Shown here: positions 1 to 64,000 of the stretch, one piece after another
Position numbering within the stretch: the first letter of the stretch is position 1
Layout: every line of letters begins with the position of its first letter
Virus record (IMG/VR): IMGVR_UViG_3300033145_001087
Span: 32,001 to 96,000 of that record
Direction: 5' to 3' (one strand)
Source: a virus
Length of the DNA stretch: 64,000 nt
Notes under the pieces: generated by a model
Databases searched by the model: none
What the model saw: the letters and a program-made list of their open reading frames with translations, nothing else
Told to the model about the DNA's origin: nothing
Position numbers and translations under genes: made by a program

Positions 1-31
1 TTAAAATAGAAAAATTTGCAGGTGTTAAAAA

Positions 32-952
32 ATGAAATCAATTCCCCTCTCAGAAATTTATAGACCGACACAACTTGATGAAGTTATAAATATAGATAAA
101 GAACGTTTCTATAACCTTATAAAGACACCACAAGAAATGCCCAATCTACTTCTCTACGGTCCCCAGGGAACTGGAAAAACAACAACAGCAAAGATAATAC
201 TTAAAGAATTATCGCCTATAAATTTTATAAGAATTAACGGCTCAGATACTACGGGTGTAGATACTATAAGAGATAAAGTATATAACTTTATGACTAGTAT
301 GAGTAGTGAAGAAGATAAACCAAAAATTATATGGATTGAAGAATTTGACTTTATGTCACAAGCATCATTTGCTGCATTAAGGAGTATGATAGAACAATAT
401 ATTAGAAATGCCAGATTTATAGTGACGCTTAATTATATAAATAAAATTCCCGAACCAATTCAAAGCAGATTTACTTGTATAGAATTTAAGAAATGTATAG
501 ATAATACAAGTTTAATAGACAGATTAAAATATATTTGTTATGAAGAAGGAATAAAATACAATAAAGAATCTACTGTTTTCGAGGATATTATCAAAAAGAG
601 TAAAGGGGATATAAGAGCTTGTATAAATACGTTACAAGAACTATCTTCAAACAAAGAAAAAAATTTGCCCGAAAGCTTACTTTTTATGATTCAAAACACA
701 ACAGAAGAAACATATAAATTACTTTTAGATAAACAATGGAGTAAAATTAGGTATGAAATACCTAAATTAAATCCAGATTATGGTAAACTACTTGTCGAAT
801 TAGATGAAATGTTTTTTAAATCAAGTATATCAACACCGATAAAGGCAGAAATAAATGAAATAATTGCCAGGTCTCTTTATGAAATGTCGTTTGTGTTTGA
901 TGAAAGCATATCTTTTTCTGCATGTTGTTCAAAAATAATAAAGGTGTTATAA
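32..952 (+). CDS. rfcS: Clamp loader, replication factor C small subunit-like AAA+ ATPase
   Basis: PNLLLYGPQGTGKTT Walker A, IWIEEFD Walker B, QSRF (SRC motif), GDIRACINTLQ sensor 2, N-terminal EIYRP. Confidence 0.92.
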   Translation: MKSIPLSEIYRPTQLDEVINIDKERFYNLIKTPQEMPNLLLYGPQGTGKTTTAKIILKELSPINFIRINGSDTTGVDTIRDKVYNFMTSMSSEEDKPKIIWIEEFDFMSQASFAALRSMIEQYIRNARFIVTLNYINKIPEPIQSRFTCIEFKKCIDNTSLIDRLKYICYEEGIKYNKESTVFEDIIKKSKGDIRACINTLQELSSNKEKNLPESLLFMIQNTTEETYKLLLDKQWSKIRYEIPKLNPDYGKLLVELDEMFFKSSISTPIKAEINEIIARSLYEMSFVFDESISFSACCSKIIKVL

Positions 953-1546
953 ATGCAAGAAGTTGTTATATGGTCAGGCGGTTGTGATTCAACGAAAATA
1001 CTTTATGATTTAGCTAGAAATTCTTCTGCTAATAAACCAGTACTTGCAATTTCAGTAGAACACTCTCGTACAGATGACCTTAAAAGAAAGAAGGAAAAAG
1101 AAGCAAGAAAAAAGATTTTAAAATGGATGAAAGAGGAAGGATACCATATTGAGCATGAAACTATTAAAGTAACACCAGATTTAATGACACCAACAGGTTT
1201 TAATGAACCTTCTTGTTGGGTTTGTTCAGTAGTACCTTATTTACCCTCGTTTTGTAATGTTCATTTTGGATATATTTTTGAAGATTCATTTTGGCATTTA
1301 AAGGGAGAATTTACAGATACCTTTCATAGTATAACTTCATTAAGAATAAATAAATATGATATTAAACTTTTCTTTGATTTAGAATGGACTCATAAAAAAG
1401 AAATTATTAAGGAATTAAAAGAAATTGGTTTATTTAAATTAATATGGACTTGTGAAAGGCCAAAAAAGAATGGTAATATGTGTGGTAAATGTATACCGTG
1501 CAAATCATTAAAAACAAACTTACAAGAATTAAAAAAGGAGGAATAA
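953..1546 (+). CDS. queC: QueC-like (7-cyano-7-deazaguanine synthase family) PP-loop ATPase
   Basis: WSGGCDS PP-loop; C-terminal WTC-x8-CGKCIPC Zn site. Confidence 0.75.
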   Translation: MQEVVIWSGGCDSTKILYDLARNSSANKPVLAISVEHSRTDDLKRKKEKEARKKILKWMKEEGYHIEHETIKVTPDLMTPTGFNEPSCWVCSVVPYLPSFCNVHFGYIFEDSFWHLKGEFTDTFHSITSLRINKYDIKLFFDLEWTHKKEIIKELKEIGLFKLIWTCERPKKNGNMCGKCIPCKSLKTNLQELKKEE

Positions 1547-1548
1547 GA

Positions 1549-3354
1549 ATGGATAATAAAGATATAATTACACAATATTTAGAAAATGGGTCCTGGCGGT
1601 TGAAGGAAAACGCAAACCACATATTTTGTTCAGGACATATGATGAACTATATTACAGCAGGTATAATTAAAGAATATTGGTTAAATAAAGTATTCAGTAA
1701 ACGGGCACGAGAATGTCATAATGAAGGGAAAATACACATCCATGATTTAGGAAGATTTAGTCCTTATTGTGTGGGGTTTTCAACATCCGAAGTCATAAAA
1801 TACGGTCTTAGAGGACCTAAAGGAAGAATAAATTCCGCTCCTCCAAAACATATGTGTTCTGTAATTAATCAATTAACTAATTTCGTCGGTGTAATATCTC
1901 AAGAATTCGCAGGTGCTATTGCTTTAAATGATTTCTCACTTTATCTTGCTCCTTTCGTTTATTATGATAAATTAACTTATAAAGAAGTAAAACAAGAAAT
2001 TCAACAATTTGTTTTCCATATGAATCAACCGAATCGATGGGGTGGGGAATGTCCTTTCACAAATATAACAATTAGTTTATCCGTACCAAAAGATATGAAA
2101 GATATAAATGTAATAATAGGTGGAGAAGAGAAAGTAAAAGTATATGGTGATTTTGAGAAAGAAATGAATATGATTAATGAGGCTGTTTTAGAAGTTTTGA
2201 TTGAAGGAGATGCAAATGGGACACCGTTAACATTTCCTGTATTAACAGTAGGAATTAATGGTAATTTTCCTTGGGACAGCGAAATAGCTAAAAAGATATT
2301 TCAAGTAACTGCTAAATATGGCACTCCTTTTTTCGAAAATTTTTCAGAGGGTAGTGGTAGAGACCCTTCTCAAACCAGGTCAATGTGTTGTCGTCTCTCA
2401 TTAAATAAAGATAAGGTAAAAAAACACACAGGAGGAATATTTGGTAATGCAGATAGTATGGGAAGTTTATCTGTAGTAACAATAAATTTAAATAGAATAG
2501 GTTATGAAGCAAAAGGGGATAAGAAAAAATACTATAAGTTAGTGGATGGATACTTAGATTTATCCAAAGAAGTGTTAGTATCACGAAGAGCACAAATAAA
2601 TAAAATGTTTAATGAAGGTCTTTACCCATATACAAAGTTTTATTTAAAAAATTATAACAACTTTTTTTCGACTATAGGAATTATAGGGGCAAATGAAAGT
2701 ATGTTAAATTTCTGGGGAAAAGATATGATGAATTCAGATTCAATAGAATTTATGAAGGACCTTTTAACTCATATAAATAAGAGATGTGAAGTATTCCAAG
2801 AGGAAACAGGGGATTTGTTTAATTTGGAAGCTATACCTGGTGAAGGAGCGATGTATTCATTAGCATTAAAAGACAGAAAAGTCTATAAAGATATTATTTT
2901 GAGTGGGGAAGGTGAACCCTTTTTAACAAACTCAACACACCCGCCTGTAGAAGAAACAGACTTTTTAGAAGTTGTTCAAAGTCAAGAACAATTACAAACA
3001 CTTTATACTGGAGGAACCGCTTTAAATATTTACATAGGTGAAAAACTTAATAACTATAAACAAGCTAAGTCTATGGTAAAAACACTTATAGAGAAAACAA
3101 AATTACCTTATTTTAGTATAACCCCAACGTATTCAGTGTGTAGAGAACATGGGTATATTACTGGTGAAGTATATAGATGTCCTACTTGTAACAAAAGGAC
3201 AGAAGTATTTAGTCGTGTAGTAGGTTATCTTAGACCGAAACAATCCTTTAATAAAGGTAAAGCAGAAGAATTTAAAAAACGAAAATATTATGATGTAAGC
3301 AATATAGAAAAATTAAAAGGGGATGCAGACGTATTAAAAGACGTATTCGAATAA
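1549..3354 (+). CDS. nrdD: Anaerobic (class III) ribonucleotide reductase, no ATP cone
   Basis: IHIHDL, PYC, RSMCCRL finger loop, CREH..CPTC Zn, RVVGYL glycyl-radical motif; start moved to ATG 1549 after GGAGG. Confidence 0.95.
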   Translation: MDNKDIITQYLENGSWRLKENANHIFCSGHMMNYITAGIIKEYWLNKVFSKRARECHNEGKIHIHDLGRFSPYCVGFSTSEVIKYGLRGPKGRINSAPPKHMCSVINQLTNFVGVISQEFAGAIALNDFSLYLAPFVYYDKLTYKEVKQEIQQFVFHMNQPNRWGGECPFTNITISLSVPKDMKDINVIIGGEEKVKVYGDFEKEMNMINEAVLEVLIEGDANGTPLTFPVLTVGINGNFPWDSEIAKKIFQVTAKYGTPFFENFSEGSGRDPSQTRSMCCRLSLNKDKVKKHTGGIFGNADSMGSLSVVTINLNRIGYEAKGDKKKYYKLVDGYLDLSKEVLVSRRAQINKMFNEGLYPYTKFYLKNYNNFFSTIGIIGANESMLNFWGKDMMNSDSIEFMKDLLTHINKRCEVFQEETGDLFNLEAIPGEGAMYSLALKDRKVYKDIILSGEGEPFLTNSTHPPVEETDFLEVVQSQEQLQTLYTGGTALNIYIGEKLNNYKQAKSMVKTLIEKTKLPYFSITPTYSVCREHGYITGEVYRCPTCNKRTEVFSRVVGYLRPKQSFNKGKAEEFKKRKYYDVSNIEKLKGDADVLKDVFE

Positions 3355-3370
3355 TTAGAAGGTGAGAAAA

Positions 3371-3862
3371 ATGAGAATATCAAATATAAACCCAGCATCT
3401 CTTGTAAACGGTCCTGGTATTAGAATGGTTATAGTTTTTAGCGGATGTAGTCTTAATTGTACTGGTTGTTTTTCTAAAGAGCTACAAGATTTTGATTCTG
3501 GAAAATATGTTACACCGAAACAATTAGTACGTGTGATATTAAAAGAATTTAAAGGTCACACATTGTTAGATGGATTAACTCTTAGTGGTGGTAATCCTAC
3601 AGAACAGCCGGATTTGATAGAATTCTTAAAGTTATTAAAGGAACAAAAACCACGATTCGATATATGGTTATGGAGTGGGCACACATGGGATGAATTGCTA
3701 AATATGAAAAGTGAAAGATGCCCTTTAAAGTATATAGATGCGGTTGTAACAGGTAGATTTATAAAAAGATTACAAGTGGATGGTGAATATTATGGAAGCT
3801 CGAATCAAGAAGTCTGGAAAAGAGATAAAACAGGACGATTCATTAAAGATAAAAAAGAATAA
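3371..3862 (+). CDS. nrdG: Class III RNR activating radical SAM enzyme
   Basis: NGPGIR, CSLNCTGC, LSGGNP, GSSNQ; next to nrdD; ATG 3371 follows GGTGA. Confidence 0.93.
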   Translation: MRISNINPASLVNGPGIRMVIVFSGCSLNCTGCFSKELQDFDSGKYVTPKQLVRVILKEFKGHTLLDGLTLSGGNPTEQPDLIEFLKLLKEQKPRFDIWLWSGHTWDELLNMKSERCPLKYIDAVVTGRFIKRLQVDGEYYGSSNQEVWKRDKTGRFIKDKKE

Positions 3863-4619
3863 TATCTATTGTATAGATTGTATAAAAGGTATGAACTGTT
3901 TATTAGACGACTCTATAGATATAACTATAACAAGTCCTCCTTATAATATAGAAAAATTAGTCAGGCGAGCACCTTTCGGTGGTAGACCTGGTAAAGGCAG
4001 ACATTACCATCAAAAGGTATATGTAAAATATGACGATAAAAATGAATCATATTATGATTTCTTAGATAATTTAATAGGAGAATCTATTCGAGTTACAAAA
4101 CATAATGTATTTATTATTATTCAACTTTTATTAGGAAATAAATTGGACATAATAAATGTACTACACAAGTATCAAAAGAATTTAAAAGACATTATTATTT
4201 GGAATAAAAAACAATTTCAACCATCCGTAAATCCTACACAACTATCTTCACAATTTGAGTTCATATTAGTATTTTCTAAAGAAAAGAATTGTACATCAAA
4301 ACCATTTAAATATGCCTTCTTTAATAATAGAGAAAAAGGTCAAAAGAATAGTAATGTAATTACAGGTAATAACGCAGGTAATGAAAAAAATAAATCATTA
4401 AATTTTGCAGTATTTCCAGAATATTTAGTTCAGTGGATTTTAAATAAGTTTAGTAAAGAAGGAGATATGGTTTTTGACCCTTGTAGTGGTAGTGGAACAA
4501 CCGCTGTAGTATCTAAAAAAAATAATAGAAACTATCTTGGTTTTGATATTGATAAAAAATATGTTGATTATGCTATTGACAGATTAGAAAAGACTCCTGT
4601 AAATAAAGGCTGGTGGTAA
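3792..4619 (+). CDS. Beta-class N4-cytosine/N6-adenine DNA methyltransferase
   Basis: TSPPYN motif IV precedes DPCSGSGTT motif I; start uncertain (3780, 3792 or later). Confidence 0.9.
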   Translation: MEARIKKSGKEIKQDDSLKIKKNNIYCIDCIKGMNCLLDDSIDITITSPPYNIEKLVRRAPFGGRPGKGRHYHQKVYVKYDDKNESYYDFLDNLIGESIRVTKHNVFIIIQLLLGNKLDIINVLHKYQKNLKDIIIWNKKQFQPSVNPTQLSSQFEFILVFSKEKNCTSKPFKYAFFNNREKGQKNSNVITGNNAGNEKNKSLNFAVFPEYLVQWILNKFSKEGDMVFDPCSGSGTTAVVSKKNNRNYLGFDIDKKYVDYAIDRLEKTPVNKGWW

Positions 4620-4620
4620 A

Positions 4621-5697
4621 ATGCATGTATTACTTGTTGAACCAAATTATCCTATCCGCTATCCCAATCTTGCGTTAATGAAACTAAGTGCTAAATATAA
4701 GTCCTTAGGTTTTACAACAGAATACCTTAAGGGAGAACAATATTTTTTAAACAAAAAACCAGATAAAATATTCATATCTACTATGTTTACCTATTATGCT
4801 AAAGAAACTATAGAGTGTATTAACTTCTATAAACTCAATTTTCCTGATGCAACCATACAAGTGGGTGGGATATTTGCTACACTTATGCCTGAATATATAA
4901 AAGAAAAAACAGGTATAATACCAGTTATTGGGTGTATTGAAGAATTAGACAGATTAACGCCGGATTATAAACTTATCGAGGAAATGATTAAATATTCTCC
5001 CTATATAGAGAAATGGAAAGAATTTAGTATCTTATTCAGCACTAGAGGATGTCCACGTAATTGTGGTTTTTGTGCTGTTAAAACATTAGAACCAAAGGCA
5101 AAAATAATTGAAAATTGGAAAGACCTTATCAATTTAGATACGAAAAATGTAATGTTTCAAGATAATAATTTAACAGCAATGCCTTTTAAACATTTTAAAA
5201 AAGTTATGACTTTTATAATAGATAATAAATTAAAAGCGTGTTTTAATAATGGGTTTGATGCTAGACTTTTGAATGAAGAACAAATGCAATTAATGGCTAA
5301 AGTTAAGTGGTATCCTGGTGGATTAAGATTAGCTTTTGATAATATGAGTGAAGATAAGCATATACAAAAATGTATTAAAAGACTTATAGAATTAGGCGTT
5401 TCTAAATCAGCGTTCCTAATCTTTTGTTTATTTAATTTTAACGATGATTTAAAAGAAGCTATGTATAGGCATAGGGAAATGGCTAATTTAGGAGTAAGAC
5501 CTTATCCCCAAGTTTATGCACCTCTAGATAAATTAACAAAGAAACCCATTTATGTTTCTCCTAAATGGACACTAGAATTAATTAGAGAATTTAGACAGTA
5601 TTTTATTTTAGCTGGTAATTATAAATATAAAACATTTAATCAGTATTTAAAAGAAAAAGGTAAAAAACTAGAAAATGACACTATACGACGAATTTAA
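4621..5697 (+). CDS. Radical SAM protein with N-terminal B12-binding-like domain (viral PNLALMK family)
   Basis: PNLALMKLS, VGG, TRGCPRNCGFC, DNN, GFDARLL, RLAFD. Confidence 0.8.
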   Translation: MHVLLVEPNYPIRYPNLALMKLSAKYKSLGFTTEYLKGEQYFLNKKPDKIFISTMFTYYAKETIECINFYKLNFPDATIQVGGIFATLMPEYIKEKTGIIPVIGCIEELDRLTPDYKLIEEMIKYSPYIEKWKEFSILFSTRGCPRNCGFCAVKTLEPKAKIIENWKDLINLDTKNVMFQDNNLTAMPFKHFKKVMTFIIDNKLKACFNNGFDARLLNEEQMQLMAKVKWYPGGLRLAFDNMSEDKHIQKCIKRLIELGVSKSAFLIFCLFNFNDDLKEAMYRHREMANLGVRPYPQVYAPLDKLTKKPIYVSPKWTLELIREFRQYFILAGNYKYKTFNQYLKEKGKKLENDTIRRI

Positions 5698-6067
5698 AAA
5701 ATTGATGAAAGGAACGTTGCCTGATAAAGGAATGTTAGTTCCTTTATTTAGATGGTCTTCTGGCAATGAAAGAAATATAGTAAATTGCCAAAAAATTAAT
5801 AAATTATTTACTAAAGTGGATAAAGGTATACTAAATAGGATGTTAGTATACGGAAACATGACAAAATTTCCATTTAAATACCCAAAAGAACTAAAAGACG
5901 ACAAGAAAATAGAGTTTTTCTTTAATGATATTTGTAGTTTTTATGGGTGGACACGAAACGAATTAAGGAAAAATTGGAGAGTAATAGATTTAGAATATCT
6001 TAAAGAAAAAATAAGTAAAATATACGCATACGATAAAAAAGAAAAAAGAATAATAAATAAACTTTAA
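5675..6067 (+). CDS. Hypothetical, possibly clamp-loader A subunit (T4 gp62-like)
   Basis: 130 aa; FKYPK..DICSFYGWT..EL pattern reminiscent of gp62; sits in the replication module with RFC. Confidence 0.35.
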   Translation: MTLYDEFKKLMKGTLPDKGMLVPLFRWSSGNERNIVNCQKINKLFTKVDKGILNRMLVYGNMTKFPFKYPKELKDDKKIEFFFNDICSFYGWTRNELRKNWRVIDLEYLKEKISKIYAYDKKEKRIINKL

Positions 6068-6079
6068 GGGTGATACAAA

Positions 6080-9000
6080 ATTTTTTTAATTGAAACAAAA
6101 CAACATGAACATTATTCCGAATTAATAATATTTTCAAGAGATAAAGAGGGTAATAAAGTTGTAGAATCAGTTAAGGATTTTCGTCCTTATTTTTATGTCC
6201 TAGAAGATGAAAGTGTTCCAAACGATTATAGAATAACAAGTGTTGAAACAGGATATGTTAGTTTGGTTGGAGAAAAAGTAAAAAAGATTTTTGTAAAGAA
6301 ATCATCGGATGTATTCTTTGTTAGAGATTTATTTACCAAACATTTTGAAGCAGATATAATGTTTAATCAACGATATATAATAGATAAATATGGTGAGGCT
6401 AAGGTTTATCCATTAAAAGTTATGTCATTAGATATAGAAACTGATTCAGATACTACATTTCCAAATATGAAAGACCCAGACCAAGCGATTATTTCCTGTG
6501 CTTTTAAAGACAATAAAGGAAACAAACAAGTATTATTTTATAAGTCTAAAGAATGTAAAGTAGAAATTACTCCTAAATCATATCTTAAAGTTTTTAACAC
6601 GGAAGAAGAATTATTAAATGCTATAATAGTATATATTAAAAATGAAGACCCAGACATTTTAACAGGATGGTATAGTAATGACTTCGATTTACTTTATATG
6701 ATAAGACGAATGAAAAAACTTAAAATTAAATATTCTAAACTTTCTCCTTTATATTCAGTGTGGATAACAGATAAATGGGAAGATGTAGTTATAAAAGGAC
6801 GGGTATTATTAGATATGAAAGAACTGTATGAAAAATTTAGAGGAATTTCAAATCAAGGGCGTGCAGAATCATATTCATTAGAGTTTACTTCCCAAGAAGT
6901 ACTTGGTGTTGGTAAAATACCACATAAAGAAAATTTCCATGAAATGTGGATAAATAAACCAAATGAATTGATAGAATATAACTTACGGGACGCAGAATTG
7001 GTGATTCAAATAAATACAAAACTAGATATAGTTAATTTTTTTAATTATTTAAGGGCAAAATCATTTGCACAATTATCACAAGTTTATGCTACATCATCTT
7101 TAGTCGATGGTTTTTTACTTAAAAAAGCTCATAACAAAATAGTTTTACCAAGTAAACCTATTAGGAAAAAACAAAGCAAATATAAAGGAGCTCATGTTTT
7201 TACACCAAAACCAGGATTATATAATAATGTATTAGCACTTGACGTAGCAGGTCTTTACCCAAACATCATAAAAACATTTAATGTAGGATATGAAACTTTT
7301 AACCCAAAAGGAGAAATCTTACTTAAAGAAGGAATTGGGTTTAATAAAGGCATTGGACTTATTTCGGAAGTTATGAGAGAGCTTCAAAAAGAACGACAAA
7401 TCTATAAAGATTTAATGAAAAAAGCAACAATAAAAAGCGAACAATTATTAAATCATTATAAACAATATTCAGTAAAAGTATTAGCAAATTCGTTTTATGG
7501 TTATTTAGGTTTTCCAGGTGGAAGAATTTATAAAAAAGAAGTTGCAGAAGCAATTACAATATGGGGGCAAGAATTGCTATTTTGGACAGAAAAGTTTTTA
7601 AAGAAACAAGGATATACAATTTTAGCAGGAGATACAGATTCTGTTTATGTAGAATCTAAATCAAAAGGAATGCTTAAATTGTTAAAAGAAGGTAAAGAAA
7701 TAGTAGATAAGATAAATGAATCATATTCAGATTTTGCTAAACATTATGGGTCTAATGAATGCACTTTAGAATTAGAGTTTGAAAAGATATTTAAAACAAT
7801 AATATTTGTTGGTAAAAAAGGAGAAGAACGGGGGGCAAAGAAGAAATATGCATATAGACTATTATGGGAAGATGGAAAACAAGTAAATGATAAAATAAAG
7901 TTTACTGGATTTAGTTCTGTTAGGAGTGATACGCAACGATTAGCAAAAGAAACTGAGCGTAAAGTTGTTAAAATGATAATGGATGGAGAGACTAAAGAAA
8001 CTATAATAACACTTATTAAAGACTTAGATAAAAAAATAAGAACACATTTAATACCAATCGAAGAGATTGGTGTGCCTACAGGTATAAGTAAGCACCTCCG
8101 TGAGTATGGGAAAACAAAGAACGAGAATGGGAAAAAGAGGAAAACGGGCACTCCACCAGTAGTGGTGGGTGCTCGTTATTGTTATGATAAAAAGACAGAA
8201 GTTTTAACTGAGGATGGTTGGCAATTAATTAAAGACGTGGGTAATAAAAAAATAGCAACTTTAAGGGATAATTCACATTTAGAATATCAGAGGCCAAATG
8301 AAATTATTGTGGATAACTATAAGGGAGAGATGTATTATATAAATTCAAATCATATTAATATGTTAGTAACTCCTAACCATAATATTTATTGTTCAAATAC
8401 GCATTTAGATAGTAAAAAAAAGAGGGTTTGGAAATTACAAAAAGCGAAAGACGCCTTAAACAAGAAAACATATTTTAAAAAGTATTGTAACTGGATAGGA
8501 CAAGAATGTCAATTTTTTATACTACCATATATAGAAAAAAAATGGACATGTGGTAATCATCATTCGCATCATTGTAAAAAATGGAAAACAAAAAAAATAC
8601 TAATGGATGATTGGCTTGAATTTTTAGGATATATAATTTCGGAAGGAAGTATTCGTGGCAGTAAAGGAAGTAAATATGAAAATGAAATACGCATATCTCA
8701 ATATAAAAGTGTAAATATGTTTAAATATAATAAGATAAAGAAATGTTTAGATAAGTTGCCTTTTTATTATTCATATAACGATTTTGGGTTTAGAATAAAG
8801 AATAGACAGCTTTGGCATTATCTTAAACAATTAGGGAACTCCTCTCAAAAACACATACCCAGAGAATTCTTAAAGTTATCTTCGAGACACTTACAAATAT
8901 TATTTAATAGTATGTTCCTAGGTGATGGGCACACAACAAATAGCGGTACACAAGTTTATACAACTATTTCAGAACAACTAATAAACGATACGCAAGAACT

Positions 9001-9484
9001 ATTCTTAAAAATAGGATATCAAGGAAATATTTTAAAATCTGAACATAATAATAAACCATTATATCACATATGTAAAATAAAACCAAGAGATGTCATTATT
9101 AATTATCGCAAAGCTTGGAAACATGATAAAATGGTTCCTTATAATGGTTTAATATATTGTGTTAATGTAAAAAATCACATAATATATGTTAGAAGGAACG
9201 GGAAAGCTTATTGGTGTGGTAATAGTAATAAATACCTTAATACTCGATTTGGACAAGGAAGTAAACCTAAATGGGTATACATTAAAAAAGTAGCAGACGG
9301 ATATCCTGATACACCAGTATTATCATTTGATGAGGATATCCCCAAAGGATTTTTACCAGACTATGATAAAATTATAGAAAAGATGTTTAAAGCAAAGCTA
9401 GAAGAACTCTTCAAAGCAGTTGGTTTTGGAGATTTCCCGAACATTGATTATAATATAAAAGAATTGGATAAATTCTTTGGGTGA
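6080..9484 (+). CDS. polB: Family B DNA polymerase with intein; probable ATT start
   Basis: Exo I DIET, Exo II SNDFDL, Exo III YNLRD, motif A DVAGLYPN, motif B KVLANSFYG, motif C GDTDS, KKKY. Frame is open from ATT 6080 and encodes FRPYFYV upstream of the ORF-track start. Confidence 0.95.
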   Translation: MFLIETKQHEHYSELIIFSRDKEGNKVVESVKDFRPYFYVLEDESVPNDYRITSVETGYVSLVGEKVKKIFVKKSSDVFFVRDLFTKHFEADIMFNQRYIIDKYGEAKVYPLKVMSLDIETDSDTTFPNMKDPDQAIISCAFKDNKGNKQVLFYKSKECKVEITPKSYLKVFNTEEELLNAIIVYIKNEDPDILTGWYSNDFDLLYMIRRMKKLKIKYSKLSPLYSVWITDKWEDVVIKGRVLLDMKELYEKFRGISNQGRAESYSLEFTSQEVLGVGKIPHKENFHEMWINKPNELIEYNLRDAELVIQINTKLDIVNFFNYLRAKSFAQLSQVYATSSLVDGFLLKKAHNKIVLPSKPIRKKQSKYKGAHVFTPKPGLYNNVLALDVAGLYPNIIKTFNVGYETFNPKGEILLKEGIGFNKGIGLISEVMRELQKERQIYKDLMKKATIKSEQLLNHYKQYSVKVLANSFYGYLGFPGGRIYKKEVAEAITIWGQELLFWTEKFLKKQGYTILAGDTDSVYVESKSKGMLKLLKEGKEIVDKINESYSDFAKHYGSNECTLELEFEKIFKTIIFVGKKGEERGAKKKYAYRLLWEDGKQVNDKIKFTGFSSVRSDTQRLAKETERKVVKMIMDGETKETIITLIKDLDKKIRTHLIPIEEIGVPTGISKHLREYGKTKNENGKKRKTGTPPVVVGARYCYDKKTEVLTEDGWQLIKDVGNKKIATLRDNSHLEYQRPNEIIVDNYKGEMYYINSNHINMLVTPNHNIYCSNTHLDSKKKRVWKLQKAKDALNKKTYFKKYCNWIGQECQFFILPYIEKKWTCGNHHSHHCKKWKTKKILMDDWLEFLGYIISEGSIRGSKGSKYENEIRISQYKSVNMFKYNKIKKCLDKLPFYYSYNDFGFRIKNRQLWHYLKQLGNSSQKHIPREFLKLSSRHLQILFNSMFLGDGHTTNSGTQVYTTISEQLINDTQELFLKIGYQGNILKSEHNNKPLYHICKIKPRDVIINYRKAWKHDKMVPYNGLIYCVNVKNHIIYVRRNGKAYWCGNSNKYLNTRFGQGSKPKWVYIKKVADGYPDTPVLSFDEDIPKGFLPDYDKIIEKMFKAKLEELFKAVGFGDFPNIDYNIKELDKFFG
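8180..9223 (+). mobile_element. 348-aa LAGLIDADG intein in the PolB C-terminal/thumb region
   Basis: GARY|CYDKKTEVLTEDGW; VTPNH block B; FLGYIISEGS and MFLGDGH LAGLIDADG boxes; YCVNV..RRNGKAYWCGN|S. Confidence 0.93.
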
Positions 9485-9488
9485 AAAA

Positions 9489-10553
9489 ATGAATACGCAA
9501 AGTGCACTTATAAAAGATTTCGTTAAGTCCTCTAAATATTATTTAGTTAATTTTTCGACAGATAGTGATAATGATTTTGGTAAAATTTTAAGAAATGAAG
9601 AATTAAAAAAAATAAATATAGAAAAGAATGAAATACATAGGAGTATAGAAAATAAAAATGGTGATTGTCTTTTCGTTTTAGATTTGAAACCTAAGAATGA
9701 AACATATATAGATAATCCAATTCAATTACTTTTAAATACTTTAGATGATGCTAGAGGGATAGAATTAGTTTACCCAAACATTTTTAAATGGGTATTTAAT
9801 GGGTTAAATATTAAAGCATATGCATTAGTACCAAGTGGTAAATCACGTTCACAATCCACTATCAGTAGATATGGGGGAACAGAAAATTTTATAAAAATCT
9901 TACGACACCATTTAAAAAACATAGTAAAAATGAAAAATGGTATTTCCCCTGATTATAATTTTTTAAATTTGAAAGAAGAATTAAAAAATACTGAATTATC
10001 TATAGGCTCTATAAATTCTTTAACCGGTCAATATAATATTTTTATCGACCTTACGTCATCATATATAAAGATATTAAAAGACAGTAAATATTTTATTAGT
10101 TCAAATAATACATTGAATCATTTAGAAATGAAATATTGGGCACGAGAAATTAACCCAGATTTTATAATTGAAGCAAAACATATAAAACTAAAGAATTCAA
10201 TACCACTAATAGATAAAATATATGACTTATATCCGTTACCAGTAAAAAGAATTATGAAATTAAAACACAAAGGAAATTATAATAGATTCTTATTAGCACG
10301 TTTTTTATTATCTGTTCATACACCAAAAGATGCAAAGTTTATGTATTATTCAGTATTGGGAGACGAAGAGAGGGAACATATAAGTAAAGGAGACTGTTCT
10401 ACACAATGGGGATATATTTTAAATAATATTAAACGATATTGTTGTCCTTCATTAAAAGAATTAAATTCTTTCATAAAAAGAGGAGACCCACCATTATCAC
10501 ATCCATTAGAAAAAGTACAAGCATATTTAAAAGGAAAAAATGACAAAAACTAA
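9489..10553 (+). CDS. Degenerate PriS-PriL-like primase fusion
   Basis: AEP-like N half (FVLDLK, VFNG, GSINSLTG); PriL-C-like half (YPLPVK, NRFLLARFL, RYCCPS, SHPL); directly after polB. Confidence 0.5.
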   Translation: MNTQSALIKDFVKSSKYYLVNFSTDSDNDFGKILRNEELKKINIEKNEIHRSIENKNGDCLFVLDLKPKNETYIDNPIQLLLNTLDDARGIELVYPNIFKWVFNGLNIKAYALVPSGKSRSQSTISRYGGTENFIKILRHHLKNIVKMKNGISPDYNFLNLKEELKNTELSIGSINSLTGQYNIFIDLTSSYIKILKDSKYFISSNNTLNHLEMKYWAREINPDFIIEAKHIKLKNSIPLIDKIYDLYPLPVKRIMKLKHKGNYNRFLLARFLLSVHTPKDAKFMYYSVLGDEEREHISKGDCSTQWGYILNNIKRYCCPSLKELNSFIKRGDPPLSHPLEKVQAYLKGKNDKN

Positions 10554-10770
10554 ACAAGAACTCATAGAAGATATACAAGAATCAGAAACTACTATTAATA
10601 CTTTAAAACAAAACAATAGATTTTTATTATCACAACAAAAAGAATTTAAAAGTATGGCAGAAATTGCTGGAACTAAAATGGCAAAATGGAAGCACACATG
10701 TATTAAACAAGAAGATGAATTAAAAAGATTAAAATCTAAAATAAAATATATAAAAAATGAAAAAAGGTGA
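10540..10770 (+). CDS. Small coiled-coil hypothetical protein
   Basis: ORF with AGGA RBS, heptad pattern. Confidence 0.6.
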   Translation: MTKTKQELIEDIQESETTINTLKQNNRFLLSQQKEFKSMAEIAGTKMAKWKHTCIKQEDELKRLKSKIKYIKNEKR

Positions 10771-10776
10771 GATAAT

Positions 10777-11529
10777 ATGGACGTAAATAGGATAGAACTT
10801 AAACATATAAAAGGAGACGTATTGGATATTTGTTTCTTTGGCGACCAACATATAGGAAGTAAAGATAGTGATATAGAATCAATTGAGAAAATGGTAGAAT
10901 GGATAAAAAACAAAAAGAATGTAGCTGTTATTTTAATGGGAGATACTGTAGATTGTGCTCTTAGAGGGTCAGTTGGTGCAGGCGCCTATGACAATATATT
11001 GACCCCATCTGAACAAATGGAATTTGCGGTTAAGCTTTTTACTCCTATAAAAGACAAAATATATGGTGTTCATAATGGAAATCATGGTAATAGAATGTAT
11101 AATGAAACAACAATAAGTCCAGAAAGCTATATTGCTAAAGCACTTGGAGTACCCTATTTAGGAGATACTTGTTTTCACTACTTAAGATTTGGTACACAAA
11201 CGTATATATTATTTACTGCACATGGTAGTACTGGTTCAACAACTGTTGGCGGTGCATTAAATTCCTGTATGAAATATGGGCAATATTCAGCCGCAGATAT
11301 ATATGCTATGGGGCACACACATAATTTAGCCAGTTATGCACAAGTATTTTATGAAGTTAGTAAAAAAGATAAAATGCTTATTAAAAGGAAAAAGCATTTT
11401 TTACTTACAGGTGGCTTTCTTAAATGGAAAGGGTCATATGCAGAACAAAAGAATTACGCACCACTTAAAATAGGATGTGCAAAAGCAACAGTTCGTGGTG
11501 ACAGATACGACATTCATATCCGAACATAA
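10777..11529 (+). CDS. Calcineurin-like metallophosphoesterase
   Basis: GDQH, MGDTVD, GNHG, AHG, GHTH motifs. Confidence 0.9.
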   Translation: MDVNRIELKHIKGDVLDICFFGDQHIGSKDSDIESIEKMVEWIKNKKNVAVILMGDTVDCALRGSVGAGAYDNILTPSEQMEFAVKLFTPIKDKIYGVHNGNHGNRMYNETTISPESYIAKALGVPYLGDTCFHYLRFGTQTYILFTAHGSTGSTTVGGALNSCMKYGQYSAADIYAMGHTHNLASYAQVFYEVSKKDKMLIKRKKHFLLTGGFLKWKGSYAEQKNYAPLKIGCAKATVRGDRYDIHIRT

Positions 11530-11541
11530 TAAGGTGAAAAA

Positions 11542-11805
11542 ATGATAATAGAAATAGAAACAATTTCTTACTTAGTAGGAACAGGATTTGGTATAATTAG
11601 TACAGCAATATATTTTAAATTAAAAACCATAGAACAAAAACTAAAAAATGTTGAGGATTCATTTCCGACCCCAGAAGAAGTAGCAAAAGAAGTTATCAAA
11701 GTCAAACTTCCATTGTCTGAGGTTCCTCCAGATGTTATGGAAAACATAAAAGGTATGGCAGAAAAGTTAAAAGATAAAAAGATAATAGAGTCTTATGTAG
11801 GATAA
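11542..11805 (+). CDS. Small protein with N-terminal TM helix
   Basis: GGTGA RBS; ISYLVGTGFGIISTAIYF hydrophobic segment. Confidence 0.7.
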   Translation: MIIEIETISYLVGTGFGIISTAIYFKLKTIEQKLKNVEDSFPTPEEVAKEVIKVKLPLSEVPPDVMENIKGMAEKLKDKKIIESYVG

Positions 11806-11806
11806 A

Positions 11807-12139
11807 TTGGTATCAACGGCGAAATCTAAGGGGTATAGGACAGTTGCTACCATAAAAAAAATACTGATAGCAGATGGATATATAGTAGCTAATTTAGAGA
11901 AATCTGGAAAATTTGTTAAAGAAAAAGACCTTTTCAATTTGTGGGATTTACTTGCAATCAAAGGAATCCATCACCTTTTCATTCAAGCGAAAACAAATAT
12001 GAAATTTGGAATTAAGAAACCAAGAAAATGGTTATTACCCTATATAAAATTTGGAAAAAAGCATGGTAGTAAATATGTAAAGTACGAGATATGGAATAAG
12101 CCTGACAGGCAACCCATTGAAACATTTAAATGTAAATAA
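11807..12139 (+). CDS. hjc: Hjc-type Holliday junction resolvase (PD-(D/E)xK)
   Basis: KSKGYR..L..DGY.V, WDLLAIK, FIQAKT. Confidence 0.75.
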   Translation: MVSTAKSKGYRTVATIKKILIADGYIVANLEKSGKFVKEKDLFNLWDLLAIKGIHHLFIQAKTNMKFGIKKPRKWLLPYIKFGKKHGSKYVKYEIWNKPDRQPIETFKCK

Positions 12140-12152
12140 ATGTTGGTGAAAA

Positions 12153-12296
12153 ATGATGAAAATGACTGAAAAAGAAGAATATTGTTTAAACAATTTGATT
12201 TTGAGTTACTTTTATCCTGAATTAAGCGAAAGTCTTAAATATGATGGATGTAATCCTGAAAAAAATAGCTCAAAAAACGAAACATTTATATACTAG
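12153..12296 (+). CDS. 47-aa hypothetical (not in ORF track)
   Basis: GGTGA RBS then ATG; MMKMTEKEEYCLNN... Confidence 0.4.
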   Translation: MMKMTEKEEYCLNNLILSYFYPELSESLKYDGCNPEKNSSKNETFIY

Positions 12297-12310
12297 AAGT
12301 AACATAATAT
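12279..12310 (+). promoter_or_regulatory. Archaeal BRE-TATA promoter with conserved downstream element
   Basis: GAAACATTTATATACTAGAAGTAACATATAAT, 31/32 identical to 49854-49885. Confidence 0.8.
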
Positions 12311-12407
12311 ATGTATATGAATCATTAACTTGACAACAATTTCTCTCATTCTACTAATTTATAAAGGATAAGAGACAATGTTATCGAAAAAAAAGGTGAT
12401 AAATAAA

Positions 12408-13085
12408 ATGGAAATGAAAAAAATAACAAAAGGACTTGCAATTGGTGCTATAACAATCCTAGCAGGTGGATTGCTAGCAGGATGTGCAAGTAACGAAATC
12501 ACATATACCGATACCGAAGTTAAAGCACAAATCGCTGAGGCTAAAGCATCTGTAATTTGTGACCCCGAAATAGTAACGGAATATGTTGAAACAGAAACAA
12601 TAGTTGAAGTAGATAAAATTGTTGAAGTAGAAAAAATAGTGGAAGTAGACAACGGTAATATGGACTCTGTTCTTGAATATGCTTATGAGAATGAAGGAAA
12701 TATGAGTTTAGTTATTGATGACTTAGACGACGATGAACTTGACTTAATTGTTGATAGGATTGCTTTTATCAACGAAATAAAGCAACTAGCTATTGATGAA
12801 GTAAAAGCAGAAGGCATTGACGAACTTGATAAGGAAATTACAGAAGTTAATAATATAACCATAGACGAAGATGACATTGATAGGTTTAGGATATATGATG
12901 ATGCAGACGAAATTGAAGTAGATGCTATTGATTTCGAAGATGGAGATGCAGACGTATCTGTAGATGTTAGATTCGAACAAGATGATGTACGTTATTATGC
13001 AAAATTCCTTGTAGAATTTAAAGATGGTAAAGTCGACGATATATCACTTGAGGGTGATGTAACAGAAACAAACCCAAGAGACTAA
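12408..13085 (+). CDS. Highly acidic putative lipoprotein
   Basis: MKK + hydrophobic helix + LAGC lipobox; D/E-rich; VEVDKI-type repeats. Confidence 0.7.
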   Translation: MEMKKITKGLAIGAITILAGGLLAGCASNEITYTDTEVKAQIAEAKASVICDPEIVTEYVETETIVEVDKIVEVEKIVEVDNGNMDSVLEYAYENEGNMSLVIDDLDDDELDLIVDRIAFINEIKQLAIDEVKAEGIDELDKEITEVNNITIDEDDIDRFRIYDDADEIEVDAIDFEDGDADVSVDVRFEQDDVRYYAKFLVEFKDGKVDDISLEGDVTETNPRD

Positions 13086-13092
13086 AATTAAA

Positions 13093-13113
13093 TTTTTTTA
13101 TTTTTTTCTTTTT
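13093..13113 (+). terminator. Oligo-T archaeal terminator
   Basis: TTTTTTTATTTTTTTCTTTTT just after the last + strand gene. Confidence 0.65.
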
Positions 13114-13270
13114 CAAAATGGTAACTATTATTATTACTAGAAATAGAATAAGTGAAATAATTATAAACTTCTTAATAAAGAACGATTTCTTAAATAACTG
13201 TATAAGTGTTAGAATATGATATTATTAACTATTATATATACAACAATTAATATAGTTAAGCTTTTCTTAC

Positions 13271-13400
13271 GGTAGTCATAACGCCATAGGACGCACAGGG
13301 ATGCGATTTAAGCAACGCTGTTTTTTAGACATACTAGACTACCTCTTTTTGGAGAAGTCTTCTTAAATCAATGTTTCTGTGCGTCCTAGAGCATCCTAGA
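13271..13400. other. Structured non-coding element (nested inverted repeats, possible pseudoknot)
   Basis: TAGGACGCACAG 13287-98 / CTGTGCGTCCTA 13377-88; GATTTAAG 13305-12 / CTTAAATC 13362-69; GGTAGTC 13271-77 / GACTACC 13337-43. Confidence 0.65.
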
Positions 13401-13422
13401 GTGATGTTTTAAGTGGTTTTTC

Positions 13423-13596
13423 TTACTTATTTAAAGCTATAAATTTACCTGTAAATTTAAGGTATTTCTTTAACCACATATCATCTTTTACTGTAGGAGT
13501 AATTTTTATAATTATAGAAACTAAGCCAATTAATGCTAAATATCCTTCTACTAAAGCCAATTTATTACTAATTACCCAATTAAGTATTTCTTGCAT
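13423..13596 (-). CDS. 57-aa membrane protein, holin-like (not in ORF track)
   Basis: GAGGT RBS; MQEILNWV...YLALIGLVSIIIKITPTVKDD; single TM; end of late operon. Confidence 0.55.
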   Translation of the reverse strand: MQEILNWVISNKLALVEGYLALIGLVSIIIKITPTVKDDMWLKKYLKFTGKFIALNK

Positions 13597-13606
13597 TTTT
13601 TTACCT

Positions 13607-13828
13607 CTATATTGTAGATTTTATTATACTTATACCAACACTTAACAATAAAACTAAAACTGTTAATGTAAAGCTATATGCACCAAATATTAATTTGCTA
13701 TGGAGTTTTACCCTGCCGTTTGTTATTTTTTGTTCAGTATGTATTTCATCAAGTTTTTTCATAATGTCTTTATTCGTATATGAAACTCTAAATATTTCGT
13801 TGTTATTAGTCATTTCTTTTTCCTCCAT
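13607..13828 (-). CDS. Small coiled-coil + C-terminal TM protein (lysis-associated?)
   Basis: KLDEIH...TNGRV followed by hydrophobic helix; follows tail genes. Confidence 0.55.
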   Translation of the reverse strand: MEEKEMTNNNEIFRVSYTNKDIMKKLDEIHTEQKITNGRVKLHSKLIFGAYSFTLTVLVLLLSVGISIIKSTI

Positions 13829-13862
13829 ATTTTATTTTATTAATATACTATTTTTATTATTT

Positions 13863-15458
13863 TCATTTTATTAATAAACAAACACTCTCATATGCAGGAC
13901 TTGTACTTCCTGCATCTGTTCTATTCAATTCAATTTTAAATGTTAGTTGATTTCCAGTTGTACCAAAAGTGTGAATATCTCCTACAGATGCTACATAAGA
14001 TTCCCAACTGATTCCACCATCAGCACTAACATAATAATCATCATTTTCTGTTTCAAAATTTTCATATCTTCTTAATTCACAAGATGTAACATTATAATCA
14101 GTTGTTATAGTATCAGCTATTATATTTCCTGATGATTGTCCATCTTGTAATCTTAATTTACCATCAGTTTCTTCTGTATTTACATGAGTGATAACAGTTG
14201 GGTCTTCATTAAAATAAACGGTATAACTATCTTTCATATTATTAGGATTACTAATAGACCCTATGAATTCTTCTGGATTTACTTTAGATATAAACAAATC
14301 ACTAATAGTTTTCTGTTTACTTGTTAATTGAATTGAGGTAGTATTATTATTAAAATTATGACTAAATTGATGAACTTTATATTCTCCTTCTACATTACAA
14401 AATTTAACAGATACATTAATTATGTTTCCAGGCTTTAAAGATGTAAGTATAACAGTATTTACACGACCACTATCTGAAACATCTACACCTTCTGAAAGTT
14501 CATAATCTGCTTTATCCTGAACATCATCCATAGTACTTAAAGACCCTTCGTTTAAAATTCTATCCTTTATCCATAAATCAGATTGGGATGCTGTGTTTTC
14601 TTCTGTTTTTAATAGTAAAATGTTATCTGATTCTGTTTTACCATAAATAATAGCTCTATTTATTATATCAGTAGTATCTGTTCCAAAATCAGATAGTGTT
14701 ATCAGATTAACACCATAAGCAACATTACAATCAGTATTTGTAATCTCTTCTTGAATAAAAGTCCTTAATACCCAAGATGATGTAACATATTCAATATAAC
14801 AATCTAATCCAATACGCTTACAAATTTCTCCTATTGTTGCCCATCCTTTTTTATGTTGATAAGTCATATTAAGAGTATCAGTTGGGAATGTCGATACTGC
14901 CGGGTCCCAAGAGACTGTATCATTTCCAGAATTATATGTAGCTGTAGACCAACTACTACCATTCCAAAAAGTAAGTGTAATATCTGAATAAAACTCATTA
15001 AGTATTCCTGCTAATGCAACATCTCCTGTAGACGCAACTTCTATACCTGTTATTGTTTTATCTACTAATTCTGGGTAATCTCTACCATTAATATCTACAA
15101 AAAAACCAACCGTTAAATCTACACCATATGACACATTATCTATTTTACCTCTAAATATTCTAGTTGTAGCATCTGTATTATCAGAATAGATATTTAATAT
15201 CTCTCCACCATCAAATTTCCCTTGAAATGTTCCATTTTGATTTGAAATTCTTAATGAAAAATTTCCAAGTTTATCAGTTACAGGACGAGTAATTGATGAT
15301 GATATGCACCAATTATCGGCATCTGCACCACTATAAGTATCTAAAACAGTGTAATCAGTATCATCACTAGCTGTTATAATTATTTTACTATATGTTTTAG
15401 CAGTTGATGGAATCCATACTTCTACAGGTATAGTCTTTAAAGTTTTTACAGGTGACAT
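13863..15458 (-). CDS. Baseplate hub / tail tip (Tal-like) protein
   Basis: RIFRGKID..INGRD; IINRAIIYG; LKPGNIINV..YKVHQFSH hub-like pattern; downstream of TMP. Confidence 0.65.
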   Translation of the reverse strand: MSPVKTLKTIPVEVWIPSTAKTYSKIIITASDDTDYTVLDTYSGADADNWCISSSITRPVTDKLGNFSLRISNQNGTFQGKFDGGEILNIYSDNTDATTRIFRGKIDNVSYGVDLTVGFFVDINGRDYPELVDKTITGIEVASTGDVALAGILNEFYSDITLTFWNGSSWSTATYNSGNDTVSWDPAVSTFPTDTLNMTYQHKKGWATIGEICKRIGLDCYIEYVTSSWVLRTFIQEEITNTDCNVAYGVNLITLSDFGTDTTDIINRAIIYGKTESDNILLLKTEENTASQSDLWIKDRILNEGSLSTMDDVQDKADYELSEGVDVSDSGRVNTVILTSLKPGNIINVSVKFCNVEGEYKVHQFSHNFNNNTTSIQLTSKQKTISDLFISKVNPEEFIGSISNPNNMKDSYTVYFNEDPTVITHVNTEETDGKLRLQDGQSSGNIIADTITTDYNVTSCELRRYENFETENDDYYVSADGGISWESYVASVGDIHTFGTTGNQLTFKIELNRTDAGSTSPAYESVCLLIK

Positions 15459-18400
15459 TATGATGTATCCTCGCTACATGAACACCCATCACAACAAGTT
15501 CTAAAATACATACTTGGTTGGAATAGTGTCCATCCTGAATATCCACAGGCATAATCTGCCCATAACCAAACACCAAAGTTAGTTTCAAACGATACACCGG
15601 CTTTAATATTTTCCCAAGACTCTGCTGATAAGCTAATAGCTGTTGTTGAGTCACTAGAGTTACTCATTTTTAGTGTTACACAAGGCTCACTATTTTCAAC
15701 CAAACTATACCAAGTAAACTCTTTACCTCCACGATTTTGTGCTGTAATATTTAAAAACGGTATAGAACTAGTTTGCCCCCAAGGTTCTACATTAGTACTG
15801 GTAGACGAACTAGGTGCAAAAACTAATGAATTGATATTTGTAGGTAAACTATAATCCCAATCAGAATAATAATAATTAACTTCTCCTGTATCATTACTGG
15901 TATAATCTGGTGTATGAACTATAATTTCATATGTATCATTACCACCATAATAATCAAATCTAGGATTTTGTACTTCTAAAGTACCATTAACTAATGATTC
16001 AAATGTTATTGGAATCTCTACGAACCCATCTGAATTATTTAAAAAAGTTTCAATTAAAGTAGTATTTAGATTTGCAATTGTAGCACTTTGATTATATGAA
16101 ATATTAATATCTGAAATTTCTAATAACCCATATGTTGAATATAAATGTACAGGAATATAACAATAAGGAGATGTTGTACAACTAGATAAATAAGTAGTTA
16201 ATGCATCTGAAATATTTACTTCTTCTTCTGATGAATAATTACCAGTATAATTCCATTCTCTATCTCCGGCACCAACTGTTCCAATTTCTAACCATGCGTC
16301 TTCTGGAACTCTAGTAAACGCCCAATGAACAGAATCTTCATAAATATTCGCATAAGCACAATCACCAGAAGAACAACTTGCACTCCACGGAGAAGTTATA
16401 TATTTTGTATCATATAAATATGTATCTGAAATTGTACTATATCCAGGAACGGCACCACTAACATATACTTTATTATAAGTTACTATATATAAATTACTAT
16501 ATCCTGAAATATCTTCATTTGTAAAAATCGAAGTTGTTTCATTCCACGCAGACATTAAATTATTTACATTATCTACAAATATTGTAAAATTACCATATTC
16601 ATAAAAAGGACCTGTTGGGTAAGTTTGACCAACATAATACATTTCAACAATTTCTTTACCATTATTTGGGGCACCAGTTAAATTTATCATTTCATCAGCC
16701 ATCCACAAATCAGCCCAACATTTGTGAGAACTAGAACCTAATTTACAACCAATATTGCCTTCTATTTTAATATAATATTTATCAGCACCAACAAGGAAAT
16801 CTTTATCAGTTTGAACCGACCAATATTTTGTTACTGCATCTGCTGGAGTTCCCCAACCTACTGCACTCCTTAATTTACCATTCGATTCAGATGTTCCATT
16901 ATATCCCACATAATCTCCAGAATCAGACCATAAAGAATAATTTACACTATTATCTTCAAAATCATCGTAAACAGTACCATTTTTTGGAACAGCAACATTA
17001 ATATTAATAAGTTGTGCTGCATATGTTGAAAAATTATTATCAAATAATAACGAGTCATTACCATAAATTACAGTAGAAGGTAAATTTCTTGTAGATGAAG
17101 TTTCTAATACTCCCATATTTAACCATTCACTTCCGTTATAACATTGAGGTCTTGATGAAAAGACAGATGACCCATAAGAGGATTTAATCCGTAATTCTAT
17201 TAAAGTTTCATTATAATCCCAACAACTTTCTTGGTCACTCATAGTAATATTATAAGCATCTAAAGTTCCGTGTTTAACTTCCCAATATGTTGATGAAATT
17301 GAACTTGTTTTTTTCGTAAAATTTGAATATCTATAATTAATATTAGAATTTTCTGTAGTAGTATAATTATTATCTTGTGTAGTACTAGTATCGTCTCTAT
17401 AAGTAACATTATATCCTGTAATATTTAAAAATCCTTCTATATTTGTTGCAGAATTAAATAATTCAAAATAACCAACTGTTACTATTTCTGCACCATTAAA
17501 AGTAGTATTTTTTGCAGAATCGTCATCGTTAAAAACAGTAATATCTTCTGATGATACGCCTAAAACAGGCCCGATATAATTACTTAAAGTATTATTAATA
17601 TAAATACTTACATTTTGTGGATATGTTCCATTTGTTTCGTATCCAATTAAATCAATTTTTAAATCTTCTATATCATCATATTCGTGAGAAGATATATAAT
17701 AAGTATGATTAGCCGCACCTATATAAGTTAAATTAAAAAGAGAAGATGAATCATTAAATTTAGTAAGTCTAAAATAAGGGATAGTTATACTTAAAACATT
17801 ATCATCCCCACTAGTATAACAAGAATAATTTGTTCCAAATACAGAATGATTTATATCAACACATACCGTATCTGCTGATGCATCAACGCTTATATTTAAT
17901 ACTGAACCAAGTTCAATAGTAGTTTCTGTAGATGCATTTAAACAAACACCTAAAGTTGTTCCACTACAACCAACTTCATTAACTTCTTCTTCACAAGTTA
18001 CTCCTGATGAGCTACCAGCACTTGATAAAGGACAAACTATTGCCTCTCCACCAGCATTACCCGAACCATCACAATAACCTGATGTATCGGTTTCATATAA
18101 ACAAGTATAAGAGGCATTAAAACTATCATAATAAGGAGTATCTGCGTCACCATCACATTGAACAGTATCATTATAATTACTTGTGTTTTCAGTACACGTT
18201 AATACATTTTCTGTTGTTGCAACAGTAACATTTTCTGCTACATTCGTATCAGTTCCCTGGTCTACCCATCCTGTTGCAGTACAACTTCCAGAATCGTAAC
18301 CTGTATAATAATCAGACATTGTACATGCCCCTGCTATACATTCATACCAAGTTGCACAACTACAATCATCATTATCATCAGTCCCGCAATCACTATCTCC

Positions 18401-20524
18401 TGATGGGTCTTCACTTGTTCCGTCTCTGCAAACATCTCCTACATCTACATCTGCTATATTATCATTGGTATCTAAAGAACCAGCACCATCACAATATCCA
18501 TCAGGACCTGTTTTAGTATGTAAATCACTACAATCATCAAAACTTGAAGATTTACCTGTATTAATTGTTGAACAAGTTGTAGTATTCTCAGTAGTGTCTA
18601 TTATATAATTATCTGGAACATTATAATTAGTTCCTTGGTCTACCCATCCTGTATCTATACAGTCTCCACTATCATATCCTGTATAATAATTATTAGCAAA
18701 ACAAGCACTTAAAGTACAATCTCGTTGTGTTTCGCAACTACAAGAAATATCATTATTAAATCCGCAATCACTATTTCCTGAAGGGTCTTCACTTGCAGTA
18801 GTTCCACTGTCACAAACATCTCCTGTTGTAACATGAGTATCAGCACCCCAAACTCCAGAGGCACATTCTTCATAGTGAGTAATATTTATACACATATCAT
18901 AACCATTTGCTAATTCTCCATCGTGGTCAGGATTTACACAATCAGTTGCAGTTGGATGACAATATTTTGTTATAGTATTAAAACCGGCATCACAATTCCC
19001 TTCAAAACAATCTTCATCATCTGAACAAACACCATATTGTTCGAATTGAGTACCAAGATTCATATTACCACCAGTTAAATAATTAGTATATAAATCTGAG
19101 ATTTCTGTAGCAGTTAAAGTTCTATTATAAATAGTAATTTCATCTACAAACCCCTGTATACTATCTTCAGGGTCATCAGCACCAACAGCATGCCACGACA
19201 TTGTACTTGCAAATGCCCCAAAAGTTTTACTAGAATTACCTACATAAGTTCCATTATGGTATAAATGAATTACATTACCATCACGAACCCCAACTACATG
19301 ATGCCAAATGTTCATAGCCAATACTTTATAAACTACTGCTGTATTACCATCCGCATCACTAACAGTAAAACCCATATTATTATTATATGAGTGAAAATTA
19401 TACCAAGTACTATTGCCATTTGTTGCATATAATATAGGTTCTCCATAATAATTTGTAGAATAATACCACAAAGAAATTGAATATTCAGTTCCTAGATAAT
19501 CTTCTATATCTGGAAGGGAAATATAATCTGCCGTAGCACCATAATCTTTAAACTCATAGCACCCTCCAAAAGCACACGCTGTAGAATTACTATCTGCACC
19601 ATGATTAGTTCCGTGAAAATTATTACTAGTAGAATCATTTACTGAAGTTAAATGAAGAGCTATTACGGTATTTTCACCATATACAGATTCGGGGGTATAT
19701 CCTAATCCAGTAGATTCAATTTCATAAGGAATAAAAGAAGTATCATTAACAACTGAAAAAATATTACTATCATTATAAGCACAATAAATATCTCCATTTC
19801 CGCTACCTGGATTTGTCCAAATAATATTATCTCCAACACCATTAGACTGATTAATAGAAAATGCTAAAGAAGATGTTGGTTCATCAGTTATATTTCTAAT
19901 ATACTGATAACCAGTAGGAAACCAAATTGGGTCAAACATTCTAACATAATAAGTTTCATATTCGTTTTCAGGTCTGTATCTTACAATTAATTTATCAGAT
20001 GCTATTTTTTGCTGATAAACTTTAGCCCAATCATACCCATCTTGCCACTCTACTTTCATTCTATGCCCAAAAGATTCAGGACTAATTGCCTCCCTAGTCT
20101 CACCATCGTAAAGAATATCTCTATATTCAAAATGTACAATCTTGCCTTCACAATTTATACATTCAACTTTATGTTCAATAGGAATTAATTCAACATTTTC
20201 AACAGTTGAATCAAAAGTATAAGTGTCATAAACAGTTATATTATCTTTCCAAATAGAAGTTCTAACTATCGTAGTAATAGTATCTATGGTATTATAACTA
20301 ACATCACGAGATTTCGCCCGCATTTTCACAACACCATCCCAAAGTTGAACATACTCCGTACCACCAAGTACCCATTTGTTATCTTCAAAAACATAAAATT
20401 TGGTTCTAGTATTTTCTACTACAATTTTAACATTGTCTTGCATTACAAAATAAATAGAAGACGTTAAAATTACTATAAGCATAATTGTACTTAACCAAAT
20501 CGTTGTTTTTGCTTGTCTATCCAT
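15458..20524 (-). CDS. 1688-aa signal-anchored surface/adhesin glycoprotein with LamG and Cys-rich domains
   Basis: N-terminal TM; LamG (WHHVVGVRDG...VDEITIYNRTL); Cys-rich duplication; roughly 50 N-x-S/T by hand count. Confidence 0.75.
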   Translation of the reverse strand: MDRQAKTTIWLSTIMLIVILTSSIYFVMQDNVKIVVENTRTKFYVFEDNKWVLGGTEYVQLWDGVVKMRAKSRDVSYNTIDTITTIVRTSIWKDNITVYDTYTFDSTVENVELIPIEHKVECINCEGKIVHFEYRDILYDGETREAISPESFGHRMKVEWQDGYDWAKVYQQKIASDKLIVRYRPENEYETYYVRMFDPIWFPTGYQYIRNITDEPTSSLAFSINQSNGVGDNIIWTNPGSGNGDIYCAYNDSNIFSVVNDTSFIPYEIESTGLGYTPESVYGENTVIALHLTSVNDSTSNNFHGTNHGADSNSTACAFGGCYEFKDYGATADYISLPDIEDYLGTEYSISLWYYSTNYYGEPILYATNGNSTWYNFHSYNNNMGFTVSDADGNTAVVYKVLAMNIWHHVVGVRDGNVIHLYHNGTYVGNSSKTFGAFASTMSWHAVGADDPEDSIQGFVDEITIYNRTLTATEISDLYTNYLTGGNMNLGTQFEQYGVCSDDEDCFEGNCDAGFNTITKYCHPTATDCVNPDHDGELANGYDMCINITHYEECASGVWGADTHVTTGDVCDSGTTASEDPSGNSDCGFNNDISCSCETQRDCTLSACFANNYYTGYDSGDCIDTGWVDQGTNYNVPDNYIIDTTENTTTCSTINTGKSSSFDDCSDLHTKTGPDGYCDGAGSLDTNDNIADVDVGDVCRDGTSEDPSGDSDCGTDDNDDCSCATWYECIAGACTMSDYYTGYDSGSCTATGWVDQGTDTNVAENVTVATTENVLTCTENTSNYNDTVQCDGDADTPYYDSFNASYTCLYETDTSGYCDGSGNAGGEAIVCPLSSAGSSSGVTCEEEVNEVGCSGTTLGVCLNASTETTIELGSVLNISVDASADTVCVDINHSVFGTNYSCYTSGDDNVLSITIPYFRLTKFNDSSSLFNLTYIGAANHTYYISSHEYDDIEDLKIDLIGYETNGTYPQNVSIYINNTLSNYIGPVLGVSSEDITVFNDDDSAKNTTFNGAEIVTVGYFELFNSATNIEGFLNITGYNVTYRDDTSTTQDNNYTTTENSNINYRYSNFTKKTSSISSTYWEVKHGTLDAYNITMSDQESCWDYNETLIELRIKSSYGSSVFSSRPQCYNGSEWLNMGVLETSSTRNLPSTVIYGNDSLLFDNNFSTYAAQLININVAVPKNGTVYDDFEDNSVNYSLWSDSGDYVGYNGTSESNGKLRSAVGWGTPADAVTKYWSVQTDKDFLVGADKYYIKIEGNIGCKLGSSSHKCWADLWMADEMINLTGAPNNGKEIVEMYYVGQTYPTGPFYEYGNFTIFVDNVNNLMSAWNETTSIFTNEDISGYSNLYIVTYNKVYVSGAVPGYSTISDTYLYDTKYITSPWSASCSSGDCAYANIYEDSVHWAFTRVPEDAWLEIGTVGAGDREWNYTGNYSSEEEVNISDALTTYLSSCTTSPYCYIPVHLYSTYGLLEISDINISYNQSATIANLNTTLIETFLNNSDGFVEIPITFESLVNGTLEVQNPRFDYYGGNDTYEIIVHTPDYTSNDTGEVNYYYSDWDYSLPTNINSLVFAPSSSTSTNVEPWGQTSSIPFLNITAQNRGGKEFTWYSLVENSEPCVTLKMSNSSDSTTAISLSAESWENIKAGVSFETNFGVWLWADYACGYSGWTLFQPSMYFRTCCDGCSCSEDTS
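18056..18823 (-). repeat. Tandem duplication of a ~128-aa Cys/Asp-rich domain
   Basis: GDVC..SEDPSG.SDCG..CSC..YYTGYDSG.C..TGWVDQGT..TTEN..TC..GYCDG.G occurs twice, about 384 nt apart. Confidence 0.85.
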
Positions 20525-20525
20525 A

Positions 20526-20894
20526 TTATTCCTCTATTATTCTAAACGAATATACATAACTTTTATTTCCTCTATCATTACTGTCTTTAAAAGTAAGAGA
20601 CCCTGGAACTAAATAAAAAGTTCCATCATGGATTCCATCTACAAAAGCGTGAGCAGTAGCATCTTCGAATCCTTCTATATTACCTCTATTAGTAGATAAA
20701 TTAGCAACAGTTGTTCCTGTAACTAATCCTTCTATTTCAAGTTCCCATTGTTGTGAACTCATACCAACTATACTTGTTTGTATAAGACTTTTACCTATAA
20801 TCTCTTTTCTAGTTTTCTGTCTTTTAGTTGGTGTCATACTTGTTACAGTTAAAGTAATAGCATTAAATGTAATTGTTTCACTATAGCCCGTCAT
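20526..20894 (-). CDS. Distal tail (Dit-like) protein
   Basis: Immediately after TMP; beta-rich; ends YSFRIIEE. Confidence 0.55.
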   Translation of the reverse strand: MTGYSETITFNAITLTVTSMTPTKRQKTRKEIIGKSLIQTSIVGMSSQQWELEIEGLVTGTTVANLSTNRGNIEGFEDATAHAFVDGIHDGTFYLVPGSLTFKDSNDRGNKSYVYSFRIIEE

Positions 20895-20895
20895 A

Positions 20896-23800
20896 TTACA
20901 TAGTCCTCATTTCTCTTTTAATTTCTTCTACAAATTTATATGCGAATTCAGAAGGGTCACTAGACACTCCTGAAATATTAATATTTTGAATTGTAATTTC
21001 ATTAGTTCCGCCAGTTGGGGCATCCCCTTTAAAACCCATTATAGTATCATCGGCACTGAAACTTGCAGCCGGTTGCCCCGGTCTCATTATAAAATCATTA
21101 TACTTAGTAAAACCAGCTCCAACTTGTGCAAATGCAGAAGGACCCGCTGTCATCAAACCACCACCTCTAACTCCACCACCTGATATTTTACCAACAGCAC
21201 TTGCAGCACTATTTGCCATATCACGTAGTTCGCTTAATGCTTTAACTTCTCCTTCTATAGTTTTAGTAAAATTATATCCTATTTCCTGTGCTTCTAAAAG
21301 TTTATCATTAAGTAATTCTATTTGTCCTTGTGTTCGTTCTACAGCACTAGTATATTCTTCTTGACTAATCCATTGATTTTTTAAAGCATCTATTACACTA
21401 CCAGCACTTTCGTGTATTGTTATACTCTCTTCTTTATGGGCTTGTATTGCTTGTTTAACATCTTCTGTCATACTTCCATAATAAAGTTCATATGCGTCTT
21501 TAAGTAGAGTAACGCCAGATTCTTGTTTTGAAGTTTCCTCTGTAAATTTAGATGTTGAAAGTAACAAAGTTTGATATTTTCTTATAGATTCTGATACATT
21601 CATACTAAGTTCATTACCAGATTTTACAGTTTCTCTTATAAAAGTTTCTACAGTTTCTCTCCACGCTTCATAAGATGATTTTCCTGTTATAGTTTGGTCA
21701 TTTACCTTTTTAAATGTTTCTAAAAAAGCTTTTAATTCTATATTTGACATAGAGATAGCTTTTTGAAGAAATTCTTGTGCTGAAACTCCTGTTCTTTCAA
21801 AAAATTCTTCTGCTTTAACAAACCTATCAAAACCAGTCATTAAATTTTCTATCCCTAATTGACCAACAAACCTAGGTGCTGAAAGTTCTGCAATTTCTTT
21901 ATTCACATCTGAAAGTTTATCTTTATAATCAGAAAGTACTTTATTTTGTGTTGTTATTTGTTTTCTATAATCGGCTGTTGTTCTAGTAAGTTGACGTAAA
22001 AATTCATCTTTTTGTAAGATAGCTAAAGATGCACTATACCATTGGTCAACTTCTTTTTTAGTAACATCTCCGGTCCTTGATGCAAGGTCTAAATATTCTG
22101 CATATTCAATAGATAATTTACTCAATGCATAATTATAATCAGTTAATATAGCTTTATCATAAGCATTTTGGAAACGTTCAATTTCTTTAATTAAATCATT
22201 TAATATTTTATTAGTATCATTTAATTTAGAATTCATAAGGTCTTGATATTTCATAACAAGAGGATAAGATAGTTTTAAAATTTCTAACCGTTCTGTATAT
22301 TCTTCAAGAGTCATATCAGTTAATGCATATGTTTCCTGTAAAATTTTTAGTTCTTCATTATAGTCATCTTGTCTATTTTGTAATTCATTTATTATAGTAC
22401 TTTCCTTTTCTAATCCTAGTAGACTATTTGCCCTAATGGCTGATAATTCTTTTATTCTGGTTGATTGCTCGAAAGTTAATTTATTTAATTTTTCTTCCTC
22501 TATTTGTAATTTCTTATCTGCTGCAAGCATTGCAGAGGTTCCATCTTCATGGGATTTATAGAAATTAACTCTTGCCTCTGCTATATCTTCTATAGCTTTA
22601 ATTTCTTCAGCGGATGTTAATTCTACTATGCTAAGTTTTTTAAGTTCTACTTTTTTATCTATTAAAAATTGTTTTGCTGCATCATATCCTTCTATTTCTT
22701 CTAGATATCTAAATGATAATTCAATTTCTTCTTCTTTTGTTAAATCTTTATATGTCGCTAAAAAATCTTCTAAACTTGAAACTATATGCATTTTAGGTTG
22801 GTCAATAAATAATTCTTGAAACATACTTCTATGACGGTCAGTTTCTACTCCTAATTCTCGTTTAATATCTTCTAAAAGTCGTGTGGCGGCAATTGCTTTA
22901 TTTACATCTTGTAAATATTGTCCGAAACCACTATTCGATGCTCTAAAATAATCTGTCGTGCTAGCTTTTAAATTCCCCCATAAAATAAGCCATTGATTTG
23001 CAGTAGTTTCCATAGCAATATCGAATTCACGTTGAAGTGATGCAGCGTGTTTAAATTCGTCTGATGCTAAAAGAATATTTCTTTGTAAATCAATAAAATT
23101 ACTAACTAATCCATTAACAGCAGATGCACCAACTCTACCAAAAATATCAGTTGAGATAGTTAATCGTTGTGTTTTATCAGTTATTTGTGTTAATCTATAA
23201 AGTAAATCTATAAAAACTTTATTAGCATCTTCACCAATACGGGTTTCAATAACAGATGAAGTAGTATCAAATACTCTAGCTATAGATTCTGTTTCTGTAG
23301 CCATCCTTGTAAAAGCAGTTCTCATCCTGGTTCCTGCTCTTTCGGCTCTCATTCCCATATCTATTAATGTTGCACTTATAGCGGCAGAAATTGGTAATAT
23401 TATACCAAGTTGGTGAGCAGAAGTAGCCATTTTTAACATAGAGGCTGCAATTTCTTTAGAATTTGCAGCAGTAGTATTAGACAATTCATTTATAACACTG
23501 CCCATATTTTCTGCTTGTGTTATCGGTAAACCAAATGCTTTAGAAATTTTAGCTAAAGCTAAACCAGCTTCTTCGCTGGTTAAAACAGTTGCTGAACCCA
23601 TCATAGCAACAACTTTTGTAAATTTAAGTATATTTTCACTGCCTCTAATACCTAATTGTCCAGCTATACCACCAATTTTTGCTAATTCTTCTGCAGAAAC
23701 AGGCATGATTCTTGATAAATTAATAAACGCTCCTTCTAAACGTTTAATTTCATCCCTGGTCATTTTTGTTCTTTTTCGAACAGTCGTCATTTCAGTTTCT

Positions 23801-24345
23801 AATTCAATAACTGGTTTAATTAAAAGCCTATATGCACCATACACAGCTCCTAAAGCCATTGTCACATTAACTAATAACCATCTAAATCTTGTAAAACTTC
23901 CTAATAAAGAATTAAGCCTATTGCCAGAAGCTGCTGATGCAGCAGACATAGTTATCCATCTACCTTCAACTTTTTTTTGTGTTCGCGAAAATTTTTCCAT
24001 AGTTCCACGAACTTCTTGGTATCTAGTTTGAGTACGTTTAATTTTATCGCCGTGTTTATCAATAATATTATTTGTTGTTTTCCAAGAAGTAAATTGTGTA
24101 GTCATTGATTGACCAAGTTTTTGCATTGAAGTATTATTTTTTTTAACAGCAGTTTCTAATTTTTTAAATTTAACAGTTGCACCATTAACAACTACGCCTT
24201 GTTTTTTAAATGTTGTATCTGATTTTTTAACTGTAGTTTCTAATTTTTTTACACTGCCTTCTACAGATTTTAATCTTTGAACGATTTTTTTATCGTTCAA
24301 GATTTGCATTACAATATCTACATCTATTCTATAATCACGAGCCAT
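20896..24345 (-). CDS. Tail tape measure protein
   Basis: TP901-type core (ELAKIGGIAGQLG, GMRAERAGT, IFGRVG); 1149 aa helical; ITIQNINI C-terminus. Confidence 0.93.
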   Translation of the reverse strand: MARDYRIDVDIVMQILNDKKIVQRLKSVEGSVKKLETTVKKSDTTFKKQGVVVNGATVKFKKLETAVKKNNTSMQKLGQSMTTQFTSWKTTNNIIDKHGDKIKRTQTRYQEVRGTMEKFSRTQKKVEGRWITMSAASAASGNRLNSLLGSFTRFRWLLVNVTMALGAVYGAYRLLIKPVIELETEMTTVRKRTKMTRDEIKRLEGAFINLSRIMPVSAEELAKIGGIAGQLGIRGSENILKFTKVVAMMGSATVLTSEEAGLALAKISKAFGLPITQAENMGSVINELSNTTAANSKEIAASMLKMATSAHQLGIILPISAAISATLIDMGMRAERAGTRMRTAFTRMATETESIARVFDTTSSVIETRIGEDANKVFIDLLYRLTQITDKTQRLTISTDIFGRVGASAVNGLVSNFIDLQRNILLASDEFKHAASLQREFDIAMETTANQWLILWGNLKASTTDYFRASNSGFGQYLQDVNKAIAATRLLEDIKRELGVETDRHRSMFQELFIDQPKMHIVSSLEDFLATYKDLTKEEEIELSFRYLEEIEGYDAAKQFLIDKKVELKKLSIVELTSAEEIKAIEDIAEARVNFYKSHEDGTSAMLAADKKLQIEEEKLNKLTFEQSTRIKELSAIRANSLLGLEKESTIINELQNRQDDYNEELKILQETYALTDMTLEEYTERLEILKLSYPLVMKYQDLMNSKLNDTNKILNDLIKEIERFQNAYDKAILTDYNYALSKLSIEYAEYLDLASRTGDVTKKEVDQWYSASLAILQKDEFLRQLTRTTADYRKQITTQNKVLSDYKDKLSDVNKEIAELSAPRFVGQLGIENLMTGFDRFVKAEEFFERTGVSAQEFLQKAISMSNIELKAFLETFKKVNDQTITGKSSYEAWRETVETFIRETVKSGNELSMNVSESIRKYQTLLLSTSKFTEETSKQESGVTLLKDAYELYYGSMTEDVKQAIQAHKEESITIHESAGSVIDALKNQWISQEEYTSAVERTQGQIELLNDKLLEAQEIGYNFTKTIEGEVKALSELRDMANSAASAVGKISGGGVRGGGLMTAGPSAFAQVGAGFTKYNDFIMRPGQPAASFSADDTIMGFKGDAPTGGTNEITIQNINISGVSSDPSEFAYKFVEEIKREMRTM

Positions 24346-24347
24346 TT

Positions 24348-24916
24348 TTATTTCTTTTTATTTCTATTAGCCTCTCGTTTCTGACGCTCTATTTCTCTAT
24401 TATGAGCATCAATTAATCTATTCAATTCCGAATAGGTCAAACTATTAATAGTAAAAAAAGTATATCCATATTTATGAAGGAATAATTCTAAATCGCTTTC
24501 TTGTCTATTTCGTTTGACCTTTTTGAGTTTTTTGCAAACTCATCCTCTACTTTTTTTAGAGCTTTTTTTCTACTTGAAGATGGAGTCATTCCACTTTCTC
24601 TAAAAATTGTATTAACAATTGCGTTAGCCAAAGCTGGTTTTATAAAAGGTATATCTTCTTTTTCATATTTGGGATTCACGCAATGTTCTAAAATAACATC
24701 ACCATCCAAATCTTTTTCTTCTTTACTTCCTTCTTTAACAACAGAAGACATAAGTCGTCTAAGTTTTCCTCTTGGCATAGGAGTTACAAAAATTGTTTCT
24801 CCTTTAAACGTCATTTCATCTGGGTTGTTTTCGTCTACTTCTAATTCTACTTCTTGTGGGATTAATATTCCTTTCTCATCCCTTGAATATAGTGTTTCTT
24901 CAATTTGTAATACCAT
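24348..24916 (-). CDS. Tail assembly chaperone G (24488-24916) and -1 frameshift GT product ending at 24348
   Basis: Between tail tube and TMP; A AAA AAC at 24533-24527; -1 frame open 59 codons to TAA 24350-24348. Confidence 0.85.
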
Positions 24917-24943
24917 TGTTTCTCACCTCTTGTTTTCAAAAAT

Positions 24944-24963
24944 TAAATAAAAAAATAAAAAAA
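24944..24963 (-). terminator. Oligo-T terminator after tail tube gene
   Basis: TTTTTTTATTTTTTTTATTT on - strand. Confidence 0.55.
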
Positions 24964-24968
24964 TGTAT

Positions 24969-26075
24969 TTACGAATAATTACTATTAGAATCTACTATAT
25001 AACATTTAGCATGTTCTACAGATAAATCTAATGTTTGTGATACAATATCTTCTGGTGCTCCTGGTATATTTATACTGTTAAATGCACAACTACCAAGTAC
25101 AATCCTAATAAAGTCATCTGATTCTGTTTTAACACCACCAACATCTCCAACTCTAACAAAATCCAAAGCAATTTGGTATTTAGAAAGTGTTGCTTGGTCT
25201 TCTGTTGCAGTATTGCTTCCAAGGAACCTTTGATACATCTCTCTAGTTGAAAAGTGTAGATTCAAATTTGCATCATAATCTCTTCCTTTTACTATTAGTT
25301 TTTTTAGTCCTCTTAGTGTCTGATGTGTACTAGTTGTTCCAGAAATATACCATATAGCTTCTAAGTTATTGTTAATATTAAAATCGAATCCATTAACTTC
25401 TGCAATTTGGTCTGCTGCTAAAACGACAGTATCTCCTACTACATTACCACTTGTTGCTGTTACAATACCTTGATAAAAAATGTATGGGTCTTTTGTTAAG
25501 TCAGTTACACTAGTTGCTGCGGCTGTTGAAACAGTTACTCCTTGAGCAATAAAATCACAGTTAATTCTAAGCGGTTCATCTATTGTTCCAGATAATCCTA
25601 AAGTATTAACTCTACATCCATCATAAACCCTTTTTAAGTTATTTGTAGTAGACATTGCACCAGTATCTTCTTCATCAGCAAATTCCATACAAAAACTTGG
25701 AAAGTTATCTGCTTCTGGTGATGCTGCACTTCCTAATGTGTGAAAATATGCAAATCCTGTAGTAGCATTTCCAGTATGAAATTTAGGTCCTGAATCTATT
25801 GTTGCACTACTTGCAGTATCTTCCCCAAACGCTTGTCTAAGAAATATTCCATCTTGTAAATAATATTCAAAGCTTCCTGAAATTTCGAATTTACCTGGTA
25901 CTATATTGCTGTAATCTCTATTTCCTCCTAAAGTTCTTATTTTTATAAGATTATTTGTTTCTGTAGGATTAATAGATTGCACTAAACCAAACGGTTTATC
26001 TATTGTAGCAGAGGAACCATATAACGATTCATTTGCCCAATATAAATTTTGTTTATATCCTGTTGCGACTCCCAT
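24969..26075 (-). CDS. Major tail tube protein
   Basis: Position before chaperone/TMP; GKFEISGSFEYY, RVYDGCRVNTLGLSG, FDFNINNNL. Confidence 0.85.
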   Translation of the reverse strand: MGVATGYKQNLYWANESLYGSSATIDKPFGLVQSINPTETNNLIKIRTLGGNRDYSNIVPGKFEISGSFEYYLQDGIFLRQAFGEDTASSATIDSGPKFHTGNATTGFAYFHTLGSAASPEADNFPSFCMEFADEEDTGAMSTTNNLKRVYDGCRVNTLGLSGTIDEPLRINCDFIAQGVTVSTAAATSVTDLTKDPYIFYQGIVTATSGNVVGDTVVLAADQIAEVNGFDFNINNNLEAIWYISGTTSTHQTLRGLKKLIVKGRDYDANLNLHFSTREMYQRFLGSNTATEDQATLSKYQIALDFVRVGDVGGVKTESDDFIRIVLGSCAFNSINIPGAPEDIVSQTLDLSVEHAKCYIVDSNSNYS

Positions 26076-26108
26076 AAGTCATCTCCTCCTTTTATAATAT
26101 GTTTTTAA

Positions 26109-26402
26109 TTATTTTTTTTCTTTTTTTAATGTTTTTCCTTCTCTTAATGTTTTTGCAGCGATAGATACATCTTTATTATCAAATACGCCATCGTTGTTTA
26201 AATCAAATTCATTTTTGACTTTTTTTTCTTTTATCTCTTTATCTCCCTTTACTAATGAAAAATCCTTATTTTTTAAAAGTTTTTCAGCTATATCTGGTGA
26301 AAGGTCTTTTATCTCTCCAGTACCCCATCTATTAAATATAGCGGACCCTACTCTTATTTTACAAGGATTTATACTTCTTCCATCGTATCTTACTTGAACC
26401 AT
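26109..26402 (-). CDS. Small virion-module protein with EF-hand/dockerin-like loop
   Basis: DLNNDGVFDNKD. Confidence 0.55.
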   Translation of the reverse strand: MVQVRYDGRSINPCKIRVGSAIFNRWGTGEIKDLSPDIAEKLLKNKDFSLVKGDKEIKEKKVKNEFDLNNDGVFDNKDVSIAAKTLREGKTLKKEKK

Positions 26403-26421
26403 TATATTTTCCTCCTTTCTT

Positions 26422-26826
26422 TTAACTTAATGCCTTTGTTTTTGTTAATTCTTCTCTTATTATACTAGGAGCTATAGATGCTCCTGCATCTCTACCTGCT
26501 TTCATAAATAAATATGGTGCTTTTGGATTAACAGATGACCAACTTTTTTTATTCCTTAGTTGTCTATCAAATTCTAAAAAAATACCATGTGGTGCATCTG
26601 AAAAAACTTTAGCATAAAAATCAGTTTCTGTTCCTATAGTAACAGTATATTGAATATTATTTATGATTAAACTTGGCATTTTTGTTGTTATTCTCTTTTT
26701 TTTATATTCAGCGATTGCTACATCTTTTACAATCATAGCCACTTTTTTATTAGCATTATTAATACCCCTACGAACATTTCTATTGATTTTATATAACTTA
26801 AATAGTCCTTTAACTTTTAATGGCAT
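26422..26826 (-). CDS. Tail completion/neck protein (HK97 gp10-like)
   Basis: APHGIFLEF...APYLFMKAG; position. Confidence 0.6.
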   Translation of the reverse strand: MPLKVKGLFKLYKINRNVRRGINNANKKVAMIVKDVAIAEYKKKRITTKMPSLIINNIQYTVTIGTETDFYAKVFSDAPHGIFLEFDRQLRNKKSWSSVNPKAPYLFMKAGRDAGASIAPSIIREELTKTKALS

Positions 26827-26831
26827 TTAGT

Positions 26832-27314
26832 TCACCTATTAAAATATGCTATCCGTATAGTAACCGAACCAAAATAAAGTTGGGTATCGGGGTCGTATTC
26901 AATACGAGATGTATTTATATGTTTATACATCTTAACCCCTGCGGTATGAAGTGTGTTAAATTGAGCTTTTAATGTTTGTTTAATTTGTCCTAACCCATAT
27001 TCTACTAATTGTGAATTTTTATATTCAACCTCAGATACAGTAACTTTAAAACCATTTTTGCTTTGAAACCAAACATTTAAGAATAATTGTTCGTATTCCA
27101 TATAATTATCTCCTATATCTATAGGAATTGTTGGGTTATCTACTTTTTTAATTTCTATTTTAGGAAATTTAGCGTGAGTAGATGGTTCATCGGAAAAGAC
27201 CCAGAGAGAGCCACCTCTATAGTTACCACCGGCAGTTTCATAGGGGTCAATCATATAAGTTCTTAATACATTTCTTATTTCCTTTATTGCGGTTATTGAA
27301 TCCGTTTTAAACAC
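26832..27314 (-). CDS. Tail terminator-like protein
   Basis: FPKIEI, QLFLNVW, YFGSVTIRIAY; position; start uncertain (GTG 27314 or ACG 27305). Confidence 0.55.
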   Translation of the reverse strand: MFKTDSITAIKEIRNVLRTYMIDPYETAGGNYRGGSLWVFSDEPSTHAKFPKIEIKKVDNPTIPIDIGDNYMEYEQLFLNVWFQSKNGFKVTVSEVEYKNSQLVEYGLGQIKQTLKAQFNTLHTAGVKMYKHINTSRIEYDPDTQLYFGSVTIRIAYFNR

Positions 27315-27969
27315 CCCCTAACATCTCTTTTAATATCTCTTTCCCAAAATCTATAAACTATATAATCCTGAGATTCTATAAATATTTTACTTGTTTAGCA
27401 TCTCTAGGTTTGCCTTTTGGATAATGATGCCAATAATCCCCATCACACATAATTATTGTATTTATTTCAGGTAACCAAAAATCAGCGATTCCTAATTTAT
27501 AAGGATGCTGTTTTATATATAAAAGGTCGTTAAAAAGTAATTCATTTTCGACCAACCGTTCTATTTTAGTATCTGCTACTAACATATTACCCTCTTTTAA
27601 TTGTTTAATAGTAGATTCTCTGTTTTGTTCACGTAATTGTTCAGCTTTTTCTTTACCATAAAGTTCTTTATATGTTTTGCCCTTCATTGGGTGTATATGA
27701 TTTTTCCAATGATTCTTTAATCCTTTTGCTGATTTTTTAACAGACGTTGGGTCACGTTTTTTACCTAACCAAAACCCACCAGATTCTTTCATTCGTTCTT
27801 TAGTTTTCTTGCTAATAACCGTTCGTGTTTCTTCTGAATATTTATTACCATAATTTGGATTATTTTTACCAATATTATGTATGGTATTCCATTTACCTTG
27901 GCATTTTCTATTACAAAAAGACTTATTACTAGTTAATTTACTACAATATTTACAATTATTACTATCCAT
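27293..27969 (-). pseudogene. Free-standing NUMOD3-like + Vsr/DUF559 endonuclease, frameshifted near C-terminus
   Basis: CxxC..FCxxxC; NNPNYG and HPMKGK; ADFWL..DGDYWH..RD. TAG at 27378-76, but ESQDYIVYRFWERDI continues in a shifted frame. Confidence 0.75.
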
Positions 27970-28038
27970 TTTCTGCCCTCGGCGAGAACCATACACCCTA
28001 CGGGAATATACTATTATCTATATAGGTATAGTAATACA

Positions 28039-28060
28039 ACTTCTCCTATATAAATGTTTC
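28039..28060 (-). promoter_or_regulatory. BRE-TATA promoter for the endonuclease gene
   Basis: GAAACATTTATATAGGAGAAGT, identical to 49841-49820. Confidence 0.75.
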
Positions 28061-28072
28061 TATTAGTATATT

Positions 28073-28210
28073 TTATCCAGTAAATCGTGGTTCTTTATTA
28101 TTTGATGTTCTTTTATTAACATCTATTACAAAATCTGTTTCTATTACCTTTTGTTTATCTTTTTTTGTAATATTAAATCCTTTATCAAGTTTTTTTGTTA
28201 TTTTACTCAT
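28073..28210 (-). CDS. 45-aa basic hypothetical (not in ORF track)
   Basis: GGTGA RBS; MSKITKKLDKG...EPRFTG. Confidence 0.45.
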   Translation of the reverse strand: MSKITKKLDKGFNITKKDKQKVIETDFVIDVNKRTSNNKEPRFTG

Positions 28211-28214
28211 TTAT

Positions 28215-29108
28215 TCACCATCCTACACTACCGATATAATTATTTTTATCAAAGTTTTGTGTAACTCTTCTCCTATTAACACCATAAATTGGGTCATAAT
28301 TTTGTACTTGTGAACTTAATTGTACACCAATACTATGTGATAATAGTTTTTCTACTTCTGTGACCCTTGTATTTATTACTCCTAATTCTTTACTACTTGT
28401 ACCACCAGAAGTCATATCAAGTTTTTCTAATAACCGTTGACATGTCCTATACAGAGATAACTTATGGAAAATACTAGGCACATAATGTATATCTATTTCA
28501 CAAGTAGTTTCTAGAGTATACCCACTAGATGCATATGGTAAAACTTCTATCATACCATATTGATTATTTGTTTTATAATGGTCATCTAAAAAAAATTCAA
28601 ATTTAGTTGTTGTGCCATAAAAAACTCTATCTACTCTATAGATATTTTCTTCTCCTACATAATACCTTTGCTGAACTGTATTATTTATTTTTCCTATTAC
28701 AGAATATGATGCTTTTAATGGTGTTCCTGATTCTATATAAATAAGGTCATCCACTTCTGTAATTGCATTAAATACATCATCATCTGTCCATCTTCCTACA
28801 GTATCTAATATATTTTTAATATCGTCTACTGTACAAAGCCGTAAAAGTTCTTCTGATGCTGTTGGGTCTGAATAATCTGAATAATATGTTCCATCATAAA
28901 ATCTTATTTTATACCAATGAGTTTTTGTCCCACTTGCATCTGTATATGTTGTTACCCAAGTATTTGCTGAAGTTTTTGCTTCACCATCACTTGTTGCGTT
29001 TATAGTATCTAATACCGTATAAGTTCCATAAATACTTGAACTTCTACTAATTTCTACGCTGGTAACTGTTGTTTCTCCTGGTGCTAACCACGAAATCTTT
29101 CTTGCCAT
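28215..29108 (-). CDS. Head-tail adaptor with N-terminal FN3/Ig-like domain
   Basis: ISW..P...YTD..G...WYKIRF FN3-like; LCTVDDIK adaptor-type start at ~aa 91; position. Confidence 0.6.
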   Translation of the reverse strand: MARKISWLAPGETTVTSVEISRSSSIYGTYTVLDTINATSDGEAKTSANTWVTTYTDASGTKTHWYKIRFYDGTYYSDYSDPTASEELLRLCTVDDIKNILDTVGRWTDDDVFNAITEVDDLIYIESGTPLKASYSVIGKINNTVQQRYYVGEENIYRVDRVFYGTTTKFEFFLDDHYKTNNQYGMIEVLPYASSGYTLETTCEIDIHYVPSIFHKLSLYRTCQRLLEKLDMTSGGTSSKELGVINTRVTEVEKLLSHSIGVQLSSQVQNYDPIYGVNRRRVTQNFDKNNYIGSVGW

Positions 29109-29125
29109 ATTTTTTCACCTCATAA

Positions 29126-32100
29126 TTAGTAACTATCTGTTACATATGTTCGTTTTGTATATTCTGTTGATTTTACCGTTGGTTTGGTAATTCGTCCACT
29201 CTTTTCATCTATTATTGGTTTTGTTATCGTTCTGGTTACAGGATGTATTGATGGTCTTGTAATGGACATATCCTGTGTTTTAATGTCTGGTTGTGTTAAT
29301 ACTTTATCGGTTTTATTTATATTAGGTTTATTATATGCGTATGCTACATCTGTTATTTCTGGTGTTGAAGGCACTATATATCCAAGAGACAAAATTAAAC
29401 TATCAGATGTAATATTTTTTGAATAATTTCTGAAAACCTTGGTGTCGCTTAACAGATTCTTACTATAAGCACTAAGTATTTGGGATATAGAACGTATTGA
29501 AACCTCAGATGTAATTAATTCTATTAAAGAATTACTTATTATGTTTTTGCTATATGTCTGTAATATATAAGAATCAGACACAAAACTATCACTTATTGAT
29601 TGAATTAACCAAGAAGTTGATATAACATTCTTTTTTATATCAATAGTTTTAATATGCAAAACAGATTCAATGTTTTCAATTACAGTTCCTAATATATATG
29701 ATTCTGAAACAATATTTTTAAATGTTCGTTCTAAAACAAATAAACTACTTAATATGTCTTTTTCATTAGATAGCTTTAATATGTAAGATTCTGATGTAAA
29801 TTCTATTTTTGTAGCTAATCGTACTAGATAACTATTCGAAGATAAATTTTTACTAATACTACTCAATATATATGAATTACTAGATAAATTACTTTCCTCT
29901 TCTTTTGTTATCCAAGAATCACTTAGTATATTACTTTCATTAGATAATTTTATAATGTATGAAATACTTGTTATAGAGGTCTCATATTCAAGTTTTAAAA
30001 TATAGGAATCAGATAAAATATTCTTTTCTATATCAGATTTAAGTGTCCACGAATCAGAAAGTATATTTATCTCATTTGCAAGTTTTAATACATATGACTG
30101 ACTTATTATATTTTTTGAATTTAGTGCTAATATAAAAGAGTCACTAATTAAATTTTTACTTTCTCTTTTTAAAATCCATAAATCACTAAGTAGATTTTTT
30201 TCGTTTGCTAACTTTTTAATGTATGAAATAGATGTTATCGACCCTTCGTATCCAAGTTTTTTAATATACAGATTAGACAAAATGTTTTTAGAGTTAGTTG
30301 CTAATATAAAAGAATATGACTCTATATTTTGACTATAGGATGTAATAATAGTTGAATTACTTAAAATATTTTGTTCTACAGAAGGTGTTAATATATAACT
30401 ATCAGAACTAATAGTTTGTTCAGTTCCTAATACTTTAATATATGAATCTGAAAGGGTACTATTACATAAACTACAAAAAATGGATAAGTTAGAAAATATA
30501 TTTTTGCTTATAGTTGATAAAATATATGATTCACTTATAAGATTTTTTTCGTTCTCTGCTTTAAGGATGTAAGAGTTTGAAACTAATGAATTCTCATATC
30601 CAAGTTTTTTGATGTAAGAATCTGATAAAACATTCTTACTATATGAAGCAAGAACATATGAAGAGGATAAAAGATTCTTTTCAGTTTGTTTTAATATATG
30701 AAGTATACTTCCTATGATTTTTTCATTATCTACAATTAAGATATTAGAAACAGATATAATATTTTTATCATATGGTGCAGTTATATAACTAACAGAAACT
30801 AAATTTTTGTCAGTTAATTTCAATATTTGTAAATCTGACAGACTGTTTTTATCTACAATAGTATTAACCCATAAAATACTTGTTATATTAGAAAGATATC
30901 CTAATCTTTTAATATAAGATACACTTGATAAACTATTTTCGTATCCTAACTTTTTAATTATAGAATCCGAAATAATATTTTTACTATATGTAGATAAGAT
31001 GTATGAGTCACTTGTAAGATTTTTATCAGTACTTTTTTCTATGAAAGACTCTGATAAAATGTTTTTCTCTACATCTAATTTTTTAATATAAGATACTGAC
31101 AAGATGTTCTGTTCATAAGTCTGGTTTATATAGGAACTACTAATTAAATTTTTAGTTTGACCGGGCCACCCAATTTGTAAGTCAGAAAGCATATTCTTAG
31201 AGTATGTATATTGTTCTACAATTACTAATAAACTTGAAATATTCTGTTCATAGGCTAACTTTTTAATATAGTAATCAGATGAAATATTTTTACTTATACT
31301 TGCTAAAATAGTTAAATCAGATACTATATTTTTACTTTCTAATTTTAATATCCAAGAATTTGAGGTAATATTAATAGTATTAGATAATTTTTTAATATAT
31401 AAACTACTTAAAATACTGTTCTCATATCCAAGTTTTTTAATAATCGACTCAGATATTATACTTTTAATATAACTTGTTAATCTATAAGAGTCTGATATAA
31501 GATTCTTTTCTTGTGTTTTAAGTATCCATAAATCAGATTCAATATCTTTTTCATTAGCAAATTTTAAAATGTATGAATTGGATAATATGTTCTTATCTGT
31601 AGCTAATTTTTTGATGTATAAAATAGATAAGATGTTCTTAGCAACAGCACCAAATATATAGGAATCAGATAAAAGATTCTTTTCAATAATCTTTAAGATA
31701 AAAGAATCACTTATTAAATTATTTTCTGTAGCTAAACTTTTTATATATGAATTAGAAAGTGAGGAACTTTCATATCCAAGTTTTTTAATTAAGGAATCGC
31801 TCACTAAATTTTTAACATAACTTGATAAAATATAGGAATCAGATAAAAGATTCTTACTTGTTGGTTTACTTATCCATAAAGTAGATAACATATTTGTTTC
31901 TATATTATCTTTCAAAATATAACTATCAGATGTTACATTTTTCTCTGTTGCAAGTTTTTTAATAAACGTATTAGATAAAAGGTTTTTATCAACAGTTCCT
32001 AGTATAAATGAATCCGATACTCTATTTTTTTGTACTTCTTTTAATACCCACAACTCACTAAGTAGATTCTTTTCGTTTGCTAATTTAAGGATAAAAGAAT

Positions 32101-32986
32101 CTGAAAGTATAGACCCTTCATATCCTAATCGTAAAATATATGAACTGGAGGTAATATTTTTACTATAAGTAGCTTTAATTGATAAATTACTAAGTAAATT
32201 CTTATCTAGTGTTTTAAGAACCCAAGAATCTGACAATATATTGTTTTCTACAGAAGGTTTCAATATATATAAATTACTAGTTACATTCTTTTCTATTGCT
32301 AATTTTTTAATATAAGAATTTGATAAAATGTTTTTACTATAAAAAGATAATATGAAAGACGAACTTTCTATATTCTTTTCTATTGCGGCTGCTGAGGTTA
32401 TCTCTAAATCTGAAGTAATGTTTTTTTCCGTTGCTAGTTTTTTAATGTTAGAAACGGAACTAATGTTTTTACTATATGATTGTAAAATGCTATAATCAGA
32501 TATTATATTTTTTTCTGTAAGTTTTTCTATATATGATATGTTATTTAAATTCTTTTCTATAGCAGATTTTGATATATAAGAATTTGATATTAAAGACCCT
32601 TCATATCCAAGTTTTTTAATAAATAAAGTTGATAATATATTTTGACTTGAACTTGCTAATATAGATAAATTAGAATTAATGTTTTTACTAGTTGGTTTAA
32701 GTATCCGAGAATCCGAAAGAAGATTCTTTTCATTTGCAAGTTTTAATATGTAAGAATCGCTTGTAATATCTTTACTATCTGTAGCAAAAATAGATAAATC
32801 ACTAATTATATTTTTATCTATTGTTTTACTAATAAAAGAATCACTATTTAAATTAACACTAATAGCTAACTTTTTAATAAAAGAATCAGAGAGAAGATTT
32901 TTTTCAGTAGCAAGTTTCTTTATATAACTAGAAGAATTTAGGTTCTGTTCCCTAATTACATAAAATACTCCCTTTCCTATAACTAT
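29126..32986 (-). CDS. ~1286-aa protein of ~80-85 tandem 14/15-aa repeats (xxKNILSDSYILK); probable ATA/ATT start
   Basis: The same repeat continues stop-free 241 codons upstream of the track start (32263) to an in-frame TGA at 32998-96; no ATG/GTG/TTG in the extension. Confidence 0.85.
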   Translation of the reverse strand: MVIGKGVFYVIREQNLNSSSYIKKLATEKNLLSDSFIKKLAISVNLNSDSFISKTIDKNIISDLSIFATDSKDITSDSYILKLANEKNLLSDSRILKPTSKNINSNLSILASSSQNILSTLFIKKLGYEGSLISNSYISKSAIEKNLNNISYIEKLTEKNIISDYSILQSYSKNISSVSNIKKLATEKNITSDLEITSAAAIEKNIESSSFILSFYSKNILSNSYIKKLAIEKNVTSNLYILKPSVENNILSDSWVLKTLDKNLLSNLSIKATYSKNITSSSYILRLGYEGSILSDSFILKLANEKNLLSELWVLKEVQKNRVSDSFILGTVDKNLLSNTFIKKLATEKNVTSDSYILKDNIETNMLSTLWISKPTSKNLLSDSYILSSYVKNLVSDSLIKKLGYESSSLSNSYIKSLATENNLISDSFILKIIEKNLLSDSYIFGAVAKNILSILYIKKLATDKNILSNSYILKFANEKDIESDLWILKTQEKNLISDSYRLTSYIKSIISESIIKKLGYENSILSSLYIKKLSNTINITSNSWILKLESKNIVSDLTILASISKNISSDYYIKKLAYEQNISSLLVIVEQYTYSKNMLSDLQIGWPGQTKNLISSSYINQTYEQNILSVSYIKKLDVEKNILSESFIEKSTDKNLTSDSYILSTYSKNIISDSIIKKLGYENSLSSVSYIKRLGYLSNITSILWVNTIVDKNSLSDLQILKLTDKNLVSVSYITAPYDKNIISVSNILIVDNEKIIGSILHILKQTEKNLLSSSYVLASYSKNVLSDSYIKKLGYENSLVSNSYILKAENEKNLISESYILSTISKNIFSNLSIFCSLCNSTLSDSYIKVLGTEQTISSDSYILTPSVEQNILSNSTIITSYSQNIESYSFILATNSKNILSNLYIKKLGYEGSITSISYIKKLANEKNLLSDLWILKRESKNLISDSFILALNSKNIISQSYVLKLANEINILSDSWTLKSDIEKNILSDSYILKLEYETSITSISYIIKLSNESNILSDSWITKEEESNLSSNSYILSSISKNLSSNSYLVRLATKIEFTSESYILKLSNEKDILSSLFVLERTFKNIVSESYILGTVIENIESVLHIKTIDIKKNVISTSWLIQSISDSFVSDSYILQTYSKNIISNSLIELITSEVSIRSISQILSAYSKNLLSDTKVFRNYSKNITSDSLILSLGYIVPSTPEITDVAYAYNKPNINKTDKVLTQPDIKTQDMSITRPSIHPVTRTITKPIIDEKSGRITKPTVKSTEYTKRTYVTDSY

Positions 32987-33035
32987 TTTAATCCCTCATT
33001 GAATTGAGTCTCACCGTATTGTATTACGATTAAAT

Positions 33036-35744
33036 TTAACTTACTACAAAAGCATTAATATCAAAATAACCACCAGATGTTGGACTTGTATAATCTACCC
33101 AACAAGATACATCTACACAAGAATCTGATGTTAATGTTCCGTGAAGTGTTTGATTGCTTGTAGTTAAAGTTGTTGCATCTACTACTGTATAATCATCATC
33201 ACATTTTAAAGCAATATTCGTGATTGTTTCATTCATATTCATATAAATACTTGTCCCAGTACCTGTTCCATTATTACAAATTCTATAAATTGCTTGCGAA
33301 CTACCAGCATTTTGGTCATCTGGTTCACAATCAGTTTGTGTTGGCGTACACCTAAATGTTAAATAGTTTGTGGTTACATCTCCCCAAATTGAGCCAGTCC
33401 AAATAGTAAAATTAGTATCTGGGTCACCTACCTCTGCATCTGTATTATTTGTAATATTAACAGAATCAAAAAATAAAGTAGTTCCAATACCATAATTTCC
33501 ATACATTGAATAATAAACATATATTCTAAAAGTATCGTCAGTATATATTCCATCTGTAGCATTATATACCTCTCCATTTACCGAGTATGATATAACATCA
33601 TTATCGTGAAGTTCAAAAGTTGCATTCCAACCAATAGTCGATACATTAGTTAATATATCTGGATGTTCAGGAAGAAGATAATAACAATCAATATCTCCTT
33701 CACCGGCGGGATGCGTATCACCATCATAATATGAATGGATGAGAAAATGGGAACCTGTTGTATTAATTGCATATACACTAAAATTTATTTTCCAACCACC
33801 AGGATTAGCTCCACAATTACTACCATATCCTGTTGCGTGTCCATGAACATGTTCCATTTCAACTTTTGTCCCATATTGTAATGTGGTAAAATTTGTAAGT
33901 CTTAAAACATCATCATTAAAAGCGTTATATGATTGTAGAAAAATATGGTCTTCGCATCCTGGTGCAACGGTGCAAGTTCCACTACCATTAATATATCCAC
34001 CTTTTAAATTATAATCATCATAAGCATAAGCACTAAAATTGTCTGTTTGAACATAAGTTTCATTCCAGGCATGTGTATATAAATTAAATTCATCCTTCCA
34101 AACATCGGTTATTGTTTGTTCTACATCATTAACACCATAATATCTAACATCAGAACCTTTATAAGTTTCTTCTGTCTCATTACTCCAAGAATGCCACAAA
34201 TAACGGTAAGGTCCCGCTTTTGAAAAAATATCACTAGCATTATACATCATAGCTGATAAATTGGAAGCTGTCTTGTTTGAATTGTTTATGTCTAATAACA
34301 CCGTGCCATTGGTTATATTTACGGTCACATTAAAATAACCAGTCCCGCTTGTGGTTAAATTATAACTATCGTCCCAATAATCTGAATATTCTGGTTTTGG
34401 AGGTCCCTCGACTGTGGTTGTGGTAATATTTACTACGGAACACCTATCAAACGTTCCAGTTGCATCATCGCAAATATATCCATAAGCCGTTAATGTTCCT
34501 TCATCCGTTTCCAAAGTTTCATATGTACATCTTATTTGAAATCCATCATCTGAATAGGGACCCTTACAAAGTGTATCCGTATCTCCACCATCACAAACAT
34601 CATCTTCACCAACTACAGAAGTAATACCTGCTGTTCTACATATTATTAAGGCAATAAGTTCGACGTTATCTTCATGTCCAAATGCTGAATAAGTTATATT
34701 TAATCCTGCTGTTTGTGGGTCTGGAGAATCTTCTAAATCTCCTGTCCAGGTTGGCGTGGATGGCGGGTCAACAATATAATCAAATTCTAAATAAGCATTA
34801 TTATCATTATTTAAACTAACAACTTTAAGGTCAAAAGTATCATTAACACCGCTTAGATTAGTAAGATATTCTATATAAAGGGTTGGTTTGTAAATTATTG
34901 GAAAACTCATAATATAGGTTCCATTAGTTAAATATACTTCAACGATTGTCGTATTTCCACTTTGATTATTTCGGGGATAAATTGTTATATCTTGGGTAGA
35001 ATTAAGTTCTTCCTCAAAAGTAACTCTTATATATTCATTATGATAAATAGGCTCCGTCCAGATATTATCTAATTCTGAGGTCTCATTATACACGTTCGAA
35101 ATAAAACTTTTATTTTCGTCTAAATGTATCGCATCTGAAATAAATATTGGGTCGAACAATCTAACATTATAAACTTCATAATCGGAATTAATATCATACT
35201 GAGCTTTAAGGATACCACTTTTATAAATCCACGCCCATCTATAATCAGGATGTAATTCAACTTTCATATTCAATCCAAATTCTAAAGATATTTTATCAGA
35301 AAGTTTATATGTATCTCCTTCATACGTTAGGTCTCTAACTTCATATCGTAAAAAATATTCTGATGCATTAAATACTTCAATCATATGAGAAATAGGAAAT
35401 ACCTCTACATCATCGAGAGTTCCATCAAAAAGATATGTTTCTTTTATAACAGGTCCTCTTATATAAGGTGTTAATTTTGTAATGGTTATAGTTTTATTTT
35501 CTTCATCAATACTTGTATTTATTTCGATTCCAGATAGACGACGGTTCATTTTAGAATTCCCATCAAAAATAGAAACATATTCTCTACCCGCTACTACCCA
35601 TCTATTATTATCATTTTTAACATAGAATGTAGCTTTATCTGTATCAATCTTAAGTTTAACATTATCCATAGAAATATAAATTATACCAGTAGCTAGTAAA
35701 AGAAGTATTAATGTTCCAATAATATAATTTTTAGTATCTGTCAT
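33036..35744 (-). CDS. 902-aa signal-anchored surface glycoprotein, paralog of 15458-20524
   Basis: N-terminal TM; shared ~190-aa domain ending VRLFDP; roughly 35 N-x-S/T by hand count; shared C-terminal domain. Confidence 0.75.
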   Translation of the reverse strand: MTDTKNYIIGTLILLLLATGIIYISMDNVKLKIDTDKATFYVKNDNNRWVVAGREYVSIFDGNSKMNRRLSGIEINTSIDEENKTITITKLTPYIRGPVIKETYLFDGTLDDVEVFPISHMIEVFNASEYFLRYEVRDLTYEGDTYKLSDKISLEFGLNMKVELHPDYRWAWIYKSGILKAQYDINSDYEVYNVRLFDPIFISDAIHLDENKSFISNVYNETSELDNIWTEPIYHNEYIRVTFEEELNSTQDITIYPRNNQSGNTTIVEVYLTNGTYIMSFPIIYKPTLYIEYLTNLSGVNDTFDLKVVSLNNDNNAYLEFDYIVDPPSTPTWTGDLEDSPDPQTAGLNITYSAFGHEDNVELIALIICRTAGITSVVGEDDVCDGGDTDTLCKGPYSDDGFQIRCTYETLETDEGTLTAYGYICDDATGTFDRCSVVNITTTTVEGPPKPEYSDYWDDSYNLTTSGTGYFNVTVNITNGTVLLDINNSNKTASNLSAMMYNASDIFSKAGPYRYLWHSWSNETEETYKGSDVRYYGVNDVEQTITDVWKDEFNLYTHAWNETYVQTDNFSAYAYDDYNLKGGYINGSGTCTVAPGCEDHIFLQSYNAFNDDVLRLTNFTTLQYGTKVEMEHVHGHATGYGSNCGANPGGWKINFSVYAINTTGSHFLIHSYYDGDTHPAGEGDIDCYYLLPEHPDILTNVSTIGWNATFELHDNDVISYSVNGEVYNATDGIYTDDTFRIYVYYSMYGNYGIGTTLFFDSVNITNNTDAEVGDPDTNFTIWTGSIWGDVTTNYLTFRCTPTQTDCEPDDQNAGSSQAIYRICNNGTGTGTSIYMNMNETITNIALKCDDDYTVVDATTLTTSNQTLHGTLTSDSCVDVSCWVDYTSPTSGGYFDINAFVVS

Positions 35745-35795
35745 TTTATCCTATTGTATTAGGTATTATTTTTACATTGTATTGTAAAAATCTTT

Positions 35796-36182
35796 TTATT
35801 TAGTATGAAGCCTAATCATACCATTTTTTTCACTAAACATAATTTTTTTATTTTGGTTATTTATAGTAATCTGAAAACCAACAAAACTTTCAATTGTTTT
35901 ACCACTCGAATCATTTGAAGTTCCTATAGAAAAGGAAGTTCTTCTAAAGTAAATCAATCTATATTCTTCTGGTCTATAACTACTTTCAGGTATTTCAATT
36001 ATTGTATTATTAATCATAAAAATACCTACTTTTAAATCAACAATAATATGTTTATCTCCGTTATCAATTCTGAAAGCTATTAACTTGTCTTGAACTATAT
36101 CACCAAATAAATTTTCTTTATCGCCTTCAAATTGTTTTAATTCAATATCATCATCATATATAGCAGTCCACCTAAAAACCAT
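35796..36182 (-). CDS. Hypothetical LIYFRR-motif protein
   Basis: W.A.YD..L.Q.E..E.LF...LIYFRR; paralog of next gene. Confidence 0.7.
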   Translation of the reverse strand: MVFRWTAIYDDDIELKQFEGDKENLFGDIVQDKLIAFRIDNGDKHIIVDLKVGIFMINNTIIEIPESSYRPEEYRLIYFRRTSFSIGTSNDSSGKTIESFVGFQITINNQNKKIMFSEKNGMIRLHTK

Positions 36183-36191
36183 TTAACTCAC

Positions 36192-36653
36192 CTACTTATT
36201 TTTTCCAACTGTTTCTGTTAAATCTTCTTTCTCTTTTTTTTTTACATTATTAAATTCTATTTTTTTTGGTCTTGCTCCTAACCCTTTAAATATTTCTAAT
36301 TTTTGTTCTTGTGTGCTTGTTTTAATACCTAAATGATGAACAACTCTTGGAACTAATGGTTCAATTACACCACCAACACTTTGTCTTACAAAATTTCGTC
36401 TAAAGTAAATAAGTTCTGGATTAGTTCCTGTTAAAGTATAACTAAATCCCGGTCCTTTTATTGTTTTATTAACCAAATTAACAGTATATCCTTCATCGAA
36501 TTCAGTAGAGATAATACTAAATTCTGTTAATTCATTTTCTTTATCTAAAACTTCTTTAAATAATATTTCGTTTTTTTCATTATCATATTGAGCTATTATA
36601 TCTCCATTATCGAAAACAGCCTGCCAATAATATCCAAGTGTTTCATTTATCAT
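36192..36653 (-). CDS. Hypothetical LIYFRR-motif protein
   Basis: WQAVFDNG.I.QYD..E.LF...LIYFRR. Confidence 0.7.
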   Translation of the reverse strand: MINETLGYYWQAVFDNGDIIAQYDNEKNEILFKEVLDKENELTEFSIISTEFDEGYTVNLVNKTIKGPGFSYTLTGTNPELIYFRRNFVRQSVGGVIEPLVPRVVHHLGIKTSTQEQKLEIFKGLGARPKKIEFNNVKKKEKEDLTETVGKNK

Positions 36654-36665
36654 TTTTAACCTCTA

Positions 36666-39116
36666 TTAATTATTCTTAAATTGTATAGTAACTATCGCTT
36701 CTTCAAAGCGTCTACCATCTTTTCTATATATTCTATTTGTTTTAATTTGTCTAATTGTATAATCACAATCAAATTCCCTAAGTAACACTTCAATATCATT
36801 TAAATGCCAAATTTTTAAATGTTCTTTCCAAGGGTCATCATTTATAGGAATAACTAAAACTAATGTTCCATCTTCTTTTAATATTCCTTGTGATTTTTTT
36901 ATTAATTCTGTTGGGTTATTTATATGTTCTATCAAATGACTCATTAAAATCATATCAAAATAATTCTTTTGATATAATTTATCAAGTTCAGCGTGTTGAT
37001 AATATGAAATATTATCGTTTTTTTGTTTACAATAATCTATAGCAGTCTGTGAAAAATCACAACCAAATACATCAGCATTAGGAAAATTATCTTTAATATA
37101 TCTAGTGTCTGAACCTGTTCCACAACCAACATCTAAAAAGGCTCCGCCATTAAAACTTTTAGTAACCAAGTCTATTTCCTTACTATCGTTTCTATCTATT
37201 CCTGATTCTATTTCATTTTCATAAATTACATCCCAATATTCTGGAGTATTTATATTTTTAGGTGTTATAATCATACTATCTGAACATTCTATTTTTCTAT
37301 TTGGAAAAAATTCAGTTATCCATTCTTTAGCTATACTACTCCAACTATAATCTTTTCCTAAACATGCTTTGTGCATCTTTTCCCATTTTTCTTTATTGGT
37401 AAGTAATTCAACAATAGAGTCTATAAATTTTTCCTTATATTCTTTACTATGAGGATTTCCATCTATTCTTATAGCAACATCATCAGGCGCTGTTTCTTTT
37501 AAAGCACCAAGATTTGAAATTACAATAGGAGTTCCTGCTGATTGTGCTTCAAATGCTGTTATACAACAAGTTTCTGGAAAAGTATTTGGATAAGCTAATA
37601 TTTGGGCTTTCATATGTTCTTGTGCAAGTCTATCTTGTTTTATAGTTCCAAAATATTCTACTCCTTCCATATTTTTTAATCTATTGTATAATGGTTCAAA
37701 TTGGTCATCATCATATTTTTCACCATATACTTTCATTGAACTAAAAACTCTTAAATGTGCATGTGGTACTCTTTTCCGTATTTCTGGAAATACGTCTGCT
37801 AATATTTCTAATCCTCTAAAAGGTGTAGATGAATAAATAAGTCTTCCAGGAATTTTTTCTATTTTATCTCTATTTTTAAAACGTTTTTTATTTATACCAT
37901 TTCTAGCTATAAATATTTTATCATTTTTCATAAAAGGATAAAACTTTAACAATTCATCTTTATGAAATTCTGTCAATGCAAAAATTTTATCTACATTTTT
38001 ATACGCTTCTTCTATTTTATTATAAACAGGGTCACCTGGCATATCATGTGTCCAAAGACAAACAGTTTTTGCATTAAATTCTTTCTTAAAGTCTACCATA
38101 GTCAATATGTCCGTATTTCTACTTAAAATAAGTAAGTCTGAATTTAAACTTTTTAATGTCTCACCACTTGTTATTAAATCGTGATAAATTACATTATCAT
38201 AAACTCCTGGTCTTGGACATGTACAAAATACATGAACATTAAATTCGTGTTCATTTGCAAATACTTTAGCTAAGTTTATAATATCTCCCTCCGAACCCCC
38301 ACATCCTCTTCTTTCAAGTTCATCTCCTGAAAAAGCATTATATGTATGATTTACAAATGTAATTGTTTTTTTATTTGGGTCTCTTCCTAAAGCTTTATCA
38401 TATTCTTCAATAACATCTTCTCTTCCATCTTCCTGTAATTTTTTTCTACATAATTCTCTTACAGCTTCCTCAGATGGAAAGAATATTTTATTTTTAACAT
38501 CATAATGGTCACAAAGTATTCCACTATCTGCCCATACTTTGAATCCTAATTTCTTAGCGTGATAAAAGAAATAATGGTCTTCTCCAATTGGACATTTAAT
38601 CTTTCTTCCATCGTCCAATTCCATAGTCCAATTTTCTTTAAAATATGGTATATTTGCTTTATCAAATTTATCAAACACACTCATATTAATAAGACAACAA
38701 CCAAGCCCACTTCCTGAAATTTCAAAAACTTTATCCAATGGAAAGTCATACATAGGGCCGCCACCTTCTTTTTCAAAGATTACTGGTGCTGAAGGTTCTG
38801 ATTTAGTCCAATATATACCAGTTAAAATGTCTTTCTTTTTAGATAACATTATTCGCATTACATCTTTTGGAACAAACACATCATCATCTATAAATAATAC
38901 CCATTCAAAATTTTCTTTTCTAACTTTTTTTACAGCCTCTATCCTATTCTTAGCCCAACCATCTTCTCCTTCTACAAATATATATTTCCAAAACATACCT
39001 ATTGGATGAAACGATGCTAATTTATTCATATGTTGCATCCATTTTACACTAACCGTTCCTCTGGTTATTACACATATACCAACACCGGCTCTCCCTTGTT
39101 GTTTTTCATTATTCAT
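36666..39116 (-). CDS. GT-A + GT4 (GT-B) + SAM methyltransferase triple fusion
   Basis: LFIDDD and GED (GT-A); GGSE, YSSTPFRGL, ETCCITAFEAQSAG (GT4); LDVGCGTG, HLIEH (MTase). Confidence 0.88.
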   Translation of the reverse strand: MNNEKQQGRAGVGICVITRGTVSVKWMQHMNKLASFHPIGMFWKYIFVEGEDGWAKNRIEAVKKVRKENFEWVLFIDDDVFVPKDVMRIMLSKKKDILTGIYWTKSEPSAPVIFEKEGGGPMYDFPLDKVFEISGSGLGCCLINMSVFDKFDKANIPYFKENWTMELDDGRKIKCPIGEDHYFFYHAKKLGFKVWADSGILCDHYDVKNKIFFPSEEAVRELCRKKLQEDGREDVIEEYDKALGRDPNKKTITFVNHTYNAFSGDELERRGCGGSEGDIINLAKVFANEHEFNVHVFCTCPRPGVYDNVIYHDLITSGETLKSLNSDLLILSRNTDILTMVDFKKEFNAKTVCLWTHDMPGDPVYNKIEEAYKNVDKIFALTEFHKDELLKFYPFMKNDKIFIARNGINKKRFKNRDKIEKIPGRLIYSSTPFRGLEILADVFPEIRKRVPHAHLRVFSSMKVYGEKYDDDQFEPLYNRLKNMEGVEYFGTIKQDRLAQEHMKAQILAYPNTFPETCCITAFEAQSAGTPIVISNLGALKETAPDDVAIRIDGNPHSKEYKEKFIDSIVELLTNKEKWEKMHKACLGKDYSWSSIAKEWITEFFPNRKIECSDSMIITPKNINTPEYWDVIYENEIESGIDRNDSKEIDLVTKSFNGGAFLDVGCGTGSDTRYIKDNFPNADVFGCDFSQTAIDYCKQKNDNISYYQHAELDKLYQKNYFDMILMSHLIEHINNPTELIKKSQGILKEDGTLVLVIPINDDPWKEHLKIWHLNDIEVLLREFDCDYTIRQIKTNRIYRKDGRRFEEAIVTIQFKNN

Positions 39117-39669
39117 TGTTCTCACCTATATTATAATTAAATATATCTTTAAGAAAATTGTAATATTGCTCCCAAGTAATATATTCCATTTCTTGTATTT
39201 TAAATGAATCTGTCCATTGTAATACATCATAAAAATGTTGTTTCTTTATTTCTTTTGGAATATGCTTAGTCCAATCTGTAATATTTACAATGCTCCATTT
39301 TGGAATAAAAGTTATTTTATTATCGTCAATCATACAAAGCCATCTATGATGACAAAATCCGGCATAACTTTCATTACCCTTCCAAGTATCAACACCCTTC
39401 GTACATTCTGTTAATATACTAGGGACGATTATTATACCCGCTTTACTAACACGCATCATTTCTTTACAGACAAAAAGTGGGTCTTTTATATCTTCTAATA
39501 CATTACTACAATATGCTAAATCAAATTCCTTATCTTTAAAAGGCCATTTTTTACATATATTCTGTTGTGTATAATGTAATTTACAATCCTTTGGTTTCTC
39601 TATAATATCTATAATATGCGTAGCATCTTTTTTTGTATTAATTGCTCCTCCAACATCTAAAATTTTCAT
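39109..39669 (-). CDS. Class I SAM-dependent methyltransferase
   Basis: ILDVGG, PFKDKEFD, SNVLED, EMMRV. Confidence 0.85.
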   Translation of the reverse strand: MKILDVGGAINTKKDATHIIDIIEKPKDCKLHYTQQNICKKWPFKDKEFDLAYCSNVLEDIKDPLFVCKEMMRVSKAGIIIVPSILTECTKGVDTWKGNESYAGFCHHRWLCMIDDNKITFIPKWSIVNITDWTKHIPKEIKKQHFYDVLQWTDSFKIQEMEYITWEQYYNFLKDIFNYNIGENNE

Positions 39670-39747
39670 ATTATTCTCACCTATATTCTAATATTTTTAT
39701 TTTATAAGATATTCCATATATATCACCTTTTTTATTTATAGTAATAT

Positions 39748-39774
39748 ATATGTAATTTTCTTATTGAATGTTTT
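39748..39774 (-). promoter_or_regulatory. Degenerate copy of the viral promoter motif
   Basis: AAAACATTCAATAAGAAAATTACATAT upstream of the MTase/GT genes. Confidence 0.35.
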
Positions 39775-39797
39775 GGTTTGGTTTGACACCTGACGAA

Positions 39798-40310
39798 CTA
39801 AACTTCATCGTACTGAAGCCGAAATTGTTTGGTCTGTGTTGCCCCCGCACTAGCCGCAGACGTTATACTTGCTTGTATAACAATAAAGTCACTATATCCT
39901 GTAGCTGTTAGACTAGCAGAAAGACTTCCTGTAAAGCCAAGATTAGCCGCTCCTGGGTCTGCTGTAGGCATTACTACACTGGCTTTAGCATCCAAATTAG
40001 TTGTTGGTGTTGTAAAAGTTGTTGTTCCACCATAAGTTGCTGTCGATGCTGAACATTTCAATGATTCTCCTGATACATAACCAGTTCCACTTGAACTCAT
40101 CCAAAGTTGAAGATTTTCAATCCTTGTAAATGTTCCACTCCAATATCCTCTAAACCATTTACTATATGAGTATGTTCCTGCTGTTATAGGATATGTACTT
40201 GGTGCTAGATTTGCTGAGTTATTACTACCCAAATTTAAATTTCCGGCTGTTATATCAGTCGTATCGCCGGCTGTTGCATTATATTCAATAAATGCGAATG
40301 TTGCTGCCAT
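39798..40310 (-). CDS. Ala/Thr/Ser/Gly-rich beta-sandwich structural protein
   Basis: Composition; YSYSKW..RIENLQLW; C-terminal FRLQYDEV; has its own promoter. Confidence 0.6.
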   Translation of the reverse strand: MAATFAFIEYNATAGDTTDITAGNLNLGSNNSANLAPSTYPITAGTYSYSKWFRGYWSGTFTRIENLQLWMSSSGTGYVSGESLKCSASTATYGGTTTFTTPTTNLDAKASVVMPTADPGAANLGFTGSLSASLTATGYSDFIVIQASITSAASAGATQTKQFRLQYDEV

Positions 40311-40367
40311 TTTATTTCCCTCTATTTATTTTATTGTTGTTTATTGCATTAAACATAAGTATATACT

Positions 40368-40399
40368 ATTATATGTAATTTCTCCTATATAAATCTTTT
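40368..40399 (-). promoter_or_regulatory. BRE-TATA promoter (32-bp motif copy)
   Basis: AAAAGATTTATATAGGAGAAATTACATATAAT; preceded by oligo-T terminator 40430-40412. Confidence 0.75.
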
Positions 40400-40432
40400 G
40401 GTTTTTAACCTAAAAAAAAGTAAAAAAATATT

Positions 40433-40795
40433 TTACTCTATATAACCACTAATAACGAATTTAACGCCTACTGCGTCTGCACTACTAACTATATGTCTAG
40501 TCTCTCCTGTAGAACCAGTCACAATCATTTTATAAGGTATTTCCCATGAAAAATCTAAACTTGATGATGACGCAATATGAAAATCTAATGCTTGAACTTC
40601 ACCCGCTTCAGTATAATTATCTGGGTATATCTTAAAATTTGCAGCCACTCCACCACTTGTTACTTTTAAATCTGTAATATTAATTTTTCTTACATTTGTA
40701 TTAGCACTTCCAATAGTAAAGATTGTTTCTGCAGTTGTTCCCATTGTAGATGCGAACTGAAACTGACTAACTTCGTGCCTTCCTATATTAACCAT
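40433..40795 (-). CDS. Small beta-rich putative virion protein
   Basis: INITDLKVT...FVISGYIE jelly-roll-like pattern. Confidence 0.55.
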   Translation of the reverse strand: MVNIGRHEVSQFQFASTMGTTAETIFTIGSANTNVRKINITDLKVTSGGVAANFKIYPDNYTEAGEVQALDFHIASSSSLDFSWEIPYKMIVTGSTGETRHIVSSADAVGVKFVISGYIE

Positions 40796-40813
40796 TTTTA
40801 TTTCCTCCGTTTA

Positions 40814-41272
40814 TTATCTATTAGCATTCCATTCAGTATAAGTTTCTGTTAACTCTATAGGAACCTTAATATAACCACAAGCTACTGTTATATTAGCATC
40901 TACTGTAGTTACTACTTCCAATCTTGCATTTTTCCAGCCTTGCCATTTACCTTGAAATGAAACAGAAAATACTACAGGAGCATCTGTAGCATCTGCATCT
41001 AAAATACTAATAGTTTCTGTATCGTCTGTAAATTGAATTGTTATAACATTCCCTGCTTTTTTTTCAGATGAAATTACTAAATCTGTCAAATAAAGACTCC
41101 CATCTGTAATTGGAGAAGTTATTATACTAGTTCCAGCAGTTGTTCTAGATACTGATTTAAAAGCCCCTTTTATATGACAAGGAGAACAAGTTACAAGTGT
41201 TTCTCCAATTAAAGTTTTTTCTACACAAAGTGCTTTATTATTTTTTAAATTAATTAAATGTGTTTTTACCAT
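40814..41272 (-). CDS. Small beta-rich putative virion protein
   Basis: LYLTDLVIS...ITVACGY; similar to neighbours. Confidence 0.55.
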   Translation of the reverse strand: MVKTHLINLKNNKALCVEKTLIGETLVTCSPCHIKGAFKSVSRTTAGTSIITSPITDGSLYLTDLVISSEKKAGNVITIQFTDDTETISILDADATDAPVVFSVSFQGKWQGWKNARLEVVTTVDANITVACGYIKVPIELTETYTEWNANR

Positions 41273-41282
41273 TATTTTTAAC

Positions 41283-41825
41283 TTAACTATTTTCTTGAAA
41301 ATAACCAAAAATATTTGCAGATACTGTTCCAGTAGCATTTATAGTAACAGCAAGTTCATCACCAGTATCTAATATTATAGCCCCATCTGTAGGAAATTTT
41401 TTTGGATTATGTGCAGGTGTATGAATACTATAAATAGTTTCTCCTGTTAAAGTACCTGTTACTGCAGCGTTTCCATAAGAAGTTACTAATGGTGTTTTAC
41501 CAGAACCGAAATTTAGATTTCTTCCTGTAATAGTTGTTCCAGCGGCTGTTCCACTAGTTACTTTAAACAATGTCCATAAAGTATTTACAGTATTACTAAA
41601 ACCAACTCTATAAATATGTAATGATTTTAAAGTATCTGTATTTTTGATATAAATAATTTCATCTCCAGCAGTAGCACCAAATGTACTTACCCAACCATAT
41701 GCTTCTCCTTCTTCCGCCTCTGCTTGTATTTCATGTCGAACAGTTGCATGTGTTTTTAATCTATTTCTACTATCTACTCCAGCAATATTACTATTCCCTT
41801 CACCATCTTCAATTCTTAGACCCAT
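41283..41825 (-). CDS. Putative virion protein, paralog of 41836-42390
   Basis: IEDGEG...YIKNTD...GT.IT..NLN.GSG. Confidence 0.6.
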   Translation of the reverse strand: MGLRIEDGEGNSNIAGVDSRNRLKTHATVRHEIQAEAEEGEAYGWVSTFGATAGDEIIYIKNTDTLKSLHIYRVGFSNTVNTLWTLFKVTSGTAAGTTITGRNLNFGSGKTPLVTSYGNAAVTGTLTGETIYSIHTPAHNPKKFPTDGAIILDTGDELAVTINATGTVSANIFGYFQENS

Positions 41826-41835
41826 TTTTCCACCT

Positions 41836-42390
41836 TTACTCTTGTTTATGATAATTAAATGATACATATAAATGTATATTTATCCCACCAGTTACTGCAT
41901 AAAATGTAATGGTTCTATTTTTAGGTATTACTATTGATTGGTAAAATTCATATGTATGAGATGCACCATCTGCACTAACTGCTATTCTATCTAATGAATT
42001 TCCATCACTCAATCCAGTTATATCATTTCCTTGTTCAAAAGTACCATCTGCTTGATGTCCACTACCTAAATTAGTATTTTGTGGAGTAATAGCTGTTCCG
42101 CCAGAAGGTGTCCCAGAATCATTTTTCTGTATAATAATTATTTCATTACTTGCAACATATAATTTTATTCTAGATATTATCATATCTATTTCTGAATCAT
42201 TTTTTATATAAGCAAAACAATCATCAGCACCAGTAGGAGTTACTGTAAAATATGCTTTATATCCTTGTCCTTCTTTATGTGAAATATAATGTTCTCTAGA
42301 TTCTGTCATTGCACCAACATTTAACATTTTATCTGAATTTACTTTTGCTAAATTACCATTACCTGTTCCATCACGTATCATTTCTGGAAT
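41836..42390 (-). CDS. Putative virion protein (probable ATT start)
   Basis: IRDGTG...YIKNDS...GT.IT..NTNLGSG. Confidence 0.6.
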   Translation of the reverse strand: MPEMIRDGTGNGNLAKVNSDKMLNVGAMTESREHYISHKEGQGYKAYFTVTPTGADDCFAYIKNDSEIDMIISRIKLYVASNEIIIIQKNDSGTPSGGTAITPQNTNLGSGHQADGTFEQGNDITGLSDGNSLDRIAVSADGASHTYEFYQSIVIPKNRTITFYAVTGGINIHLYVSFNYHKQE

Positions 42391-42414
42391 TTTAATCACC
42401 CCTTATTATATAAT

Positions 42415-42642
42415 TTAAACATCTTCATTTCTAATATACTCTTCTGTAAGTAAGGATAAATGCAAATTAACTTTTTTAATTTCTTTATAAATTTTATTTA
42501 ATAAATCTAAAATTTCTAAATTTTTTAATTCTGTTAAATCTAATTCAGTTTCACCATCGGTTTGTTTAATAAGTATAGAACCATCCTTTTCTACTCTTAA
42601 TTGTTGAGATGGATTATAACGGTCCGATATCTGTTCTCCCAT
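42415..42642 (-). CDS. Small protein with C-terminal coiled coil
   Basis: LLNKIYKEIKKVNLHL; N-terminus resembles neighbours. Confidence 0.55.
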   Translation of the reverse strand: MGEQISDRYNPSQQLRVEKDGSILIKQTDGETELDLTELKNLEILDLLNKIYKEIKKVNLHLSLLTEEYIRNEDV

Positions 42643-42974
42643 TATTTAACACCTTCTTCTTGAATATCGTTATTTTTAGTTTCATTATCTTGGTCATCTA
42701 ATATCATAAGTGGTGTTTTTAAACTAGATTGTTCAGTTAATATACTTACTTTTGGTAGCGGTATATTAAAATCCAATTGAACCGCACCATAAAACATTTT
42801 ATCAGAAAAAAATTGTTTGGTATTTTCTATTTCTTGTTTTAGTAATCCACTTTTAACTACTATACCATCTGCTAGAAAATGAAAATCATAAAAAGCCTCC
42901 CCCTCGTAAATATAAAGTCTACTATTTCTAGCAAGTTTTTTAAAATTTTCAAAACTTATAGATAATACTGTCAT
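42642..42974 (-). CDS. Hypothetical protein
   Basis: AGGAG RBS; coupled to next gene. Confidence 0.6.
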   Translation of the reverse strand: MTVLSISFENFKKLARNSRLYIYEGEAFYDFHFLADGIVVKSGLLKQEIENTKQFFSDKMFYGAVQLDFNIPLPKVSILTEQSSLKTPLMILDDQDNETKNNDIQEEGVK

Positions 42975-43048
42975 TTTAATTACTCCTTTTAAATAAGTAA
43001 ATAATCTTTTTAAATAAATAATTAAATGAAAATTTATTTATTTCAATA

Positions 43049-44116
43049 TCACTTACTATTTTTTCTAGTGTTTTTTTCTTTTTCATTTTTATCATTAAGT
43101 GATTCATCCAACGCTAATAGATATTTAAGTTTTGAATTAATATGATTATAGTATTCAACTTTTTCCAATGCTGTGTTTACTACTTTATCATAAAAATCTT
43201 TATCTGTCATTAACCTTTCTATTAAGCGTCTTCCGCCAACAACATCATATGGGTCTACACTTGTATAAGGATAACAAAGATTTATTGATTGTGTTCTATT
43301 ACTACCAACAACGGCTACTCCCATTGCAGCACAATCAACTATTGCTCTATTATAACTATGAAATGTAAATGGGTCATAAATGATTTTACTTTCACGCATT
43401 TGGTCACAAAAATCAAAATAATTTGTTCCACTAACAACATAATCAAACATAGTAGTTGTTAACCAAACTCGTTTATCTAAATTTTTATCATATCCTATTA
43501 ATTGTGTTGTTAAACCATTATTTCTAGTAACAAGATGTGGAATATATGAAAATCTATCATATCTTCTCCAAATTGTACTTATAACATCTTTCTTTGGTTT
43601 TTTTGGTAATGCTTTAAGTCTTTTAACGTCTGCTGGGTGAGGAATAATAAAACACTTTCTTCCTGTTAATTCAGAAAGAGCAGTTGTTTGATAATATTCC
43701 GTTCCAAAAAGCATATCTGCTTTTGAGATTTCCCTCTTTAAAGTATTTGGGTCAGTAAAAGTATTCCCCCAAGCTTCAGTTGTGTAATCATTATTTAGTA
43801 TTATTTTTGTTTTACTATTTTTTCCAAGTTGTTCCCATATATTCGAAACAAGTGGAATATCTTGTAAAGACATATTAACTTGAACAATATCATAGTCATT
43901 ATAATCTTTTACATCTCTTGGGTATTTTATTTCGCCATTAAATGTATTTATCCATTGATATAATCCTGTTCTAGTTATTTCTTCTTCAATTAATTGTTGA
44001 TGTATATACCCAGTTACGAGTAAATACTTAACATCTTTTGATGGTTTTCCAAAAATCTTTTGGGATAACCGTTCTATTATCTCTTCTGGAGTTTCCTCAC
44101 CTTTACTTTCTTCCAT
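43049..44116 (-). CDS. GT-B (GT4-like) glycosyltransferase in the head module
   Basis: IIPHP; HSYNRAIVDCAAMGVAVVGS; VDPYD..RLMTD. Confidence 0.65.
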   Translation of the reverse strand: MEESKGEETPEEIIERLSQKIFGKPSKDVKYLLVTGYIHQQLIEEEITRTGLYQWINTFNGEIKYPRDVKDYNDYDIVQVNMSLQDIPLVSNIWEQLGKNSKTKIILNNDYTTEAWGNTFTDPNTLKREISKADMLFGTEYYQTTALSELTGRKCFIIPHPADVKRLKALPKKPKKDVISTIWRRYDRFSYIPHLVTRNNGLTTQLIGYDKNLDKRVWLTTTMFDYVVSGTNYFDFCDQMRESKIIYDPFTFHSYNRAIVDCAAMGVAVVGSNRTQSINLCYPYTSVDPYDVVGGRRLIERLMTDKDFYDKVVNTALEKVEYYNHINSKLKYLLALDESLNDKNEKEKNTRKNSK

Positions 44117-44136
44117 TAGTCTCACCTATAAATTAA

Positions 44137-44313
44137 TTATTTTTTGCTTTTTCTTTTATACTTTACAACTTTCTTTTCTTTCCCAACTTCTTTTATGAGA
44201 ACATCAGTTTCTTTTATAACTTTGGTTGCTTCTTTAAGTATTTCGTCAACCGGTGTTTTCTTTTCTTCCTTTATAAAGTTATTTTTATGATTTAATTTAG
44301 TATCACATGCCAT
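44137..44313 (-). CDS. 58-aa basic hypothetical (not in ORF track)
   Basis: GAGGGG RBS; MACDTKLN...KRKAKK. Confidence 0.55.
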   Translation of the reverse strand: MACDTKLNHKNNFIKEEKKTPVDEILKEATKVIKETDVLIKEVGKEKKVVKYKRKSKK

Positions 44314-44362
44314 ATATATCCCCTCGATTTATTTTAAAAATAAAAAAAAATAAAAAATTTAT

Positions 44363-44536
44363 TTAGGCCACATTCATATTGGTTGCACCAACTTGACCTG
44401 CAGATTTTTTACCTTGTGCTCTGGAATTCTTTCTTATTGTTTCTTCTTCTGCTTTTTTCCCTTCTATGTTGCTTTCAGTAACTTTACCAACATACATTTT
44501 AGAACCAGGCACTGTTTTAACTTTGTCTGTAACCAT
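44363..44536 (-). CDS. 57-aa hypothetical (not in ORF track)
   Basis: GAGGT RBS; MVTDKVKTVPG...; followed by oligo-T 44357-44336. Confidence 0.55.
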   Translation of the reverse strand: MVTDKVKTVPGSKMYVGKVTESNIEGKKAEEETIRKNSRAQGKKSAGQVGATNMNVA

Positions 44537-44544
44537 TCTTTACC

Positions 44545-45147
44545 TCATTCCTGTAAATATGTCAAATACAATACTGCAAGTGATTTACCTGCTGCCATAG
44601 CTGTCATTTCTACAGTGTTATATGTTTTATTTATTGTTACTCCTTGGTATTCTCCAGTTCCATAAGCTGAACCATAAGAATAAGACAAGATGTCTGCACT
44701 CTTTTCTATAGGATATGGTAGTCCGATAACTTTTCTCCATCCAACTCCAACAGATGTAGTCTTTACAACTTGATTTGTAGTCATAGCTGTAATAGCTGAA
44801 TAAGCATAGCTTGTATAAGCACTACCTGCTGCGGCAGAAGTAATAGTAAGTGTGTCCGAAATTACATTACCCATTGCATCTATTCCATCAATAGTAAGTG
44901 TATCAGAATTATCTGCTGTTCCTGCTGCATTCCAATTGATAAGTATCTGTAAAGGATAAGGTGGTTGAACTAACAAATCAGCATTGCCATAAGCACTTGT
45001 TCCTTGAGCATTCATATCTTCTGCACTCATTATAGCGGCAGTTGATTCTGCTACTGTATCCGGAATACTATACTGCACCGGAATTTTTCCTTTAATTATA
45101 ACTTTTTTTGCGTTTATTTTATTATCACGCCATCCATATTTAGTCAT
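44545..45147 (-). CDS. Capsid decoration-like protein
   Basis: Directly after MCP; A/T/G-rich; TIDGIDAMGNVISDTL. Confidence 0.55.
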   Translation of the reverse strand: MTKYGWRDNKINAKKVIIKGKIPVQYSIPDTVAESTAAIMSAEDMNAQGTSAYGNADLLVQPPYPLQILINWNAAGTADNSDTLTIDGIDAMGNVISDTLTITSAAAGSAYTSYAYSAITAMTTNQVVKTTSVGVGWRKVIGLPYPIEKSADILSYSYGSAYGTGEYQGVTINKTYNTVEMTAMAAGKSLAVLYLTYLQE

Positions 45148-45220
45148 GTTTTTTCCTCCTCGCTTGTTTTATTATTTGTAATCGCCAACGAGCTTGTTAA
45201 TAACAAGTAATTACAAATTT

Positions 45221-45235
45221 AAAAAAATAAAAAAA
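45221..45235 (-). terminator. Oligo-T terminator after MCP
   Basis: TTTTTTTATTTTTTT on - strand. Confidence 0.55.
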
Positions 45236-45244
45236 GATGCGTTT

Positions 45245-46288
45245 TTACGCATCTGTGAAACAGCCCATACATATTGCTTTTTCATTGATTCTTGTCATTT
45301 TATACCAAGCATCAAGCAATACTTTGTGTTTCCTTTCGTCATCCAATGTGATAACTTTAACTTTTGCTTTTTCTTTCCAAACAATACCAGCTGCTGCTGA
45401 TGGGTCTATGATATAAGCAAAATGTCCTGCTGCTCCCCAATCGCCTCTTTGGTCGTTTGTAGCGTCTGTTGTAGTTACTCCTGCGGATACAAGTGTTGAA
45501 ACTTCAATTATAACACCAACATATTCTTCGATAACCCCTTTCCTAACTACGGATGGTGCTCCAAATTCTGCTGCGTTAGTAAACTGTGAAGATTTCAATA
45601 GCTGTTTAAACTGTGTTGGGTGAATAAACAAAATAGCTTCTTCTGGTCTTTTTGCAAAGTCCATATTCTGCAATCTTATCTTCATATCTACAATCTTATC
45701 AACATCTATAACATCTCCTGTAACTAACAAATCTACATTAGCTGCAAAAGCAGAATTGTCTGCAACAGTTGTTCCACCATAAATAGAACCTGCTCCAGTT
45801 GTTGCATTTATTGTTGCTCCTTCTAGAGTAAGATATGCATCTGTTTCTAGTGTTTTAAGATATTGTCTTGTTAGTTGTTTATGAGCCATTTCAACAATGC
45901 TAACTCTTGTAGCACTTGCTGTTTCAAACGAAACTGAACATCCACCAAGTTTAACATCTGCTGATGTTAGACTAACTGTTAGGTTGTCTGCTGAATCGAA
46001 TGTAGTCATAACCCTTTCAATACCTTCTTTATTTCCTGACCTGCCTCCCATTAGGTCAACATCTCCAATTTTTGGTATAACAATTGTTACGTCGTTATTT
46101 CCCATTAAATCGTTAAATTCGATAAAATACTTTGAAAGTACTCTATCAGGCTGAGCGTCGAAGATTATCTTCTCACTCCATGTACTACCCATTATACTTC
46201 CTATACCTGTGGTTTGAGAACCCCAGCTTGAAGTACCAATCATAGTAACTCCTGTAGCAAGTTGCTCAGGTTGTTTTATTTCTGACAT
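45245..46288 (-). CDS. Major capsid protein (HK97 fold)
   Basis: WSEKI, TIVIPK, FIHPTQFKQL, GVIEEYVGVIIEVS; follows scaffold. Confidence 0.88.
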   Translation of the reverse strand: MSEIKQPEQLATGVTMIGTSSWGSQTTGIGSIMGSTWSEKIIFDAQPDRVLSKYFIEFNDLMGNNDVTIVIPKIGDVDLMGGRSGNKEGIERVMTTFDSADNLTVSLTSADVKLGGCSVSFETASATRVSIVEMAHKQLTRQYLKTLETDAYLTLEGATINATTGAGSIYGGTTVADNSAFAANVDLLVTGDVIDVDKIVDMKIRLQNMDFAKRPEEAILFIHPTQFKQLLKSSQFTNAAEFGAPSVVRKGVIEEYVGVIIEVSTLVSAGVTTTDATNDQRGDWGAAGHFAYIIDPSAAAGIVWKEKAKVKVITLDDERKHKVLLDAWYKMTRINEKAICMGCFTDA

Positions 46289-46319
46289 TTTAATTATCCT
46301 CCTTAATAAATATATCTAA

Positions 46320-47171
46320 TTACATAAATTTTACTCTATTATTCCCAGGTTTGTTTTGTTCTCTAACTAATTCATTACAAATCCCTGCGAAAAAAGCACC
46401 ATTTGAAAGTTGTTCTTCCTTCTCCTCTGTCTTCACTTCAGGCTCTTCATCACTTTTTTCTTCTTGTTCTTCAGGCAGTTCTTCAGTTTGTTCTACTCCT
46501 GTAACGGCTGGTGCTTCTTTGGTATCTCCTGTTTTCTCCAATGCAGCATCAACAATTTTCTCGAATTCTCCGAGTGTTTCGTCGTCTTTATTTTCTAACT
46601 GTTCAACTGTTTTTTCTTGCCCAAGAAGGGTAAACTTCTTACTTAATTTTTCAAGCCTTTCACTTCTCATTTTAGCATATAGTTTTTCTTCTGCTTCTTT
46701 ATATCTATTCAATTGAGTCCCTAAGGATTCAACTTTTTTATCCAACTTTTCATTTTCCTTCATTAGTTGCTCTTTTTGAGCTTCTAAATCACTGTAATTA
46801 GCATAAAGCGTAACAAGTTCTTCACGAACTTCTTTTACTACTGCAAGCTCTTCTTTAGTTTGCTCTATTTCTGCTTCTATTTCTTTTTTTTCTTCTGTTG
46901 TCTCTTTATCACGAGGAGTTTCTTCTTCCTTAGGTTTTTCCTCTGATGTTTCCTCTTCTGTTTTGGGTTCCTCTTTAGCGGGTGCTACCTCTTCAGCAAC
47001 TTCCTCTTCAGTAGGAGTTTCCTTTTCTTCAACAGATTCTTCTTTAGTATCTGCATCAGTTTCTTTCTCAGATTCTTCTGAATTTGTCTCTTCTACAGGT
47101 TTTTCTTCTGTAGTCTCCTCAACTTTTTCTTCAGCGGAATCTTGAAGTTTTTCTTCTGTTTTTGTTTTCAT
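46320..47171 (-). CDS. Capsid scaffolding protein
   Basis: Very E/K-rich, coiled coil, between protease and MCP. Confidence 0.75.
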   Translation of the reverse strand: MKTKTEEKLQDSAEEKVEETTEEKPVEETNSEESEKETDADTKEESVEEKETPTEEEVAEEVAPAKEEPKTEEETSEEKPKEEETPRDKETTEEKKEIEAEIEQTKEELAVVKEVREELVTLYANYSDLEAQKEQLMKENEKLDKKVESLGTQLNRYKEAEEKLYAKMRSERLEKLSKKFTLLGQEKTVEQLENKDDETLGEFEKIVDAALEKTGDTKEAPAVTGVEQTEELPEEQEEKSDEEPEVKTEEKEEQLSNGAFFAGICNELVREQNKPGNNRVKFM

Positions 47172-47208
47172 TTATCTATCCTCCTCGTTAATCGAGTATA
47201 ATTTTTTA

Positions 47209-47457
47209 TTATCCGGTTAGATTGCCTAACCATGAATCAACCAAATGGTTGAAATAATCTGCTCTACTATTTTTTTCCATAGCATGTTTACCAGTAAATC
47301 TCTTTTTTAAAATGCTATTTGCGGCACGAAATGCCCTTTGCTCATTTCCTTTAGTACTTTTATAAACCGTATTGAATACTGCTCTCCATTGTCTTTGAAT
47401 TTTTGAACTATATTTCTTTACATATGCGGGTAACGATTTTATATCAGCATATGGCAT
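47209..47457 (-). CDS. ChaB-family protein
   Basis: MPY....LP..VK.....Q..W..VFN..Y....E..AF..A...LKK. Confidence 0.7.
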   Translation of the reverse strand: MPYADIKSLPAYVKKYSSKIQRQWRAVFNTVYKSTKGNEQRAFRAANSILKKRFTGKHAMEKNSRADYFNHLVDSWLGNLTG

Positions 47458-47458
47458 T

Positions 47459-48061
47459 TTAATTATCTACCATAATGCTATTATTTGGTTCTTGTCCTTG
47501 CATTACTAGACTAAGTTCTTTATAAGTTAAATCTTTTCCTACTAATCCAAGCAATTCATCATAATCAGCAATTGAATAAATTGTAGCACTTACTTCTTTA
47601 ATACTTCCATCTAAGACATTTCTGGCAAAAGTGTCACTATTTATATGTCCCCACCATCTAATACCTTTAATACTATCATCGTATTCTATTTGAGTAACTT
47701 GACCAATTATTTTTCCAGCTTCCGTATCTTTATGGTCTAACATCAAGGGGAAACTATTATTCAATGGATTAACGACAGATTTTTCAAGTTCTTCTGATGT
47801 ATAAAACTTAGCTAATGGTCTTCCTTCTGTTAAAAAAACACCTTTAACTTTTAAAGGTAATTTAAATGCTCCTTTTTTAAGTTGTTCTCCACATTCGACA
47901 ATTGAAGATAGTTTTTCACTACCAATTTCATTCTTTTTACTATTATAATAATCATTTAAAATTTGAAGCCTACTAAGTTTTTCTAATTCTGTATACTTAT
48001 ATCTAATAAGTTTCAAATAATTATCTAATTTATATATAAGGTCACTTGTTTTTTCTTTCAT
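47459..48061 (-). CDS. Prohead maturation protease
   Basis: PLMLDH (His), IIGQV, IKEVS (Ser), KELSLV; between portal and scaffold. Confidence 0.78.
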   Translation of the reverse strand: MKEKTSDLIYKLDNYLKLIRYKYTELEKLSRLQILNDYYNSKKNEIGSEKLSSIVECGEQLKKGAFKLPLKVKGVFLTEGRPLAKFYTSEELEKSVVNPLNNSFPLMLDHKDTEAGKIIGQVTQIEYDDSIKGIRWWGHINSDTFARNVLDGSIKEVSATIYSIADYDELLGLVGKDLTYKELSLVMQGQEPNNSIMVDN

Positions 48062-48375
48062 TTTATTTTATCCAATCTATCAAAGTGTGTATGTTTTAAT
48101 TTTGTTTTAATTTTATTATGTAATCGTTCTATATCTCTATATGATAATTCCTTCTTTTCTCTTTTTTGATAAAATCTATGTAATAATGCGTGTGTCAATA
48201 TTAACTGGTCTTGTGTTAATATTTCAACATCCATTTCCTTTGTTATAATAAGGTCCCCCCCGGGGGAATTATCTCCCCCCGAAGGGAATTTAGGTGAGAC
48301 AGACGCACCGGTTACGCCATTATGAAGTTGTGAATCTAATCTTGATAATAATTCTTTATATTTCCTTTGTTTCAT
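48058..48375 (-). CDS. Hypothetical His-rich head-module protein
   Basis: HALLH...LH...HTHFD.LD; ATGA coupling on both sides. Confidence 0.6.
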   Translation of the reverse strand: MKQRKYKELLSRLDSQLHNGVTGASVSPKFPSGGDNSPGGDLIITKEMDVEILTQDQLILTHALLHRFYQKREKKELSYRDIERLHNKIKTKLKHTHFDRLDKIK

Positions 48376-49775
48376 TTTAAACCAGTTGTCGACATTCCAC
48401 TTTGTTTTGCTTTCTTTTTAACGCCCTTTTGGCTACCAGCAGGACTTCCAGCCTCTGCTGGGTTCCATTCTTTAGCGTCTTCTTGTTTTATTTCTGTCTC
48501 TAAATTTTGAGTTGGTTTAAGAGTCTTTAAATCTGTCGGATATAGCCCAATCATTTTTCGTGCTTCATTTAAATCTATAATACCGGCAGCATAAAGCTCG
48601 ATTGCAAATTCAGTATTAACAGCAACATCTTCTGCTACATCTTCAAATTGTAATTTAGGAGGTTTAAATCCTGCTAATTCCCCATATTCTTCAAATATTT
48701 TATTAAAAAAATCTTCCATATATCGTTGATTACTTCTAATAAGCGAATAAAAATGACGAGATAAGATAACTTGTTCTGCTCTATTAGAACCTCCTCCACC
48801 ACTTCCACTTTCTCCAAGTAGAATTGCTTTTGGAACACCAAAAGTAGCAACAACAGCATTTAAAAAATAATCAGCATATTCATTAAAATTTTGTGAACCA
48901 GGCGATAAAGTATCTAAAGTCATATCCTCAGGGATAAAAACTTGTTCTCTACCACTTATATTACCAAGTATTGTTCCCCACATAGCAATTTGGTGTGGAG
49001 ATTTAGTATTACATTTACCTACTATAATCGGATTAGCTATTTTAACCGCTGCTTCGGCGGCAGCATATTCCATATTCATAAGTCGTACTATAGTATCATA
49101 ACCTGGTTGAATTGTACTTATACCAGTAAAATCGTCTCCAAGTGTATTAAATTTAAGATGTTCTATTATTTCTTTTGGAACATCTTTTTTAACTTCTATT
49201 CCTTTATCATCTAAATAAGATTGTTCATATCCAACAGGTTCTTTATTTTTATCTAAAAGTATTATATCACTTTCTTTTTTCTTTTTAAATCCTAGTGTTA
49301 ATGGATGAACATGTTTAAGTCTTAAAATCTTCTTTTTGTTTGAACTATAAATTTTCTCTTGAAATCCATCTCCCGCAATATCAGTATTTACAGAAAGTTG
49401 CCAAAATAAATTAATTCCACCACTTTTATCTATAAGCTCTTCGCACTCTGTAACGCCTTTATCATCACCAACTATCTTATATCCCCTAGAAATAAGCGTA
49501 TCCGCTCTAATATTTACTGCTCTAGCAACAAATTGATTAGTTAAATATAAAATAAAAAGCTCTCTAACATTTCTTTTTACTTTCGCTATCCCAATACCAG
49601 CTTCGTGTTTAGTAGTCGAAAGTGCAATAGCACTAGGATTACTTAGTGTTTTTAATTTCTCGGTTTCTTGCCTTTCAAGAATTTCTGCAGCAACAGCTTC
49701 TACTTCTTTGAATAACTGTTCTTTAGAAGGTTCTTTAAATTCTAATTGTTTTTGTTGTTCAACCATAATATTCAT
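48372..49775 (-). CDS. Portal protein
   Basis: VARAVN, IAGDGF.E, HVHP, IEHLK..GIS, FGVPKAILG, SNRA, IIDLNEARK. Confidence 0.9.
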   Translation of the reverse strand: MNIMVEQQKQLEFKEPSKEQLFKEVEAVAAEILERQETEKLKTLSNPSAIALSTTKHEAGIGIAKVKRNVRELFILYLTNQFVARAVNIRADTLISRGYKIVGDDKGVTECEELIDKSGGINLFWQLSVNTDIAGDGFQEKIYSSNKKKILRLKHVHPLTLGFKKKKESDIILLDKNKEPVGYEQSYLDDKGIEVKKDVPKEIIEHLKFNTLGDDFTGISTIQPGYDTIVRLMNMEYAAAEAAVKIANPIIVGKCNTKSPHQIAMWGTILGNISGREQVFIPEDMTLDTLSPGSQNFNEYADYFLNAVVATFGVPKAILLGESGSGGGGSNRAEQVILSRHFYSLIRSNQRYMEDFFNKIFEEYGELAGFKPPKLQFEDVAEDVAVNTEFAIELYAAGIIDLNEARKMIGLYPTDLKTLKPTQNLETEIKQEDAKEWNPAEAGSPAGSQKGVKKKAKQSGMSTTGLK

Positions 49776-49819
49776 CTCACCTAACTAGTATACCATTAAC
49801 TATACTATTATACTATACT

Positions 49820-49885
49820 ACTTCTCCTATATAAATGTTTCGCTTTTGAAATAGAAACATTTATATACTAGAAGTTACATATAAT
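49820..49885. promoter_or_regulatory. Back-to-back divergent promoters forming an inverted repeat
   Basis: TATATAAATGTTTC 49828-41 / GAAACATTTATATA 49854-67, driving the portal operon (-) and the terminase/glycan operon (+). Confidence 0.85.
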
Positions 49886-49920
49886 TGTATTATATATAAT
49901 ATATTGTTAGGTGATACAGG

Positions 49921-50274
49921 ATGGATGGATTTTTAATTACATATGATTCAAAAAATGATATTTCTAGAGTAAAATTTAATCACATATTATTTGGTAGGAT
50001 ACTTTATAGGACACGAAGAGGCAAACGATATGCTTATTATGTACCTGGTATGTTGGATAATACTCCTTTTTTTAGAATAATGAATTCTAGAATTTTTGTT
50101 CGAGATATAGATACTCTAAATATAGAGGTTTTAAAAGAATATGTTGAATTAAATATAGTAAAATGTATAAGGGAAATAACAGTGAATCATATGAAAACAG
50201 GAGAAAGATATTGGGAAGATTTTGCTAATGAAAAAGGGTTGAATCTTAAACGAGCTAAGAAGAGGACAATATAA
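49921..50274 (+). CDS. Hypothetical, Cas2/VapD-like N-terminus
   Basis: FLITYD first strand; RIMNSRIF. Confidence 0.4.
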   Translation: MDGFLITYDSKNDISRVKFNHILFGRILYRTRRGKRYAYYVPGMLDNTPFFRIMNSRIFVRDIDTLNIEVLKEYVELNIVKCIREITVNHMKTGERYWEDFANEKGLNLKRAKKRTI

Positions 50275-50841
50275 ATGGTATCCGAAAGAAAAGGTAAACA
50301 AGGAAACATTTTAAAAGTAATCGAATTGGGGTTACAAGATAAAGTTTATAATGCTATGAAAAAAACAGGATTCTCTGTTGATGGATTATGTAAAGAATTA
50401 AATGCTACCGGTGTACAGATTTCTTCTCAATCTATTAGTAAATTTATTAAACAAACAAAGAAAGCACAGCAACAGTTAATTAAAAAAGATATTAAAGCAT
50501 CACAAGAGTTAATTAAATTATCTATGGATTATAATAAAGCATTGAAAGATATTTTGAATGAAGTAGAAGAAGTTAAAAACTCTGCAAAAGATGATAAAGA
50601 TTATACAACTTATAATCAACTAATAGGTAGATTGTTACAAGGTATAGAACTATTTGCAAAATTAACAGGAGATATTAAACCAAAAGGAACTACCGATATT
50701 AAAATAATCTATAATGAAATAAATAACAATATAGAACAAGAAATGAAAGATGTAACAAATACTTTAGATACTACCATTAAAATAGATATAGATGAAGAAA
50801 TAACAAAAGAAGATAAAGAAATGGAAAAAATTATAAGGTGA
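50275..50841 (+). CDS. Probable terminase small subunit (HTH + coiled coil)
   Basis: HTH-like SVDGLCKEL..QISSQSISKF; helical C-terminus with IELFAKLTGDI; same operon as TerL. Confidence 0.5.
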   Translation: MVSERKGKQGNILKVIELGLQDKVYNAMKKTGFSVDGLCKELNATGVQISSQSISKFIKQTKKAQQQLIKKDIKASQELIKLSMDYNKALKDILNEVEEVKNSAKDDKDYTTYNQLIGRLLQGIELFAKLTGDIKPKGTTDIKIIYNEINNNIEQEMKDVTNTLDTTIKIDIDEEITKEDKEMEKIIR

Positions 50842-50847
50842 GACTTT

Positions 50848-51582
50848 ATGAAAAAGAATATATTGATTATAGGGTTAGGAGAAGTTGGTAAGGCAATATA
50901 CAACTTAGAAAAAAAAGCAAAAAATAACATATTTATCTCAGAGTTGAATATGGCACCTTCAAATAATATTAATATTGATGTTGCCCATGTTTGTATACCT
51001 TATGATAAGAGATTTATAAATACTATACTTAAATATTTAAATACTTATAACCCACATCTAACAATTATACATAGTACAGTTAAAGTTGGTTCAAGTAGAT
51101 TAATTTATAAAAAATCAAAAAGATTAATTTCTCATTCTCCTATTATGGGAGTGCACCCACATTTAACGAAAAGTGTTCAGACTTTTAAAAAAATAATAGG
51201 TGGGACAAGTCTTAATGCATCTATAAAAACAAAAAGCCATTTAATTTCCCTAGGAATAAAAACAGAGACTTTTAATAATTCTGACGAATCAGAAGCGTGT
51301 AAGATATTTTCAACATCATATTATGGATTATGTATAGCATATATGAAAGAAATTCATAAATATTGTGAAGAAAATAATTTAGATTTTGGAAATGTCTATA
51401 CTGAAATGAATAACGTTTATAATAAGGGATACGCCAAGATGGGTAAAAAGAATGTAATACGCCCAATATTGAAATATATGAAGGGACCTACGGGAGGACA
51501 TTGTATTTTACCCAATTTAAAATTAATAAAAAAAGATATTAAATTAGCAAAAAAAATATTAGAGTTAGAAAATGAAAAGTAA
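50848..51582 (+). CDS. Short NDP-sugar dehydrogenase (UDP-Glc/GDP-Man/WecC family)
   Basis: GLGEVG, HSTV, SEACK, GGHCI; lacks the C-terminal domain. Confidence 0.8.
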   Translation: MKKNILIIGLGEVGKAIYNLEKKAKNNIFISELNMAPSNNINIDVAHVCIPYDKRFINTILKYLNTYNPHLTIIHSTVKVGSSRLIYKKSKRLISHSPIMGVHPHLTKSVQTFKKIIGGTSLNASIKTKSHLISLGIKTETFNNSDESEACKIFSTSYYGLCIAYMKEIHKYCEENNLDFGNVYTEMNNVYNKGYAKMGKKNVIRPILKYMKGPTGGHCILPNLKLIKKDIKLAKKILELENEK

Positions 51583-52174
51583 TAAAAAAATAATTTTAGG
51601 AGTTGGTAGTGGCAGATGTGGAACGCTTTCATTAGCTGTTTTATTAGACCTACAAAAAGATTCAAAATTTACACATGAACGCCCACCACTTATGCCATTT
51701 GAACCATGTACACATGCCTATGATGCTAAAAAAAAACAAATTTTAGAATTAGAGGATACTTATGTTGGAGATGTAGCGTCTTCACTTATTGGATATACTG
51801 AATGGTTTATTGAAGATTATCCTAATATAAAAATTGTATGCTTAAAACGAAATAAAAAAGAATGTATTGAAAGTTTTTTAAGAAAAACAAAAGGAAGAAA
51901 TAATTTTCAATATGGGAAAGAAGAAAGAACTATTTTTTGTATAACAAGTCCTGACTATTCAGCAGATATTACAAAAAGAGAAGCTGTTGATGAATATTAT
52001 AATGACTATTATCGAATAGCAGAATTTTTAGAAAAAGATTTTCCAAATAATTTTAAAATCTTCAACACAGAAGATTTGAATACTCACAAAGGAGTATCTG
52101 ACATTTTAGAATTTTGTGAGTTTAAGGATAAAACAATATCTATAGGATTACAATTTAACGAGACAAAAAAATGA
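51572..52174 (+). CDS. Sulfotransferase-family protein
   Basis: GSGRCGTLSL 5'-PSB, THE, LKR...IES 3'-PB. Confidence 0.72.
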   Translation: MKSNKKIILGVGSGRCGTLSLAVLLDLQKDSKFTHERPPLMPFEPCTHAYDAKKKQILELEDTYVGDVASSLIGYTEWFIEDYPNIKIVCLKRNKKECIESFLRKTKGRNNFQYGKEERTIFCITSPDYSADITKREAVDEYYNDYYRIAEFLEKDFPNNFKIFNTEDLNTHKGVSDILEFCEFKDKTISIGLQFNETKK

Positions 52175-52446
52175 TAATATCAATATCTTATGGAGAATTT
52201 AATGATAGTAACTTTCAAGAATTATTGGATTACTTAGTACACGTCAATAAAAAACATACCTTGCAGAAATTAATAGTTCATCCATCATACTTTGCAGAGA
52301 ATATGTTAAAACAATTTAATGGTGTTTGGTATGATATAAGATTAAGTAGTTGTATAGAAAAAGGATTTAATAGATTAGAATATGGTAATTTACAACTTGA
52401 AGTAATAGTATGTTCAGTGATGAATGGCAAATGGTGCGTAATTTAA
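52171..52446 (+). CDS. Hypothetical protein
   Basis: ATGA coupling. Confidence 0.55.
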   Translation: MIISISYGEFNDSNFQELLDYLVHVNKKHTLQKLIVHPSYFAENMLKQFNGVWYDIRLSSCIEKGFNRLEYGNLQLEVIVCSVMNGKWCVI

Positions 52447-52458
52447 GGAGTAAAAAAA

Positions 52459-52728
52459 ATGATAAAAGACTGGGTAATGGAGATAGTAAAGATGTATAGT
52501 TTTGTAGATGATATAAAGTATAAAAATCTTTATTATTATATACATTATAAAGTAAATGAAAAAGCAACATACAAAAGAATAAGTTTTCGGGCAACAAGAC
52601 ACCAATTAGAAAAATTAATTGAAAAAATAAAAAAAGAAATTAATTACCTTGAATTAAAAAAGAAAGTAGATAAAAAAATTAGAAACGAGCTTAATAACAA
52701 AGTTCCATTAATTAATATACGTGGGTGA
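52459..52728 (+). CDS. Hypothetical protein
   Basis: AGGAG RBS. Confidence 0.5.
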   Translation: MIKDWVMEIVKMYSFVDDIKYKNLYYYIHYKVNEKATYKRISFRATRHQLEKLIEKIKKEINYLELKKKVDKKIRNELNNKVPLINIRG

Positions 52729-52733
52729 GATTT

Positions 52734-52946
52734 ATGGCAAAAGATACAAAACTAGTTCATATATCAATAGTAGACGCATCAGTAGAAGATATTGAAATGC
52801 TTAGAAAGGCAATAAGCCAAATAAAGGGAGATTTACCTTTCGAATTCTTAATAACAAATGATACTATTCAATTACACGATGTAAAATTCTTAATAGGTGA
52901 ACTATATAAACTTTATAAAATGCAAGAAAAAAGGAAGAAAAAATGA
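52734..52946 (+). CDS. Hypothetical protein
   Basis: GGTGA RBS. Confidence 0.55.
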   Translation: MAKDTKLVHISIVDASVEDIEMLRKAISQIKGDLPFEFLITNDTIQLHDVKFLIGELYKLYKMQEKRKKK

Positions 52947-54007
52947 AGAATAAAAAAAGAATTGGTTTCCTTAGTTTTTGGGGCTGGGGCAGGGGTATGT
53001 GCTATATTACTAAATGTTATGCTCAAATGATTCAAGACGAATATGATGTCTTCATTTTAAAACAAGGAACGAATAAAATAGAAGAAGAGTTTAAACAGAT
53101 TAACGCCACACTAACAGAATATCCCGAATACATTGTTACAAAAGAATTTTTTACTAAGTGGGTTAAAGAAAACAAATTAGATGCTATAGTCTTTAACGAA
53201 TATAAACAATGGAACAGTGATACGAATGAATTAGTAAAAGCAACTAAAGAATTAGGGGTTAAAACATATGGGTATTTAGTTATGGAAAAATTTAAACCAG
53301 AACAAGCGACTGAATACGATAGGATTATAGCACCAACCGTAACGTTTGAACGCTTTATGAGAATATGCCAGGTTAGACATTTTACTTATATACCATTCTC
53401 TTTAGATTTAAATGAATTTCCTGATTTTGAAAGAGATAAAAATAAAAAATTTACATTCTTTCATCCTGGTGGTTGGGGCGGAGTATTTAATAGGAAGAAT
53501 ACTGATTTAGTAATAGATGCATTTAATAAATTAAATGATGATAATACTAAACTTATAATAACTTCACAAAAACCATTGAATAAAAAAATTGATAATAAAA
53601 ATATAGAAATTATAGATAAAAATTTAACAAGAAAAGAAATATTAGATTTATATCAACAAGCAGATGTGGTAGTATTACCAAGTAAATGGGAAACAATTGG
53701 AATACCAATCTTAGAAGCACTTGCATCCAAAACACCTGTGATTACTTCTGATAACCCACCTATGAATGAATTTATTATTGAAGGATTAAATGGTAGTATT
53801 TGTAAATCAGACTTAAAATTAATAAACGATATTTCAATTCCAATAGCAGAGATAGACGAAGATGAATTATCTAAAAAAATGAAATTGATAATGTCCCCTA
53901 TGTATGAAATATTATTAAAAAATTCGAGAAAAGTTATAGAAGAAATCTATAATATAGATAAAAACAAGAACTACTTTTTAGAATTTTTGGAGAAAAATTT
54001 AAAATGA
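52943..54007 (+). CDS. GT4 glycosyltransferase
   Basis: RKN; ADVVVLPSKWETIGIPILEALAS. Confidence 0.9.
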   Translation: MKNKKRIGFLSFWGWGRGMCYITKCYAQMIQDEYDVFILKQGTNKIEEEFKQINATLTEYPEYIVTKEFFTKWVKENKLDAIVFNEYKQWNSDTNELVKATKELGVKTYGYLVMEKFKPEQATEYDRIIAPTVTFERFMRICQVRHFTYIPFSLDLNEFPDFERDKNKKFTFFHPGGWGGVFNRKNTDLVIDAFNKLNDDNTKLIITSQKPLNKKIDNKNIEIIDKNLTRKEILDLYQQADVVVLPSKWETIGIPILEALASKTPVITSDNPPMNEFIIEGLNGSICKSDLKLINDISIPIAEIDEDELSKKMKLIMSPMYEILLKNSRKVIEEIYNIDKNKNYFLEFLEKNLK

Positions 54008-55038
54008 AAATTTTAGGCTTAACACCAAAGAATCCAAATACAGGAGAAACGCCAGAAGAAATGTATCTTAGGAAATTGAGAGATTTAGGTCATGACGTAA
54101 TTATTACAGATAATTGTACTGGGATAACTACAGATATAGATATTATCGTATCTATGTCAGAAGTAACTTGTGAACAAGGATATGTATTATCAAAATTTTA
54201 TAATAAACCATTTTATGCTCATATGGAATGGCTACCAAAATGGCGTATTGGTATAGAAAATGCAAGAACCTGGGGGGAATCTAGAAATTATACTTTCAAA
54301 GAAAAAATGCATTTCATACGTCAGTATTTAGAATATGCAACCTTTTGGCATTTAGCAGATGTAAAAACATTAGCATCCCCTGTTTTTTATAAAGATATGA
54401 AAAACTTTCTTGGTGTACAAGATTTAGAAATAGAGAGTAAAAAACTTGGAGTAGATATGGATAAAATTAATAAATATTTAAATGAAACTGAAACAAGACC
54501 TAAAAAAGAAAATGAAATTACTTGTGTAGCACGTTTTGTTCCACATAAACGAATTCATCATATAATAGAAGCTTTAAAATTAATTAAATTTGATGGAACT
54601 TTTAACCTTGTTGGTTATGGCTCTGAACAACAAAAATATGAAGCTATTAAAGGAAATATGCAGATTAAATATTTTCCTAGTTCAGATAAATTTAAATGTA
54701 TGGATAGGTCTAAGGTTACAATAGCACTTTGGAGTGGTTTAGTCCCAGCAGAATCTATATATCTTGGAACACCTGTAGTTACTTATGATAGCGAATATAT
54801 GAAAGATTTATTTAGTAAGACCCTTTTTTATGCTAAAAATAATAATGTAACTACATTAGCAAAAATGATAAAGAAAGTATTTAATTTTACAGATGATATG
54901 AGAAAGAACATATGTAATAATGGTATAAAAAAGATAGAAGAAGGACAGATAAACACAGTTACCCAAGATGAGTCCGTTAAACAATTAGAAGCATTAATAC
55001 AAAAAGCATATAATAAAAAACATAAAGGTGAAAAATAA
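54004..55038 (+). CDS. GT4-like glycosyltransferase
   Basis: GHDV, LGVD, VARFVPHKR, VGYG, GLVPAESIYLGTPVV. Confidence 0.8.
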   Translation: MKILGLTPKNPNTGETPEEMYLRKLRDLGHDVIITDNCTGITTDIDIIVSMSEVTCEQGYVLSKFYNKPFYAHMEWLPKWRIGIENARTWGESRNYTFKEKMHFIRQYLEYATFWHLADVKTLASPVFYKDMKNFLGVQDLEIESKKLGVDMDKINKYLNETETRPKKENEITCVARFVPHKRIHHIIEALKLIKFDGTFNLVGYGSEQQKYEAIKGNMQIKYFPSSDKFKCMDRSKVTIALWSGLVPAESIYLGTPVVTYDSEYMKDLFSKTLFYAKNNNVTTLAKMIKKVFNFTDDMRKNICNNGIKKIEEGQINTVTQDESVKQLEALIQKAYNKKHKGEK

Positions 55039-56081
55039 TGGGAATGAAACTTGCATTGATTATGGGAACACGACCAGAAATAATTAAGATGATGCCTATA
55101 ATAAAAGAACTTGAAAAAAGAAAAATAGACCATAAAGTTTATTTTACATCCCAACATTTTACTGGTATAGCAGGCACAAAACTTTTCAATGATTTCAAAA
55201 TAAATAACATTATAGAATATGGTAAAAAATTCGACTTTGGGAAAATAAAAGAGTGGGCAACAAACGAATTAAAAGAATATAATCCAGATGTGGTTTTAGT
55301 TCAAGGAGATACTGATTCAGCATTGATAGGTGGTCTTGCCGCCATTAAAGCAAAAATACCTATTGGGCACATCGAGGCTGGATTAAGAAGCTTTAACTTT
55401 CAAGAGCCATACCCAGAAGAGTATAACAGGACTATGTTAGACTCTATCTCAACATATTTGTTTTGCCCGACAATGAATAATTTAGTTAATGTTCAAATAA
55501 CAGGTAATAGGAAAGCTTTTATTGTTGGTAATACTATAATTGACGTTATTAAAGATTATAAAAAAGTAAAGAATGGCAAACAAGTCCTTATAACTCTTCA
55601 TAGAAGAGAAAATTGGGCTAAAATTCCAAAGTTATGTAAAGCTCTTGCATCCTTAGCAGATGCATTTTCAGAATATGAATTCGTATTTGTTAAACATGTA
55701 AATAAAAAATTAGCTAAAATAATAGATATTGAATTAAAAGAAAGTAAAATTAAACTGTTACCACCACAATCATACGCAGACTTTATAAAATTAATGCAAA
55801 AATCGAAACTAATAATTTCAGATTCAGGCGGCGTATTGGAAGAAGCATCTTATTTAAATATTCCAGTTATATCCGTTCGTAATGTTACTGAACGAAAGGA
55901 AAGTATAATACTTAAAAAAGCTATTTTAGTAGGAACAGAACCAGAATCATTAAAACAATATGTTTCTGATTTTTTGCTTAATAATGACTATTATAAAGAT
56001 ATTAAATTGACACCGTGTCCATTTGGTGATGGTGATAGTGCAAAAAGAATAGTAGATATTTTAGAAAAGGTGGTAAAATGA
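55038..56081 (+). CDS. wecB: UDP-GlcNAc 2-epimerase (non-hydrolysing)
   Basis: GTRPE, QGDT, HIEAGLRS, PEEYNR, TLHRREN, DSGGVLEE. Confidence 0.95.
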   Translation: MGMKLALIMGTRPEIIKMMPIIKELEKRKIDHKVYFTSQHFTGIAGTKLFNDFKINNIIEYGKKFDFGKIKEWATNELKEYNPDVVLVQGDTDSALIGGLAAIKAKIPIGHIEAGLRSFNFQEPYPEEYNRTMLDSISTYLFCPTMNNLVNVQITGNRKAFIVGNTIIDVIKDYKKVKNGKQVLITLHRRENWAKIPKLCKALASLADAFSEYEFVFVKHVNKKLAKIIDIELKESKIKLLPPQSYADFIKLMQKSKLIISDSGGVLEEASYLNIPVISVRNVTERKESIILKKAILVGTEPESLKQYVSDFLLNNDYYKDIKLTPCPFGDGDSAKRIVDILEKVVK

Positions 56082-57076
56082 ACATTCTTTGTACTGGTGG
56101 GGCAGGATTCATTGGTAGCCATGTTGTTGATGAATTAATAGATAGAGGACATAACGTTTTAATTTTAGATGATTTCTCAGTAGGAGAAATGAAAAATATA
56201 AATCCTAAAGCTAATTTTGTAATAGGGTCTATAACAGATGAACGATTAGTAAAAGTTTTAATGAAAGGTATAGATGCAGTATTTCACTTTGCATATGACG
56301 CAACAGAATGTAAAAGTATCTTTAGTCCAGTATTAGATACAGAAACAAACTTATTGGGCAGTATGATTGTTTTGAAAGAAGCAATAAACGCAGGAGTAGA
56401 GAAATTTGTTTTTCCTAGTTCTGTTCTTGTATATGGTAAACCAAAAGAATTACCAATGAAAGAAACTCATACTAGAATTCCAGATGACCCATATAGCGTT
56501 TCTAAATTAGCATTTGAAGAATACTTAAGAGTTTACTATGAACTTGGTAAAATTAAACCATATATATTAAGATTTAATAATACTTACGGACCTAGACTTC
56601 GGTTAGATAATCCCTATAAAGGAGCAACACAAATATTTATATCTAGATGTTTAAAAGGTCAACCACCAATAATCTTTGGAGATGGTTCTCAGACAAGGGC
56701 GTGGACATATGTAGGAGATATTAAAAAACCTATAGTAGATATTATAGAACATGATGAATTAATCAATAATCCAATTAATATTGGGTCTGATTGTATACAC
56801 AGTGTTTCAAAAATTGCTAATTTCATAAAAGATGAAATAAATAAAAATCTTAAGATAGAATATTTACCTAAGAGACAAAAAGATATTCCTCACGCATATT
56901 GTGATGTTACAAAAATGCAAGAAATATTTGATTATAAATGTATGGTTGATTTTAAAGAAGGTTTAAGAAAGACTATAGCGTGGGCTAAAAAAGAACCAGA
57001 CATTAAATTTAAATATAATTGGGTAGTGGAAATACCAAGTTTACTTGATAATGCTTATAAAAAGAAAAAAATATAG
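56078..57076 (+). CDS. NAD-dependent sugar epimerase/dehydratase (extended SDR)
   Basis: TGGAGFIG, YSVSK, GDGSQTR. Confidence 0.92.
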   Translation: MNILCTGGAGFIGSHVVDELIDRGHNVLILDDFSVGEMKNINPKANFVIGSITDERLVKVLMKGIDAVFHFAYDATECKSIFSPVLDTETNLLGSMIVLKEAINAGVEKFVFPSSVLVYGKPKELPMKETHTRIPDDPYSVSKLAFEEYLRVYYELGKIKPYILRFNNTYGPRLRLDNPYKGATQIFISRCLKGQPPIIFGDGSQTRAWTYVGDIKKPIVDIIEHDELINNPINIGSDCIHSVSKIANFIKDEINKNLKIEYLPKRQKDIPHAYCDVTKMQEIFDYKCMVDFKEGLRKTIAWAKKEPDIKFKYNWVVEIPSLLDNAYKKKKI

Positions 57077-57085
57077 GGTGTAAAT

Positions 57086-57721
57086 ATGGGTAAAAAAGAA
57101 ATAATTGATGATTTTCATATTTTATATTATGATTCAAAAAAACACGAACAACTCAACTGGTTAGGTATACAAGTATTGAAAACACCTATGGACTTAATGA
57201 TAATACAAGAAATCATATGTGAAATAAAACCAGATGTTATTATCGAAACAGGAACATATAAAGGAGGGTCAGCATATTTTATGGCATCTATACTTGATTT
57301 AATCAATAAAGGAAAAATAATTACTATAGACAATCAAGTATCATATAAAGGAGAATATCCAAAACATAAAAGAATAAAATATTTAACAGGAAATTCTTGT
57401 GAAGAAAGTATTTTAAAATCCATTAAAAATCAAATTAAAAAAAACGATATTGTTTTAGTCTTATTAGATAGTGCTCATACAGGAAATCATGTACTTAGTG
57501 AATTAAATATTTATAGTAAGTTTGTAACAAAAGGAAGTTATTTAATATGTGAAGACACAAATTTGAATTCAAATCCTATTAGGACGCCAGAACCAGATGG
57601 AGGACCTATGAAAGCAGTAATAACTTTTTTAAAGGAAAACGATAATTTTATAATAGATAAAACAAAAGAAAAACTATTACTAACATATTTTCCAAATGGT
57701 TGGTTAAAGAGGATAAAATGA
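57086..57721 (+). CDS. CmcI/rhamnosyl O-methyltransferase family
   Basis: WLG..K.P.D, KPDVIIETGT..GGS, LDSAH, GSYLICEDT. Confidence 0.85.
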   Translation: MGKKEIIDDFHILYYDSKKHEQLNWLGIQVLKTPMDLMIIQEIICEIKPDVIIETGTYKGGSAYFMASILDLINKGKIITIDNQVSYKGEYPKHKRIKYLTGNSCEESILKSIKNQIKKNDIVLVLLDSAHTGNHVLSELNIYSKFVTKGSYLICEDTNLNSNPIRTPEPDGGPMKAVITFLKENDNFIIDKTKEKLLLTYFPNGWLKRIK

Positions 57722-58533
57722 AAGAAGTACTAATAGTAATTGCAAGCTTTGCAGATGGATACTTAGATGACTTGTTGAAATCAATAAAAGAAAACACTAC
57801 TGATGTAACCTATTCTATCCAAGTTGTAGATAATCACAGAGATAAAAAAAAACTCGAAGAATGTGTAATTCCAATTTGTAAAAAACATAAAGTCGAGCTT
57901 TATTTAGATACTAAGATTACTGGATATGGGGATGCACTTAATACCGGTGTAAATATATCAGATATAGAATCTAAATATATACTTTATATGGATTCAGATA
58001 CCTTAGTTAGTAAAGGATGGCTTAGAGAATTAATTGATTGTTTTAAACGGCATAAAAAAGAAGACTGTATGATGGTAGGACCCTTAGTCAAAGATTTTAA
58101 CAATAATTACTTACCGGGAGTAAATGAATTGTATGGTAAACCAGACGATATAAAAGAAAAAGATATTTTACTAAAAGATGATTCTTATTTAATAGGTGTG
58201 TGTGTATTAAGAGAACGAGAAACTTTACCATTATTTCAATGGGATAAAAATTATATACGAGCTTATTATGAAGATAATGATTTAACAAAACAAGTTAATT
58301 TTTTAAATGGTAAAATATATGTAGCTGGAAAGTCTCTTATGTTTCATAAAGTAAATTCTAGTCACGAAACAATGAAAACTGAAAATATTAACCCTTCAAG
58401 CATTGGAGCGTTTAATAGATATTATTTTACAGAAAAATGGAAAACGATTTATGAAAATATATATATAGAGGATATACATAAATTAACATTAGGATATGCG
58501 TTTAAACGAGAAATACCCGAGGATTTTAAATGA
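57718..58533 (+). CDS. GT2 glycosyltransferase
   Basis: VVDN, YMDSD, YYEDND. Confidence 0.88.
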   Translation: MKEVLIVIASFADGYLDDLLKSIKENTTDVTYSIQVVDNHRDKKKLEECVIPICKKHKVELYLDTKITGYGDALNTGVNISDIESKYILYMDSDTLVSKGWLRELIDCFKRHKKEDCMMVGPLVKDFNNNYLPGVNELYGKPDDIKEKDILLKDDSYLIGVCVLRERETLPLFQWDKNYIRAYYEDNDLTKQVNFLNGKIYVAGKSLMFHKVNSSHETMKTENINPSSIGAFNRYYFTEKWKTIYENIYIEDIHKLTLGYAFKREIPEDFK

Positions 58534-59252
58534 TTACTTTATTTATACCAGCATACAATGAAGAAACTATAATAAGAAAAAACGTGACGTTTGTATTTGA
58601 ATATATAAAGAAAAACAAACTACCTATACAACTTATTATTTTAAATGATGGCTCTACTGATAATACAAAGAAAATATTAAATACATTAAAAAAGAAAATA
58701 GATATTACTGTTATTAATGATAACGGTCCTAGTAGACGAGAAAATTTAATAAAACAAATGATAAATGTTAAAACCAATTATGTTGGCTTTATGGATTGTG
58801 ATTTAGCTACTGATTTATCAGATTTAAAAAATCTTGTAATTAACATTAAAAATTATGATATAGTTTCAGGAAGTAGATACTTATCATCTTCAACAATAAA
58901 ACGAAGTAATACTAGAAAAGTTATTAGTTTTTTGTTTAATAATAGTATCAAATTATTATTTAGAAGTAAGATTCGTGACCATGAATGTGGTTTTAAATTA
59001 TTTAATACTAAAGCAATTAAAAAAATAATTACATATACAGGATATGGAGAACACAAAAAAAATAGAAAAATGTTTTGGGATACTGAAATGTGGATATATG
59101 CACAAAACTTAAATATGAAAATCTTGGAAATTCCTATAATTTGGCACGAAGGAGATAAATCTGCTCTAAGATTTAAAACAGAAATTATAATGATACCTTA
59201 TATAATAAATTTTTGGGTGAAAAGAGAGTGGATGAAAAAGAACTTAAAATAA
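58530..59252 (+). CDS. GT2, polyprenol/dolichol-phosphate glycosyltransferase-like
   Basis: IPAYNEE, NDGSTD, MDCD, GSRY, DHECGFK, FWDTE, EIPIIW. Confidence 0.82.
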   Translation: MITLFIPAYNEETIIRKNVTFVFEYIKKNKLPIQLIILNDGSTDNTKKILNTLKKKIDITVINDNGPSRRENLIKQMINVKTNYVGFMDCDLATDLSDLKNLVINIKNYDIVSGSRYLSSSTIKRSNTRKVISFLFNNSIKLLFRSKIRDHECGFKLFNTKAIKKIITYTGYGEHKKNRKMFWDTEMWIYAQNLNMKILEIPIIWHEGDKSALRFKTEIIMIPYIINFWVKREWMKKNLK

Positions 59253-59842
59253 TCGGTAATGACCCTACCTATTGGTGGTTCAAAGCTAAGAATGAAATTA
59301 TAGAGACTTATATAGATACTACTAAAGAAATATTAAATGTTGGTGCAGGAACTACTAATTTTTATTATGCAACAAATTATAACGGTTTTGCTGATTGTAT
59401 GCCTTTTGCAGATAACGAATTTCATTATGTTATATTAGCAGATGTTTTAGAACATATACCAGATGGTTTTAGGATAAACACCTTAAAAGAAATAAGGCGA
59501 GTATTAAAAAGAAAAGGAAAACTAATTATAACTGTTCCAGCATATGGGTTTTTGTATAACGCACATGATAGATTTTTACATCACTTTTTACGTTATTCAA
59601 AAAAAGAATTACTATCTGAATTAAAACAAGCTGGATTTAAAATAAAAAAAGTTAGATACTGGAATTCAATCCTTTGTCCAATTATTATGATTATGAAATT
59701 ATATAATAAAAAATACGAGTCTCAATCAGATTTAAAAAAAATACCACGATGTATCAATTGGTTGTTATATAAAATATTAAAAACAGACGAAAGGATTGAA
59801 TTGCCTTTTGGAATAACACTTTTAGGAGTATTTGAAAAATGA
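59228..59842 (+). CDS. Class I SAM methyltransferase
   Basis: LNVGAG, DVLEH, TVPA, HD..LHHFLRY. Confidence 0.85.
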   Translation: MDEKELKIIGNDPTYWWFKAKNEIIETYIDTTKEILNVGAGTTNFYYATNYNGFADCMPFADNEFHYVILADVLEHIPDGFRINTLKEIRRVLKRKGKLIITVPAYGFLYNAHDRFLHHFLRYSKKELLSELKQAGFKIKKVRYWNSILCPIIMIMKLYNKKYESQSDLKKIPRCINWLLYKILKTDERIELPFGITLLGVFEK

Positions 59843-60705
59843 TAAGAAAAAGATTAGGACAACTTAGATATGTAAAAAACCCATTACAAATATGGAGATT
59901 ATTATTTAGTAGAGTAAAATCTATAGAAATAGCTGTTAATTATGTATGTAATAAAAAATGCCCTGGTTGTTATGCAAGAAACCTTAGGGCAGACCAAGAA
60001 AAAATGTTTTTAACACCAAAAGATATTAAAGAAATATGTGAAAAATATAAACCTGCTCATATTAATATTACTGGCGGAGAACCAATGTTAAATCCAAAGC
60101 TTTTTGAAATTATTCAAACTATACCAAAATCTATAATAGTTAGTATGGTTACTAATGGTGATTTATTTAAAAACCCACCAGATGTTATAGATTTTGAAAC
60201 AGAAATTGATTATATCAAATTATGGAATTTAAAATCAAGTGGTTTAAATACTATTCAAATAAGTTATGGTTCTAATTATAATTGTATTTGGAATAAAGAA
60301 TTAGCAAAATATTCTAAAAGAGAAGGATTAAATGTTTGTTTAAGCGTTACAAATGTTTATAAAGAAAGAAAACATATTTTACAAGCTATTAGAATAGCAG
60401 AAGAAAATGGATACCATGTATTATTTAATACTCCTGGTGTTGGAATGGAAGACCAGTTTGATTATCAAACATATTTTACATATAGGAGTCATCCTTTAGT
60501 AAGAGAAGATAATATGTTCTGGAATGGAGCAGATGTCTGTCCAGCAGGACTTAAAAAATTTTATATTTCTGCGGATAAGAGTATTTATCCATGTGATAGA
60601 TTACATGATGAGAAATATTCATCCTATAAAGAAATGAGAAAACAATATAAAGGATTAAAGAAAGTATATTGTAGAAGATATTGTAAGATGGTGGAAAATG
60701 ATTAA
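59839..60705 (+). CDS. Radical SAM protein with Twitch/SPASM-like tail
   Basis: CNKKCPGC, TGGEP, VTNG, CPAG..IYPC. Confidence 0.88.
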   Translation: MIRKRLGQLRYVKNPLQIWRLLFSRVKSIEIAVNYVCNKKCPGCYARNLRADQEKMFLTPKDIKEICEKYKPAHINITGGEPMLNPKLFEIIQTIPKSIIVSMVTNGDLFKNPPDVIDFETEIDYIKLWNLKSSGLNTIQISYGSNYNCIWNKELAKYSKREGLNVCLSVTNVYKERKHILQAIRIAEENGYHVLFNTPGVGMEDQFDYQTYFTYRSHPLVREDNMFWNGADVCPAGLKKFYISADKSIYPCDRLHDEKYSSYKEMRKQYKGLKKVYCRRYCKMVEND

Positions 60706-61657
60706 TGTAAATTATATTGGTTATGATGGTTTTCAAAACTATGGTGATGATGTAAATAAAGAAATAGTTATGAAACTTGGCTTTCAACACGATGAAAACT
60801 CTGATATTGTATTTATAGGTCCTGGAACAGGATTTCCAATTCCTAAAAGTAAACAACAATTAATTAAAGAAAATACTAAAGAAGTAATAGTGTTCGGAAC
60901 TGGTTGTCATACTAAAAAATTTTATAAAGATGAAAACTCATTTGAAGAAGATATGAAATTTACAAAAGAATTATTGAAAAAAGCCAAATATATAGGAGTC
61001 AGAGATAGTTATACGCAAAAGACTATAGGTTGTGGAAAGGTTATTGGTGACCCTTTCTTTTTGTTATCAATACCAAAAAAAGAAGAGATACCAGAAAAAT
61101 ATGTAATACTTATTATTGGTCGTGCAGGATTTAATTGTTGGGGAGAAGTTGATGGAGAATTTAATTCTTTGAAAAATACTATAAAATTTACTAAAAACTT
61201 CATAATGAAAAAATTAGGTTTCAAAGTTAAAATATTTTATCTTTTTAACAATGATGCCCCCTTATCTTATGAAATATCTTCATATTTAAATGAGTCGGTA
61301 TTTAAACGAATTGAAATGTATGAAAACTTTTTAACTGAATATAGGAATGCAGAATTTATTATATCGTATAAATTACATGGAATGATTACTGCACTATTAA
61401 CTAATACTCCCATTATACCAATAGAATACGTCCCAAAAATAACCAATGTAGCTAGTGATTTTAAAATTGACAATCTAGTATTAAAATCTAATGAGGTAAC
61501 AGAAAAACAATTAGAAAATAAATATAATTTATTAAAAAACTGGGATTATACCTTTATTAAAAATAAAAGACAAAAATATATTAATTTACAATATAAATTT
61601 ATAGAACAGATTAAAAAAATATATGGTGAAAACAATGAAAATAATATTAATGGGTAG
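60698..61657 (+). CDS. Polysaccharide pyruvyl transferase family
   Basis: NYGD, IGVRD, GDP, KLHGMI. Confidence 0.8.
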   Translation: MINVNYIGYDGFQNYGDDVNKEIVMKLGFQHDENSDIVFIGPGTGFPIPKSKQQLIKENTKEVIVFGTGCHTKKFYKDENSFEEDMKFTKELLKKAKYIGVRDSYTQKTIGCGKVIGDPFFLLSIPKKEEIPEKYVILIIGRAGFNCWGEVDGEFNSLKNTIKFTKNFIMKKLGFKVKIFYLFNNDAPLSYEISSYLNESVFKRIEMYENFLTEYRNAEFIISYKLHGMITALLTNTPIIPIEYVPKITNVASDFKIDNLVLKSNEVTEKQLENKYNLLKNWDYTFIKNKRQKYINLQYKFIEQIKKIYGENNENNING

Positions 61658-62708
61658 TTTTACAGATATGCAAACAGGTGTTTATATAGGAGATACTTTT
61701 ACAAGTATGAAACATGATATTTATGGTATAGATATAAGGAGAATCTATAAAACTGTCGGTGCTGAAAAAACGCAAGAAACTGTAATAAAAGAATTAATAA
61801 AATTAAATCTTAAACCAGACCTAATTTTAATACTAAAAGGTTTAGAATTATCCCCAAAAACTATACGAGCTATTAAAGATATGTATCCTAAAGCTATTTA
61901 TGCTAATTGGTTCTTTGATAAATTTCTACAAGAAGAACCAATATGGAAAACGGAATCATATTTAAAAATAATTAAAGAATTTGATTATTTCTTTTGTAGT
62001 TTAAAAGGAGTAGCTGATAAACTAAATGATTTAGGATATAAGAATGTGAAATACTTAGATGAAGGATGTGAGCCAAAACGACACAGTGAAATATATTTAA
62101 ATAATTTTCAAAAAAAAAAATATGCAAGTGACGTATCTTTTATTGGGAATATAGGATATCTATTACAACATCATTTGCGATTACCAATGTTAAAGATTAT
62201 TGCAGAAGAAGGATTTCGATTACAAATCTTCGGTTCGTTATGTTGTGATATAAAACACGTACCTACAAAAGTAAGACCGTGTTTGACACAAATACCTGTT
62301 ATTAATGAAGACCATAGTAAAGTTGTTCAATCATCTTTAATTAATTTAGGAATAGACCAAGACTTAGGTATTGATATGGGGCATAGTGCGAGAGTTTATA
62401 GAGTCCTTTGTGCCGGTGGTTGTTATCTAACTACTAATACTAAAGGATTAGATAAAATGTTTAAAACCAATAAAAAAGACGATGACTTAACAGGAGAAGA
62501 AGAAATAGTAATTTTTGATAACAAAGAGGATTTAATTAAAAAACTAGACTTTCTTTTAGAGCACGATGACATAAGAGAACAAATAGGAAAAAATGGTCAA
62601 AAGAAAGTATTAAAATATCACACATTTAAACATAGGTGTGAAGAAATGTTAAAAATAATAAAAGGTGAAAAAAATGAAAGAGGTGATAAAAGATGGACAA
62701 AAAAATAA
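61635..62708 (+). CDS. CgeB-like glycosyltransferase
   Basis: WFFD, DVSFIG, SLINL, RVYRVLCAGG, GQKKVLKYHTFKHR. Confidence 0.8.
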   Translation: MKIILMGSFTDMQTGVYIGDTFTSMKHDIYGIDIRRIYKTVGAEKTQETVIKELIKLNLKPDLILILKGLELSPKTIRAIKDMYPKAIYANWFFDKFLQEEPIWKTESYLKIIKEFDYFFCSLKGVADKLNDLGYKNVKYLDEGCEPKRHSEIYLNNFQKKKYASDVSFIGNIGYLLQHHLRLPMLKIIAEEGFRLQIFGSLCCDIKHVPTKVRPCLTQIPVINEDHSKVVQSSLINLGIDQDLGIDMGHSARVYRVLCAGGCYLTTNTKGLDKMFKTNKKDDDLTGEEEIVIFDNKEDLIKKLDFLLEHDDIREQIGKNGQKKVLKYHTFKHRCEEMLKIIKGEKNERGDKRWTKK

Positions 62709-62866
62709 CTAAATTTAATTTTGATACAATAAACGAACCGCATCTTATTTTTACAAAGGACTGGTTAAAGAACAAGGCAAAAGAAAATAAAGACATTTAT
62801 TTCTATTTCCCTTCTAATATTGATATTAATACACAATTTCCATTAAAATTTGAGGTAAAAAAATGA
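62693..62866 (+). CDS. 57-aa hypothetical (not in ORF track)
   Basis: GAGGTGA RBS; ATGA overlap with next gene. Confidence 0.5.
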   Translation: MDKKITKFNFDTINEPHLIFTKDWLKNKAKENKDIYFYFPSNIDINTQFPLKFEVKK

Positions 62867-63081
62867 AGATAATAGATTGGGACGAAAAACTGTTTGAAAC
62901 ACTTGCTTGTGGTAATTATACAGCAAAAGACCACACAGTTTTAAGAAAATTAGCAAAATGGATAGGTGATGTGTCTGGAAATGTAAACGTAACTATGCGA
63001 TTATACCATATAGCAGACAAAATGAAAAACGAATATCATAAGAAACAATGGGAAGATACGTATCACGGCTATAAAGAATAA
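62863..63081 (+). CDS. Hypothetical protein
   Basis: GAGGT RBS. Confidence 0.55.
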   Translation: MKIIDWDEKLFETLACGNYTAKDHTVLRKLAKWIGDVSGNVNVTMRLYHIADKMKNEYHKKQWEDTYHGYKE

Positions 63082-63093
63082 GAGGTAAATAAA

Positions 63094-63288
63094 ATGAAAG
63101 AAGATGAATTAACAAAGAAATTTATAGAATACGAAACAACAATAAAAAAACACGCAGAAGTTGTTAATACTTTAAATATAAACCAACAGCTTTTAATAAA
63201 AAAAATAGGAGAGATGGAAAAGAATTTAGAACCAAAGCCAAAAGAAGAAGAAAAAAAAGAGGAGAAAAAAGATGGTGAGACTAAATAA
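63094..63288 (+). CDS. Small coiled-coil protein
   Basis: GAGGT RBS. Confidence 0.55.
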   Translation: MKEDELTKKFIEYETTIKKHAEVVNTLNINQQLLIKKIGEMEKNLEPKPKEEEKKEEKKDGETK

Positions 63289-63460
63289 ATGTGGTCATCC
63301 AGACCATTGGGTTTTTAGATTAACAGGTGCGGGAAAGAAATTTTCATATTGTTTAGGATGTTTAATAGAAAAAACAGAGATAGATAATTTCGAAACATAT
63401 AAAAATCCCTTCCTTAAATCTTCGAAGAAAATAAAACCAATAACAAAAGAGAAGAAATAA
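63272..63460 (+). CDS. Small putative Zn-binding protein
   Basis: CGH...CLGC. Confidence 0.5.
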   Translation: MVRLNKCGHPDHWVFRLTGAGKKFSYCLGCLIEKTEIDNFETYKNPFLKSSKKIKPITKEKK

Positions 63461-63461
63461 T

Positions 63462-64000
63462 ATGCGAACGTTTAAACATATCTATATAGATTATTGTACT
63501 TGGATAGTTGAAAAAACTGGAAATAGAGACTACTCTTATGAGGCTTTAGTAGAAAAATATGGGGAACAAAATATAGACGTTGTTTTATATAAAGACCTAT
63601 TAAAAAAATTCTACGATAAAAATTTTGGTTTCTTTTATTTTTCTAAATTTTTAATTGGAGATTTACAAGAAGTAGGCTATCCAAAACCCTTTAGATATAA
63701 TACTCTGCTTAGGAAATGGCATAAACTTATACAAACACATAAATATTTAGCTATTCTTTGTGCACGAGGTCATGGAAAAAGTGTTTACTTTTCTCAAGTA
63801 AATAATATATATGATATGTTTTTATATAAATTTAAGAGGATTATAATAATTTCTGCAAGTCAGGAACAAGCAAACGAACACATAGACAATATAAAGATAC
63901 TTGTAGATAATAATGAATGGCTTTCCGAAAAGAAAGATAATAAACGGTGGGCTGTTGAACGAATCAGCTATAATAGTGGTTTTATTATGGCCGCTGGTAT
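63462..64000 (+). CDS. Terminase large subunit, N-terminal ATPase (3'-truncated by window; not in ORF track)
   Basis: Own translation: MRTFKHI...AILCARGHGKS (Walker A)...IIIISASQEQA...; open to window end. Confidence 0.85.
   Translation, partial: MRTFKHIYIDYCTWIVEKTGNRDYSYEALVEKYGEQNIDVVLYKDLLKKFYDKNFGFFYFSKFLIGDLQEVGYPKPFRYNTLLRKWHKLIQTHKYLAILCARGHGKSVYFSQVNNIYDMFLYKFKRIIIISASQEQANEHIDNIKILVDNNEWLSEKKDNKRWAVERISYNSGFIMAAG

Follow-up and report, generated by a model that had tools for sequence, protein, structure and literature searches.

A tailed virus encodes a glycan synthesis and decoration cluster that may be its version of a family-wide slot among the packaging genes

Positions 50848–62708 of the window (the whole 64,000-nucleotide stretch of viral DNA that was analysed) hold 16 genes that adjoin the DNA-packaging genes, and the enzyme classes confirmed among them support the proposal of a first-pass annotation that the cluster encodes a pathway for glycan synthesis and decoration. 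With moderate confidence, we propose that what we see here is one local form of a “glycan slot” that is present throughout a family of ~100-kb archaeal-type tailed viruses and that lies within the packaging operon. Since the enzymes at the ends of the slot are kept while the genes between them are swapped, strain-specific glycans would be produced across the virus family. The glycan target is most likely the virus particle. The slot, its borders, and its neighbors are as follows:

49921–50274, +: 117-aa conserved protein, first gene of the same-direction unit (same-position homologues in 10 related loci)
50275–50841, +: putative small terminase (TerS-like), 188 aa, left slot border (HTH-like N-terminus, coiled coil)
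50848–51582, +: short UDPG_MGDP_dh-like protein, 244 aa (PF00984, 24.3 bits, below the 25.4 cut-off)
51572–52174, +: sulfotransferase-like protein, 200 aa, weak call (PF17784, 23.7 bits, cut-off 22.8)
52171–52446, +: 91-aa ORF (ORF only)
52459–52728, +: 89-aa small protein before the left anchor, conserved (most relatives have a homologue at this position)
52725–52946, +: 73-aa conserved small ORF, family f5 (4-nt overlap with both neighbors)
52943–54007, +: GT4 “left anchor” (GT4a), 354 aa, core gene (PF00534, E 1e-21)
54004–55038, +: second GT4 (GT4b), 344 aa, cargo (PF00534, E 3e-14)
55038–56081, +: WecB, non-hydrolysing UDP-GlcNAc 2-epimerase, cargo (TIGR00236, 292 bits; PF02350, E 5e-78)
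56078–57076, +: SDR nucleotide-sugar epimerase/dehydratase, 332 aa (PF01370, E 2e-47)
57086–57721, +: CmcI / rhamnosyl O-methyltransferase family, 211 aa (PF04989, 191 bits, E 2e-56)
57700–58533, +: GT2 (GT2a), 277 aa (PF00535, E 4e-12)
58530–59252, +: GT2 (GT2b), polyprenyl-phosphate GT clade by profile and fold, 240 aa
59213–59842, +: class-I SAM methyltransferase, 209 aa (PF08241, E 2e-7)
59839–60705, +: radical SAM enzyme, 288 aa (PF04055, 47.3 bits, above 29.5; CxxxCxxC motif)
60698–61657, +: polysaccharide pyruvyl transferase (PS_pyruv_trans), 319 aa (PF04230, 71.2 bits, above 25.3; E 2e-19)
61623–62708, +: CgeB-like GT-B “right anchor”, core gene (Glyco_trans_1_2 PF13524, 73.5 bits, E 2e-20, plus DUF3880)
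62863–63461, +: three small ORFs between right anchor and TerL (72 aa, ~64 aa, and 62 aa, the last Cys/His-rich), with their own GAGGT-type ribosome-binding sites
63462–64000, +: TerL, N-terminal part, right slot border (phrog_38, E 3e-15); the complete ORF is genome 95462–97135, 557 aa

All 16 genes are on the + strand and mostly overlap, as part of a same-direction unit that runs from 49921 to TerL at 63462. Junctions are mostly 1–11-nt overlaps or gaps of ≤12 nt, and three larger overlaps (22–40 nt) hinge on upstream TTG/ATG start choices; for GT2a, the true start is probably the ATG at 57718. No strong terminator was found after 62708. The enzyme classes named in the first-pass annotation are all present on this strand, but of the three small ORFs inside the cluster (91, 89, and 73 aa) its gene list had missed the 73-aa gene at 52725–52946. 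This gene belongs to a family of 14 members that always sit immediately before the left anchor. The 89-aa and 91-aa proteins match no family, and the latter was not found in relatives. Likewise, the 117-aa protein has no match in Pfam or PHROG, and the 188-aa protein, which has no significant family match, is a putative TerS by position; its homologues (48–60% identical) precede the slot in relatives.

The 111-kb genome is that of a complete tailed virus. A 114-bp direct terminal repeat closes the contig, and portal, HK97-type capsid protein, tail tube, and TerL genes are present. The virus also encodes archaeal-type PCNA, RFC, and PolB, and its host is probably an archaeon. This closure, along with recovery of the same slot from related viral contigs, bears out the earlier assignment of the cluster to the virus.

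All related contigs that extend across this region (10 when defined by the TerS-like and CgeB-like markers, 13 when defined by the two anchors) present the same order: TerS-like gene, short dehydrogenase, two small proteins, GT4 anchor, 0–10 variable genes, CgeB-like anchor, and TerL, the last following the CgeB-like gene directly or across 1–3 small ORFs. The slot also occurs in further partial contigs, down to 40–47% TerL identity. The cargo measures −3 to 8981 bp and can comprise GMD and DegT (sometimes with an FkbM methyltransferase), TagD/TagF-like glycerophosphate genes, WecB alone, or nothing; the minimal slots L016 and L030 carry only the two soluble anchors. The anchors diverge as core genes do: GT4a is 49–57% identical in relatives (34% in L093), the CgeB-like protein 41–55% among close relatives but 34% in L009, which is distant, and TerL 53–68% (40% in L009). 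A block made of GT2a, GT2b, the class-I methyltransferase, and the radical SAM enzyme is shared with L014 at 52–70% identity and is absent elsewhere.

Only WecB passes a curated equivalog cut-off (210.15 bits for TIGR00236). The viral WecB proteins form a clade with 44–55% identity, its best outside matches are ≤41% identical, and those named by their source are cellular. WecB and WecC-type enzymes together make UDP-ManNAcA, and this product had been expected here. However, the dehydrogenase-like protein was rejected as WecC. It scores 31 bits against the 189.8-bit cut-off of TIGR03026, matches UDP-glucose dehydrogenases in the PDB over residues 52–184 only, and has the Rossmann and central domains but lacks the C-terminal domain that binds the NDP-sugar substrate. 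An alignment of 11 viral homologues shows conserved GxGxxG and GGHC motifs, and the longer of these homologues are HNH fusions. The gene is core to the virus family and is found with or without WecB. The annotated NDP-sugar dehydrogenase is therefore a half-length form, and the UDP-ManNAcA prediction is not supported.

The remaining assignments vary in precision. The sulfotransferase call has a family match but is borderline (PF13469 gives 25.1 bits, below 27); the protein has no NCBIfam match, and none of the related loci in the comparison has a homologue. GT4a matches only generic GT4 structures, and the best NCBIfam match of GT4b is the SdgA protein O-GT (E 1e-9, far below cut-off). For the SDR protein, the best NCBIfam matches (GalE, LegB, RmlB, and TviC) all fall below cut-off, as do NF045824 for the CmcI-type methyltransferase (116 bits, <400) and CsaB TIGR03609 for the pyruvyl transferase (47 bits, <213). 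Homologues of GT2a (55–59%) occur in L004, L008, L014, and L028, and those of the class-I methyltransferase (52%) and radical SAM enzyme (70%) in L014. The AF2 model of the CgeB-like protein (pLDDT 93.5) has a retaining GT-B fold, and among the matches listed at least 120 homologues (42–60% identity) all lie on metagenomic contigs of ≤115 kb.

We favor, again with middling confidence, a scheme wherein virion proteins are glycosylated late in infection within the cytoplasm. The two soluble GT-B anchors, between which cargo is exchanged, are fixed components, and so are the short dehydrogenase-like protein and a pair of small proteins. In this virus, WecB would supply UDP-ManNAc and the SDR enzyme a second epimerised sugar, GT4b and the two GT2 proteins would add three more sugars, the CmcI-type and class-I methyltransferases would place O-methyl groups on the chain, and a pyruvate ketal and possibly a sulfate would be attached. 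The pathway would also include a radical-SAM step of unspecified nature. The chain would be built straight onto particle proteins, with one anchor priming the protein and the other extending. The analysis establishes the gene content, its viral origin, the conservation of the anchors around variable cargo, and the lack of export machinery. We infer the acceptor, step order, sugars beyond ManNAc, and late timing, the last from gene position only: the genes are tightly packed and read in the same direction as the TerS-like gene and TerL. No tyrosine integrase was found in the genome. If correct, each virus lineage would carry its own surface glycan.

Among demonstrated systems, those nearest to this one attach glycans to particle proteins in the cytoplasm. 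Mycobacteriophage capsid and tail tube proteins are glycosylated by phage-encoded GTs (Freeman et al. 2023, as cited in PMC12619734). The protein-priming role suggested for one of the anchors is modelled on Bacillus subtilis CgeB, which has been proposed on preliminary in-vitro evidence to transfer a sugar directly to the crust protein CgeA, at Thr112 (PMC13577073). Against this model, no Ser/Thr-rich stretch of the mycobacteriophage kind was found in the capsid, portal, or tail-tube proteins.

Another possibility, which we consider doubtful and less likely than virion-protein glycosylation, is that the viral enzymes act at the cytoplasmic face of the membrane, where they assemble or modify a dolichol-linked oligosaccharide that the host flippase and AglB then transfer to secreted proteins. 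The host surface would then be re-dressed, as would the giant proteins of the virus itself, which are membrane-anchored and dense in sequons. The enzyme mix (WecB, GT2/GT4, and methyltransferases) resembles archaeal agl clusters, a comparison resting on the Haloferax and Methanococcus pathways, and the archaeal-type replication proteins fit such a host. Moreover, surveys have already assigned host-surface functions to the GT and nucleotide-sugar genes of DPANN viruses (PMC11310336, PMC12647753). Two paralogues are candidate acceptors:

33036–35744, −: 902-aa protein, hydrophobic anchor at the N-terminus, 37 N-x-S/T sequons (z 7.0)
15458–20524, −: 1688-aa paralogue in the distal-tail position, hydrophobic anchor at the N-terminus, 55 N-x-S/T sequons (z 5.3)

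Their sequon density, noted earlier, does exceed composition when scored against shuffles, and their signal-anchor-like helices fit extracellular AglB-type glycosylation better than a cytoplasmic route. However, sequon counts could also rise from the Asn/Ser/Thr periodicity of beta-helical fibres. The suggested co-occurrence with the slot was not demonstrable as co-inheritance, given that only the C-terminal domain of the 902-aa protein was found, in one of three relatives.

The lipid-carrier GT of the first-pass annotation is GT2b. By sequence profile and predicted fold, it clearly belongs to the polyprenyl-phosphate GT clade of PfDPMS, ArnC, and GtrB (5mlz DPMS, E 5e-36; ArnC, 3e-27; GtrB, 4e-26; AF2 pLDDT 95.4, with top-ranked Foldseek matches all ArnC/DPMS/GtrB at TMq ~0.7). 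Its nearest named cellular homologues are from DPANN archaea (Woesearchaeota, Nanoarchaeia), and JGI labels further homologues “AglD” and “dolichyl-phosphate beta-glucosyltransferase”. Its clade membership suggests that this virus uses a lipid-linked step, which speaks against the cytoplasmic virion model. The lipid-carrier assignment thus holds at the level of clade, but GT2b has no TM domain or hydrophobic 19-mer, and because its homologue is seen only in L014 among 16 related loci, it is not a core gene.

Export machinery is likewise missing. The absence of AglB and flippase genes noted for the window extends to the whole genome, in which no STT3, Wzx-type flippase, or WecA/AglH-type initiating transferase was found, and to eight relatives searched for STT3 or flippase. 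No polytopic membrane protein was found in the virus genome, in the eight relatives, or among the 181 cassette genes (22 loci), which also lack flippase, polymerase, and oligosaccharyltransferase despite widely varying glycan chemistry. Among 17 cluster and flanking proteins, no TM-like segment was found (Kyte–Doolittle mean >1.6), except that the sulfotransferase-like protein has one marginal window (1.70). Ordinary N-glycan and O-antigen pathways also employ soluble GT4 and GT2 enzymes on lipid-linked acceptors, so these absences are compatible with a lipid route. Nevertheless, both conserved enzymes are soluble GT-B transferases and are all that minimal slots contain, the genes are co-directional with the terminase genes in a virus with no integrase, and there is no obvious benefit in re-dressing a host right before lysis.

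It is rather improbable that both systems coexist, with the anchors glycosylating virion proteins in the cytoplasm and the GT2a-GT2b-methyltransferase-radical SAM block making a lipid-linked sugar for host enzymes outside the cell. The block does move as a unit and its distribution differs from that of the anchors, but two outputs lack direct support and are less economical than either single model.

Glycosylation of viral DNA comes to mind because the genes sit between those for packaging, a setting that recalls phages whose DNA is hypermodified with glycans. Phage GTs are able to assemble glycans on DNA (Pyle et al. 2024, as cited in PMC12619734), and the genome encodes other DNA-modification functions, namely an N6/N4 methylase and a QueC-like fragment. 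However, no thymidylate-synthase-type hydroxymethylase was found in the complete genome, and both the enzyme types (GT4, GT2, and CgeB-like) and the decorations (pyruvyl, O-methyl, and glycerophosphate) are typical of surface glycans, making this explanation very unlikely.

Misassembly of host DNA into a viral contig, which the first-pass annotation had raised as grounds for refutation, is itself refuted in practice by the terminal repeat, the matching GC (0.25–0.29 for the cluster, 0.297 for the genome), the recovery of the same flanked slot from independent assemblies of many samples, and the virus-only clades formed by WecB and the anchors; we found no evidence supporting it, the sole remark being that one related contig was binned in a bacterial MAG.

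The tail/fibre module carries one further glycosylation gene:

36666–39125, −: separate 819-aa GT2-GT4-methyltransferase fusion (Pfam)

This fusion is not conserved, and eight related records give weak matches to its methyltransferase domain only.

The window spans bases 32001-96000 of an IMG/VR virus record. The full record comprises 111,430 bp and carries an exact 114-bp repeat at both ends, and thus the genome is closed. Its GC content is 0.297 genome-wide versus 0.25 to 0.29 within the glycan gene cluster. Sixteen genes, all on the plus strand in two ORF callings, occupy 50848-62708, and their junctions are mostly overlaps of 1 to 11 nt or gaps of at most 12 nt. The same-direction unit to which they belong runs from 49921 via three small ORFs into the gene for the large terminase (TerL), and no strong terminator was found downstream of 62708. 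The glycosyltransferase (GT) genes are embedded in the late/structural block, in a slot between a TerS-like gene and TerL and beside the portal and capsid genes. Three small ORFs, including a 73-aa gene, reside inside the cluster. The features relevant to this report are as follows.

24969-26075, tail tube gene, a structural gene in the window
45245-46288, HK97-type major capsid protein gene, near the cluster
48372-49775, minus strand, portal gene, near the cluster
From 49921, plus strand, 117-aa gene that opens the same-direction unit, with the 188-aa TerS-like gene next
50848-51582, plus strand, short dehydrogenase-like protein
52725-52946, plus strand, 73-aa gene, overlapping each neighbour by 4 nt and kept in relatives
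52943-54007, plus strand, GT4 gene (left anchor)
55038-56081, plus strand, WecB
58530-59252, plus strand, GT2b, a GT2 enzyme of the dolichyl-phosphate mannose synthase (DPMS) type
61623-62708, plus strand, CgeB-like GT gene (right anchor)
Starting at 63462, TerL, right of the cluster

A 62-aa Cys/His-rich ORF (63272-63461, plus strand; C-x4-H ... C-x2-C) stops just ahead of the TerL start codon and may encode a zinc-ribbon protein coupled to the terminase.

The slot is shared by a family of viruses. With the portal, the CgeB-like GT, and TerL as queries, public contigs yielded upwards of 80 related loci, drawn from many separate metagenomes. Gene order is identical in all contigs that span the slot, of which there are 10 with the TerS-like gene as left marker and 13 with the GT4 anchor. 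On the left are the 117-aa gene, the TerS-like gene, the short dehydrogenase-like gene, an 89-aa gene, the 73-aa gene, and the GT4 left anchor, followed by variable cargo, the CgeB-like right anchor, one to three small ORFs, and TerL. This order is kept down to 40-47% TerL identity (related loci L093 and L009) and is gone at 29-32% TerL identity. Both anchors are present in 13 loci, where the cargo between them ranges from 0 to 10 genes and from -3 to 8981 bp; the studied virus, with nine cargo genes in 7.6 kb, is among the largest. At least nine distinct cargo sets exist, and these include the following.

GDP-mannose 4,6-dehydratase and DegT aminotransferase, sometimes with FkbM methyltransferase and a cytidylyltransferase
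TagD- and TagF-like glycerophosphate genes with DUF2061
GT2 with a radical SAM/SPASM enzyme
WecB alone or, in other viruses, pyruvyl transferase alone
Empty (L016 and L030)

Two loci (L004:6018-7787 and L050) pair genes for a TagD-like cytidylyltransferase and a TagF-like CDP-glycerol glycerophosphotransferase with one for a small membrane protein of the DUF2061 family. Judged from their predicted products, such cassettes imply that an archaeal-type virus adds glycerophosphate in the manner of teichoic acids.

Identities to relatives are 49-57% for the left anchor, 41-55% for the CgeB-like anchor (close relatives), and 53-68% for TerL, and the anchors diverge at about the pace of core genes. 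The block formed by GT2a (57700-58533), GT2b, a methyltransferase, and the radical SAM enzyme shares 52-70% identity with the equivalent block of locus L014. Because cargo blocks have diverged about as much as the anchors, there is no sign of very recent capture. All 120 homologues of the CgeB-like protein among the matches listed have 42-60% identity and reside on metagenomic contigs of at most 115 kb. The first-pass annotation had proposed that the cluster is virus-encoded unless chimeric assembly had joined host DNA to the contig. Given the related slots in independent assemblies and the viral-clade homologues, chimeric assembly is excluded in practice, and an artefact is exceedingly improbable.

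The right anchor matches PF13524 at 73.5 bits (cut-off 25) and falls slightly under the DUF3880 cut-off (23.2 vs. 25.2 bits). Its AlphaFold2 model (pLDDT 93.5) adopts a GT-B fold closest to MshA, BshA, GlgM, and glycogen synthase. Fold and profile searches with both anchors return generic GT-B/GT4 neighbours only, with no acceptor-class signal.

Pfam and NCBIfam models matched each of the enzyme classes listed in the first-pass annotation, with caveats on rank: WecB alone passes a curated equivalog cut-off, and the remaining cluster enzymes are placed at the family or superfamily level. WecB scores 292 bits with TIGR00236 (cut-off 210.15; residues 3-344 of 347) and has an E value of 5e-78 with PF02350. 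Its viral clade shares 44-55% identity, and among the next matches, at 41% or less, those with a named source are cellular. No cellular donor was found in a scan of binned-genome contigs with WecB alone. The pyruvyl transferase passes PF04230 (71.2 bits vs. 25.3) and scores 47 bits with the CsaB model TIGR03609 (cut-off 213); by these profile scores it is classified as a PF04230 superfamily member rather than a CsaB orthologue. The sulfotransferase-like protein is borderline (PF17784, 23.7 vs. 22.8; PF13469, 25.1 vs. 27) and has no NCBIfam match.

A route from WecB and a WecC-type dehydrogenase to UDP-ManNAcA, as suggested earlier, is not supported. The dehydrogenase-like protein has 244 aa, about half-length, and remains below the cut-offs of TIGR03026 (31 vs. 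189.8 bits) and PF00984 (24.3 vs. 25.4 bits). Solved UDP-glucose dehydrogenases match residues 52-184 only, and the C-terminal NDP-sugar-binding domain of the three-domain enzymes (normally ~390-440 aa) is missing. In addition, the gene sits outside the variable region and is found with or without WecB, and therefore does not serve WecB as a WecC partner. When 11 viral homologues are aligned, a common core of ~245 aa emerges in which GxGxxG and GGHC are kept. The latter motif is intact in 10 of the 11 and reads FGHC in L008; its Cys, which we take to be the catalytic residue of the family (GGxC), is invariant. We speculate that the protein is an oxidoreductase acting on a substrate other than a free NDP-sugar. 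Longer forms are fusions to HNH-type endonucleases and likewise have no sugar-binding domain. In two relatives (L004:1481-2857 and L016:174-1331), the C-terminus of the core is joined to a domain that resembles HNH-type endonucleases and includes a helix-turn-helix region; this looks like a homing endonuclease inserted at the end of the gene.

GT2b had been viewed as a lipid-carrier GT, and its clade membership stands. A profile built from GT2b and 35 homologues matches the solved Pyrococcus dolichyl-phosphate mannose synthase (5mlz) with an E value of 5e-36 over positions 2-232, followed by ArnC (3e-27) and GtrB (4e-26), with alignments spanning nearly the entire catalytic domain. The top-ranked Foldseek matches of its AlphaFold2 model (pLDDT 95.4) are all ArnC, DPMS, or GtrB (TMq 0.67-0.74). 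Based on profile and predicted fold, GT2b is assigned to the polyprenyl-phosphate GT clade (DPMS/GtrB/ArnC) of GT2, comprising a catalytic GT-A domain and interface helices. What does not carry over is the membrane part: the 240-aa protein stops after the interface helices, whereas solved members have 301-355 modelled residues (322-374-aa chains), and no 19-residue window with a Kyte-Doolittle mean above 1.6 indicates C-terminal transmembrane helices. Homologues from DPANN archaea are just as short and have no transmembrane domain. Among cellular homologues with a named source, the closest come from Woesearchaeota (49%) and Nanoarchaeia (43%), and others carry the JGI labels AglD or dolichyl-phosphate beta-glucosyltransferase. 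GT2b is also cargo rather than core, with a homologue in L014 only among the loci compared.

The host is probably an archaeon. A family-B polymerase is encoded, as is an RFC-like clamp loader that, among solved structures, matches archaeal RFC small subunits best (E value 3e-34), compared to 1e-27 to 1e-26 for eukaryotic RFC and T4 gp44. A PCNA-like protein scores above the cut-off of the PCNA_N model, which fires in archaeal controls only. The host may plausibly belong to DPANN. A search for a cultured relative with the capsid protein gave no match in 50,697 phage records. When binned genomes were scanned with the CgeB-like alignment, one viral contig turned up, in a low-GC bacterial MAG that is named Planctomycetia and carries a cobalamin riboswitch but no PCNA. 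This contig (CAYVYZ010000002.1, 65 kb, locus L086; see also L099-L101) has a GC content of 0.34 versus 0.355 for the 1.7-Mb MAG. We regard this bin as a weak, conflicting host hint and treat it as a binning coincidence. Separately, a gene group at 953-5697 of the window (plus strand) encodes a QueC-like C-terminal fragment, an anaerobic ribonucleotide reductase together with the matching activase, an N6/N4 DNA methylase, and a radical SAM protein that binds B12. The group suggests that the host is anaerobic and that DNA bases may be modified. The source habitats are anoxic saline lakes and sediments.

Several observations bear on where the glycan is attached. No STT3, Wzx-type flippase, or initiating transferase of the WecA/AglH type (Glycos_transf_4) was found in the closed genome. 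The absence of AglB and flippase first noted within the window extends further, since PF02516 (STT3) and PF01943 (flippase) find nothing in the complete genome or in eight related records, while archaeal controls are positive. Among 181 cassette genes from 22 non-redundant loci, none encodes a polytopic membrane protein, despite the wide spread of implied glycan chemistry, and no flippase, polymerase, or exporter co-varies with cargo. Proteins within or flanking the cluster have no transmembrane-like segment, except for one marginal window (1.70) in the sulfotransferase-like protein (51572-52174). The cluster genes form one tightly packed, same-direction run with the terminase genes, and no tyrosine integrase was found in the genome, which together suggest late expression in a virulent virus. 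Taken with the CgeB and mycobacteriophage precedents, the lack of export machinery and the run shared with the terminase favour cytoplasmic glycosylation of particle proteins, a reading to which we attach even confidence. By analogy with the activity proposed for Bacillus subtilis CgeB, the right anchor would glycosylate a particle protein directly in the cytoplasm.

One tentative alternative is that the viral glycan enters the host N-glycosylation line. The cluster includes a DPMS-type GT2, soluble GT2 and GT4 enzymes serve lipid-linked acceptors in ordinary pathways, and the missing AglB and flippase could come from the host. In addition, two paralogous giant proteins, of 902 aa (33036-35744) and 1688 aa (15458-20524), have N-terminal signal-anchor-like helices and are significantly enriched in N-x-S/T (z 7.0 and 5.3, respectively), as expected of AglB substrates. 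However, the sequon signal could be partly due to the Asn/Ser/Thr periodicity of fibre folds, and joint inheritance of the giants with the slot is not evident: a partial homologue is present in one of three related records, which are incomplete. A stronger form, in which a virulent (DPANN-like) archaeal tailed virus reprogrammes host dolichol-linked N-glycosylation via a swappable, lineage-specific cassette, seems rather unlikely to us. In this version, host AglB would dress the cell envelope with a methylated and pyruvylated glycan of viral design, and would add it as well to the membrane-anchored, sequon-dense viral giants encoded among the tail genes. If this were true, part of the infection apparatus of a tailed virus would mature outside the cell. 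That the pathway serves both the virion and the host line is improbable. DNA modification by the cluster enzymes is very improbable; DNA glycosylation was set aside because no hydroxymethylase was found and the enzymes are of the surface-glycan type. Lysogenic serotype conversion was also set aside, as the genome is without an integrase.

No Ser/Thr-rich stretch is present on capsid, portal, or tube proteins; such stretches occur only in a 170-aa Ig-like protein and in the 1688-aa giant. The former belongs to the following gene group.

39798-40310, minus strand, 170-aa protein rich in Ser/Thr/Ala, whose fold in the Atlas is a beta-sandwich of the Ig-like or TasA-like kind
39109-39669, minus strand, methyltransferase, with the 170-aa gene directly upstream
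36666-39125, minus strand, 819-aa GT2-GT4-methyltransferase fusion

Members of the 170-aa protein family are nearly all from Uroviricota, and the protein may accept O-glycans or decorate the particle. The 819-aa fusion was rejected as a core glycosylation gene because it is not conserved in relatives.

The slot shares features with several known systems. Phage-encoded GTs glycosylate the capsid and tail tube of mycobacteriophages such as Che8, Corndog, and Myrna (Freeman et al. 2023, Cell Host Microbe, as summarized in PMC12619734). In these phages, GT genes, with methyltransferases in some phages, likewise reside among late/structural genes, gene sets vary by phage cluster, and particle proteins are modified in the cytoplasm. 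In contrast, those phages use 2-4 genes compared to ~16 here, and the virus described here makes its own nucleotide sugars. Found only here are pyruvyl, perhaps sulfo, and radical-SAM steps, two fixed anchors around swappable cargo, archaeal-type replication genes, and a capsid and tube without a Ser/Thr-rich tail; the present system is known from genes alone.

Giant viruses (Megavirinae, with clade-specific fibril and capsid glycosylation clusters, PMC10117803; chlorovirus PBCV-1) similarly encode host-independent synthesis of rare bacterial-type sugars together with GTs, differ in gene content by clade, and glycosylate particle surface proteins in the cytoplasm. However, they infect eukaryotes, belong to another realm, and have enzyme sets that are not orthologous to those of the slot. 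To our knowledge, no terminase-flanked slot has been described for them.

Archaeal agl clusters also combine GT2 and GT4 enzymes, methyltransferases, WecB-type enzymes, and Dol-P-type GT2 proteins (AglD/AglJ/AglK-like), whereas the studied and related viruses have no AglB, flippase, or membrane-embedded component, and the viral Dol-P-type GT has no transmembrane domain and is not kept across the family. Bacterial O-antigen and capsule loci resemble the slot in their fixed flanks, in a hypervariable, exchangeable centre that sets glycan chemistry, and in decorations with pyruvate, methyl, glycerophosphate, and amino sugars. Unlike these loci, the viral slot sits in a packaging operon and has no wzx, wzy, ABC exporter, or initiating phosphoglycosyltransferase.

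In the B. subtilis cgeAB/sps spore crust system (PMC13577073, PMC7439481), a CgeB-family GT-B enzyme (PF13524) is also encoded beside small proteins, and, helped by accessory sugar-synthesis genes, the cell builds a cytoplasmic glycan on a protein shell that self-assembles. CgeB is proposed, from a preliminary assay only, to transfer sugar directly to Thr112 of the crust protein CgeA in the cytoplasm (PMC13577073); its kinship with the right anchor is at the Pfam level only. Surveys of viruses that infect, or are predicted to infect, small-genome archaea report single GT genes near capsid or tail genes in marine archaeal tailed viruses (PMC11706807) and list GT and nucleotide-sugar genes of DPANN/CPR viruses as host-surface auxiliary genes (PMC11310336, PMC12647753). 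These reports treat single genes as host-surface AMGs and describe no two-anchor slot, hypervariable cargo, or inter-terminase position.

New here are the virus family, which is of archaeal type, a pathway of such size and completeness, a defined two-anchor slot with 0-10 exchangeable genes, a DPMS-type GT without a membrane domain, and a conserved half-length dehydrogenase-like protein. Glycans made by viruses have been proven for giant viruses of eukaryotes and for a small number of mycobacteriophages. In tailed viruses of archaea, we know of only single glycosyltransferase genes noted so far. A whole family of archaeal-type viruses of ~100 kb keeps a dedicated site in its packaging operon, akin to bacterial O-antigen diversification. 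Fixed transferases around freely swapped sugar-synthesis and decoration genes imply strong diversifying selection on the viral glycan, for which host recognition, defence evasion, and particle stability are possible drivers. Both anchors, WecB, and the membrane-domain-less DPMS-type GT are expressible targets for tracing glycan attachment. The predicted pyruvyl, O-methyl, and possibly sulfo transfer activities and the short dehydrogenase-like protein also offer a source for glyco-engineering.

An RNA operator common to the fibre/glycosylation module and the cluster was rejected because the hairpin-loop motif AATNCAAT is not enriched in the window (33 observed vs. 39.6 expected) and is missing from the cluster's plus-strand leaders. 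The AATACAAT loop motif occurs once at 49884-49891 (minus strand), in the 5′ leader of the portal gene, and in none of the plus-strand leaders of the cluster. Finally, TerL is split or greatly enlarged (880-1753 vs. ~557 aa) in several related loci (L004:11672-13341, L007, L011, L012, L022, and L037), which suggests that these genes hold inteins or inserted endonucleases. The family-B polymerase of the studied virus (window 6263-9484) contains a LAGLIDADG domain.
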